The notes below the pieces were generated by a model. It was not told where the DNA came from, ran no database searches, and saw only the letters and a program-made list of their open reading frames with translations. Below, piece by piece: positions 1 through 64,000 of a stretch of 64,000 nt of DNA (within the stretch, counting starts at the first letter, position 1; the number at the start of each line of letters is the position of its first letter). Where the stretch lies: positions 6,140,001 through 6,204,000 of the forward strand of contig OZ076409.1 of the NCBI GenBank assembly GCA_964187785.1, in the 5' to 3' direction. Origin of the DNA: Amphiscolops sp. MND2022 (taxonomy: Eukaryota). A program made the translations under genes and the position numbers.

Positions 1-430
1 AGAAACGAATTCAAGTGACGCGAACGAGAATAAAGCAGACTACATAATCACCAGAGACGAAACAAATTACGCTGACCACGCGACGCACAGTCGAAATGAA
101 AGATTAAATGATTACGTCACTATGAGAAATGAAACTAGTGAAGTGACTAGAACTGAAAAAACTGATTGGCCGAATCCGGCCGTTTCCCCAAAAACTCACA
201 AAAAATCTTCGCCGAATCCGGATGAAGGACTGAAAAACGACAAAAATTTTCCAGAAAGAAACTCAATGAATGAAAATGACGCACAAAATTCTCCAAACAG
301 GGGGGATGATATTGTCGTGCCCGAAATATCAGAAAATGAGGCTAGAAATGAACGTCTGAGCCCTGGAGAAGGGAAATATAAGCTCAGGCCTAATCCTAAC
401 CCAAACTACTCAGAAGACTTCAGATACTAA
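1..430 (+). CDS. 3' end of a Gypsy-like pol ORF (tail downstream of integrase)
   Basis: ORF ends KYKLRPNPNPNYSEDFRY*. The same LRPNP motif ends the pol of the minus-strand Gypsy element near 24000 (LRLRPNPTPKTYP). No catalytic domain lies inside the window. Confidence 0.6.
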   Translation, partial: ETNSSDANENKADYIITRDETNYADHATHSRNERLNDYVTMRNETSEVTRTEKTDWPNPAVSPKTHKKSSPNPDEGLKNDKNFPERNSMNENDAQNSPNRGDDIVVPEISENEARNERLSPGEGKYKLRPNPNPNYSEDFRY

Positions 431-666
431 GAATTGAATTCTTCCCGAAAAAGGGACTTCTCTTCTTTTATCTTTTTGATTTTTCTGGCCCCTCTAGTAT
501 CTTCTGAATAAATAATGGGACAATACAAAGGATCCCTTGCAAAAGGATAAATACGGGACCAAATAGATACAAACAACAAAAAAACAGAAATCAAAGACAA
601 ATGAAAGAATTAATACAACAAAGTCTGTGAATTAGCGTACATAAATACATATGTACAAGTTACTTT

Positions 667-3600
667 TCAGAAGTTGAGGGCGAGAATCACTGGCGACAGA
701 TGAACCAGATGACAAGGATCTTGCACTGCCCATTCGCCTTCTCTCGAAATTTGTTGAGCAGACTTTTCAGGTACAGGAGAAGTTTCCCTAGGATCCAAAC
801 TGACAACGTTCCCTTGAGGGCCTGCAACTGCTACTTTGTGAGAAGACAATAGAGCCTTATAGACTTTCGAACATCCAAATGTATCCACATAATCCCAAGG
901 ATCATATGTAGGGGCAAATGCTGTCCTTCCGAAATCTGATGCAAGCGGAGAGAACTTCGACAAATTTGAATCCTGACTGCAGAACGGGACCGAATCAGAA
1001 ACTCCAGACAAATAACTTTCACCCGGCAACACGACATCGGTAAATCTTCCATGGAGGCCCATAAGACCAATATTACCAAAAGTAACAGAAGGGAATTCCT
1101 CTGCGGGCTGTAATGCACAGGCAACACAATTTGAAGAGGTGGAGGAGGAAGTCAACCCTCATAAGGAACTCGATCAAATCAGCAGATAAATCAGTGAAAT
1201 TGAAGTCAGCTGGATAAGTAATCCGCAAAGGATCTACCAGACCAAAGTATTTTTCACGATAAGAGATTCATCAGCGTCCATGACCCATGACCGTAGAAGG
1301 AAGGTATTATAGAGCATCTCAAAATCCCGCAAGGCAACATCAATTGGACGGCTGAATAGAAAGTAAGGATTGAAAGCTGCCAAACCTTGGACCAAGTGAG
1401 AGTTCAGACACACCTGGCGTAGCACCCCTTCTATCATGTGCTTGATGAAACTGAGTGCCTCCTGAACAAACTCGTTCTCCACTTCACTGATCGTCTTCTG
1501 GACTGTGGCCTTATCAGGATTTTTGCCAACCAGGAGTCCCTCAGCTTTGATTTTACTGGCTGCTGCTACCTTTGAAGAGAGTTCAGTCGGATCAAGAAGT
1601 CCTCAGCTTCCTTGAACTTCCCCTCTGCTGTCTTGAATCCCATGAGGAGGAACCAAGAATTCTCCAAAGGGACAGTGTCAGGGGTGAAACAACGGGAACA
1701 GAGTCGGTATACGAATTGATTAGCTTCACCGAATAGATAGAAGGACGCATCTCGTCGCTGGAGGAGGTTAATTACGAAGCTGGACAAATCTGCAAACACA
1801 ACAGGAAAATGTTCGAAACAGGCAAGAGTGAATCTAAGGATTACAAGAAGTTACTGACAGTCATTGACGATTCGCTGGAAGAACTCAAGCTTGACGGTAA
1901 TAAACTCATCGCAAATGAGTGACCACTCAAAACTCTGCACCTGTAAAACATGAAGGCTTCGTTAATACTCACTAGAAGACCATGGAGTTGGGCAGTCCAA
2001 AAGAGTTTAAATCAACTACACAATGGAACAATTAGGACAGGTAACTCACTCGGCTTCTGACTCCTTGACCCTCTTGTCTAGCTGAGTGGACAGTCAAATA
2101 AGTGCGCACGTTCTTCCATTGATTGACCAGTTCCGTGCACATCGTTGGCAGACTTTTGAGGTCTATTTTGCATGAAGTAATCGCCTGAAACAGAAGAGTG
2201 AGAATGAAATAGCTGCCCCTAATCCTGAACCTGTGAATTACAGCAAGTTCAACACTAACCAGTTGAAGCTCAGGGGACTCTAAAACCCAGTCGTCTGTCT
2301 GAGACCCACCCAGGGAGACCAGGAGGACTTGCGGCACCGAAAAGAAGTCAATTTTCCCAAAGACGCTATAACTTCTTTTATGCATCAGAGAGAACAGCGA
2401 TAAGTGTTCGAAACGAGAACAACTTTGGACTCCACTGGGGAAGTAGCTGCAATGATCAAGGGTGCGTACGAAATCCACGGGACACCCGGAACATGCCACG
2501 ACATCAGCTCTAGTGGAAACCACAGAAAGGAACCGGGACAGTGATCCAAGCTCACCAGTAAGCTGTGATGACGGGAGTTTACTGCGGCATATGAAGACTC
2601 GACACAATTTGTCACACTCTCAGAAGCGCACACTCATGTGCCGATAGGTGCCGAAATCTTCAAACTCCACTGAAAAGCACTGTTCGGACGCTACTACTTG
2701 GGCGATGTCGTCCATTGCGCAAACAAAGATGTGCTGGAATATGGCCTGAAAAGAACATCAATACTTAACATCATACAATATAACGCCCCTCCCTGTCGCT
2801 TAATGTGGATTATACTTACAGTGAGACGTTCTTCCCCCCAGTCGAAATCACAAAGTGTAGATTGGTAGTTCGTGAAGGAACTGATCCTCGCGCACAAATT
2901 ACGCAGTAGAGACAGATCACCGTGTGTTTGCATGTAGTCAGAATTGATGCAGATTTGAGTTTTGGCTCGTGAGTCGGGCGTTACTAATGCAAAGGGACTC
3001 CCTTTGATGAAATCGTCATAGAAAGGAAAGCGCTCCCCTATGTCCACTAACTCAGCATGAATAAATTTCGGTAGATCCTTGGCTAGCTCAATTTTTGTCA
3101 GCTCTTTCCCATTCCGGCCTCGCACCCTATGCTGGATCTTTCCGCTGATGGGGTCAATGCTACGGAGATGTTCATATCTCCACCTTTGATCACGCCTCAG
3201 ATGTTTTTTCGATCTGTGATGCCGTACGATCTCGAAAGTGCCTTTAGTCCTGATGGAGATATTCTTCTTTCAAATGGGGCACCACACCATACAAGGATTA
3301 GGCAGCGGGTCAGCGGGCCCAGAAATGAAGGACCGCGTCCAACCAATTTCGGAGAAAAACTCCTCTCTCATGGGGACCCCCGCTGGATTGTCCCAGGCTT
3401 TCTCTTAGCTTTCTTACGCTGGGGTGCCGTGCTAGTCCTCTTCTCGATTGCTGCTTCCCTGATTTCTGACAGTGTTTCATCAGGGCAACTCATCTCGCTG
3501 GAAGTTCCAGCTTCAACGGACTTGACTGGGGCCCTTGTGGCGGAGGTGGGTTTCCTGGAGACCTCGGCAGTGGATTTCTGGATTGATTCAGTAATCAAAG

Positions 3601-4779
3601 CCATTTCCGCTGCACTGTCCGATTCCTCAAAATTGGTTGTCATGTCCTCTCCAGTTGAAGCGCCAGAAGATCCTGGGATAGGCGGTCCAGAATACAGATC
3701 ACTTTATGTCCCCCCTTCGCTGGTGTCACTATCCATGCGAGGATGGGGAGTTTGGGCTCGTTGCCGGGATCGAAAATGGTCAGTCCGCGACTGTGCAGTT
3801 GTTGGAGCGCCTCTTACTGCTCCTAAAACCATGTTTTCCACAGTCGTGAAAGACTGACTCAGGGTCTCGTTGGTGAGAGTTTTGAGGAGGTGATACAATT
3901 GTGGTTCACTGAAGGCCACGGTAGGGTGTCCTACTGGCAAGGAAAACGGCGGAGTCTCATCAAAAAATTGCTTGAGTATCGCCCTGCTTCTCCCGGATAA
4001 TTCTTGAACGGGAACACCTGTTATGTGCCCTGAAGTTCCTGGTGCCACTCGGAGGACTGTCTCAGTACCGGGGCCTGATTCGTCCCTCCTTCTGTTCCCG
4101 ATTCCGTGTCACCAAATGTGATATTTTGGGTAAGGTGATACCCTAGCCTGCTTATCTCATCTTCGGTTTTCTCTGCCTCGCTCGGCTCAGTTGGGAGTAC
4201 CCCTTGAGTTGTTAATCCAGGTAAGGCTGGAACCTCATATATGGAGGAAGAAGTATCTTCGCCAGCAGCGAGTTGAGTTTCAGAATGTTCTCTAACAAAG
4301 GGGGTTGTAACGGGGACCAATTCAGGCAAGCTGAACTCTGTTGTAGCCGTCACCATAAGAGCCGACTCAAGAGATGTCAAACTACTGGAATGTGCTTCGC
4401 CTTGGCTGACTGGGACTGGGGTACTTCTCCGAACTGGGCTCGCTTTTTCTAAATCTACGGATGCTCGTTCAAGGATCTGTTGGGTTTGCGCCCTCGTGTT
4501 GTCTGTCTGCTCAACCCCTGGAGTTGCGGACCCCTCCTTCGAACGTACAACGTTATCGGCGTACTCGTTAACATCCTCATCACTGCCATCTTCCTTAGAG
4601 GAAGCCTGTTGTTCGGACTGACTTTTCAGCTCAGGGTTTGTGCTGCTATTTTCGGCGGGGTCTTGGACGAAGGCTGGATCTGGTGTCTGTTGATTTTCTT
4701 GGATTCTCTTGGATTCTCTTGGATTCTCTAAATAGAAAGAGATGAATTTTCGCGGTGAGCTTCCTTGGAAAGAATCCAT
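667..4779 (-). pseudogene. Antisense multi-exon gene, hAT-transposase-like (BED/TTF-type zinc finger), disrupted by stops and frameshifts
   Basis: Chain of minus-strand ORFs. Reading near 3195-3285 gives WCPI*KKNISIRTKGTFEIVRHHRSKKH (C-x2-[C]...H-x4-H). Phase-0 GT-AG introns at 2746-2819 and 2185-2259, and probably 1941-2049, join the frames. The exon after the first intron reads CFSVEFEDFGTYRHMSVRF, similar to the hAT catalytic strand. Confidence 0.6.
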
Positions 4780-5854
4780 TAAACCCCATTAGAAATCTTC
4801 CGGAAGTGTTTGAAATGTGAATTAAACGTGTTAGCACGTGCCGAATGACGAAACAGGAAGCGCCTATTGAACAAGTTAGCTCTGATCAAATTATATTAGT
4901 TCAAAGTTTGAAATCCAGACCAACCTGAGTTAGAAGACATTTTCCTGCTGTAGCGTTGTCTTCTGAGAACAGTCCTCAATTGCCTTGGGTGGTTGGGGAA
5001 TAGGACCGAAAGCGGCTGTAGGTGGAGAAAGCCTGAAGAGAGTCTGATGGAGGAATAGCCAGTAACGGGTATAAAGACGAAAGCAACCGGACGTTGTAAT
5101 CAGAGATCCGGATGTGTGAATGGTGTAAATATAACAGTTACAAAAGTAAAAGGAATTGGGATGTAACAGTAGTCGAGTGACAGTAGTCAAAAGACTAAAA
5201 GTTGGAGTTCGTGGCTGAAGAAATTACCAGACTAATATTATATAGTTATTTACATATTTAAAAGTGTACATGGAGTCTGCCAGCGAAATGTACAGAGAAA
5301 TTCTCCACTATTTACAGCTTGTTTAGTTAGTAGCCAGGCACGGCCATTTGCATTATCCTATTTACCGCTTTGTACTTTTATCCTAGTTATCCTGAGTTAG
5401 AATTTCCAGCATTTTAGGCTGTTTTAGCCATTCTTTTTGCCATTTTATTTATTCACTTTTCATTTTATCGATGGGTGCTTCTGATTGGCTAAGGCCATTT
5501 TGAGAAGATTCAGTGACGCGTGCCACTAATTACCGACAAAAAACCCGTTAACTTCCCACTTGAAGTGAAGTTATTTGTTGATAACAGCTCAAAGACTATT
5601 CTCATTGCCACTTGAGAAAGTGATATAAAAGGGGTCACCGCCTGAAATTCAAAAAAGTGATGCCGCTGAAAATTCCATTCAGGAAAAGTTTACGACGACT
5701 CAGGACGATTAACCTATGTATCTACCGCCGACTCGGAAACCCGGAAAAACGTCCTAACTCTGCCTGCGACGGAACTTCGATAAATTCATTCTGTCTCCAA
5801 TTGAATCAGTAACCAGTTGTTCTACCAGCTTCAAAAATCGCTAAAAGTTTTATA

Positions 5855-6639
5855 ATGGAGAAATTTAATCTCTCGAGAAAACTGTTCGACATGGATGGAT
5901 TTGAGTCAAGTGACTCTGGTGACTCTGTTATCTACATATCGAGCAGCGAGGACGAGTACACTGAAGCCTGGGAGACAGATTGCTCCACTGATACAGAGCA
6001 GCTGATAGCCCGCATAGAGAGAGAAGTCACGACTAGTCCTATGCTTATTGGAGGCAGAATTATGACAACTGAGATACCTGAAGAAGACGAAATGGTAGCT
6101 GGGCCAGCACATCTAAGGTGACAGTGGAGATGACGCCAAAGTTGGACCATAAATATTTTGACCAAGAAAGATGCTATGCCCCATCCAAGAAGATTGAAAA
6201 GACGCGAATCGAACTTTGCAGTACAATCTTACCGGTTCTAGAATCACCAATGTCTCCACCGGATCATGAAAGAGAGCCGAGTCAAGATACTCCTTCAGTC
6301 TTACCTGTCACAAGTGGCTTTCACGCTTCCTATCTCATTCAAAATGCAAAGCCTTATGACAACCTGAGCAGACAAAGATGTACCAGCTGTATGGTTTGCG
6401 AAAAAGCAGTAGATGAAATCAAAGAAGAAAGGATCAACTGGTACATGGAGAGGTCAACTCCACGTGACGAACCTGAATTCATCACAAAACTAAGACGAGA
6501 GGCCTATGTCAACGGATTGAATGCAGGTAGTTTGCTCTTTATTGCTCCTGCAGTGTCGCAGGCTGCCGCCTGTGACGAAAATAGTTACACCACAACGGCG
6601 TCCGGACAGGACATAACACCGGGAACACTGCCAATTTAA
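5855..6639 (+). CDS. Small accessory gene (two overlapping ORFs, probably one frameshifted gene): acidic SIM-like N-terminus and a Cys cluster
   Basis: ORFs 5855-6121 and 6118-6639. TATAAAAG near 5624 upstream. AATAAA at 6638-6643 overlaps the stop. Motifs VIYISSSEDE and CTSCMVC. Confidence 0.5.
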
Positions 6640-7780
6640 TAAAACGCAAACAACAAACTTTAGAAACTTGGTTTAATCACGTTTTTCCTTATGTTCATTT
6701 ATCCATGTAGTGTTTATGTATTTTGATAAAGCCAGTATTAGTCTGTTAAAGTTGTACAACTTGGAAATGTCCAAAGCAAGCTATTATGCAATGAGTGCAA
6801 ATAAAATGCGAAAATACTTGATTGTAAGCTGAAGCAACTGTAAAGCAGTATAGGAAACGAGTTCAAGTGATGTACAGTGCTAATCCAAAAGCGTCACTTG
6901 AGCTCGTTGTCCTGGCCAATCATATCGCTTCAATTTGTGAGATTAAAACAATTTTAATATAATGGCGGCCGAATAAGGCCAATTGACTCAACATGTACGC
7001 TTTGTTTCACACATTGGTCAAAAGGCCGGTTTCGGCCTTCTCGTTAAAATATGATGTTGCTCAATATATTTGTACTGGTATTTAACCGTATTACTCAGGA
7101 ACTACTCTAAACGTGTTGCTAGTGTTAAATGAACACTCCCGTGCTGTTTAACGAACTAAACAAACATAGTGCTAACTTGAAGGCCGGACAAGGCTTTTTA
7201 CCCCTTTCCCTTCAGTACTGGATTAATTAATCGGATTTGGCCGTTTCCGGCCTTGTTAGGAAAGTACTTTGTTTTAATAGTGCAGTTTTATTTTAAACAA
7301 GTCAAGCTTGTATTACTTAATTTTGTTCTACCCAGTGCTAAATAACAGACGCGTGGCGACGTACGCTGCATTGACATTCCAATGGGATGCTTTTCACATT
7401 CCGTCAACGAGTATTGGTATTTGTTGACAAAATGATGATGATGTTTTCATAAATATGCTACTTGAAGTTGCGGCTTGTATACCCGCTAGAATGTTATTCG
7501 TTTGATGTTGAGTTCTCAGAAATTATCTGAATGTTAGGAATTTTCCCAATCGGGACTTCACCAACATATGTGCTTTGAAGGCATGTATCTTGTAAACCTA
7601 TTTCTTAACTAGGATTATGTGAGAAATGTGAATGTCACCCACTCATGAGTATATATACTTGAATTTAGCCTGAGTGGGACACAATTCATACTGAATGCAT
7701 CTAGTGAAGATTGTTATACAAACGGTTCCACTGTTATTTTCCGAGTTAAAAATTTCATTGTTCAATTCGGATTATTTTCG

Positions 7781-8364
7781 ATGCCTACCACGAGGAAGCA
7801 GAAAAAAGCTAGAAAGTCAAGAGGAATTGAGATGCTCTCAGATATAGGGAACTTAGACATCATGCTTGGTGAAAATCACTTTGACAGAAATGAGAGATGA
7901 AAGTATTAGTAGTAACCGAGCTAGGAGGACTGGAAGTGCTTCAGGGGACGAAGTCGAAAACAATGATGAAAATAACCATTTGAATATAGGAGATTTTGGT
8001 CCTGGTACTAGTGCCAATCATGGCCGAAACTCAACAGGAGGTAAATCGAGTGCCGAGATCAATAAGTTATCAAGTGAGTTGAACTCAAGATTGTCTAGAG
8101 TACTAGATGAAATGATGAGTAGTGTCAACACCCAAATCCAAAGAGCAATTAGTGATGCGATTAGTGATCAGATCTTACCGCAAATTCAATCCGTCCTAAA
8201 TGCCGGATTGGGACAACCGACACTAAACAAGTGGAACGCTCCGTCCGAGAGACCGGGGATGAATTCCGAGGAAACTTACGGTGAGAAAACTAAGAAAAAC
8301 AATAGAAGTGAGCAGCGCTGTGATTATCAATTGGGTAGTCAACCTAATTTACGCGCTTACGACA
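7781..8364 (+). pseudogene. Gag-like N-terminus encoded within the LTR (frameshifted)
   Basis: ATG 7781 MPTTRKQKKARKSRG... shifts into ORF 7866-8390, which has a helical segment (INKLSSELNSRLSRVLDEMM) and crosses the CGACA terminus. Confidence 0.55.
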
Positions 8365-10006
8365 AGTCTTTTTCAACTCCCATCTCATAGAGTGCGATAA
8401 AAAACGTTCAGCCGTAACAACATCCAATTACAACAAAACTAGTTTCGTAACAAATTCATACATGGAGGTACTTGAATTGTTTAATGCGTGAAATCAGAAA
8501 AAAGCCAAAACTCCTATTTATTAAATTATTGCTTTTTCTTGCAGTTTTGAACGTTTTAGTGGGCAAAATTTCATTGCTACGCTCAAGCATAAAACTCCTT
8601 TTCAATATTTCGACCATCTCTTATTCAATCTCTTTCAGAACGTTTTTCTGTTTGGGTATGAATGTCCACAGAGTTCAATGACAAAAAAGGCAGCGACTTA
8701 GCAAATTATTGTTTCGAAAAATCGGAAGTTTTCAAAAGTTTTTGGTCAAAAGACCAACGCAAACTGGAATTATTGAGTTTAAATATAAAAGAACGGATTC
8801 CAAATTTACCTCACGTTTTCTAGATGAATTTTGCACATTGAGTTTTAAGATGCGAAAAAGGGTGTTTTGATAATGTCAACAGTCAAGACAAAACGCCATT
8901 TCCTCGCTTTTTTGCGTTTTGGAGGCGGAAGTTGGGTAGTTTGAATCTAGCCAATACCGAATTTCTCATCTTTTAAATTTGAACTGTCCCAGTAGCAGTT
9001 TCTGATACAACACATACAACCTGAAGTATCTCGTATATCACGCATAGAATTGTGATTATTTCACTTCCGGTTGTTATATGATTTTACAAACTCAGCTTAG
9101 TTTCTGGGAAGCGTCTCAAAGGTGTTTTTATCGGCTAGCTGAGAACCTTTTCCTGAAGAAACTAGAAGATAAAAAAGGGCCAATTGTTCGGTTTTTTTTC
9201 GAGCTTGTGAAATCTTTTGCATTTTTTTAAAGTTTCAAGCAAGATCTGAATAATTCGATATTTTGCAAACACCTGGAAATTCCAAAGTCTATATCTTTCT
9301 GAATCTTCGACACTTTGTGACTTCAAAAATTGAAGGAATATTGTTTTCAAGACTTCAGCGGGTGGCCATGGTGGGCTTTTCAAGGGTTGTTATAGCTTCA
9401 AATAAGAACATTGTCGCTTGGCTTGCAGAATAGGAGGAAAAGTGTCGACATAGTTTTTCCTTCAATTTAAATTTTTTTCGAACTTACCTGGATCAAGTTT
9501 CGAAGTCTGTCAATTTCCAGCTCGAGCTCTTGTTTTTTCTCGGAGCGTTCATCGCAAGTTTTTTGAGTGGCCAAGCACTCCTGAACTTTCTTCCTCATGA
9601 GCTGTTTTTCTTCACAGAAAACTCCATTTGGTTTAGCCAGCTCAATGTTGGCCTCAGCGAGTTCGCTAGAAGACATAGATCAAGTTTTCAATTCTGTTGC
9701 AGAAATGCTGACTCGTGAATCATTGCAAAGTTTTGGGTTGAAGATTTGATGCTAACTTTTTGCACTTCTGATTTTAGAAAAATTTTTTAAACATGGGCTA
9801 ATGGACAGTTTCTTCTGACTGACGCTTGAAAAAAGCCTAAAAATCGGGAAATATAAAAGGAAAAGTCACCCTGATAACCATAAGTTTAGTTCCGAAAACT
9901 TCAACTTCCTTTTTTCGGTAACCGGACATTACGCCCGATAATTATTTATACATACAACAATCTTTCAGGTTATTGGGCGTTATGTGCTCATACAAGAAGT
10001 GAACAA

Positions 10007-10225
10007 ATGAGAAACAGTCTGTTCAAGAGGGTAGTACATCTGTGGAACGTTTTACCTGATAAAATGAAAAGTGGAAATCAAACGTATGATACACTGAAGA
10101 AGAGACTAAAGAATAATTTTACTGAGAAATTCATAAGTCAAGTTGATAGACCGCAATATAGCCGGAAATGTTGGAGTGAGTATCGGTTTAAATAATAATT
10201 TGAATAAATAATTTACAATAATCGT
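10007..10225 (+). mobile_element. 5'-truncated 3' end of a CR1/L2-group LINE
   Basis: RVVHLWNVLP...TLKKRL resembles the ORF2 C-terminal motif of these LINEs and is followed by an AAT-rich tail. Confidence 0.6.
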
Positions 10226-12179
10226 CATTATTATCATTAATTTGAATTTTACACTGCCCTCGTATATGTGAAATCTTTTCTATTTTATCATAATGCGAGG
10301 AAATTCAGTGTTTTTTTATGTCCCTTTTGGGCGTAATATCTTTGGGCGCAATGTCCTAGAACCTCTTTTTTTCCTGTCTATGAAACACTACGATCGTTTT
10401 GTGATCAGCGAGGACATTTGATTGTGTCATGGTCATTTTATAGATTTCGGATGTCGTTTGCGTTCTCACAACAGTTTCTATACCACTTGTTGTTTTCTGT
10501 TTGACAATTCTTAACAAGACGCCAGCTGAGCAGCGAGATATTTTCCGCCCCGAATTGTTCTACAACTACATAAATTTGAGGCTAAAGAATAGCCAATGCA
10601 CTAAAAAAAGCATAAGAAGTTCGAAGAAAAGAAAACTTCGATTCATCTTTGCCCATTTTTAAAGGAAACACCTATTTTATTAATTCTGCGATAGCTGGCC
10701 AGTTTTCGTTTTTTCGGCACTATGCGACTTACAGAGTAAAAGAAACTTTCATTTTTCTTCGAGAACAATTTTCGAAAAATATTTTTTGCAATTTTTAGTT
10801 TTTGAGGTTTTCTGTTGTGAAGAAAAAAGGTTTCTCGAGTCTTGAGGGTGACCTCTTTGTTACTTTTAATCATGTGGAACTGATGAGGTTTCTTATTCTT
10901 TGTTGAAAATACCCCATTTAAGTTTTTTGACGGCTCTGTGCGTCTTCCCGAAATTTTCATTTGGTCGAAGGTTTTTCCTTGGTTTCACAGCTGATTTCGG
11001 CTTGAGGAAAGTAGTTTCTGAACTGAAACTTGTTTCTCCATCATATGATTTTACCGAAAAAAATATAAAAAATTGGATTTTTGTCAATAAGCTAATCTGA
11101 TTTCTTTTCGAAACACTACCGGTACCTAAATGTTTCAATCCTGAGCCCTTGGGTTTTCCGATTGAAGTAAAAAATCCGAAAGGGTCCAAAATTGGGACTA
11201 CGTTGTCGAAAATTGAGGAAAATTGGAACTTTTGACACCTTTGTTGTAAACTCGATGAACTTCTTCCTACTTTTCCTCCAAAATTGTGTCTTAAATACCA
11301 GTTTGTTTCAACGCTGGGGTCAATGGAATTTCTATTCTACGAAAATTTCCGTGGTATGATCAAAAAGTGAAAATAATTTGTCAAAACATGTGCCTTTTTG
11401 TTGTTCAAGGAACTTTGGGTAGTTTGAGACCAATTCCAACCAAAAATTGCAATTATATTTTCCAAATAGACTACTGGATACCAGGATCAGCCATTATTGA
11501 CATTGTTGAGTTCTTAAAACCTTTTTATGCAGCTCAAAAAGTGTACAAAAACTTCCTAAAAATGTAAACAACTTGAAAATTTTCGGTTTTTGCATTATTT
11601 GGGTCTTTCTGAAGAAACTCTCTTGCACAAAAGCTGTAAATTTCTCTTCAAATACGTGCTATGGATCTAGTTTTATCATCTAGAGCTGTTCGAAGATTTT
11701 ATCTTACCGATATTTTTCAATCTCAACAAAATTCACTGGCAATGTCAGAATTCAGAGAAATACTGACATTTTCGATTCGTTGTGGTCAATTTTGAGGCAT
11801 TTTCCAACCGAAATCTGCAACTTTGTCTTTAAGGGCCGACTTGACTTATGCGTTCGATCTTTGTTGAACGTTTGTCATCCTTCTGAATCCAAAACGATTT
11901 GAAAAGTAGACAAAAGTTGCCTAAAAACGTTGATGTTGAAAGCAAATAAATGTTGGTGTTTTTGAAGCAAAACGCTGCAACGTTCTCTTCAAAAAGTGTA
12001 TTGCATAGCTCGTTTTTTCGTTGTTGAGTGTTATGCAACTAATAACGAAGACTCTCGTTGTACAGAAAATTGTACAGAACTTGCATCAAAAACAACAAAA
12101 ACTTCGAATTTTTCGACAATTTAGCGGTCAACTTTAAGCTTTTTTCTTTTAGAAATTGAACTTATCTGTTGACGAAAGC

Positions 12180-13540
12180 TGACGGTACCAACAATCTTCC
12201 CATTGTTTAGGGGTTTAACAATCTAGTCCACAAAGTCTATCGAGAGTTTGACAAAAATTGAACAAAAATAATGAAGATTCCAGACATTTTTCATTTGAAA
12301 AACTGCATTCATCTCTCTACTAAGCATACTGGACAACACATTCTTTCCTTGTTGACCAATTCCAACATTCCAATCTCCGGAGTTTGTTCAAAATTTTGAA
12401 AAAAAACTGCATAAAACTTTGAAAATTGAAAAACTTTTGGATTTTTGTCACTTTCGGAGTCAATTTGAGACTTTTTCAAAAAACCGAAACTATCTCATCC
12501 TTAAAGACTACCGGACAAAGATTTGCTACGGTGGTGAACGTATTAAACATTCCAATCCACGGAGTCTGTGGAAATCATAACAAAATTGCATAAAAACATT
12601 ACAATTTGGAATTTTTTGGTTTTTTGTCATTTTTAGTGCCATTTTGAGATAATTTTCATTTAGAAAATTGCGTTCATTTCTTCGGAAAAACCTACTGGAC
12701 TATTACTCTTTTCTTTCTTACGCGTCTCAACATTCCAATCTACGAAGTCTGTCGAAAATTTGACAAAAATTGCATGAAAATTTTGAAAAATGGTATGTTC
12801 TAGGATTTTTGACATTTTCAGTGTCAATTTAACACCTTTTTCATTTAGAAAATAGCAATTATCGTTTCGGAAAAGCCTACGAGACAGCAAATGCGTGCCA
12901 TGTTGACCGTTTTCAACTTTCTAATTAACGAAGCCTATCGAAAATTAGACAAAATTGCTTAAAGTTTTTGAAAATCGGGAAATTTGGTGTTTTTGTTCTT
13001 TTTGGTGCCATTTTGAGGTATTTTTCATTTAGAAAACTGCATTAACTTCTTCGGAAAAACCTACTGGACTCTTTCTTTGTTTACGCTTCTCAACGTTCCA
13101 ATCCAGGAAGTCTGTCGAAAATTTGACAAGAATTGCATAAAAATTTTGCGAAAAGGAAAGTTTTAGGTTTTTTGTCAATTTCGGTGCCAATTTGAGACCT
13201 TTATCATTTGGAAAATAGCAATTATATTTCCAAGAAAGCCTACTGGACAGCGAATAAGTGCCATGTTGAGCTTTTGCAGCTATCTAATTAACGAAGTCTA
13301 TCGAAAATTTGACAAAAATTGCATAAAATCGTAAAAATTCAGACAATTCTGCAGTTTTTATCACTTTTGGGGTCAAATTTCTTTCACAAAACCGCTTTTA
13401 TCTCTTCATAGAAGACTATTGGACAACGAATTCGTGCCTTGTTGAACGTTTTCAACATTCTAGTTCGCGGTGTCTAAAAATTGACAAAAATTGAATAAAA
13501 ACAGTAAAAATTGAGAAACTTTTGTCATTTTCGGGGTCAT
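12180..13540. repeat. Degenerate satellite-like tandem array, about 180-bp period
   Basis: ACATTC(C/T)A and GTCT(A/G)TCGAAAATTTGACAAAAATTGCAT recur near 12365, 12548, 12730, 12915, 13093, 13280 and 13456. Confidence 0.8.
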
Positions 13541-14386
13541 TTAGTGTTCTTAGGGGATCATTTTCGTCATTCCTAAAAATTTCCAGAAATCTTTTAAAAA
13601 ACATATCGCGCGAAGCTAAATTCATGCGAGTTGAATTCTTGGGGTAACACACTTAAAGTTAAATATAAATTTGGTGCTTGGCAAATTTTGTAAAAAAAAC
13701 AGTTTGATTCAAGTATTTTCCTTTCCCATATATGAAATATGGGCGGAAAATTAAAAAATAGGACAAGAGTAGTTTTCCGCAAATCTTACATGGTGGGCTA
13801 CAAAAGTTCTCCCGAGCCGCGATAAAACTGTTCTTACCACTCCTTGTAACTCCCTATTTGAGACTGATGGAACTTTTTACATGCTGTTGGCCTGAATGCA
13901 GGGTAGTTTTTATAAATCCTAGACAATTCAGTTCTTGTAGTAAATTGTATAGACTTAAAACGCATTTTCCACTACTGCATAAAAATTTGAAAATGTTTCC
14001 CCCCTCTTAATGAACACGATCACATAGTATTCACTCATTGATTTCTTGAATACTCATCCAATTGTATCAGCGCTAGTTCGTTGTTCACTTTGTGAATAAG
14101 TTTGATTTGCATTGAAAATATCACGGCAAACGTGTTGACTTCTCGGTGGATTCAAAATTAGAACTGATGCATGATGAAACTTGCAGAACTTCCCGGGTTG
14201 AAATTGCCGCCAAAAGTTTGATGATTCGCTCAAGCAACTTGATAACAGTTGATGACAACAGGGAAATATTAACGCATTAAAGTTTCCTTAAGAGTTTTAG
14301 AAAAACATTATAAATGTTGCTGGTACCTCTAAAGAACATTTAAAAAGTGCAAGCATGATCAACACGGGTTCGAAAAGAAGTATTGG

Positions 14387-14877
14387 AACGAACCGGAAAC
14401 GGCATAAGTCGGCACCATTTCTAAGGCTCAAAAATAGCAAAAGGACTTCAAGTGTCAAGTATTCTTTTTTACAGTACCCGACAAACCTAAAAGTTGGATC
14501 GAATTGGCGCGCCAGAGTCCGCTAGCGCTCTGAAAGAATGGACATTTTGTGGTTTTCAACATCCACTCTGTTGCAAAATATCAAACAAATTGAAGGAGGG
14601 ACCCTTTGGAGACATTAAAATCTTTTCGAAAAACTCTCACAATGCCGAAAAAATTGAAAGGGGAGACCCTTTTGTCTCGCCCGGTATTGTATGTTACGTT
14701 GAAGAGAAAAACAGCTTTTATAGTTCAGTTTCCTGAGCCAAATGGTCCGATTTGACACATTAAAATTTCGTAGAGCTTTGTAGAACTATTTTGGTCAGTT
14801 CGTGTAGATTGAAAAAAAAGAGTCACTAAGCGTCTAAGTATAGTCGCGTTCCACTTCATGAAGCGCCAACTAAAAAA
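14387..14877 (-). mobile_element. DINE-1/Helentron-like non-autonomous element copy
   Basis: Both ends match the reverse complement of the ends of the 48594-49297 copy. Confidence 0.7.
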
Positions 14878-15414
14878 GACTAAAACCAAGATGAAGTCCT
14901 TAATCGTAAAATTTTCATTTTGGTCATTTGGTGTGAATCGAAATAAGTTGACGACAAGCCACTACAAATACATGTCGATTCCTCCTCATTGCACCATATT
15001 TCAACAGATTCACAGATTAAAAGCAAAGATCAACTTTTTCGACCCAATTTCTTCACAGACAAACTGAAAAACTTTTCTTTCAAAATGTTGAGGACATCCT
15101 CGTTTCTTCACCTAGAAGCGGGCAATTAAAACGTTTCCGGATGTGATTCGTCCGGACGAATTAGACAAAAAAGAGAAATTAGAAAAAAGAAGTAGACAAG
15201 AAGACAGAAGTAAATTTCTTAACATGCAATCTCATGATCAGCACAATTTTGGGCAATTCCATGCAAGCGCGACACGTTTACAGATAAAAGTCGTTTTTGT
15301 CTGGGCGCTTTTGTCTGGTAACCGAGCCATGTCAAAATGTTTTTAGTCGGTGCTTTTATTATTAAAAGAGCTCGACTATTACAGTCACTCGTTTTATTTT
15401 TAAATTTTTTTAAA

Positions 15415-15837
15415 AACAGACTGGAAGCGACGAAATTTTTGTTCAGTTTGTTCAACTAAACGAATACGTGGGAAACGCATTTAAGTTATCGCAAAGGGCC
15501 CCCCTTTCAGTTTTCACTTTTTAAACGTAACATACAAAACCGGATGAGACTAAAGGGTCCCCCTTTCAATTTTTTTCGGCGCTGTGAGACTTTCTTTTAG
15601 ATTTTTTTTTGTTTTCAAAGGGTCTCCCTTCGATTTTATTGAAGTCCCTCCTCGTAATATCCGGATTTAAACGCTTATCCGAACTTTTGACGTTATATCC
15701 GAACTATATTGCGTTTTGTAAGGACGAGCCAGAGATTCGAAAACAGAAGTTTTCATGAAAACGTCCTACGCATATTTCAAATCTGCTCGTTTTGAGCCTT
15801 AGATATAGCGCCGACTTTAGACGTTCCCGTCTTGTTT
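15415..15837 (+). mobile_element. DINE-1/Helentron-like copy; its first ~140 bp recur at 16994-17138
   Basis: Ends GAGCCTTAGATATAGCGCCGACT...CTTGTT and contains AAAGGGTCCCCC motifs. Confidence 0.65.
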
Positions 15838-17226
15838 TTTTTCATGTGATTCCATTCACGGTAGCATAATGAACTTTTTGCGTTAAAACATGAGTCAATG
15901 CATAGAATTGCGTCATTCGTTGAATCTTGTGATTTTGTCCAATCGAAAACCAAGTTTCTGGTCCATTGGTTGCATAAATTGTATTAATAGCATTTATTTC
16001 AATAATTGCGACAGTGTTCAGACAAAAGCGCCCCAGTCAAAAGAGCCTATTTTACAAAGTCATAAGCGCCCCAATGACTCTGTAGGGGCTCTTGACTAGT
16101 TTCGGCGCTTTTTACTGGGGCGCTTTTGTCCTGTAACCATTGCAGCAAAAGCAAGCACTTACTTTTCCACCTCATTCTGTTTTTGTCTGAGGCTTTCGAT
16201 TATTTTCTGGGTTTTCTTGTTCTCTTGGCTTAGTTTGATGTGATCAGCTTCGGCCACAGCTAAGGACCTGTATCAAAGATTTTCAAAATTTTCAAATTTT
16301 AGTCAAAATTTCATTTTCAAACTATCGACATTTTCTTGGTTGCAGAGAAAAGTTTTTTATCCAACTTCACAATGAAGGTTTTTCGCAACTTTTTGGACAC
16401 AATTTGTTGCATTTTACGGCTCAGAAGATTCTGAAAAGGAAGTAAATTTTTCTAGCTTGTGAAACAAACCCTTAATTCGGACGAAAACATTCAAGTTCCA
16501 TAATCTATCCAGTAAAACTACAGAGGTCAAGCGTCGGGTTATCAAATACTGCCGGTCATCATCCAGAAAGTTATGCAAATAAATGACTGCGGCTGTCTGG
16601 CTACTGGCTAGTGTCTTTTAAACTACAGAAAAAAAACAATACCAAATTGAGTTGATGTTGATAAATCTTATTGTTTAATCTTAACGATTTTGCATGCCAG
16701 AGCCTAGTTGTTTGTCTTTGTTTTGAAGTCTTCAGAAATACCTTTTTGAGAATCCCCAACCTGCATGCCAGTCGAAACTCACATTGGGCCCCTGTCGCGC
16801 TGTTTTCCAATTCTTGCAGCTTCTTTTCCACGGATTCTGTAAAAAAAAAACAACAAAGTTTCTACTTTCATCCTCCAAGGCTGGATGATAAGCTGAGATC
16901 GGCTAAGAAATTCTCACCTCGTCGAACGTTTGATAAAAAAACAAACGATGCAAGCCAATAGAGTTTTTAGGACGAAATTCTACAATGTATAGGAACAGAC
17001 TCGAAGCGACGAAGTTTTTGTTCAGTTTGTTCAACTAAACGAATACGTGGGAAACGCATTCAAGTTATCGCAAAGGGTCCCCCTTTCAGTTTTCACTTTT
17101 TAAACGTAACATACAAAGCCGGATGAGACTAAAGGGTAGATTACAACACAACTAACTGGTTCAAACAAAGCATATGTAGATGGCAGAGAATAGCGAAGAC
17201 GGAAAGAAGTTCAATGAAAAGCGTAT

Positions 17227-18454
17227 AGTCGATACGCTCCTGGTTGCGAGAACTAGAACCCCGCAGAGCGTTTCATTCGTCTGGACGAGACATAAATTGT
17301 TGAGTCAGAATCGCTGAATAATTTTTATTTTCACTCATCTCCGCTTGTAACCTTACGATTTGATTGTTCATTTCCGTTTGAGAAATTAGATTATTCCCAA
17401 TTTGTTCAATTTAAGATGAATTTGTGTCTGAATCAACGTTTGCGGAGTTAATTTGTTCAGAATCCTTTCTTGGATGGGTTTCGGATGAACTTTGAGTGAG
17501 GTAGGAATTTTTGATGGTTTTTCTACTTCTGTACTTCTGGGTTTTGGAGGAGAATTTGAACTCAAGCACTTTGACAAAATTTCGTTTTTCTTAAAAGAGT
17601 TGAATTTGGTAATGACAGAAAGCAAAAAATAGTCTAATCTAGTTTATAAGCTACTGTTTAATGTAGAGCGAATCAAGTTAATGAGCAGCTTCAGAGCTTC
17701 TTGTGTTGCGTCCAATTTTCAATACTGTCTCGTGCAGGTGACAAAACGCAATTCTTGCACATTTCACGTCATCTTTGACTGGTGCGCAAAGGTGATAATC
17801 ATCACTTTCCTTCATTTTATCAACTTCAATAACAAAGTATCATACTTACATAGCAGCGGATTAGTATAATTGTTCGAAATATAATCCAAACACTTCACTG
17901 AGAATGAATGGGTGAAAGTGCAAAAGTGATTGAATGATTCCTGATGGATTTATGATGCGAAATAACACTTGTGATGAAGTTAAGATGGACGGCATTAAGA
18001 AAATGGAATGACAGATTTGGGATGGATAAATGATGCACGATGAAATATGGATGAAATTGGATAGAGATTCTAGTCTTAGAGACATTGACCTTATTGCCCT
18101 GTTTTCCGTCCATTTTCCATCCATAGCTGTTAACTGACAGTAAAATCATCCATTTCACGTCAGAGAGCATGAATGTGTTGAAACACTGATGACAGTATGT
18201 ATTTGAACACTATCGCTTTTTTGATGAACGTCGTAATGGACGACGCGCGATCAGGGGCTCAAGTTCATAATATCTATAAAACTTGTATGTAAACTCAAGA
18301 CTCAGGGGAAGGGTGAATATATAATTCACGTAGGGTGGCCCTCGACCATGTATCTTTTTATAAGGCTTCATATTGCCCATAAGTAAGTATTTCTAACATA
18401 CATGTACATTAGAAATAAAACATAGGTCTATATTTCCATCAAGCTGGTATTACA
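17227..18454 (-). mobile_element. Gypsy LTR, family A, about 1.23 kb, flanked by CGTAT direct repeats
   Basis: Termini (A)GTCG...TACA. CGTAT at 17222-17226 and 18455-18459. Colinear with 33245-34273. Its right end is homologous to the right end of LTR B. Confidence 0.8.
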
Positions 18455-19847
18455 CGTATACTAAGTACTTCAAAGAGAACCGAAGGAAGTTTTATCTAGA
18501 AATTACTCGGTAACACCAAGAACGAATCACAATGTTTAAATCAATGAATGTTTCATTGAACCTGCTATCTATTAGCTGCAATCGACGAGACCGGGGCACC
18601 GTTGGATATACTGTGATGTTAAGGCCGAAACCTGGAGCAGTAGCATTTCATCATCTCCGAGAAGGCTGGATGGTGGTCATTCGTTTGTATCAGCTGCAGC
18701 TACACTTAATCGGTCAGTACTTTGCGAGGGCTGATCATGAGAGCGTGTTTGGAGTGTGTGAACAAATGGTAAGCGGTCATCGTTGTGTACACATTGTGGT
18801 CGGTGTGACGTCAGCACTATTTGTTTACTAAGCAAATAACCGAACTACCAACTGTACTAATTGTTGTACCAATTGTAATAAATGTCCCACAGCAGTGAAT
18901 AGTAGTAGTCTTGAATTGTTGTTGGCAACGGTCTCGTGGGCGTCTTTCCGCAAAGTCAACGATGATGTTGATGTTATTGGCGTTGATGAGCTGCCAGGTC
19001 CCTCCGTGCCGGATAATTTAAACGATTCAAGATCACATGCGTTTACTGATTTCCTTACCCGTTTACTTAGTATGGGATCGTTTTCAATTTAGCTAGTCTT
19101 ACTCTTTTGAATAGTATTTCTCGTTCTAGTTTGACTGGTTTTTAGGGGAATTGTCTTGTTTTTTAAGAGCACGTGGAGAACAACATGGTTGTGTTCAGCT
19201 AATTCTCTTGGTGTGGTGTTTGAGGTCACTTTAGACTCATGTGTGATCTAGTGTTCGTGTGTTGTAAGAGGAAGTTACAACTGTAACTGTAGGACTAAAA
19301 CTATGTTCAAGTACTTATGAATGTTAATATTTCTTGTCTTAGCGTTCTTAAGAATATGTTTTAGATTAATTTTCATGTGCGTAGAGTTTGCAATATTTGA
19401 GGATGATTAGATGAATTTGGATTGTTATCGATCGATTTGTTTTCAGGCGTTTCTGCTACATGTTTTGTGGCCGCGTGTGTTGCTAGACGTGCATGGTGTT
19501 GTCTGTGTGTCTGGAAGCTATTGAATGCACGTACTCAGTAGACAGGATGCCTTGGAGTTGCACTTAGTTTTCACGTCAAATGAGGAAATAACCACGCTCA
19601 ATTTGGCTTCTGTTTGGAAAACTAGTGGCCGCGAGGCACTTCTGAGGTGCTATTCTCTCGTGAAGATAATTCAGGATGTGTTCTTCTGAGGCAGTTCACG
19701 AGAATGGGCTGGGTTCTTCACGTAGAAGAATTTGCAGCGATTTCATTCGGTGTACGCCTTTTTGAGGACCTGATCAGCAACGTGGTTGTGTCGCTTCGGA
19801 AGCAATTGTCGATTCCGTTACTATCCGAATGTCCCCTCTCATGTTGA

Positions 19848-20201
19848 CTAATTGCTTTCGTTATATGTATGTGTTTTTTGGACATGGTAGATGTCGAACC
19901 CTACTCTGTGGGTCGGCTTTGAAGAACTTTGCGATGTCGAAGGTAAGTTATTTTCGTCATTTTTACTAATAACCGCCATTAATAAGTTCTTCAGTTGACT
20001 AAATTCGCTTTGTAACTCATTTATCTTCTTCTCATAGTTCTCTCTTATTTCAGACAACTGGGACGAGATATCTGAAGTTTCGTTGTTGTCAGAGTCATTG
20101 GCGGATGACTGAGCCATGTCTGGATCTATTGGCGAAGATGTTCCTGACGAGGAATGTATGACTCTACCGCTTCTACGTTCGGTACCTCGGTCTGGATTCA
20201 T
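19848..20201 (-). CDS. LTR-encoded Gag-like N-terminal coiled-coil ORF reading out into flanking DNA
   Basis: 117 aa with heptad segment LSEIRENYEKKINELQSEFSQLKNLL; crosses the LTR end at 19892. Confidence 0.55.
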   Translation of the reverse strand: MNPDRGTERRSGRVIHSSSGTSSPIDPDMAQSSANDSDNNETSDISSQLSEIRENYEKKINELQSEFSQLKNLLMAVISKNDENNLPSTSQSSSKPTHRVGFDIYHVQKTHTYNESN

Positions 20202-20869
20202 GTATTTGAGAGAAAAGAATTATGAGTGAAGACTGAATTATCTGAGATGTTGTTTCAATGTATTTTGCTGATTTAACTGAATATTCAATCTCAAATTCAC
20301 TAATCTGAAACTGAGATGTTTTAGAAAGAAGTCGTACAAATAAGTAAGCAGTTAGATAAGGAGAAGGGAACTAGCAAGTTATTCAGGAGAAGTTCATCCA
20401 ATTTTCATCACAGTAGTAGATGTACCAAGGAAATTACTCAGTTCAAATTCTTCAATTTCTGACGATGAAATAGAGATGTACTTTCTGACTTTCGCGTGTT
20501 AAAATACCCAACTGGTCGGTAGCTTGTCGCAATTCGGGCTGAGTAATATTTAATGGCGGTCCAAATTACAGCAGTTCACGTGTCTTTTCGGTTGGTAAGA
20601 CGCTAAATCTCTTACCAACCTACTCTCATTGGCTGTTACCAGCTGGTGCTAAAATGGTAAGTCACGTGACCAGTGTTGTGAACTGCCGCAAAGTGGCTAC
20701 GCACCATGGTACATCTACATGTGTTAATGGTGTTTAGTCATCAATTTACAATGTCGCAATTGCCTGCACATAACATCATGGTTTCTATAGCAACTAAAAT
20801 GGACTCAAATCATTCAATAACGCACTAATTTCAATCAAATTTAAGGTAAAGCACATTTTGGGATGGGAA

Positions 20870-21750
20870 AACGATGTTTTCCGCTGATTCTAGCGCCAAA
20901 ATCAATGATTTAAAACTTGAAGATGGAAATGCGATGAACTTGTAAGAATATTTGCTGATTTCCAAGTCTAGTTTTGCTCTGAATGAAAATGCGATGAATA
21001 GTAGTCTTTCTCGTTCGGAAATCAACACAATTCAAACTGACGATGATAAAAGGATGAACTCCATGCATAACTTGCCAATTTCCAGCACAGCTTCAAATGA
21101 CGATGAATTCGGGATGAATTCAGTCGATAAACGCTAATTCTAGTACAGGAGAATTTTAGCGATGAGTTTAGGATGAACTTGTCAGTTAAAACAGCAAATA
21201 CCAAAGCAATACAAATTGGCGATGAGTTTAGGATGAACTCACCAGTTAAAACACCGAATACTAAAGCAATTCGATTTAGCGATGAGTTTAGGATGAACTC
21301 ACCCACTAAAATGGTTAATTTTCAGCACAAACGATATCAAGATGAATTAAGGATGGGTTTACTAAACAAATCAGATAACCAGCACTTTCACTCTTTTTAG
21401 GATGAATTAAGGATGTACTTTCTCATTTCCCTTCTGTACCAGTGAACGCGATGAATAAAGGATGAACTACCGTTCTTTAGAAATGAGAAGCACATTCAGG
21501 AATTACTAAACGAAATAATCACGATGAATTAAAGATGAGTTTTACTAGAATAAGTCCCATAAAATCCGCTGATGGATTTATGATGAAAGTCAGTTTAAAG
21601 TCCCATGTTTTGTTCACTCGCAAATTTTAAGGATGGGATTGCGATGAACTTTGGTTAAAAGCACCGTTGAATCCGCTGATGGATCCAATTGAAATTCCTG
21701 ATCAGGTCAACATCGTCATCAAATACGACGATGAATTCGTGATGAATTTA
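20870..21750. repeat. About 60-bp period repeats with paired GATGA motifs inside LTR B
   Basis: GCGATGAGTTTAGGATGAACT at about 21159, 21219 and 21279, with degenerate copies on both sides. Confidence 0.8.
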
Positions 21751-21962
21751 ATGGAATTTGTCACAACTACATACTCTGAGGCGGGGAGTTGGTAGAAGTT
21801 ATACTTTCCATTACTTCCAATATTCCTCGGTCCAGTCTGACCGGAAAACTTCTCTCCCTTATCGTGACAAACCAATATTTACGAAATATAGCACTTTCAA
21901 GGCCAGATTCTGGCAAGATCATTTATGCGGACACCGGAACTAGAGCGCTCAGTATTAACTAA

Positions 21963-21988
21963 ATATATATATATATATATATATATAT
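21963..21988. repeat. (TA)n microsatellite
   Basis: Direct reading. Confidence 0.95.
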
Positions 21989-23650
21989 CTCACACTCAAA
22001 GGGGGAAGGGATTAAAGTACAAGTAACGTAGGGTTGCTCACAACCATGGCCCTTATTATATGACATCATATTGCCCATATCTAAGTACATAAGACATAAT
22101 ATTTACATTACAGATATTTAGTAGATTACATTTCCATCATGCTGGCATGACAGTAGATGTCTTCATGTATTTGTGTATACATGAGCAGTAGCGGGTCAAA
22201 GGTTGATTATGGTTTTCTTTACTGGTAAAATTCAGTGGTGTGTTAATTTTAGATTGTGTTATTGGCAGTGGTTTCTGCTGCTGACTTTGCTGGCATGTTG
22301 CGAGAATGTGAGCCCCACATGTACCGAGTTCTGCAGTGTCTGTCATTTCGGTTGTTGATCTACCTGTCGATGCTGACTGCTGGCAGGAATTGAATTTGAG
22401 TGGCGTCCGTTTGGTAGTTTCTGCTAGTGAGTATGCTCCGTTCGAATGCGTAATGGTCTATTTTGCCATGTTTGGTTTTGATTTCAAGCTTTTGATGTAT
22501 TTTGGATGAATCTTGTTGAGACAAGCTGTGCTCATTGTTTTGGTTGCGGTGCGAAGTTTGCTCTGTATTCGAATTTTGGGTGTATTCAAGCGGCGCGCAA
22601 TCTGTTGTTTTTGTTTTCCTCACATTCATCCTTACTGGCAGTGTATGACTTGAAGCTTGGTTCCTCTAATACTTCGAAAGTACGGTTCTGGATTCGAGTT
22701 GGACGCTCTTCACGTTGAGTTCAGCCGGTTCGAAGTCATTCGAACGTTTAATGAAGAAGCTGGAAACATTTATCGTTGCTGTTGCACTCGAGATCCTGTC
22801 AATCAACTGCTATCTTGTTTCTGTGAATAAGTGCTTTTCAGTTGTTCGGTCGAAGTCTTGGAAGCGAGGATGCAGTAAATGTCAATTTTGATGATGAATC
22901 GACATTTGCTAACAGAGTTCCTGTCCCAACTGTACACCTATGGACAGTCAGAATTCCTAACTTGTCTCCGTGAGTGTTACCGAGAGCAGGGTTCATGAGG
23001 CGACGATTTATTGCGCTTTGTGCATCATCGTGGTGAGGTTAATCCTGGAGTCGAACGGTTGGTGTGTGCTATTTTGTTGTAGTCGGCATGAAGATGGGAT
23101 AATGGAGGGTCACACGATTGGCACGTTGACTTTGGAACAGGCCTAAACTTTGCAACTAGCGTTGGCCTCATGGTTATCAGGACTACTTTTTACAACCTTG
23201 GAGTCGATACATAAGAGATGGTGGAAAAATGTATGTTGTTGCCTGGACGTTTAGAGGATCTTGCTGGAACTACTCAGCGATTTTAGTGAAGAAGAATTTT
23301 CTCACTTTGATTACGACCTGCGCTCAAAGTGGTACGCTGAGATGGGTTGAGCGAGCTTTCAGTGGGAGGAACGAGATCTCTGTTTAAACATTTCTGGTTT
23401 TTGAATGAATAGCCATTCTCAAGAACTTTGTTTGCAGTATTTTTGCTTCGATGAATTGTGTTAGTTTTAGTCTACATGTTACTTGATTTATGGTATTGAT
23501 GAGTTTTGGATGTTTTTAGGGATCCGAAGTTGCTTAAATTCTGCTTCTATCAGTTAGATTGTCCATTCTTTATTATCTGTAATGGAACATGTTAGTTGAG
23601 GGAATTGAATTTTTTAGTGACCTGAGCTTTTATTAATCCATTGCTCTGTT

Positions 23651-26600
23651 GAGATCCTGCTTTTCTTTCAAGTTGACCTGAGATTGGAAGAATTCGAGAT
23701 AGGTTTTGCTTGAATATATATGCGTGTCTAGAACTGAAAGTGACATATACGATTCTCTCGTGGAACAAATGCGGTGGTATAAATCTATCGTATCTCTGCC
23801 TAGTATTTGAGTTGCATGTTACATGATGTATTTTGGATATTTCGTCCACGTGGTTATTCTAGTCACCTTGTTTTGGTTTATGAGTATATTTTTCGCATTG
23901 ATCGTGTTCAGTTCAACTGCAGGGCAGCATTTGTGTTGCAAGAGAATTTCCAGCAGTGGTGATTCCGTGAATTAGAAAGTTAGGATAGGTTTTTGGTGTA
24001 GGATTAGGACGGAGTCGTAACTGGATGTGGTTTCTAGAAACTATCGGCAGAGAGGTTTGATGATCGTCAATTGGAGTATCTGGGTTACAGCGAGGTGGTT
24101 ACGATGAGTCATCCGTTCGTCTTGAATCTATCCGATTTCTTCCCTCGGTGGTGGATTGATGATTTTTGGGTGGATCGAATCAAACGTGTGGCGATGGAGG
24201 TGGTTCGCAATCTCTATTAACTTCGGAGTCACGATTTAGGCTATTTCTTCGAGGAAACCTATTTGAGGGCCTGTAACGTTTCAAGTCACAGCGGCGGAAC
24301 TGTCTTTTAAGATGCAAGAATGAATTTTTTCCCATGTATTAGTGGTTTTGTTTCCATCGAATTCCCGTGTTTGTTCAAGATTGTTGTTGTCGAAGATATC
24401 GGAATTTTCGACGCGTTCAGTATCTGGATATAAGCAGTTAGTTTTTACGTCAAGGTCATCGATAAGGTACTCGGGGTTCAATAGGCGTATTCTCATGCGG
24501 TGTACGCATTGTGTTCGGTGTGTGTTCATCTTCCTAATAATGCAGTTGCCGTCGGACAGCACTTTCATTATTTTGTAAGGCCCTTTCCAGTGGAAAATTT
24601 GAAACTCCTCTTTGAACGATTGAGGATCTTACTTAGGGTCGAGAAGGAACCAAAATCGATACTTTTCAGGGTTTAGGCTCTGATTTTTTGGTCGGTCGTA
24701 ATTTGTTTTTTACTTGTCGTTAGCGTTTATGATGTTTTCTGAGTTTCGACGGAAGTTTGCGTTTATTTTATCCAGTATTTGGTTTACTTCAGTGTATTTT
24801 GTGTTCACTCGTTTGTTCGGGTGCGAGTATTGAATGTCAAGTGCGTTATAAAAAATTCTGCCGTGGAAATTTTCTTTTGGTGAACACTTGATTGATGTAT
24901 GATATGTTACAATATCAACAAATCGGTCCCAATGAGGTTTGTCTTTGTTAACGTTGATTTTCTTCAGTTTATCGTGACTAGGTTCAACCATACCGATGGT
25001 TTAGGCGGGTTTTACGGTGGCGTGTGAAGTTTTTATGCGAGCAGTTTCCATCACTTGCTTCTTGAGTTCAGCAGAGTGAACACTGTGCTTTTGTCGTTCA
25101 TCAGATAGTTCGGGAAATAGGCGTGTTTCAGGAGCATTGGCATGAGGGCTTCTACTACCAAGTTTGTATCTGGTTTGCGTAGTGGGACTGCAAACGGATA
25201 TCGCGAGAAACGGTCATTCGTGTTAGGATGTGCCTGAAACCGTTTCAAGATAGGAGAGGCCCTATTAAACCAATTTCCAAGGGACCCTCTGGCCCATTTG
25301 ACGGGTCGTAAATTTTCTGGAGCGGTGGTCTCAGTAGTGAATTGTTGACCCTTTTTGAGTGTGCGCAAATTTTGCAACCGTCTATCATTTGCTGAACTTT
25401 GATTGCTAAGTTTGGTGCGTAATACCGCTTTGAAAGCTCAAAAAGCATTTTCTTGGATCCAGAGTGTCCCTGCTTAGGGCTACTATGCAGTCCCCTGATT
25501 AAGACCAACATGCATTTTTAGGTACTACGATTTGTTTATAAGTTTCGAGACCGGTATGATCGAAAAATTTTCTGAAGGACGCCGTTGATGACCTCGAGGC
25601 GTTTGATGTGTTTGTGTAATTTTGGAAAAGTTGGCTCATAACGTTGACTGGGTGATTGAGGGTATGTTTCAACACTTTGTAAAATGTATATCGTTCGTTG
25701 GATGTCAGTGTTATCTTTTTGGACGACTACAAAAAGAACGTCCCTTTCGATGGACAATATGTTTGAAACCGTTGTACTTGACGATGTCGTTTGAATGATA
25801 TTGTAGTGTTTGTTGCCGTTGTGTTGTAGCAGTAGATCACGCTTGGAGATTTCAAGATTTTTGGATGGGTAGAAATTCATCCTATTCTCATCGTCAACGG
25901 TGACGAAGTTGTTATTTATCTTGTTCTCATCAGACATTTTTTGCATTGCTTTCTCATCTTTCCTGCGTGTTTTAGCATTGCAATGCCAGGAGGGAAAATT
26001 CTGGACCGTCTACTTCCTGTTGAAGTGTTTTTGATGCAATGTCAATTTCAATATGGTAGACTGGTATTGAATCATCCAATTTCAGATGTACTTTTTCTTC
26101 AGGCCTTGTCTAGTCGAGAGGGGTTAAATATGGAATTAAAATGAAGTTGAACTGTAATGTTTGGTCACAAAAACTCCACAATGACGGGGGAATAATTTTT
26201 GCTTGAAAAAATTTAGTTGAGGCTTTGTTGTCACTCAATTTCATCAAATGCGGAGCGCATTGCCCAAGATTCTTTCGCATCTCCATCGAGACGTTTGGCC
26301 TCTTCGAAATTGCTTTGAGCCAAAGGAGACTGAGGCGTATGTTTTCAGGTTACCTAAGTTTTTTCACTATAATCCTCTGAGTAAAACCTAGCCTGCTGTG
26401 CGTTCGCTAGCGTCGCACAAAATGCCTAGTTTTTTGTCTGGCAGAGCATTTTTAACGCGACTTTAGTTGCTTTTTTCAACTTCGTTTTTTTTTTCAAATA
26501 TCGTGTATCCGTGACTTGTTCGAGTTCAAACGGTGTGTCTTCTTTGTTCAGGGTGTGTATGATTGCAGTTTGTTTGCTAATCTGGGAATGTAAGATCATT

Positions 26601-29600
26601 AAAAATTGACAAAGCAGAGATAACGTTGAAATGCTTTGCCAAAATTTGGTCTTTGTAGAGTTTTTTTCAAGTAGTCAGTAACTGGTTTTTCAATGGTTTT
26701 CCAATAGTAATATTCCTATTTCTCTGTTTGAAATTGTTCGTCCTGGATACTCAATCTTTTGTTGACCGAAATGACACTTGCTCAGTTTGAGTCCTGCTTT
26801 GTGCAGTTGATCAAAGACGAGTTCTTCAGAAGTATGTGCCTCAACGCCGATGTCGTCTACGTACCAAGCGCAACGATCTGTATATAGGAGTGAGTCTAAA
26901 TATTCATGTACTAAGCTAGGAAAAGCTGGGAAGGGGCGGTTTAGTACAAGGTCTAGTCTTAAGAATGCAAAGGTGCGCGACTCGAAAACGAAGCACAACA
27001 GTTGGATGGTTTTTCATCGTCCATTGGAACACAATGGAAGACATGGGAGCAGTCTAATTTACAAAAAGTTTGTTACCGGCCATATCTTGAGCTGCGTCTG
27101 CAATTGTTGTGACTGGATGTTTGATTTTTTGATTTAATTTATTTTTTCAAAAATTCAACTTTTCTTCAACCAATTTGTGAAGGGGTAAAATTTCTTTATT
27201 TCTCGAGATCCTGCTTTTCTTTCAAGTTGACCTGAGATTGGAAGAATTCGAGTTAGGTTTTGCTTGAATATTTATGCGTGTCTAGAATTGAAAGTGACAT
27301 ATACGATTCTCTCGTGGAACAAATGCGGTGGTATAAATCTATCGTATCTCTGCCTAGTATTTGAGTTGCATGTTACATGATGTATTTTGGATATTTCGTC
27401 CACGTGGTTATTCTAGTCACCTTGTTTTGGTTTATGAGTATATTTTTCGCATTGATCGTGTTCAGTTCAACTACAGGGCAGCATTTGTGTTGCAAGAGAA
27501 TTTCCAGCAGTGGTGATCCCGTGAATTAGAAAGTTAGGATAGGTTTTTGGTGTAGGATTAGGACGGAGTCGTATCTGGATGTGGTTTCTAGAAACTATCG
27601 GCGGAGAGGTTTGATGATCGTCAATTGGAGTATCTGGGTTACAGCGAGGTGGTTACGATGAGTCATCCGTTCGTCTTGAATCTATCCGATTTCTTCCCTC
27701 GGTGATGGATTGATGATTTTTGGGTGGATCGAATCAAACGTGTGGCGATGGAGGTGGTTCGCAATCTCTACTAACTTCGGAGTCAGGATCTAGGCTATTT
27801 CTTCGAGGAGACCTAATTGAGGGCCTGTAACGTTTCAAGTCAGAGCGGCGGAACTGTCTTTTAAGATGCAGGAATGAATTTTTTCCCATGTATTAGTGGT
27901 TTTGTTTCCATCGAACTCCCGTGTTTGTTCAAGATTGTTGTTATCGAAGATATCGAAATTTTCGACGCGTTCAGTATCTGGATATAAGCAGTTAGTTTTT
28001 ACATCAAGGTCATCGATAAGGTACTCGGGGTTCAATAGGCGTATTCTCATGCGGTGTACGCATTGTGTTCGGTGTGTGTTCATCTTCCTAATAATGCGGT
28101 TGCCGTCGGACAGCACTTTCATTATTTTGTAAGGCCCTTTCCAGTGGAAAACTTGAAACTCCTCTTTGAACGATTGAGGATCTTACTTAGGGTCGAGAAG
28201 GAATCAAAATCGATACTTTTCAGGGTTTAGGCTATGATTTTTTGGTCGGTCGTATTATGTTTTTTACTTGTCGTTAGCGTTTATGATGTTTTCTGAGTTT
28301 CGACGGAAGTTTGCGTTTATTTTATCCAGTATTTGGTTTACTTCAGTGTATTTTGTGTTCACTAGCTTGTTTGGGTGCGAGTATTGAATGTCAAGTGCGT
28401 TATAAGAAATTCTGCCGTGGAATTTTTTTTGGTGAACACTTGATTGATGCATGATATGTTACAATATCAACAAATTGGTCCCAATGAGGTTTGTCTTTGT
28501 TGACGTTAATTTTCATCAGTTTATCGTGACTAGGTTCAACCATACCGATGGTTTAGGCGGGTTTTACGGTGGCGTGTGAAGTTTTTATGCCAGCAGTTTC
28601 CATCACTTGCTTCTTGAGTTCAGCAGAGTAAACACTGTGGTTTTGTCGGTCATCAGATGTTTCGGGAAATAGGCGTGTTTCAGGAGCATTGACATGAGGG
28701 CTTTTACTACCAAGTTTGTATCTGGTTTGCGCTGTGGGACTGCTAACAGATATCGCGAGAAACGGTCATTCTTGTTAGGATGTGCCTGAAACCGTTTCAA
28801 GATAGGAGAGGCCCTATTAAACAATTTCCAAAAGACCCTCTGTCCCATTTGACGGGTCGTAAATTTTCTGGAGCGGTGGTCTCAGTAGTGAATTGTTGAC
28901 ACTTTTTGAGTGTGCGCAAGTTTTGCAACCGTCTATCATTTGCTGAACTTTGATTGCTAAGTTTGGTGAGTAATACCGCTTTGAAAGCTCAAAAAGCATT
29001 TTCTTGGATCCGGATCCAGGGTGTCCCTGCTTAGGGCTACTATGCAGTCCCCTGATTAAGACCAGTATGCATTTTTAGGTACTACGATTTGTTTATAAGT
29101 TTCGAGACCGGTATGATCGAAAAATTTTCCGAAGGACGCCGTTGATGACCTCGAGGCGTTTGATGTGTTTGTGTAATTTTGGAAAAGTTGGCTCATAACG
29201 TTGACTGGGTGATTGAGGGTATGTTTCAACACTTTGTAAAATGTATATCGTTCGTTGGATGTCAGTGTTATCTTTTTGGACGACTACAAAATGAACGTCC
29301 CTTTCGATGGACAATATGTTTAAAACCGTTGTACTTGACGATGTCGTTTGGATGATATTGTAGTGTTTGTTGCCGTTGTGTTGTAGCAGTAGATCACGCT
29401 TGGAGATTTCAAGATTTTTGGATGGGTAGAAATTCATTCAACGGTGACGAGGTTGTTATTTATCTTGTTCTCATCAGACATTTTTTGCATTGCTTTCTCA
29501 TCTTTCCTGCGTGTTTTTAGCATTGAAATGCCAGGAGGGAAAAATTCTGGATCGTCTACTTCCTGTTTAAGTGTTTTTGATGCAATGTCAATTTCAATAT

Positions 29601-30748
29601 GGTAGACTGGTATTGAATCTTCAATTTCAGATGTACTTTTTCTTCAGGCCTTGTCTAGTCGAGAGGGGTTAAATATGGAGTTAAAATGAAGTTGAACAGT
29701 AATGTATGGTCACAAAAATTCCACAATGACGGGGGAATAAGTTTTGCTTGAAAAAATCTAGTTGAGGCTTTGTTGTCACTCAATTTCATCAAATGCGGAG
29801 CGCATTGCCCAAGATTCTTTCGCATCCACCGAGACGTTTGGCCTCTTCGAAATTTCTTTGAGCCAAAGGAGACTGAGGCGTGTGTTTTCAGGTTACCTAA
29901 GTTTTTTCACTATAATCCTCTATGAGTAAAACCTAGCCTGCTGTGCGTGCGCTAGCGTCGCACATAATGCCTAGTTTTTTGTCTGGCAGGGGCATTTTTA
30001 ACGCGACTTTAGTTGCTTTTTTCAACTCCGTTTATTTCAAATATCGTGACCCGTCACTCGTTCGAGTTCAAACTGTGTGTCTTCTTTGTTCAGGGTGTGT
30101 ATGATTGCAGTTTTGTTTGCTAATCTGGGAATGTAAGATCATTAAAAATTGACAAAGCAGAGATAACGTTGAAATGCTTTGCCAAAATTTGGTCTTTGTA
30201 GAGTTTTTTTCAAATAGTCAGTAACTGGTTTTTCAATGGTTTTCCAATAGTAATATTCCTATTTCTCTGTTTGAAATTGTTCGTCCTGGATACTCAATCT
30301 TTTGTTGACCGAAATGACAATTGCTCAGTTTGAGTCCTGCTTTGTGGAGTTGTTCAAAGACGAGTTCTTCAGAAGTATGTGCCTCAACGCCGATGTCGTC
30401 TACGTACCAAGCGCAACGATCTGCATATAGGAGTGAGTCTAAATATTCTTGTACTAAGCTAGTAAAAGCTGGGAGCGGGCTGTTTAGTACGTGGTCTAGT
30501 CTTAAGAATGCAAATCTGCGCGACTCGAAATAGAAGCACAACAATTGGATGGTTTTTCATCGTCCATTGGAACACAATGGAAGGCATGGGAGCAGTCTAA
30601 CTTACGAAAAGTTTGTTACCGGCCATATGTTGAGCTGCGTCTGCAATTGTTGTGACTGGATGTTTGATTGTTTGATTTAATTTATTTTTTCAAAAATTCA
30701 ACTTTCCTTCAACCGATTTGTGAAGGGGTAAAATTTCTCTATTTCTCG
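23651..30748. repeat. Tandem duplication of about 3.55 kb (23651-27204 and 27205-30748) covering RT-RH-IN
   Basis: GAGATCCTGCTTTTC starts at 23651 and 27205. Near-identical ORF pairs (24281/27835, 26690/30233). Confidence 0.95.
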
Positions 30749-33457
30749 GAGTGCAAGAGTTCAATCGAAAGTTCGTCGTTCTATTTTGTCCAATTTGTCT
30801 GGATTACTGCATGTTTCTGGTGTGGGGTACAAGTCAGTGTGTTTTATTTCTGGCTTTACACACAGTTGGTTTTCTACTGCTTCTGCTTCTTCAGGAAACT
30901 TGGAAGTTAACTTGAGGTGTTCTGGCGGCATTGGTGTTTTGTTAGCTGCCTGGTGAGAGGTTGGAATTCGAAAAAATGCTATCTTTTCCTTTGCTTCTAG
31001 TGTGAAAGTGTGCTCATTAAGAATAGTGACTTGAATAATCGTTTTTCTTTCCGTTAAATGGGGTGTTGCTTGTGAGACGAGCAGACAGGTTTTACGCATA
31101 ATTGCAGGTGTACCTTCCACTGTACCAGTTGTTTGCGTTATGTCGGAAGTACAGTAAACTGGTAACATTATTTGATGGTGCGGCGGAATGACAGTTTTAT
31201 AGCAAGATTTAATTCGATAAGGCTGGTTTTAATTTTTTGTTTTGCTGTTGCCGCACTTGCATAGGCATGTGGTTCGGAAAGTGAACTAGGTGGTTTACAG
31301 AAAACTTTTCAAAAATTCACATTGGAATCGGAATAGTACTCATTGTTGGAACTACTAGAAAAGTTTCCTCAAATACTTTTCCTGCAATAACGAACCTGAG
31401 AAGCACTTGTTTTCTAGTTGGTACTTGTTTTCTAATTGGAGATTACCGTTTAAAAGTTCTACTTTATAAGTTGGTGGGTGGAGTTCACTCGAAAATGCTT
31501 CAGGGTGAGCGTGTGAAACTTGCCTTAATTTCGCTTCGGAAAGGGCGTTGTCAGTGGCGCCAGGTTCTAAAAGACCTTGGTTTTCGTATTGAAGTCTTAA
31601 AGATATTAAAGATACGTATAAAGTCTTATGTTTTTTGTTCAAATGCAATGTAGGACAAACGATTTTATACTTTTACCTTAGACAAGGTTTACGATGGTTT
31701 ATACTAATCTGGTTTGTGGAGTCGTGGTCTGCTTTTGTGAAGTCATTGGGGAGATGATAGGTCGTGTGAAGGTTTTCATCTGATTTCCACCGTCTGCTTG
31801 CCTCAAGGCGTTTGAGTGGAATTTTATCGTGTTTTCATCGTCATCAACTGAGAGCGACTGGAAGTGGTTGAATGTCATCGCTGTCTCATTTGCGATCTGT
31901 TTTGCATCGTATCGTATCTTGGGTCAGGGTGAGGTTTTGTGGTGGTTTGCATCCCGAGTAGACTGCCATGTCTTTGTTGGGCTTTGATGTCGGTACGTCA
32001 ATTTGTATTTGTGATGTACTGAAAATCCTTGTCGTCATTGGAGTGATCTTCAGTGTTGCAGCTAGTTGAATATTTGAGTTGGTTAGAAGAACGTTGTTGT
32101 TTTTTGAGATCTCGTCTGCGATCCCTGTTTTCGGTGTTTTCTTCTATCGTGCATGGGACTTATCCGAATGGCGTGCTGGTTTAGCTTCTGGCAGGTAGCA
32201 ATCTTTGGCTGAGTGACCTGTGTCTCCGCATTTTTCGCACACTAACTTCGGGTCCCGTATTTGGGTTTTCCCTCGGGAGTTTCTGCGGTTTAATGCCGTC
32301 CTTTTTGACAGTGTTAATGTTCGGGGGTGTTACTTCGGGTCGTATTTGGGTTTTCCCTTCGGGAGTTTCTGCGGTTTGATGGCGTCCTATTTGACACTGT
32401 TACTGTTCCAGTCACGAATTCTCGAGCGGCATTCTTGTTTGCAGTGGCCTGTTTTTCCGCAAAAGAAACCTTGTCAGTCGAACTTCTTTTTCCCGGTTGT
32501 TTGTGGTTGCGGTTTATTTCTGATGAATTCTCGTCCCGAGCCGACTGAAATTTGGTTGAATGGTTGTGCGGTTATAGCTGGTTGGAGGAGATGTTGGTAC
32601 TGGTACTTCCGCTTTAAGTAGGCTTTGATTTCCTCTGATGTGCAGTCTTCCTTATTCGCCATTTCAAGTTCCCGTTTAACCTCTACAGGCAGTTTGCCAA
32701 ATAAAAACCTCCAAATGTGCTTCTATGCCTCTTCACCGAATGCCTGTTTCGCCGTTATCTTGAGACTTTTCAGGAAATCACCCAAGGTCTCATTGCATTT
32801 GTATTTTGTCACTTCCTTCATGTCTTCATTACCGAATTTTGCGAGCATTTCCGTCAATGTGGTCATGGAGGTGATAGAAACTATTTCCCAATGTTCTTTG
32901 GCTTCATCTCGTACGAGGCTTTGGAAGGGGTGTATCTTGTTTTCTTCCGTTATCCTTAGGGCGAATGGACGAAAATGATTCAGGAGCTAATGTTCAAATT
33001 CGCTGATTTGGTCTTTATGTCCGCAGAAAAATATCAAAACAATGGGTTTGGAGAAGTTTTGTGATGGATTTAGGTGGTTGATTGGATTTATCGTGGCAGT
33101 TCATGTATGGCAGTCAGGAGTTGGTTTGTGACAAGAGACCCCGATGGGGTGCGAAGCGGTTCTTTTAATTCGTCATCGCTATCGTTTTGCATGGTTCTGT
33201 TAGTTGGAGCCATAGCCCGGGTTCTGTTGACTCCCGTCACTGAGGTCGATGCGCTCCTGGTTTCATTTCTCTGGACGACAGATAACTTGTTGAGTCAGAG
33301 TCGCTAATATACTTTTAATCTCACTCATCTCGGCTTGTAACCTTATGATTTGGTTGTTCGTTTCCGTTTCAGAATTAAGACTTTTTCCAATTTGATGAAA
33401 TTCAGATGAATATGAGTCTGAATCTACGTTTGAGGCGTTAATTTGTTGAGAATCCAT
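23913..33457 (-). pseudogene. Decayed Ty3/Gypsy gag-pol (gag-PR-RT-RH-IN order)
   Basis: Zinc knuckle CEKCGDTGHSAKDC (32198-32239). Protease remnant LLEPGA (~31560). RT YVDD (~30395 and ~26855). RNase H CDAS (~29955 and ~26410). Integrase H-H-C-C (GHSG...CKIC) and DRFSRY. Many stops and frameshifts. Confidence 0.92.
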
Positions 33458-34312
33458 ACTTGGATGAATTTCGCATGAACGTTGGATGAGGCAGAAAATT
33501 TGATAGTTTTTCTACGTCTGGGTTTTAGAGGAGAATTTGCACTTATGCACATTGAAAAAAATCTTTCTTTTTAAAAGAATTGAATTTAGTATCGAGAGAA
33601 AGTGAATAAGAGTCAAATCTAATTTATAAGCAACTGTTCAATGTAAAGAGAATCAAGTTAATGAGCGCCTTCAGATATGCTTGTAGTGCGGTCAATTTTC
33701 AATATTGTCACCTGCAGGTGACAAAACGCAATTCCTGCACCTTTCACGTCATCTTTTTACTGTTGCTCAAAGGTGATAATTATCACTTTGCTTCATTTCA
33801 TCAACTTCTATGACAAACTTTCATACTGCAGCTGATTAGTATAATTGTTCGAATTATAATCCCCACACTTCACTGAGAATGAATGGATGAAAGCGCAAAA
33901 GTAATTGAATAATCCTTTATGGAATTATGATGCGAAATACCACTTGTGATGAAGTTAAGATGGACGGCATAAAGAAAATTGAATTACAGATTTTGGATGG
34001 ATCAATGATGCACTATAAAATTTGGGTGAAACTGGGTAGAGCTTCTAGTCTTAGAGGCATTGACCTTTTTGCCCTGTTTTCCGTCCATTTTCCATTCATA
34101 GCTGTGAACTGACTGTAAAATCATCCATTTCACGTCAGAGAGCATCAATGTGTTGAAACACTGATGACAGAATGTATTTGAACACTATCGCCTTTTTGAT
34201 GAACGACGTAATGGATGACGCGCGATCAGGGGCTCAAGTTCATAATATCTATAAAATTTGTATGTAAATTCAACACCGTTGGTATATACTGTGATGTCAA
34301 GGCCGAAACCAG
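33245..34312 (-). mobile_element. 5' LTR (family A) of the decayed Gypsy element, missing its outer end
   Basis: Colinear with 17228-18298. Contains Gag-start ORF 33263-33457. Adjacent internal sequence reads GTGACGGGAGTC, a degenerate PBS position. Confidence 0.8.
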
Positions 34313-34844
34313 GATGAAAACACCTGAGAAACACTATCTCCGGTAAGTAAATTCTCATACTGGGTCTAAGAAGAAACAATCACAAAGCTACGGAAGGGAA
34401 TTTCAAGAGACTCAATGAAAATTGTAGACGAGCCACCGTACACTGTATAAACTGGAAACGGAAAATTGAAGTACTCGTACCAGAATTCTCTTCTTTCAGG
34501 CCGAACTTCGGTAACTCGGGAAAAAGCCGAAAATGAGTCTGAATGCTTCATGGGGTAATAGCACAATTGCCCTCCAGAAAAGAAGCGACGGCGAAACAAG
34601 ACACCGATCAGAAACGACTATCTTGCGACCCAGAAAGGCAGGAGGAGGAAAGGAACGAACCGGCAGTGGTTGTTCTTGAACCTGCAGACACCCAAGAGAA
34701 GAAGAGTCTTCAGGTGTCTGAACCGGCAGTGCAGTCGAGAGCCACGAAGAACGAAAACTGGATTAAGACCAGGAAAAGAGCAAAGGAAGAGAGAGAAAAG
34801 AAGTAGACCGAACGCGCAAGAGCGAAAGGAAACGAAAAGCAAAG

Positions 34845-37100
34845 CACCATCTGGACGTGGAACATCAGAGGTCGAGAGTGATTTTCCCCAGGGGGAATTG
34901 GTTCATTGAGATCAAGAGAACAGTTGCAACATCTACAGCCGAAAACGTCTTTTTCTCTGAACAAAACGGAAAGAAGCGGGAAAGAGGTGGATCAAATTGA
35001 AAGAAATTTACAGAAGGCTGATCCATGGGAAGAAGAGCGGAATCTTTCGCAGGGACATGTGGGCAGCCCAGTGAAAGAAGCAAGTTTGGAGAGTGATACA
35101 CGGCTGTTGCAGTATACGGACAGAGGATCATAGCAGTGTACCAACCTCTATGGAACAGTGACCGCCTTCAAATCGATGCTTAACGGGAGGAGCTAGCGGC
35201 CATGGTGAAAACAAGCAGACCACATCTGCTAGATGTGGGAGGAGATTTTAACTCGAGCATAGGAGACACCAGCAGGAGAAAAAGCAACGAGGTGACCAGA
35301 ATGTACGAATTGAGGACCAAAAACGATGCGGAAAAATTTTAGTTTGAGTGGTGCTTCGAGAACAACTTATGCTGGACGAACTACTTCTTCAGACACAAAA
35401 GGAAAAAGGAACCTGAAGAAACCCGGCGACAGCAACTTGGCATTAGATCGATGGGTTCCTATCTAGAAAGGACGAGAGAAACCGCTTAAAGCGGAGAATC
35501 TGGACACCCAACAGCGTCAAGATCAACCTCTTGGACCCCAAACTGAATTGCATGATCGCAATCATGAAATCGCTCAGATGGAGGAGGAGTAGAGCAAAAC
35601 CGGGAGAAGTCTGGGAAAAATTCAGACTCAAAGACAAGAAGCAGGACCTCAAGAAACACACGGAAGACCATAAAGTTGATGACCAGGACTGGAAATCGTT
35701 TCTGAAAACGGTGGACAAAGCTTGCGAAGAAACTTTTGGAGTAAAACAAAGAAGGGATTGAATCTCTAACTTGACCGGCACAAGTAAGAGTTGATATTGG
35801 ATTGTGCCTCGTCACCGGAAAGGAGCCAAAGACGACTTGAACACCTACAGAGGAATCCTTCGCCTACCACTCGCCAGCAGGATCCTCGCGAGGATTGTGC
35901 CTACTAGATTACGGCACTAGAGCGAACATAATGGATGCCTAGGAGAGAACCGACGCGGTTTCAGGCGCGAAAGATCAACAACAGACGCGTCCCAGGTGAT
36001 GCTGATGATTGAACAAGAATTACGGAATGTCTGCGGGAAAGATGACGTAAAAAGTTGAGTAAAAAGAAGGTCTCAGCGATGTGTGGCTCCGCGAGAAAAG
36101 AGTTAGATAAGGGTGTGTCATGAAGCCCATTTTATCCAACATTTACCATGCGCAAGCAGTCAAGCAAGGACAACCAATGAAGCAGGATGATGCCAAGAGG
36201 AGTTCCCGGGAGAACGGTCTGGAGTGGATTTGGAACCAGAAAAACAGGCTCCCTCCAAAAGATATCCACAGAGCCACAAGGAGCAAAACGAGTGACCGTC
36301 TGATGATTACGGAATCGCTGTTTGCCGAAACCACGACCCTCATTCGATGAATAGGTGTGCTGGAATCAAGAAAACAACGATTCAAAAAGGCGATGTTGTC
36401 GTTGGAGGAGAAATGTCACGATAGAAAGTAAGAGTACATCAGATTCGGCACTGAAAGGGCGAAAAAGACACGGATATTGGGGACGACCATCAGAAAGAAC
36501 GAAGACTTGCGTGTCAAGACAAAGCGAGGTTACCCGGCCTGGAGTAGAGAGAAGAAATGGCGGTGTAAGTCCACTCTCTCCCACAGATTTCAAGCCCTCT
36601 TCGTGCAGGCGACACTGGAGTGCAGGCGACAACAAAGCCAAAGAGATCACAGAGAGGAATCAAAGATGAAGATGTTGACGATTTTTCCTGCCGATACGAA
36701 GAAAGCAACATGAGATGCAGAACGCACGGCGGAGGGACCGAGCACGAACGCGGATTCCATCATACTGGAACGACGAAAACCTTCGAATATCCCACGTGCC
36801 AACAAACATTCACTAACAAGAGCAGCGGAACAAACTTAACAAAGCCTGCGACGGCGAAAACCATGGCTTGTGCGGAAAGTAACACGTCCAGACACAAACT
36901 ACTTTAACTCCCAGGGCAACAAAATGCCTCCGAACAGGATAGACAAATCCACCAGATCCTTCAAGAGAGCGCTATGATGAGAAAGTCGCACCTTTTTACC
37001 AAGTCCCAAGGAACGGTAAGCCCACCGACGAAACTGTGAAAGGGACAATCCACATGACTGCCCAGAAGGAATTGCCTGCAAAAGCATCACAGCAGCAAAC
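34845..37100 (+). mobile_element. Decayed non-LTR retrotransposon (APE-RT, RTE-like), copy 1
   Basis: APE motifs TWNIRG (~34855) and GGDFNSSIG (~35240). RT motifs YRGI...ASRILARIV (~35846), GFRRERSTTDA (~35958) and LFAET (degenerate FADD, ~36318). Boundaries approximate. Confidence 0.8.
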
Positions 37101-37299
37101 CTGTCCTTACGCAGTAGGAATCACTGTCTTGCCTCTTTCACAGGCCTGGCCCACAGGCGTACAGAGAAGAGAACGAAATCGCAGCAGAGAACCAGAAGAA
37201 CCCCCAGGAAACGTGTGGAAAACCCTTGAAAATTTGGAGCTGAGACAGAGCTGGAATCCATGAGGTAAGAAATAAACGAATGGATCGTGGCATGTAAGA

Positions 37300-39610
37300 G
37301 ACCTGGAGAATGGAAACAATGTGTTACGGTACACATCATCAGCAAGACAAAGATCTCCAGAGCGAGGAAACAATATTGAAAAAAATAGTGAGGCCTTTGG
37401 AACGTGACGAGTGGGACGAGATGCTTCGAGAATGCCGGGAAGCCACAGAAAAGGGAGACTCCGGCATTTTATGTATAGTCATTTTAGGCATTCCGGAACC
37501 GGATCAAGCAGAAATGTGGAGGGTACCACTATAACAGTCGAACACTTCAAATTCCATTTTTCTAAATTATCCACCCAGAGATTCGAGTGCAACCCAAAGC
37601 ATCTCTACGCGGTCATCAAGGACCGGAAAATTGACACCGATTTCCGAAGAGCAGCGGAGAAACTGAACGCAGTACCTAACTTCGCGGAAATAGAAGGAGC
37701 GATAAAGGAAGTCAAGGACTCCGACCCTGCTGCGGACAAGCTGAGGAAACGACATATCTGGAATCCCACCCCAGATATGAAAACTAATGTGGTTGACCAC
37801 GTCCACAGGATGTTTACCAGTTCCGATAATTGGGAACAGTCGGCTATAGTAGAACAAATGGTGGCCTTTTTCAAGGAGGGGGACCGCCAGAAGTGCGGCA
37901 AATATTGAGCACCGAATTGAACGGAATGATGAGGAAGCCAGGAAGGAGGACTCCAAAAACGCGTCCTCGAAACAGAAAAAGTGTTCCCTCGGGTATGGAA
38001 ACCGGGCCTTTTGGAGTCTCTGCGAAGACAAGGGCTATGCGGCAACTTTCTTCACTGCACAACGGACCTGCACGAAACAAAAAACTACTGAGTCAAAAAC
38101 AAACAAGGCATGAGCTCAAGCTGGACTACGGAGCAAGGTCTCAAGAGAAGGAAGGCCTACTTCACCGGTGTTGTTCAACCTGTTCCGCCATATAGTCATT
38201 GAGAAGGCGGAATGGAAGCGACGCGAGCTGGGATACCAGAGCGGGAAAACAATTTCGAATAAAATTGGCTCCCAGGTGAAAGCTACTGAGGAAAACCCAA
38301 TAGGGGCGGTATAACTCACAAGCACGGAACGCCCTATTAACTATGTCGCTGCTTGCGGCACCAGAGAAGAAATCCAACAAAGCTGCGAAGCCATTAGTGA
38401 GGTGACAACCGCCTTTGAGAAGAAAAACAATGAAGCAACAACTAGGGGTCCGTGTTTGGGGTCGAAACATCCCACTGAAAAGGGATGCTGGGAGGTTGGA
38501 TGGACCCTTAGGTAGACGGTCACGACAGAGTTAAAAGAGCCAGCATCTTATGGGGTAAAAACGCCCTATACTTGTCAAGAGTCCACTTTCCAAGAGGCAA
38601 AAAGCCCCAATTGTCCAAACATGCGTTAAAATGGTCTTTTTTTCGATGCAGCAGTGAGACCGTGGCAAATGAGAGAAACAAAGACTCTCCAACATTGGAT
38701 ATAGAAGAGATACAGATACACATGGAGCCACAACAAAGAAGCCTCACTTAGGACAATGCAAAGGATATGGCAAAACATGAAAGACGTCCAAAACTGACTT
38801 AAAATTCAAGTCCGTTCAATGCAAAATTGAGAAAAGCGCCTTTCAGAGCAAATGTCATGTCATGAGACTAAGCGGTGACCGATCCGTCAAACATGCAATC
38901 CACGGATGGCTGTCGGCATTAGAAACAGTCAACGGAAACAGGAAGAAATGCGAAAGCACACGTCAATACAGGTTAGAATACTTCAATGAGAGCAGGAAGT
39001 GACGAGATGTACCTCGACCGCCTGACAGAAAACCGAATCGAATGGCGGAATTCCCTAAATTAGCGGATGGCACACCTTGAACACTGGGAAATGAGTAGAA
39101 GAAAACGGGAAGAAAAGAGCGAGGTAACCAGAAACGTAAACAAACAAAGCATGTCCCTCACGTGCAGTTACTGTCAAAAGGTATGCCTAACCGCGTGTGG
39201 CCTATGGATCCATATCAAGCGAATACAGGAGAGCTACTGCAATCCCACGAACCTCCGATTTCAGAAGTGCAACAGTGACTTCGAGAAGGCACTCTGAAGA
39301 GTCACTAGAAATTCTGAGAGAAAGGAAGGCAAGCAGAGAATCAAATCCCTGTCTAAAATGTAACATCTCGATCTCAAACTTTGGAAGACACTCAGGGACA
39401 TGTCAAACAACCGAAAACCGTCCTCAAAACGTCTCCCTACAAACGACAGCCAGGAACAACCAAGCAAGTGATTTTCATTACTCGTAGCAGGTACTTGCGA
39501 CAGGCGTGCGGTGTGGATGTCAAACTAATCATGATACCAACAAGACGCCCGCTTTGCAGCGGGATAATTCCCACCTTCAACGGCGAGGATTTTTTAGAAC
39601 CTCCCCGTCC
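37300..39610 (+). mobile_element. Decayed RTE-like LINE, copy 2, with C-terminal zinc-finger remnants
   Basis: FKEGDRQKCGKY (~37870), SPVLFNLF (~38162) and CSYCQKVCLTACGLWIHIKR (~39163). Boundaries approximate. Confidence 0.7.
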
Positions 39611-40524
39611 TCCTTAGCATAAAGCAATAAAGTTCGGATATAACGTCAAAAATTCGAACATATCGCAACAATTTCAAACATCCGCTTCCTCCTTAGTTTA
39701 GTAAACGAAACATTTTGCGCATAAAAGAACACATTTCGTGCATGAATGAAGTGCAGGAAAAACGGAGATTTCGCAAAATTCGGGAAAAAGGCAACAGATT
39801 TTGATTTCCATCATGAAATGTAGGCGGAATACAAAAAACTAGCTACGAACAAGTGGGTCGAATTATAATACAGATCTCCTCTACAGAAGAAACTGGGCAA
39901 CTCGAACAAACACTCACTTGAATTTTCACCTCCAGAAAATGACACAAAATCATCACTCTTAAAGTTTGTTTGTTTGAGTCGAGGTTGTTTTTCGCCTCCA
40001 TTAAAATAAGTTCCTAGTTTTTTTAAATACAATAAACGAGCAGTTTTTGAAGCTAAACTTAGGCTACCAGCCTGCTAATAAAGCCTGCAAAGTTTTTCGA
40101 AGTTGTAAAATGGGGGATCCTCTGGGCTATTTGAAACTCTAATTTGTTGCAAAATAAGAAAAACTTGAAAGGATTTTTTAGAGACTTTGAAATGTTTCGA
40201 AAAAATCAAAATTAGGTTTTTGAACAGTGTCGTAGGCCGAGAAATGTATAAAGAGGGACACTTCGGGATTTTTTAATACCCATTCTGCTGCAATATATTG
40301 AAACAAATGAAGGGGAACACATTGATTCAATCAAAAAAGTTTCAATCGAAAAAAATCTCAGTGCCGAAAAAAACTAAGTGAAAAACACCAAGATAGCCAA
40401 AGGGGTGATCTTTAATATCTTGTCAAGGTTCTGGATGTCGTTTTTTAGGAGTCGGAAAAAATTTTCGACTACTTATGCAATCGTGCTGTTTTTTTTGTTT
40501 TTTTTCTCCCGGCCTTTTCATGAT

Positions 40525-41211
40525 AATTTCAAATTTCTCAAAAACAGTCCATACGATTTTCACGAAATTTTGCACAGTCATTCTACACTTGAAGGGGCCC
40601 CTGCGTGTGCAAAGGCATCAAAATCGTATGGCTGGGATGTGAGAAACATAGCCAAAATTAGCCCAAAAATGACCAAAAAACAGCCATTTTTCGACTTTTT
40701 TCGCTTTTCTCAAAAACTGTCCATACGATTCGAACGAAATTTTCTACAGTTATTCTACATCATATTAGAGTCCTATATGTGCAATGGCATCAAAATCGTA
40801 CGGCTGGGATGTGAGAAATATAGCCAAAATTAGCCCAAAAATGGCCAAAAAACAGCCATTTTTCGACTTTTTTCGATTTTCTCAAAAACTGTACATACGA
40901 TTCAAAGGAAATTTTCTACAGTTATTCTACACCATAGTAGAGTCCTATATGTGCAATGGCATCAAAATCGTATGGCTGGGATGTGAGAAACATAGCCAAA
41001 ATTAGCCCAAAAATGGCCAAAAAACAGTCATTTTTCGATTTTTTTCGTATTTCTCAAAAACTGTCCATACGATTCGAACGAAATTTTCTACAGTTATTTT
41101 ACACCATATTAGAGTCCTATATGTGCAATAGCATCAAAATCGTATGGCTGGGATGTGAGAAACGTAGCCAAAATTAGCCCAAAAATGGTCAAAAAAGGCC
41201 ATTTTTCGACT
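40525..41211. repeat. Four near-identical 172-bp tandem units
   Basis: TCTCAAAAAC(A/T)GT(C/A)CATACGATT at about 40536, 40708, 40880 and 41052. ORFs 40784 and 40956 are offset by 172. Confidence 0.95.
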
Positions 41212-43312
41212 TCAGAAGGAAAAAGACCTAAGCCGACTCCTTTACCGCACATGCGGCTCTGGTTTCTTTTTTGTTTTGGACGAGGTTCTGACGTTTCAAG
41301 TGTTTTGAACCTCCATAGTTCAAGTTGTTGAACAAATGAAAAGTGGACCTTATGTGTCCAAAAAACTACCCACTGTAAAAGTCGGGCACTTTTCTTCAAA
41401 AGCGTCGACTAAAAAAGCCACATCTTCTTTGTCAGTGAATTCCTTTCCACCCCTTGATTCGGATATTCCATTAATTATAATTTCCAACAGCTTCTTTGAT
41501 TTTCCCGGAAACGTCTTTTTGCAGCGTTAGTGTCATTCTGTTTGAGGACAAAAAATGAACAGCGGTGTTAGTGCTTTTCCGATTCGAATCTCTCTCAACT
41601 CATTATCATTGGACTTTGAGGAAGTCCTTCGTGCCAATCTTAATGGTATGATCAATCCAAACAAAACAAGAATGTCCAAAATCGGTACCTCACTTAGAGC
41701 TCACAAAACGAAAAGTCCTGAACAAGTGCTCAGAGGTGCTTCCGAAAAAGATAACATTGAGAGTGGCAAAAAATAATCGAAGAGGTAGCGTGTGGCCTCT
41801 GAGAACATTTTTTAAATCGAAACCATCAAAAATTTCCCAAATTGACAGTTTTTTTCCGATACAATTCTACAGAAACCCCCAGAGATAAGGCCTTCAGGCT
41901 TGGAAAACAACATTTTGGGAAGTTGGAACACGGGAAAACTAAAAGGGTACCTTTTGGCCAATAAAAAGGTTGCTCTTTGCCCAGCAAGCACGAAGGTTAA
42001 GTTGACGAATTCATTTAGTGTTAGTTGGTACTGAACAGGCCATTCAAGGGTTGCAAACAAAAATATTGAATCCTCGGAAGGCATCGAACCGACGGCCGTC
42101 TGCTTGATGAGCGCACGTCCAAACTGCAGGCGGCAAGAAAACAAAGTCTACCCGAAATGTGGACACTACGGATGCATTCTGTGGTCTGACGGGAAAAACC
42201 GTCACAAATAATCGCAGAAAGTATACAAGAAAGGCACCGACTTGAAAAAAGCAGCACCGCCTATTCGGTTCCTACCGAGGGACAATGGAGATTTAAAAAA
42301 AAATCGATATGTTTTGGATTGTTTCTCGGTCACGACTTTTGGATGTTTTGTAGGTATGAGTATCTACAGACTTCAACAAAACATTTAGCTTTGCTCGGAT
42401 CACGAACTTTTTCACAACCAATTGTAGTAACCTTGAAACAACTGTAGTAGCTCGAATAACTTATACATGACTCTTTGATGATGTTGACAGGTTTTAAGCA
42501 ACCATTTTTTCGTGCATTGTTTTTCCATTGTCGAAATTATTTTGCTTTTCTTGTTTACAAACGAACAGCATTTTTCGAGCGTTCGTGTTTTTTGGGCTAA
42601 TCATTCAAAGGCGCTGAAATATCCTGCTTCTCACCTGTTTTAGGGAAAACAACGAACGTTCGCCCATCCATTTTATTCAAATGAGTAGCATTTCAATTCT
42701 TTCACATTGAAGTGGTTCTAGATCGAATATTACGTAACTTGAGCACTTTCCCTAATCAGTTTTTTGCACTTAATCAGAAAGGATGCGTTTGTACAGCGTG
42801 TTCAAGTGTCTTAGAACAACGTGGAATCGGTAAAGGCACTAATATCGGTAAAGGCACTAATTCACTTCGACTGCGTTTCGACCATTGTTCACCTGATGAG
42901 TCCAGGAAATAGGTACAAGACACGGTGATTTTTCTGGTATCAATAATTTCCTTCAGCTAGTCGCTAATTCATTCATGAGCCGTGATCTTGATCAAGCCTC
43001 AATTTCTGTTACCTAATCCAAATAATTTTTCCCTAACTTTTTTGTACTTTTCCGAAGCTAATTAATTCAACATTGATCTGTTATCATTCTTTGACGCTCC
43101 AAAGCTGGTACAGAACGTGCTTCTTGATATGTGATCAGATATTTAAAAAGGTTCAAATGAACGAAGAAATTCGGAAATTTTCAAAAGTTGGTTGTTTCTG
43201 ACTACGTTTGAATCTTACGTATAAGTAGTTGCTGCTGCAACAGTGCCGATTGGGGAATACCCTGCTTGCTGTTCAGCGGTCGTCTTCCATCTTTTGCATC
43301 CGGCTTTCTAAC

Positions 43313-43625
43313 TGTACCTTTTCCGTGTCAATTTCGCCAAAGTGAAATTGAACTTTGCCAAGATGAAAATCAAGATCGCGTGAACGAATTTCAATTTCGC
43401 TTTCGTGAAAATTTTTTCGCCATAATGAAATTGAATTTTGCCAAAAAGAAAATGACTTCCTAGTCGATTTTTTGTGTGAAATTGAGTTTCGCTACGGCGG
43501 AAATGAATTTCGTTCATGCAAAATTGATTCTCTTTTGGCAAAGTTGAGTTGCACGTTGGCGATTTTCAATTTTGTTCAGGTGGAATTGACATTCATTTCG
43601 GCGAAATTCAGATGGAAAAGGTATA
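43313..43625. mobile_element. MITE with terminal inverted repeats
   Basis: TGTACCTTTTCCGTGTCAATTTCGCC ... GGCGAAATTCAGATGGAAAAGGTATA. Confidence 0.65.
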
Positions 43626-44505
43626 AAATACCGTTTCTCAAGAATTCAATATCGGATTGAAAGGAAAATTTGATTGGTAAATTCTGGGATTATTCCGCGG
43701 CTGGAAGATAACGCGGTATATTTTCGGAAATCAAAATATGCAAAGACTATTGAGATAAACCCTATTTAAAACATTTTTTCCTAACAGGAAACCTTGTTTG
43801 AAAATTGCTTATCCCAGGGCGTGATAAAATCAAAATCTTCGCAAATTCAGAATCATTGATAGACAAAGTCGCATGGGTTAAACTTCATTTTGCAAGCTTT
43901 AATCGCTTGAAAGAGGAACGCAAATTTGGAAAACCTGCTGCAACTGGGCCATTGTAATCCCCTTTTTTGAAGCAATTAACACTTTCTCATATGAAAATGA
44001 TCAAAAAATTATGCTCCATGCCTTTAAACGGATAAAAGAAGCCAACGATTATACGTTATGAGAGGAACTCAGTATACGACAATACACTGATTGGTTCGAG
44101 AATAAGGACTGGAAGGTATCCATACTTATTTTATTTGGACGTTAACAGTCGGTCTAAATTTTACACTATCGTTTTTCCTGCCATCCTTATACTTCATGTC
44201 TTCGAAACAGCAACTCCTAAGATAACTTTACTTCTATTTTTCGATTGAATGTGTAATTTATGTAACAGACACTATCACCTTTATTCTTTCGACTTGCTTC
44301 AGCTTGCACTCTGATATTCTCCAGGTCTTGAATGTACTGGGAAGTAAGATCGATGATTTCGTCGTCATCTTCAATATTTGTCGCCATTTCTTGATCTTAT
44401 CTTTTCTTGATTTATTGCGAAAGGTCTGAAAATTGTCAAACAGACTTTGATGCGAGCAGGGCTGGGGAAAAACCTGTTTTTGACCCGAATGAAAGAAACA
44501 GCGTG

Positions 44506-45435
44506 TTTTTTTGTCGGCGCTTCATGAAGTGAAACGCGACTATTATAGTGGCTTTTTTTCAATCCACACGAACTGACCAAAATAGTTAAAAGTTCTACAA
44601 AATATTATTGCACCAAATTGCACTATTTGGCCTAGCGAACTGAACCAAAAAGGTTTTTCCTGTTTTCCCGCGTAACATACCATACCGGGCGAGACCAAAG
44701 GGTACCCCCTTTCATTTTTTTCGGCACTGCGAGACTTTTTTTTCGAAAAAATTTTTCCCCAAAGGGTCCCCCTTCAATTTTTTTTTGCTGTTTTGCGTCA
44801 AAATGGATGTTGGAAAATCCCAAAGGGTCCCCCCTTTCAATTTTTTTCGGCACTACGAGACTTTTTTCGAAAAAATGTTTTCCCCAAAGGGTCCCCCTTC
44901 AATTTTTTTGCTGTTTTGCGTCAAAATGGATGTTGGAAAATCCCAAAGGGTCCCCCTTACAGTTTTTTTCGGCACTGTGAGATTTTTTCCGAAAATACAA
45001 AGTTTTTCGATGTTTTGCGACAGAATGGATGTTGAAAAACCCCAAAGGGTCCCCCCTTTCAGTTTTTCGGCATTGTGAGACTTTTTTTCCTAAAACTTTT
45101 TTCTGTCCAAAGGGTCCCCCTTCAATTTCTTTGATATTTTACAACAGTTTGGGCGTTTAAAATCCCAAAGAGTTTCCGTTTCAGTTTTTCGGCATTGTGA
45201 GATTTTTTCAAAAATTTGTTTTTTCTCCGAAGGGTCTCCTCTTCAACTGCGACAAAAATGCTGACAATTTCGGAAGTGTCCCCCTTTTAGCGCGCCACTC
45301 GGTCCACTTTTTTGAGTATGTAATTTTTTCGAGAAATTTTCGATTTTCGAGTACTGTAAAAGAGAATACTTGACACTTGGAAGTCTTTTTGCTATTTTTG
45401 AGCCTTGGATATGGCGCCGACGTGGGCCGGTCCCC
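44506..45435 (+). mobile_element. DINE-1/Helentron-like element with internal ~120-bp tandem repeats
   Basis: Starts TTTTGTCGGCGCTTCATGAAGTGAAACGCGACT and ends near GGCGCCGACGTGGGCCGG. Repeated AAAGGGTCCCCC blocks. Confidence 0.75.
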
Positions 45436-46579
45436 CCCTTCGCGGCACACTCTGCTTTATAATTTCATTAATAATAGAATCATATCTGGAAAACCAATAC
45501 ACTCCTGCTTAATCATTATTTATCGCACAATTAACCACTCTACCAGTTTATACCGCCTTTAAATCTCGGACAAAAGAAAATATGTATAACTACTAAGCGT
45601 AGACGAAGTTTCGCATTCGCATTTGAAGTTCTCAGCGAACGATAATTAACACTCATTCGCTTCATTTCAATAACTCGGCGTACGAAAGCATAATTACGAA
45701 CGTTCACTCGCTTCATCTCAATGACGTCAGCATACGAATGGATAATTACCACTCGCTCGTTCCATCGCACGAGAATTGAATTGTCGTCGACAGCTTGAGA
45801 AACTTAAATCTCACGCTTGTACTCACTGCCGAAGAAAATCTCTGAATTTTCAAGTTCATGCGAAGATTTTTCTTCGGTGCGAGGCATAGCTACGTGAAAA
45901 AGTTTTTTTCGTTATTGTTTAAAACATGTTTTTTACTGCGGTTTAAAACAGTTTAAAACAAACATGGAAGCCTTGGTTGCGAGACTTTCAAAACGGACTA
46001 GTTTTCAAAGATGCTTTCAGTCTAAAAATGACGAGTTTTGAGGGATATTGACCAAACTACTACCAATATTTCAGAGTAAAAGCTCCTCATATTCAAGTTT
46101 TCAGATGAATGGTTAACTACTCACAAACGCGAATCATTTACAAATGACAAAAATGGTTTAGAAATGAAAAGTTCGTTAAATTTCGACATAGGCGGCTTTG
46201 AACCACGACACGTGAAATAAATGTGAGTTCGATCATTCAACTACAAACAATAAGATAGCAACATAAAGATAAAAATTGAGAAACTGCTGATTATACTTTT
46301 GAGCAGCGGCGGCGCATTTCAAACAAGACGACAAAAACAGCCCCATAGTGGGACTGTTAACTTAATAATAACAGTAATCATCATAACAGTGATAGCAATA
46401 ATAATAATAATAAAGTCTCTTATTTCCGAACTGAAATTTCACAAAAATCAGCCATTTTGGGTTTCTTTTGCCTTTCAATCTCGTTTCGTGACATTCTTCA
46501 GAGAAGGTCGGTGTACTGAGGGTAAGCAACATAACACACAGGTGCTTTTGCTTGGGGTGGGGGGTTGGTGTTTGGTAGT

Positions 46580-46785
46580 TTATCTGCCATGGGCGCCGGC
46601 GGCTGGTGCGTTGGAGGATTGTTGTTGGTTGCTGAGGGCTGCGATGTATTGGGCATACATGGCTGTGTAGAACTCGGGGTTGGAGCCCTGAGCTTGACCT
46701 GGGTTGGCGCCCGCCGAGCTGTTGGGGGCTCCTGAGCCGGCGGCTCCTCCGGGTCCGAACGCACCTGGCTGCTGACTCGGGTAAC
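46580..46785 (-). CDS. RRM RNA-binding protein gene, terminal coding exon
   Basis: Acceptor TTTAG, phase 1. GYPSQQPGAFG...PEFYTAMYAQYIAALSNQQQ...GAHGR*. Confidence 0.85.
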
Positions 46786-47506
46786 CTAAACCCAAAACTT
46801 ACTTGCCAAACTATTCCACAACAAATTCAAACCAGAGCCGCCCCCCGCATGCTTTTCATGTCCAGATTGGTTTCTTTCATTTCAAGTCACATGTATTTTG
46901 GTTTTTTGTGTAATGATCCCAATCAAATAAACTTTCTTCTTTTATTGTCATTTGGTCCATTTAGTCGGGGCATTGGCCTTAAGGAAAAAAGTCCGACGAT
47001 TAGTGACTAGTTTTTTTGTCAACCTCACTCTGAATGATCCACTTTTTGAACACACTGTGCACTTTTACAATAACTACCATTCCAAACAGAAGGGTCCCCA
47101 TTTCCACTTTTTTCGGCACTATGAGACTTACCACCGCCCTTTTTAGGCTCCCCGCTTCAGTTTTTTGATAGTTTGCCATGCAACCTACCGACCTGCGGTT
47201 TCGATGCGCGTGGTTCTTTTTTAAAAAATTATTCCACCGCCATCTCTAAATTGAAATCAAATTTTCAGAACTCACAAAATCCAAAATGTGCTACTGGATT
47301 GTTGTTCAGATAAGAATGCAATTTATATTCGAAGACAACTTAATTACGTTTCAACAATAGGGATAGGAAATAACGCCAAATTGTATTATTCATTACAAAT
47401 GATGTCTTGGGAAAAAGCCGGGAAAAATTTACACGTCTCGGCCTCCTTATTACGGGGCGCTTCCGTGCTCCATGCTAAGCATTGGTCAAAACCGGCCGCT
47501 GAGCTT

Positions 47507-48353
47507 AACAAGCCGGGACCGGCCCAAGTCGGCGCCATATCTAAGGCTCAAAAAAGCAAAAATACATGAAAGTGTCAAAAAACTCGGAAGTATCAAACTC
47601 ACAAAAAGAACCCTTTGGGGGAAAAAAAATTTTCGGAAAAAAAGTCTCACAATGCCGAAAAATCTGAAATGGGACCTTTTGGAATTTTTCAACATCCATT
47701 GTCGCAAAACATCAGAAAATTGAAGGTGGGACCCTTTGGGGAAATATATTTTCGGAAAAAATTGCACAATCCCGAAAAAAACTGAAAGTGAGACACCCTT
47801 GTTTCGACCGGTATTGCATGTTATGACTAACAAGCCGGGAACGGCCCAAGTCGGCGCCATATCTAAGGCTCAAAAAGACGAAAACCACTTTTTCTACAAC
47901 TGGAGACAACAAAAGCTCTCAAAAAACTTAAAATTGAGAAAAAAAATTCCGATTTTTTTTCGGAATTTTTTTGAAGTTTCCGGTAAGTCGCATAGTGCCG
48001 AAAAATGTAAAAGGGGGGGGACGCCTTGGGATTTTTTGAACATCCATTCTGTTGCAAAATATCAAAAATTGATGGGAGGAACAATAAAAAAAAATTCGGA
48101 AAAAATCAGTGTCACAGTGCCAAAAAAAGGAGGAAAATCTCATAGTGTAGAAAAAAGTAGACCCTTCTGCTTTGGAATGGCTTTTTATCTCACGTTAGAG
48201 GCTTTGAATGCCTTGAAAATGAAGTACTAAGTACATATGGTAAAAGTTGGTAAATGTGCATTAATGCACAAAAAGTGGACGTTACGCGTTGAACTGACGA
48301 AAAAACTAGCCACTGTAAGAGTCGGGATTTTCTTCGAAAACGCCGACTAAAAA
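47507..48353 (-). mobile_element. Two adjoining DINE-1/Helentron-like copies (47507-47828 partial; 47829-48353)
   Basis: AACAAGCCGGGA..GGCCCAAGTCGGCGCC at 47507 and 47829. CGCCGACTAAAAA ends at 48353. Confidence 0.75.
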
Positions 48354-48593
48354 TGACACGCGTCTTGGCTCTTCGCATTTAGGACCCTAGAGGCATGTGA
48401 GCGTATTCGATTGCGTTCTTTGCACACTTGGTATTGGTACCTTTGGTAACGGTATTTCCTATCAAATGTTGTGGATTTCATTTCTTTGGACGTTATTTAC
48501 CTTTACGCCCAATATGTTCGTTGCTAACCAACCTTGCAAAATTGCATACTGTTTTTCATATGCACTAGATTCTATATACAAAATTACATCCCG

Positions 48594-49297
48594 TTTTTAG
48601 TCGGCGCTTCATGAAGTGAAACGCGACTATTATAGTGACTTTTCTTTTTTTTTTTTTTTTTTTTTTTCAATCCACACGAACTGACCAAAATAGTTCTTAA
48701 AAGTTCTACAAAATATTATGGTGTCAAATAGCACCATTTGGCCTAGCGAACTGGACCAAAATGAATTTACCTGTTTTTCCGCGTAACATATCATACCGGG
48801 CGAGACCAAAGAGTCCCCCCTTTCATTTTTTTTCGGCACTGCGAGACATTTTTTTCGGATTTTTTTTTCGAAATTTTTTTTCCGCAAAGGGTCCCCCCTG
48901 CATTTTTTTTGATGTTTTGCGACAGAATGGATGTTGGAAAATCCCAAAGGGTTCCTCCTTTCAGTTTTTTTCGGCATTGTGAGATTTTCTCCCGAAAATA
49001 AAAAAATTTTTTCTTCAATTTTTTCATGTTTTGCGACAGAATGGATGTTGAAAAACCTCAAAGGGTCCCCCTTTTCAGTTTTTCGGCATTGTGAGACGTT
49101 AGCGCGCCAGGGGCTCGCGGTAGCGAGCCCCGGCGCGCCACTCGGTCCATTTTTTTAGTATGTAATTTTTTCAAAAAAAAAATTTTCGAAAAATTTTCGA
49201 GTTTCGACTACTGTAAACGAATACTTGACACTTGGAAGTCTTTTTGCTATTTTTGAGCCTTGGATATGGCGCCGACTTGGGCCCGTCCCGGCTTGTT
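48594..49297 (+). mobile_element. Complete DINE-1/Helentron-like (HINE) element
   Basis: T-run, subterminal IR AGTCGGCGC (48599) / GCGCCGACT (49269), 5' hairpin, 3' GC stem-loop, terminal CTTGTT, no TSD. Confidence 0.75.
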
Positions 49298-50036
49298 CCT
49301 ATTAAATAGAAGCAATATTCAAGGATCTAAAATGGGTGGAGGATCCATTTGATCGTCGTTCAATATCAATTTTATCCGATTTAGTAATGAAACATTAGGT
49401 TTCAGGACATTACGCCCAAAGCTGACGGACATTACACCCAATAATTAGAAAGTCTGTTGTATATATAATTATTGGGCGTAATGTCCGGACACCGAAACAT
49501 TATTCTTTCAAAAACTGAAGGACAAGATTGTTAATTGTAGTTTTTTTCACGAAAAATGTTTTAAACCCGTTTTTAACGGAAAACACTGTTTTTTGTATTT
49601 TATTTTTTTTTCTTGAGAAAAGTACCGTGGAAAACAATGTGCACAACGGTTTTTCATTTGTTGCCCAAGTTTCTCATCGTAGAAAAGTGTTAAAAATGAA
49701 TATAAAGCATGAAAGTCATTCATTTGAATTTCCAGATATCATCTTTCACACAAGATATTCTGATCTGAGAAAAAAAGTACCAAACAAATTGAATAGTCAG
49801 AAACTAGACCAAAAAACAACTGAAAAGAAGTCTCTGAAAAAACAGGGAAAAGCGTGTTTTTTTGGAAAAAAAATTGATGTTTTTTTTATGTTTCATTCAT
49901 GAATAGAAAACATTAACAACCTTGAATGAAACTAAGGGAAAATTTTAGAAAATTAACACTTGATAGCATTTTTAACCGATTTAGACATGAAACATTATTG
50001 TTATAAAAACTTTTAGGAACAAAAAAAGTTGCATAC

Positions 50037-50297
50037 CGAAATTGAATGCAGGGTTGGATGCGGCGCTGGTCTGGGACGTGGTAGTGGCTCCCCCGGGAGG
50101 TGGCACCCCTACGGCGGGAGGGGGCACGCCGGAGGAACTGCCCAGAGGCTGCTGACTGGCATTGGCGTTCTGCTGCTGGTACTGGAGCAGATAGTTCTGG
50201 TAGTTGGCAGCCAGATCACCCTGGCCACCCCCCATCGCAGCAGGACTGGTCGAGTTGCCAGAAGCACCGCCCCCCGCCAGAGCTGCCGCCGCCGCAC
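50037..50297 (-). CDS. RRM RNA-binding protein gene, exon (phase 1-1)
   Basis: TGCAG acceptor, GTATGC donor. GAAAAALAGG...NYQNYLLQYQQQ...NPAFNF. Confidence 0.85.
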
Positions 50298-51389
50298 CTG
50301 CAGCAAAAACTTACTTTTTTGTTTTAACTCTTTAATAACAAGCCGGGACCGGCCCAAGTTGGCGCCATATCTAATGCTCAAAAATAGCAAAAGGACTTTA
50401 AAGTGTCAAAGTATTGGTGAATTTGGAACCTTTTATGAACAAAAATGAAAAAAAGTCTCACAATGCCGGAAAAAACTGAAAGGGAGGACCGTAGCATACG
50501 TGTTTGATTATCTTTTTTAGCGAATTGTTAGAGCATTCGGCCTGTACTGGGGCGGTATCAGGTTCGAATCTCTCTCAACTCGCCATTGTTGGTCCTTAAG
50601 CAAGTCCTTCATCCCTTGCTTAGTCACGGTGGTATGGTCAATGACAGAAAAATAACGCATTTGGCGGGGAAAAGCAAAATAAAAAAAAGCAAAAGGTGAG
50701 CAGTCAGACCTTTGTGACCTTGAGCAAGTCACTTTGAAACCACAGCTTCAAGTCCACCATTGCTTGGCCACTAGGCTGCAAATATGGTACCATAGCTTGC
50801 CATGGGGAGATAGTATCCGAAAGGGCGCCGACGTAGAAAAGCAGAATCGCTTAATCGGCGTCCTCCTCGCGGAATTGGGGAAATGAACTTTCTTTCTTTC
50901 TATACCAATACTGTCTTAAATGCGAGAGCAAAGCGACGTGCCACTATTTGATCAGCGGCCGGCTTTGGAGGAGCGCTCCACAAGAAGCAGGCCCGAGTTT
51001 TTTTGCCGCGAAACGTTCATTTCCTATCTTAATACATGTAAATCGACGAAATTTTACCTTTCGAGCCTGATTTCTCAAAAACGGCTGGTTATTTTTGAGA
51101 TCAAAAAATATCGCTAAATTCAGTAGATTTGTGTGAGTTATTGGAGAATAAAACTTGCAAAAAAAATTGTGGATGAAACGGTCAAAAATTGGAAAAACGG
51201 AAAAAAATTCCAATTTGCTCAAAATCAGCTATGTAACTTTCTAAATTTGTCCCAGAAATTTGAACACAGAGGCGAAGCGGTGCTTCGCAACACATGACGA
51301 AGACGAATCATGGCTAGACGAATGCCGAAAAATCGTATATATTCAATCGCATGCGTATATATTCAACAGTTCAACTTTGTTCAATAACG

Positions 51390-51460
51390 TCCCCATGGCA
51401 CAGTGGTCAACACTTATGCCGTGCAATCGGGAGGCTGCAGGTTCGAATCTCTCTGGGGTT
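51390..51460 (+). other. tRNA-like remnant or tRNA-derived SINE head
   Basis: A-box-like TGGCACAGTGG and B-box GGTTCGAATC with imperfect stems. Similar remnants near 50520-50590 (+) and 60720-60790 (-). Confidence 0.4.
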
Positions 51461-51742
51461 TTGGCTCTTTTCTAAAAGGCGCTCATTATGAAGTTGACTA
51501 TTGTGGAAAAAAACTTACTTAGCTGGACTGCAATGCACATTGACTTCGTCATGTGCAAAAACACTAATATAAACTAGATAAATTCTCAAACTTTTGTTTT
51601 TGATGTTTTTCAAAATTCTCGACAGATTTCGAAAAAATCGAGCCTAAAATCGCCCGGGGGACGTTTTTTTAATCACAGTTCTGTAATATGAACTGAATAA
51701 GTTTTTGAATTGAAGTATTATTGAACACATTTTTGATATTAG

Positions 51743-52195
51743 CAGAGTTTTGACACCGCTATTCAGCAATTTAGCGACCGCGCAGATTTTTTAACGATGG
51801 TATTAGCGATTCAGTTTAGCGGCAACAAACAACGTTCAAATTCAAAATGAATTCGAAAAATTCCAAATATTACCCTTGTAAAACCCACACAGTATGAAAA
51901 ATTCTTGTCTTTTTCCTTGCAAAAATTGAATCAAGTTATCATTGAATTTTAAAACATACTGGATTTCAGACATTTATCGGTTTGAAGGAAAAGTTTTCTT
52001 AGCGAAATAGGGATTTCGGAATTAGCGGTTTAACGATTAGCGAAAAACTGAAAAAACTTTTTTCTTGCGAAAACCGAATTCAGTCATTTTAAAACATATT
52101 TCAAGTTGGACATTTATTTTGTAAACCGCTTTTCAGCAAAATAGCGGTTATAAATCTAAGCGGTTTAGCGAAAAAATAGCGATGTCAAACCCCTG
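51743..52195. mobile_element. hAT-type MITE
   Basis: TIR CAGAGTTTTGACACCGCTA / TAGCGATGTCAAACCCCTG. 8-bp TSD GATATTAG / GATACTAG (one mismatch). Confidence 0.8.
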
Positions 52196-52248
52196 GATAC
52201 TAGACAGTTGCCCTCTTATAAAAGGAAGGAAGGGAGCTAGTCACGAAC

Positions 52249-52368
52249 CTGGGTTGGTGGCGCTGGTAGCCGCGGCGGCCGCTGCCTGTTGCTGCATGGC
52301 GTACCACATGGCGTACTGCGCGTACTGGGCATTGGCCGCGTTCGTAGAGGGACTACTTTGGGGGCCTC
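52249..52368 (-). CDS. RRM RNA-binding protein gene, exon (phase 1-1)
   Basis: TCCAG acceptor, GTTCGT donor. GGPQSSPSTNAANAQYAQYAMWYAMQQQAAAAAATSATNP. Confidence 0.85.
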
Positions 52369-53278
52369 CTGGATTGGGGCAAACAAAACACGAGATGATA
52401 CCAAAAGGCAATCAATTTCTACCGAATCAATCGGTGGTACAGAAGTCTCCATAGCAACCCTTTCTCAAATTTCGGTCAGAATACAGGGGTATTTTTGTTT
52501 TGGAATCAAACAATTACAAACGTTATAGCACTATTTAAATTTATCATGCAGTATCTCAAAAACCGCTGTTGGTAACAAAAATCGAAGAAACAAATTTTGT
52601 ACCTTCGATTCAGATCCCTAACTTCTGAATTCAACATTTTTTCCGAGAACGCCCTCCTCAAATTTACAACGCACAATGACCACAAATTTGTTGTTTCAAC
52701 GGAATTACAACTGCTTTTGATTGCTCATTTTTCAATCAGAAAAAATGTTCAATATTAAAGTTGAAGAATGTTGTCAAGGTTACAAAAATGATCGAGAGGT
52801 TTTCCTTCAGACCAGTAAGTTTCGAGATATTGCGTAATAAAGTTCAAAAAATTCCAAAGTGCCTCAAAATATGACATAACATTTAAAACTTTGATTCGAC
52901 TTTAAAACAAAAAAACGCCGTTCTAACTCTCATCAAAATCTGAGACCTTTGCTACTGAGATTTTTTTGTAAAACGAACATCAAATCAAAAGATGTCGTCG
53001 CACTTTGAAATTTTTTGCCAGCCAAACCGAGTGTCTAGCTTTTTGGTACCCTAGTGTAAACGTGAGAAGCTCAAACTCATAGGAGAAAAAAGAAAACTTA
53101 AAGGCAAAGTTGATGAAACCCAATCCGCTTTCATGTTATTTCATTCCACAAAATGATACTATTTTAATTGTACTTCAATTTTATTCCACAAAATGGCATG
53201 CATTATTCAAATTGTACTCGATTCAATACAGTGAGAGATTTGATCACACTGGAAACGCTTTACACGTGACCAACCAAC

Positions 53279-53464
53279 CGGCTGCATTGAAGGGTACGTT
53301 AGAGTTGGGCGTGGGGTTCATGTTATTGCTGTTCTGTTGATACTGACCGCCTGCTGACTGGTTGGGTGCGCCTCCGGCACCTCCCTGGTTGTAGCCACCC
53401 ATCATCTGGTTGCCTCCTTGGCCCCCTCGGCCACCGCCCCCAGAGTTACCGCCACCCGGGTAGC
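53279..53464 (-). CDS. RRM RNA-binding protein gene, exon (phase 1-1; absent from the ORF track)
   Basis: TTCCAG acceptor, GTTGGT donor. GYPGGGNSGGGGRGGQGGNQMMGGYNQGG...NVPFNAA. Confidence 0.85.
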
Positions 53465-53520
53465 CTGGAATAGGTCAACAGGTCAAATAGAGCAATTCTG
53501 CCAGCACAGAGATTTCACAT

Positions 53521-53944
53521 CAGTGTATTGTCGTATACTGAGTTCCTCTTATAACGTGTAATCGTTTAATCGAAGGTTTCGTATATCGTATTATTCGTAA
53601 AATTTGCCCCTTATATCGTATAAAGGCATGGAGCACTATTTTTGGATCATTTTTCTATCGGAATGTGTAATTGCTGCAAAGAAGGGGATTGCAATAGTCC
53701 CTTTGCGTATCCCATATAGTTTATTACCATTCTCGGATGCATTTCATTTCAGATTCATCACAAAAATATTCATAATTTCCAAAAAAAACTTGCTTGGCCC
53801 GTTACGGCAAAATCGACGTAAAAAGACTGAAAAGCGATTCTCCGTATAATAATGGCGGCATCTTCGTATAACAAGTAATTCGTACAACAAATTGTGGATT
53901 TCGTATACTTTTTCGTATAATCGTATACCGTGTACAATACACTG
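53521..53944. mobile_element. hAT-type MITE
   Basis: TIR CAGTGTATTGT / ACAATACACTG. Exact 8-bp TSD TTTCACAT. Confidence 0.88.
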
Positions 53945-54580
53945 TTTCACATCACTATTTTTTTTCGCTAATTGCTAATTTCGCTGGAAGACTTCTACTT
54001 CAAAATATTGAATGTTTGAATTCCAATGTTTCAAAATCAATGATAACTCAATCATGATTCAATTTTTGCATTGGAATTTTCCGAGATTCATTTCGAATAT
54101 TCATTCCGTGTATTTTGCGAGGAAATTTTGAATTTGGACAATCTATTAGTTGGATCGCTAACTTGAATCGCTCAAAACACTGTGCGGTCACTCATTCGTT
54201 CAGTCTCTGATGAGCGGTGTCAACAAACACTCTAACCATGAGTGAGAAGTGGACTGGTGTAATATGTGATGTGAGGACATTTCGTCCTATACACTTTCAA
54301 CCGCTCAGTTTCAACATATACCATTTTCAACCGTCCGCAATTTTGGTTAATGGATCCTAATTTGAAACATGTATTTTGGTGGTTTTAACTTTCATACATG
54401 TCTAAATTCAAATGTTCTAATTTTTACGTCAGTTTTGATGTTCTGCATTCTTGATGAGCAGTTACCATTAATTAGGCCTGTTTCATTCATTACTTTAGGA
54501 GTAATCAACAAAAATAAGTTCAGGTCGAAATTGCGGGCGGTTGAGAATGCGATAAGTTGAAATTGCATAGGTTGAAAGTG

Positions 54581-55031
54581 GGGGCACGACAATTCGTACA
54601 CACGACATCTCGTACAAAAACCAAAACCAGACATTTCGTGCAATTTATATTATACAACTTATTATTATAACGTAGTCAGCTATGTTCACATACCCCTAGT
54701 GCCCTAAATACAGGAGCGAAGCGAAGCGACGTGCCATTTGGCCATGCCTCAATGTTGCTACTTGGCGAAGGCAGCGAAGCGACCGAGCCATACAACATAT
54801 ATGCTAACCTCTTTAATTGAATCAAGTTCCATACATATTGGCTGTAACAGCACTGAAAGCTAGTAATTCTGTTGTTTGAGACCTATTTTGCAAATCTGTT
54901 TAATTTAATTTTGTACGAAATGTCTTTTGTACGAAATGTCGGGTTTCATTTTTGTACCAATTGTCCGTGTACGAAATGTCGGGTTTTTGGCTATTGTTCG
55001 AAATGTCGTTTGTACGAATTGTCGTGGTGCC
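54581..55031. mobile_element. Mutator-like MITE nested in another TIR element (~54270-55068)
   Basis: TIR GCACGACAATTCGTACA / TGTACGAATTGTCGTG. Flanking direct repeat GTTGAAAGTG (54571-54580 and 55032-55041). Confidence 0.75.
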
Positions 55032-55100
55032 GTTGAAAGTGTATAGGACGAAATGACGTCATGTAACCGTAATATAATATGTATCTAGGGTAGTACTGAC

Positions 55101-55245
55101 CTTGATATCCGGAGTAGCTGTTGTTGGAGTTGCCCTGTCCGCCCCCGTAGCCCCCTCCCCCGGACCCGTAGCCACTGCCGTAGCCTCCGCTGCCCCCGTC
55201 ATAGCCCCCATGGCCTCCGCCACCGCCGTACGAGTGCTGACCGCC
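55101..55245 (-). CDS. RRM RNA-binding protein gene, Gly/Tyr-rich exon (phase 0-1)
   Basis: TTCCAG acceptor, GTCAGT donor. GGQHSYGGGGGHGGYDGGSGGYGSGYG...YSGYQ. Confidence 0.88.
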
Positions 55246-56218
55246 CTGGAATAAAAACAGGTACACCATTCGCCATATTGTGCAACAAGGTTACCAGACA
55301 AAAGCGCCCCAATCATGGGATTTGCTAACTCTTCTCCGCCACCACCTTTAAGTTCCTCACTCCAATTAAATATTTGATTTTTTTTTCATGTAAAAACATG
55401 GCCTTACCAGTGAACTAATATTTTGATTGAACACCGTCAATTAGATTTAATTAGAGGCGATGAAATTGGCTCAAAAATTAGCGAAACGCTTTGTCTTGGG
55501 GCGCTCATGACCGTGTAAATGAAAAGATATCAATAAATATAAAAAAGATATTTCAAACACTACATTTCCACACCCGGTTGCAAACATACGATTGAAAACA
55601 TCAACAACCAAATTGATGAAAAACATTTTTTGGGAGGATGTCGCACAGCGCCGAAAAACTCAAAAGTGGGAACCTTTAGGCTTGAAAAACTTTCATTTTG
55701 AAAGTTGAAACACGGAAGGAAAACCTGAAGGGGGGCCCTTTGGTCGATATTAAAAATATATAAAAATTCAGTCTCACGGTGCCGAAAAAACTCAGAGCCC
55801 AAAACACAGGTATTTAGTCCTCGGCATGCCTCGAACCGACAGTTGTTTTTGGCAAGCGCGCATCCCAACTACTGGTTGAGTGAACGAACTGCTCAAAAGT
55901 GGACACTACGCATACATTGTAGTCTGACGTACAAAATAGTCGGGCACATTTTTTTATATTCGCCAACTAAAAACGGATGAACGATTCGGCTTTTTCCCTT
56001 CCGGGGCGCTTTGGGGCCCTTCAGGTCAAAACCTGCCGCTGTTTACGCAGGCACTATCAGGTGTATCATTAATGAAGTTTTCAATTTGAATACAAATTTG
56101 GAACATGGCAATTTTTTTAAAACGCGGCTGATTTGAATATTTTCTTCTCCCATATGGAATATGGGCGGAAAATAATACATTTCAGTAATTATCAAGAAAT
56201 AGTTGTTGTTATCCTTAC

Positions 56219-56365
56219 GTATCCACCGCCGCCTCCACCTCCGTGATGACCCCGGTCGCCCCCAAAGCCACCACCTCCCCCTCCGCCCATGAAGGAATTG
56301 CCCCCGTCCTGGAACTTGTTCTGCTGACTCCTCTCCCCACGTTGTTCACACCTCTTGACCTCCAC
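56219..56365 (-). CDS. RRM RNA-binding protein gene (DAZAP1/Hrp48/hnRNP A-B-like), exon with the last RRM strand
   Basis: TTCAG acceptor, GTAAGG donor. VEVKRCEQRG resembles the RRM2 end VEVKRAEPR of DAZAP1. The six exons splice in frame to 354 aa plus stop. No upstream exons were found in the window. Confidence 0.8.
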
Positions 56366-56472
56366 CTGAAGAACCACCCGCAATTACACACCTTGATGGG
56401 GGAGAGATCACTATGGAATCACAATCTTCTTTAAAATGGTGTCAGGACATTTCATCCTATACAAGTTCAACC

Positions 56473-56787
56473 TAGGGCCAGCATGAAATCACGCATGAAC
56501 ATGTACAAAAATCACGCACTTATTCACGCTAAATTCTGTGTCGAAATTTTGGCGGTTTGAAATGACAATATTTGAAAATACTTACTTCAAAAACCATCGT
56601 ATTCTACCAATTTCTAGTTCCTTTTTTGTTCTATATTCGATTTTCTACAATATTCTAGAATAGTTACTTCAAAACCTTCAAATCCACCGAATTGCTAGTT
56701 GCGATGTAAAATCACGCCATATCACGGAGCATTCTAATTGGCTAGAAAATCACGCTAATTCACGAGCGTGATTTCATGCTGGCCTTA
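56473..56787. mobile_element. hAT-type MITE nested in a TIR element (~56438-57180)
   Basis: TIR TAGGGCCAGCATGAAATCACGC / GCGTGATTTCATGCTGGCCTTA. Exact 8-bp TSD GTTCAACC. Confidence 0.9.
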
Positions 56788-58252
56788 GTTCAACCGTTGA
56801 CAATTTCAACCTATTGCATTTTCAACCTTCCGCAATTTCGACCTTAACTAATTTTGGCTGATGGATCATAATTATACAATTAGTTCAGGTGGTTTTCATT
56901 TTTATACATTTCTAAATTCAGATTTGCTAATTTTTACGCCAGTTTTGATTCGTTTTGGCTTTTTCATGTATAATTACCATTAATTAGGGATGTTTGATTC
57001 ATTACTAACTATTGTACCGAAACAATAACTCAACCGAATTAGAACTAAATAGCCAAAATTAGTTTAGGTCGAAATTGCGAAAGGTTGAAAATGCAATAGG
57101 TTGAAATTGTCAACGGTTGAAATGACAAAGGTTGAAATTGCATTTGCTGAAACTGCATAGGACGAAATGTCATGTAACCCTTTAAAATGACTACTTCTTC
57201 AAACATGATGTAATTTTCCCCACAGTTAATTTGCAAGACATTAAAGAAAAGCTAGCAGAAAAAATCGTTAATGGTTGCAACTTTGAAGTTAACTTTAAAC
57301 TATAAGTGACACATTCGAAATGTGAGAAACTTTGTCTTTCAAGAGGATGATGAAATTGAAAAAGATCGGAAATTACATAGCTGTTTGCGACATTTCATGA
57401 TCTACTAAGTTCCTCGCATTGCGAACAGCTGATACATTTATTGCATTAATTATTGAATAAATTTTAGTTAAATCAAATGAAGATTGCGACGAAATTTTGC
57501 GAAGAATAACAGTAAAATCCAGATATTTTCATTTCTGTCAACATTGTTTATGGAAAGTAATCATTAGATGAGTTTCATCATAAGATTCATATAACTACTG
57601 AAAACCAAAATTATACGTTACCATTCGTCAATTGAGAAGAAGCTGAATGAACATCATGGATCCTTTTGAGTTCGAGTTAGACTGACTTGACTTTTTACAA
57701 AGAAGATTATAATCTTCTTTGTAAAAAGTCAAATTTGCTTTTTATTTTTTTGAAAAAAAGTCATATATGCTTTTTAATTAACTTTGTTACAGGACATTAC
57801 GCCCAAACCGGACATTACGCTCAATAATTATACAGACAATCTTTCAAATTATTGGGCGTAAGTTCCTTGCGAGTACTGTCCGGCAGTGAATTAGATCGCA
57901 GATAAGCGAAAGCGCAAAATAAGCGAAAGCGACGTAGTATCCGAATAAGCCCCGACAGCCAACGCAACGACTGAAGTTTGCGCTTATCTGATCGGTTGGA
58001 AATTTTGCTTTTTGGTTGAAAAAAGTGCCCAACTATTACAGTGGCAAGTCTTTTGTACCGGGCGTTTCACCCGACACCAGTACAGTTGAAGATTTGTCTC
58101 TTGTGGTGGTAGTATTTTGCTGAGAAAAAGGGAGCAACAGAACGAAATTTCCAAAAGTTCGAAATGTCAAGAAATTGCACCTTATGAAAACTTATTAGTT
58201 CACTGAGCCAAAGTTTCTATTCAGAAAGCGGCGCTTAAGCGTTAGCGGGCCA

Positions 58253-58805
58253 CCCAGGTTTTCGGTCTTTGCGAATTTGTGCAGATCTGAAGGATTTTTG
58301 CAGAACTGCAGATTCGAAAAAATGACCTACTCACTGGCAGAAAGTTAATAAAAACCCCACAGCGATGTCAAACGAATAACAAAAATGTTCAAAACTGGAG
58401 AGAAGTCTCATTTATGTCAAAATGATGAAACATTTTTCTGCAGCAATCTGTACAGAAATGGATAAATTACGGTGTATAGCCAATACCGCACATTCTGCAG
58501 TCACCAAAATTACCGTCATGGGGACAAATTTTCCTTTTCGAGAATTTTTGGTGATGGAGAGTTTCAACTGACTGAACCTTGCTCTGCTAAAATACTTTGC
58601 AAAGTAGTTGAAGAAGTCCAAAAATGCAGTATACAGGATCCTTAGAAGCTGCAGAAAATTTTATTTCTGCAAAAATCTTTGAAGATCTGCACACTTCTGT
58701 AAAGATCTTGCAGATCTGTATGGATCTTCAAGATTCAGTGCAACGATCTTTGCAGAACCCTGCAGAAAAAAATCTGCACAGATTTGCAAAGGTCGAACAC
58801 CTGGG
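58253..58805. mobile_element. MITE with ~34-bp imperfect TIRs
   Basis: CCCAGGTTTTCGGTCTTTGCGAATTTGTGCAGAT / ATCTGCACAGATTTGCAAAGGTCGAACACCTGGG. Confidence 0.75.
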
Positions 58806-61800
58806 CAGTCATAAGCGCGTTTTTTCAAAAAACCTAATTCACTGCTGTCCGGACACCATTAACCTTTGACACCTTTCTTCAAAAGGCTTTTGAAATTTCC
58901 AATCAGCCAATTCCAAAATTCACTAGAAAAATACTTCCGAAAATGGAAATATAGTTTCATTTAAAGCATGTTTGCATGTAAAACTAGAACTTATTCCAAT
59001 TTTCCGGAGATTAGAAGCAGGTTATTTTTTGTACGTTGGATATGATTTCATGAATTAAGGAGGGGTAATTTTAGATTAAACGCTAATAAAATCGCAGCTA
59101 TAATGTCGGCATGGTCGCTAATTGGATCATTTGCGGAATCAAAACCCGCAAGATTCGTTGACTACTTACCAAGAACTGCCCTTTAAGCACTTTCATTACT
59201 TTTTAAATGCATGCATATAATTGGTTATGCAAATTACAGCATGACGTGAAGTACCGAAAAATGCGATATTTGGAGTTTGAACACAAAAAGTCAAAACGAA
59301 AGAGAATCTTTTAAAAGCAATCAAAACTTATCATTACACAAAACATGGAAACATCAACAAAAAATACTTCCAGAAAAACCAAGCCAACAAGCACTGGTCA
59401 CAGAAATCGATAAATTCTGAAACCAGTAGACTATATTTCTAAACAAGCATAATAAAGGGCTAAATGGATCTGTGAAGCAAAGTATAGATTCCCCAAGTCA
59501 AGAAGATTACTGATGCTCAAATTACGAAAAAAAAAACGATTTTATGCTGAGAAACTGGTCAAATAAGAAGACATTATTCACAATTTAAATTTGTGCAGAT
59601 AGAGCAAAAGTGAATAAAGGTTGGATATTTAAGTTATTTAATAAATTTAATTCATTCCGAAGACTTTCAAGGAAAAGCTCTATTTTTTGAACATCACGTG
59701 AACGATTAATTGATTAATTAAATTGGAAATCCGAAACTTGGAAACAACCATGAATTTGAGTGGGTATCAAAGATGGTATTTCAGAAGTATTCATTCCGGC
59801 ACCTGGGAAATAACGAACGATAAGCATATTTCATTTTAAACAGATTTTTTGATGATCACCTAGGGTGGTGCGCGGATTTGTAGATTTAAAATTTACAGCT
59901 CCTGGCTAACTAACTTGTAACAAGTAAAGCGATTCTGCTCAAACGTTTTAAAATTGCATTTTAACATCACTTTGGTGGCAAATATGTTCCTAAGTGGCAA
60001 ATATTCACATTCTCTTCATTTTACATTGTTGGCTATTTTTGTTCACGGAAATACCGGAAATATTGATTCGCATCTAGAGTATAATTTAAATTTTGTAATA
60101 CATTCTTTAAATTGAACAACACTTAATTGACAAGGTGTTGACCCCGATATTTGAAAGGTGTTTGACTTTGAAAAGATTTTAATGGATTAAAATTGGTTTG
60201 AACTAGCCGCTTTTCCCGAAAGCCATGAAGTCAAAGGTCACTTTCAGGTCATAGCATACATTATTTTCTACAGTTAGAGGCTTTACAGAAAGGACAATTA
60301 TCTAAATAAGGAGAAAGTATTTATTTCCAAGAGAAAAGTTTGATATTAAGATGAACAAAATTATACTATCAATGTGAAAAGTTTTATAGTAATACACCAG
60401 ATAATTGTTACATAAATAAGAAACCATCAAAATTGTGATGGATCGCGAAAACCATGAATAAAATCGGGAACTAACTTTTTATGAGGGCAATGTTAGCAAA
60501 AAACAATAGACAAGCAAAAATCAACATGTCACGTGTGCTAATTTCAGGAGAAAATGTAACCATACTTTTAGACCGACTAAAACGCTGATAGAATGAGAAA
60601 GCACATTGCGAATGCTATATGTATGAGCCCCATTCAAGGCTCAGCTATAATGAAAGATTTGTTAGAAAAACGAATAAATTCCGTAAAAGTGTTTCAAGAA
60701 ACATTGAAAAAAAAACAGCTAGTGCCTGGATTCGATCCCGAGACCATGTGTTTTCAATACCACAGAATCGCTCCATCGCATCAAGACTGGAAATGAAGTT
60801 GCTTAATGATTCATGATTAAACTTACTAATGACATCAGCGATATTAGAATCCATGAAAAAGATGCTCATTTGAGAAAGAAAATGCCGGTGTACAGTAGTA
60901 AATCACCGGAAAACAATTTTATGAACCATTCAGTCAGTTTAATAAATCATTTTAGAATTTAAAAAATGTAATGAATACCAATTGCAAATTTAATTGCATG
61001 CATTGTTTACCTAGAATACGTACATAGAACACCGACCCGGGAACGTTTCATGATATAAACTCAGGAACAATGAAAAACCGTGGATCAAAATTAACCAGAA
61101 GAGTAAACTCCAATAAATCTATTTTGACTGCTAAGGACAATCATAGGACGCAAGTTTCACGTTATGATGTTTCTAAATAAAACCTCAGATTTCACAATAC
61201 GGCGGTTTCAAATGGATAAAATTCCTTATTGCATTCAAATTGATTTGGATTTGGATCTTGCGAAGTGTTACATCATGTCTACTGTTCGACGCGATACAGT
61301 GTAATCCGGGAATATAACTAGTGTATATAACTAGAATAGGGAGAAATTGACGAGAGAGAAAGTTATCCGAAGCAAGCTATAGCTTAATACTTCTTTGCAC
61401 TCCTAGGCGACAGTGTAATCGACCGCTCGCTCAACTGGCCGACTGTGCAGTTAGCCGAACCGATTGAATATGATTGGATATAAGAGAAACTATTCTGAAC
61501 GTTGTTATGCAACAATAATTCGCATCGAATCAAAGGTTGGATATACATCAAAAATGTTTGTAAACACGCTATTTTTCTCATTTTCAAAGGATACAAAAAA
61601 TGAAATGATTTAAAATCAAGATCAGCTTCATTTCCTGATCTCCATGAAAACCCAATTTCTGCTGTGCAAATGATCAACCCCATTTTATCACGCTGTTCTG
61701 AAATTATTTAGTCGGCCAATGGCACCGTCGGCCAATTGACCTAGCACCTGTATATACAGATGGGTGGTACATATTTATATATATTTTTTTCGGTTAAGGC

Positions 61801-62110
61801 AGTTCAAGTAGTTGAGTTGCATTTAAAACATCAAACATCAGTCAGTTCCATGAAAGGGCTGAATTAGAGAGAGCTGAAACGAGAAAACAAAGCAGTTAAG
61901 TGAAAGTGGTGGAAATGATAATTAACGGTGGTATTAACTTTTTTATTCATAATTTCTTGAAATCTCTTCGCAGTGGCTTGAGCGGCACCTTCGTCTGTCT
62001 CGTATGTAATAAATGCGTAGCCTTAAAAACAGCACAAACATACCAATTAACATTGACATAATAAACAGCAGCTGAAATAGCAAAACATTTTCTACCATTG
62101 AACAATCAAT

Positions 62111-62775
62111 TATTCCGTTTCTGCGTTGAGTGAAGCATATCAGATATTTTATATGAACAACCAATAGAAATTGATTAGCTTGATACAGCAAATCTCAATT
62201 AATGTGAACGGAAAGGGAGCTTGAATGAACTAACGCTGCATGCGATTTTGTGTACATGTAGCTTTCTTTGGTCAGCGTTTAAATTTTAAAGCGTCGTTGG
62301 TGATTCTTTTTGTTCTTTTTGCTAACTCACTTGGATGCTGATATTGTTCACTTGACTCCTGATTTTAAAGCACTTTTAGTTTGGTTGCCGGTGATTGGCT
62401 GAAATTTTTCAACGAAAGCCAGGCGATCCACTTAACACCTGATATACTTCACTCAACGCGGAAACGGTGTACTCCGTTTCCTCGTTAAGTGAAGCATATC
62501 AGATGCGAAGTGAAACATTTCCGCTTTCGTTCAAAATTTTAAGCCAATCACCGGCCACCAAACAAAAAGTGCTTTACAATCAGAAGTCAAGTGAACAATA
62601 TTAGCATCCAAGTGAGTTAGCAAGAATGCTACCATACACCAAATCGCATGCAGCGTTCGTTCATTCAAGCTCCCGTTCCGTTCACATTAGTTGAGATTTG
62701 CTGTATCAAGGTAATAATTTCTATTGGTTGTTCATTCAACATCTGATATGCTTCATTTAACGCGGAAACGGTGTT
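62111..62775. mobile_element. Two copies of one TA-flanked MITE in inverted orientation, forming a ~660-bp palindrome
   Basis: Each half has TIRs TCCGTTTC..CGTT.AGTGAAGCATATCAG / CTGATAT.CTTCA...AACGCGGAAACGG. The halves join at TA 62470-62471. Confidence 0.85.
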
Positions 62776-62942
62776 ATTAAACCAATCAATTAGTTTAGAT
62801 AGCGAAATACAGTACTGTGATTAAGAAATCATCCCCCGATGAATTATGCGTCGTTATCAACTAATTAAAATTGCTTATTTACTCTCACTTTCAATTTTGA
62901 TTATCGAATTGAATTAAACCTAAGGCGCAAAAAACTTGAGAT

Positions 62943-63252
62943 GAGTTTTGACACCGCTAATTAGCGATTCAGCGGCGGTGCAGAAAGTTTTCTGCGATTC
63001 TATAACGATTCGAATTAGCGGGAACTAACATTGCCCGAATTCGACATTTCTTCTGAATGTAGAAGGAGTTTCAAAATGAATTCCGACTCTTAGAATAAAT
63101 AGTACTTACCCTTGTACAACCGACACAGTATAAAATTTTTTTCTCGCAAAAACTGAATTTTGTTATTTTAAAACATACTTGAAAATTTTTTCAACAAAAT
63201 AGCGATTTTGAACTTAGCGGTTTGGCCAAAAAATAGCGATGTCAAAACCCTG
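62943..63252. mobile_element. hAT-type MITE, same family as 51743-52195
   Basis: GAGTTTTGACACCGCTA ... TAGCGATGTCAAAACCCTG. 8-bp TSD CTTGAGAT. Confidence 0.8.
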
Positions 63253-64000
63253 CTTGAGATATTTTCCCCAATTTGAGCATGTTTTTGAAAAAAAAATGGT
63301 CTGGGAATTTTAGATTCTATGGATTCTACAGATTGTCTAAAGTCCAATGGTATGTTTTTTATGCCAAAATTTTCGACAGATTCCGAGAAAATCGAGCCTT
63401 AAAATAGGTCAGGGACGATCTCTCAATCACAGTACTGTGCTTAAAAACTGAATCATGAAAAACAGTAAGGCCAAAATTTGATTATCCAAACCTTGAATCA
63501 AGTAATCGGTTGATTTAATCGCGAACTAGTTTCGAATAATGTATAAAATTACAATAATTTTGAGAAATCATCTATTTTTAAAGTGATCAGTAAACGATTA
63601 ATTGAGAAATGTTCATGATCAACGCATTAAAATATTTACCAGACTAAAAATGACTGAATCATCACATGAAAAGTGCAAAGTAACGTCAAGAAATTTAAGA
63701 AACTCGAATGATGAATAAATTTTTAACCGATTATTATTCTAAGAGTAAAAACGACTAAACTAATTGACGATAATTGGTTAATATTTACTTAATTGACGGA
63801 TAATTGACTTAATAAGTTGAAGGATAAATTTTAGCATTAAAGATGAACAATCAAAAAGTTGGAAATGTCTGATGGAAACTGAACTTAACAGCAAATCATT
63901 CCGAAATAAAATAAGAAACCGCAGAAAAGAATGAAGCTCCAAGAGTCCCAATTACAAAATAATGAGAGTACGATACTTAAAATTTAGTTTCCCGATTCAT

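What the first reader, a model, noticed from the sequence alone, without database searches (positions are those of the whole stretch)
5620..6645. Second accessory mini-gene with a PML-like SUMO-interacting motif
Seen: TATA box, ORF pair and AATAAA form a self-contained unit divergent from the antisense gene. The N-terminus has DSVIYISSSEDE and a later CTSCMVC cluster. Established: a hydrophobic core followed by Ser/acidic residues is the phospho-SIM pattern (PML VVVISSSEDSD), and SUMO is used in transcriptional TE silencing in animals. Inference: candidate TE-encoded modulator of SUMO-dependent silencing.
Basis: partly seen in the sequence, partly recalled or inferred. Interest (0 to 1): 0.7.

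Follow-up and report, generated by a model that had tools for sequence, protein, structure and literature searches.

The report
Retrotransposon accessory gene with SUMO-binding motif
This is a broken copy of a single, unnamed 260-residue gene found in well over a thousand related copies, likely carried by a retrotransposon, whose family has kept a textbook SUMO-binding-type motif across lineages only 22-35% alike, so it likely helps the element interfere with the host's SUMO-dependent silencing.

Summary
The two ORFs are one ~260-aa gene broken by a frameshift near 6100-6120: 63 of 120 listed relatives are single ORFs of 245-270 aa, and the closest map onto both frames. This copy is a decayed pseudogene. 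The motif is the strong part: [VIL][VIL]x[VIL]-S-S-acidic is kept in 24 of 36 lineage representatives (28 with a looser pattern), as 14 different cores on both sides of the tree, an island in variable flanks; shuffles give 0.06, an acidic control protein 0 of 120. One clade lost the core. Only the CxxC of CTSCMVC is conserved; the C-terminal domain has no significant Pfam or fold match. AATAAA 6638 is probably copy-specific. The gene is head-to-head with a high-copy BED-finger, hAT-like gene, between a pol-like end and a gag-like start, so it is likely an LTR-retrotransposon accessory gene. SUMO binding, expression and any effect on silencing are untested. Best reading: a phospho-SIM adaptor countering SUMO-dependent silencing (0.4).

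The parts
5624..5630 (+). TATA-box consensus, about 230 nt upstream of the start codon
   Evidence: sequence; function untested
5781..5837 (+). non-coding leader segment conserved with a distant relative (L001 465-525); pyrimidine-rich and containing a shared CAG, possibly a splice acceptor (inference)
   Evidence: local score 46 vs 22.4 +/- 3.4, 0 of 500 shuffles
5855..6121 (+). ORF-A: N-terminal third of the gene; start codon matches the family start
5921..5956 (+). phospho-SIM-type motif (core VIYI at 5927-5938, then SSSEDE)
   Evidence: conserved in 24-28 of 36 lineage representatives, 29 of 33 tree rows
6100..6121 (+). region of the frameshift that splits this copy
   Evidence: tblastn of intact natural relatives switches from frame 2 to frame 1 here
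6130..6639 (+). ORF-B: rest of the same gene; basic patch, conserved Cys, S/T-P-x-S-P-P, and C-terminal domain
6322..6636 (+). conserved C-terminal domain: H-x-Q, CxxC-G, two predicted helices, G-x-S-Q-A-A-A-C-D-G; possible metal site (inference)
   Evidence: columns at 33-36 of 36; AlphaFold helices at pLDDT >90; no significant fold match
6800..6805 (+). AATAAA, likelier poly(A) signal than the one at 6638 (inference)
4780..5854 (.). head-to-head promoter region: minus-strand TATA-like box 5239-5244, CCAAT-like box near 5485
   Evidence: sequence; 5224-5394 aligns with L001 55-199, 0 of 500 shuffles
667..4779 (-). divergent partner gene, frameshifted here: long acidic N-terminus, CxxC...H...H (BED-like) finger near 3290-3200, then hAT/ZBED-like region (lead only)
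   Evidence: 162 related clusters; Atlas hAT-clan hits at 0.78-0.82
2..430 (+). end of a reading frame resembling a gypsy pol C-terminus (LRPNP motif)
   Evidence: 7 of 16 identical, pairwise E 0.003 to the pol end of the integrase-bearing element at 23.6-33.2 kb; weak
6967..7252 (.). four palindromic GGCC-N6-GGC[CT] boxes (6967, 7024, 7182, 7239); candidate protein-binding sites (inference)
   Evidence: 0 of 2000 simulations reach two
7783..8364 (+). gag-like N-terminus that stops abruptly, possibly the end of a 3' LTR (inference, partly recalled)
   Evidence: no Pfam match, no match to the other element's gag

Best explanation
The locus is a frameshifted copy of one conserved ~260-aa gene, likely an accessory gene of a gypsy-type LTR retrotransposon, whose intact product is predicted to be a largely disordered nuclear adaptor that likely binds SUMO through its N-terminal phospho-SIM and would thereby blunt SUMO-dependent silencing of its own element. 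Shown: single gene in relatives, high copy number, motif conservation, head-to-head layout with a BED-finger gene. Inferred: CK2 phosphorylates the serines and raises SUMO affinity; the adaptor is co-expressed from the shared promoter with the BED-finger, hAT-like partner, which would supply DNA specificity (perhaps at the GGCC-N6-GGCC boxes); at the element the SIM would occupy SUMOylated chromatin proteins and compete with SIM-bearing repressors such as SETDB1/MCAF1. Odds by step: one gene 0.98; TE accessory gene 0.9 (LTR type 0.75); functional SIM 0.75; anti-silencing direction 0.4 overall.
For: One gene. High copy: listed clusters sum to 1,494 member sequences, partner about 1,600. Motif: strict 24 of 36, relaxed 28 of 36 at <70% identity, 9 and 12 of 16 at <50%; shuffle means 0.06 and 0.24; control 0 and 1 of 120. 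V/I/L at the three core columns 29 of 36 each, the two Ser 34 and 33, the next Asp 31, while the 13 columns before reach at most 21 and the 15 after at most 22. 14 different cores with a free x position, on both sides of the tree, full-length identity 22% minimum and 35% median. Predicted disordered context (pLDDT <50 at 24-34). Literature definition met. Basic patch before the first conserved Cys in 24 of 36. Promoter-side non-coding conservation in L001. Precedents: SUMO-SIM step in TE silencing, viral SIM antagonists ICP0 and ORF61 (PMC8430037, passages), TE anti-silencing VANC (PMC5735166, abstract).
Against: No binding, expression or functional data. One clade (P0277, P0335/P0298, P0503; P0306 looks alike but was not in the tree) lacks the hydrophobic core yet has multi-member clusters and keeps S-S-D/E, so the core is dispensable in some lineages. 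No RING or other enzymatic domain explains how silencing would be undone. The close clade has only one SIM. The patterns were set after seeing the alignments, and shuffles ignore shared descent. The element's RT, integrase and LTR pair are outside the window. Co-travel with the partner rests on this window, similar copy numbers and 15 shared contig lengths among 118 and 161, which large contigs could partly give by chance.
Confidence: 0.4

Rival explanations
1. The SIM is real but serves delivery or cell-state control, not anti-silencing: it steers the element's complex to SUMO-rich nuclear sites, or makes the protein a small motif hub (SIM, proline-directed sites, cyclin-docking-like RxLF) that adjusts the cell cycle for transposition.
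For: HPV L2 uses one conserved SIM to reach PML bodies (PMC8430037, passages). S/T-P-x-S-P-P/L in 27 of 34 representatives; RxLF-like in 10 of 34 (motif meanings recalled).
Against: RxLF is confined to the close clade; only its Phe is general (31 of 36). A separate promoter suits a regulator better than a particle component (inference).
Confidence: 0.2
2. The SIM recruits repression: with the BED-finger partner it brings SUMO-dependent co-repressors to the element as a self-limiting brake.
For: Host repressors SetDB1 and Wde use SIMs the same way; the Atlas names two of the partner's look-alike clusters 'E3 SUMO-protein ligase ZBED1-like' (automatic names, scores 0.79).
Against: The family reached more than a thousand copies with the gene kept intact; no conserved SUMO-acceptor consensus in the partner's first exon (best 7 and 12 of 35).
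Confidence: 0.15
3. The motif is not a SIM but a CK2 phospho-acidic docking site for another reader (for example a BRCT or similar domain), the hydrophobic residues being secondary.
For: The S-S-D/E part is more conserved than the core (34, 33, 31 versus 29 of 36) and survives in the clade that lost the core; two members have Pro at core position 1.
Against: The core varies only within V/I/L at exactly the SIM spacing in 14 variants with a free third position, which is the SIM signature.
Confidence: 0.2
4. The two-gene cassette is not part of the retrotransposon but a hAT-related DNA element (transposase-like gene plus accessory gene, as VANDAL carries VANC) nested in it; this concerns the carrier and is compatible with any of the functions above.
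For: The partner's only leads are hAT/ZBED-clan clusters and it appears spliced (inference).
Against: No terminal inverted repeats or target duplication above chance around the cassette; it begins about 240 nt after the pol-like stop and is followed by a gag-like start.
Confidence: 0.15

Closest known systems
Phospho-SIMs of PML and Daxx
   Same: Core [VIL][VIL]x[VIL] followed by CK2-type serines and acids in a predicted disordered region (PMC9371903, passages; PMC4276917, passages).
   Different: Here in an unnamed high-copy TE-type protein with no TRIM/RING or helical-bundle domain; binding and phosphorylation untested.
[quoted passage not shown]
   Same: Long pol-3'LTR region with an antisense, transposase-like (TRP28) gene of suspected regulatory role and its own promoter (PMC11963269, passages; PMC7264820, part 1 of 3).
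   Different: Partner is BED/hAT-like, not TRP28 (no PF04195 hit); a second, sense gene shares a head-to-head promoter; the passages read mention no SIM.
VANC anti-silencing proteins of Arabidopsis VANDAL transposons
   Same: TE-encoded accessory factor proposed to act on its own family through repeated non-coding motifs (PMC5735166, abstract).
   Different: Plant DNA transposon acting on DNA methylation; no sequence link found; here the route would be SUMO and DNA binding would be delegated to a partner.
Viral SIM-bearing antagonists (HSV-1 ICP0, VZV ORF61) and HPV L2
   Same: Parasite protein that engages host SUMO through SIMs (PMC8430037, passages).
   Different: No RING finger and usually one SIM, so not a STUbL.
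Spin-doc zinc finger (PF18658)
   Same: CxxC followed by a helix; 14 of 115 members match weakly, best E 2.5e-5.
   Different: The two His ligands are absent; the domain continues into a second helix and a G-x-SQAAACDG motif.

Membership tests
phospho-SIM (parallel type) | core [VIL]-[VIL]-x-[VIL] | tested here: met
   VIYI in the window; V/I/L in 29 of 36 at each core column; definition
phospho-SIM (parallel type) | C-terminal Ser/acidic tail with CK2-type sites | tested here: met
   SSSEDE; Ser 34 and 33, Asp 31 of 36
phospho-SIM (parallel type) | lies in a disordered region | tested here: met
   prediction only: pLDDT <50, no secondary structure at 24-34
phospho-SIM (parallel type) | binds SUMO, more strongly when phosphorylated | not testable with these tools
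   needs a binding assay
SUMO-targeted ubiquitin ligase (RNF4/ICP0 type) | RING domain | tested here: not met
   five conserved Cys/His without RING spacing; no RING hit in 115 members
SUMO-targeted ubiquitin ligase (RNF4/ICP0 type) | several SIMs | tested here: inconclusive
   one in the close clade; a second hydrophobic-S-S-acidic stretch about 20 residues on in the P0250/P0483/P0489 clades
Spin-doc/BED C2H2 zinc finger | CxxC | tested here: met
   35 and 36 of 36
Spin-doc/BED C2H2 zinc finger | two His ligands on the following helix | tested here: not met
   no conserved His after the CxxC; Tyr 33 of 36 at the matching place
Ty3/gypsy LTR retrotransposon (carrier) | RT and integrase in the same element | not testable with these tools
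   window starts after them; no genome held
Ty3/gypsy LTR retrotransposon (carrier) | pol-type C-terminus upstream, PPT and LTR downstream | tested here: inconclusive
   LRPNP end shared with an integrase-bearing element, pairwise E 0.003; no clear PPT and no second LTR copy in the window
hAT DNA transposon (carrier) | terminal inverted repeats with target duplication | tested here: not met
   3 near-matches of 11 nt versus 7 in shuffles, none with a duplication; only 431-720 against 6640-7790 was searched
hAT DNA transposon (carrier) | hAT transposase homology of the partner gene | tested here: inconclusive
   Atlas scores 0.78-0.82, all hAT/ZBED clan, lead only; zf-BED in 1 of 35 at E 0.11; no PDB hit
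Retand-type antisense aORF | TRP28 (PF04195) domain | tested here: not met
   no hit for either gene
VANC-type anti-silencing factor | sequence-specific loss of silencing marks on its own TE family | not testable with these tools
   needs expression and chromatin data

The most novel reading that the evidence does not exclude
A lineage of animal LTR retrotransposons carries a two-gene counter-silencing module on one bidirectional promoter: a captured hAT-derived BED-finger protein that recognises palindromic GGCC-N6-GGCC boxes in the element's own non-coding DNA, and a phospho-SIM adaptor that intercepts the SUMO-to-SETDB1 step of heterochromatin formation: an animal, retrotransposon counterpart of VANC built on motif mimicry, which could help explain very high LTR loads.
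Probability: 0.2. Interest if true: 0.88.

Novelty: new variant of a known kind. Interest (0 to 1): 0.62.

Why it matters
The best-known TE-encoded anti-silencing factors are from plant DNA transposons, and extra ORFs of LTR elements mostly have no assigned function. A retrotransposon family that has kept a phospho-SIM across lineages near 25% identity gives a concrete, cheaply testable handle on whether transposons target the SUMO step of silencing as herpesviruses do. The protein family has no Pfam family, name or fold match. Four full-text searches listed no paper whose title, abstract start or read passages describe such a gene; the library lacks most subscription journals.

Tried and rejected
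No genome is held for this window, so copies, flanks, LTR ends and dN/dS could not be examined. No sequencing run was listed; that is no evidence on expression. No second copy of 1-8500 in the window. Viral contigs: no relative for three queries; prokaryote genomes: none; metagenome contigs: one locus, L001. Pfam on the window ORFs and representatives: nothing significant. PDB by sequence: 0 hits for the family, one compositional hit at E 1.3 for the partner. Foldseek PDB and viral: no E <= 0.001; VIA best Z 5.8 over 46 residues, a generic helical hairpin; this does not show the fold is new. First AlphaFold model too weak to search (pLDDT 53.5). Atlas for P0007: best 0.88, piggyBac-associated clusters at 18-42% share, judged compositional. 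Rfam 1-10000: none. tRNA: none. The bacterial promoter scan is not relevant. Rejected: two separate mini-genes; CTSCMVC as a three-Cys cluster; AATAAA 6638 as the family signal; RxLF cyclin docking as a family-wide feature (10 of 34); the IKxE SUMO-acceptor consensus (10 of 34, inside a predicted helix) as more than a lead; a solo LTR from 6744 to 8364 with a 4-nt duplication (four such matches in 430-7790, chance level). Earlier-findings look-ups returned nothing. The host is not identified: a recalled resemblance to acoel flatworm elements was not tested (PMC9911081, passages, only shows that such genomes are LTR-rich). Also read without bearing: PMC6338049 and PMC12958612 (passages); some searches were listings.

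Full report
What is there. The window shows TATAAA at 5624, ORF-A at 5855-6121 and ORF-B at 6130-6639, AATAAA at 6638 and 6800, and a minus-strand gene from 4779 with a TATA-like box at 5239-5244. No genome was available, so the work rests on protein relatives and one outside locus.

One gene, decayed here. ORF-B found 141 relatives among 153 candidates; the 120 listed all come from source 'ena' and carry no name or Pfam domain. 63 of the 120 are 245-270 aa, and the 31 aligned cover both window ORFs, starting at the same Met or, for P0001, 12 residues in. P0001, P0005 and P0006 map in frame 2 to about 6109-6118 and in frame 1 from 6106. The window copy also departs from the family at 3 of 29 near-invariant ORF-B columns and 1 of 7 in ORF-A and ends one residue short; its AATAAA at 6638 spans the stop and a second TAA, so it is probably copy-specific. 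The listed clusters sum to 1,494 member sequences.

Depth of the family. A profile search gave 362 hits among 50%-identity representatives (best 150 listed), a second search 306 (best 120 listed), and a metagenome scan one locus, L001. Of 408 fetched proteins matching the profile, 199 were full length, reducing to 36, 16 and 9 representatives at 70, 50 and 40% identity. Some relatives sit on short contigs of other assemblies, so the family is probably not confined to one genome (inference).

The motif. The published SIM core is [V/I/L]-[V/I/L]-X-[V/I/L], in disordered regions, often with C-terminal acids or CK2 serines, as in PML V556-I559 with S560-562 and S565 (PMC9371903, passages). A strict version occurs in the first 60 residues of 24 of 36 representatives and a relaxed one in 28 (9 and 12 of 16 at 50%); 2 of the 36 lack the N-terminus. 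Shuffles of the first 100 residues give 0.06 and 0.24 on average, never more than 2 in 1000 rounds; the acidic, Ser-rich first 450 residues of 120 partner proteins give 0 and 1. The patterns were chosen after seeing the alignments and shuffles ignore descent, so the better test is the column profile: V/I/L 29 of 36 at each core position, Ser 34 and 33, Asp 31, against at most 21 in the 13 columns before and 22 in the 15 after. On a tree built from the C-terminal part only (33 rows; P0041 and P0516 dropped as truncated, P0306 for lack of an anchor; a slightly wider pattern), 29 rows carry the motif in 14 different cores such as VIYI, IICL, IIWI, LVII and LINI, on both sides of the midpoint, at 22% minimum and 35% median identity; the tree needs two losses, one of them a supported three-row clade that keeps S-S-D/E. 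That is what selection on a SIM should look like, and also shows that some lineages do without the core.

The rest of the protein. Five possible metal ligands are kept at 34-36 of 36: a Cys after a basic patch, a His, the CxxC and the Cys of G-x-SQAAACDG; the first Cys of CTSCMVC is not. S/T-P-x-S-P-P/L is in 27 of 34, an RxLF-like stretch in 10 of 34, three or more K/R before the first Cys in 24 of 36, 8 not parsed. AlphaFold gave pLDDT 53.5 for the full protein and 64.6 for the C-terminal 156 residues with two confident helices. Fold searches found nothing significant. Pfam gave a weak Spin-doc finger match in 14 of 115 members, best E 2.5e-5, but the His pair is missing.

The setting. The divergent gene has 162 relatives of 336 aa or more, many of 660-730 aa, with a near-invariant CxxC...H...H finger; the window copy shifts frame twice. 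Its only family leads are hAT/ZBED-clan clusters at 0.78-0.82; Pfam and PDB add little. About 1,600 listed members (hand-copied, 121 rather than 120 entries) and 15 contig lengths shared between 118 and 161 fit co-travel but do not prove it. L001, a distant relative (40% identity over 77 residues), shares non-coding segments at 5781-5837 and 5224-5394 (0 of 500 shuffles each). Upstream, 2-430 ends in an LRPNP motif like the pol end of the integrase-bearing element at 23.6-33.2 kb (weak). Downstream lie four GGCC-N6-GGC[CT] boxes (similar ones at 168 and 5332, five more elsewhere in the window) and a gag-like start that stops at 8364 (label partly recalled). No inverted termini were found. An LTR-retrotransposon carrier is therefore likely (0.75), not shown. 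The host is unidentified.

Mechanism. SUMO-SIM contacts recruit SetDB1/Wde in Drosophila transposon silencing and SETDB1 via KAP1 in mammals (10.1101/533091, passages); herpesvirus ICP0 and ORF61 use SIMs against SUMO-based defence and HPV L2 uses one for targeting (PMC8430037, passages). A disordered, enzyme-less, single-SIM protein co-promoted with a DNA-binding-type partner is most simply an adaptor or competitor at the element's own chromatin. I put anti-silencing at 0.4, targeting or cell-state control at 0.2, a non-SUMO phospho-docking site at 0.2 and a self-imposed brake at 0.15.

Comparison and novelty. It works like VANC (PMC5735166, abstract) or a RING-less viral SIM protein, and sits like the extra ORFs of plant Retand and Grande elements, but belongs to none of these families by the tests run. 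Searches listed nothing describing it. Verdict: new variant of a known kind, interest 0.62; the sequence case for a selected SIM is strong, the function is open. No supplementary files were consulted.

Noticed in passing
window 6967, 7024, 7182, 7239 (also 168, 5332): Palindromic GGCC-N6-GGC[CT] boxes, all with the same spacing, clustered in the element's non-coding DNA; 0 of 2000 simulations reach two in the region. Possible sites for a dimeric DNA-binding protein.
   Followed up: partly
window 667-4779 (-): High-copy divergent gene with a BED-like finger and hAT-like region; a captured, possibly inactive transposase derivative inside a retroelement would merit its own study.
   Followed up: partly
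window 5660-5812 (+) and 5781-5837: A 50-codon upstream ORF overlaps a leader segment conserved in L001; the segment looks like a splice acceptor, which would remove the upstream ATG.
   Followed up: partly
window 7783-8364 (+); 17270-18301 and 33260-34276 (-): Gag-like N-termini seem to lie inside LTR-like repeats: the 17270/33260 repeat pair (86% identical) both carry the start of a gag-like frame, and 7783-8364 stops abruptly in the same way.
   Followed up: partly
window 23651-30748 (-): Decayed gypsy element with integrase hits and an internal 3.55-kb tandem duplication at 96% identity covering RT to pol end.
   Followed up: no
proteins P0250, P0483, P0489 clades: A second hydrophobic-S-S-acidic stretch about 20 residues after the first, possibly a tandem second SIM.
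   Followed up: no
proteins P0277, P0298/P0335, P0503, P0519: A multi-member clade that replaced the SIM core but kept S-S-D/E; a natural negative control.
   Followed up: partly
window about 46300-56400 (-): Short Gly/Gln/Tyr-rich frames that look like exons of a host RNA-binding-type gene with repeat-filled introns (label is a guess).
   Followed up: no
window 12280-13520, 40527-41212, 44500-49100: Tandem arrays with 185-nt and 172-nt units and a dispersed repeat family.
   Followed up: no
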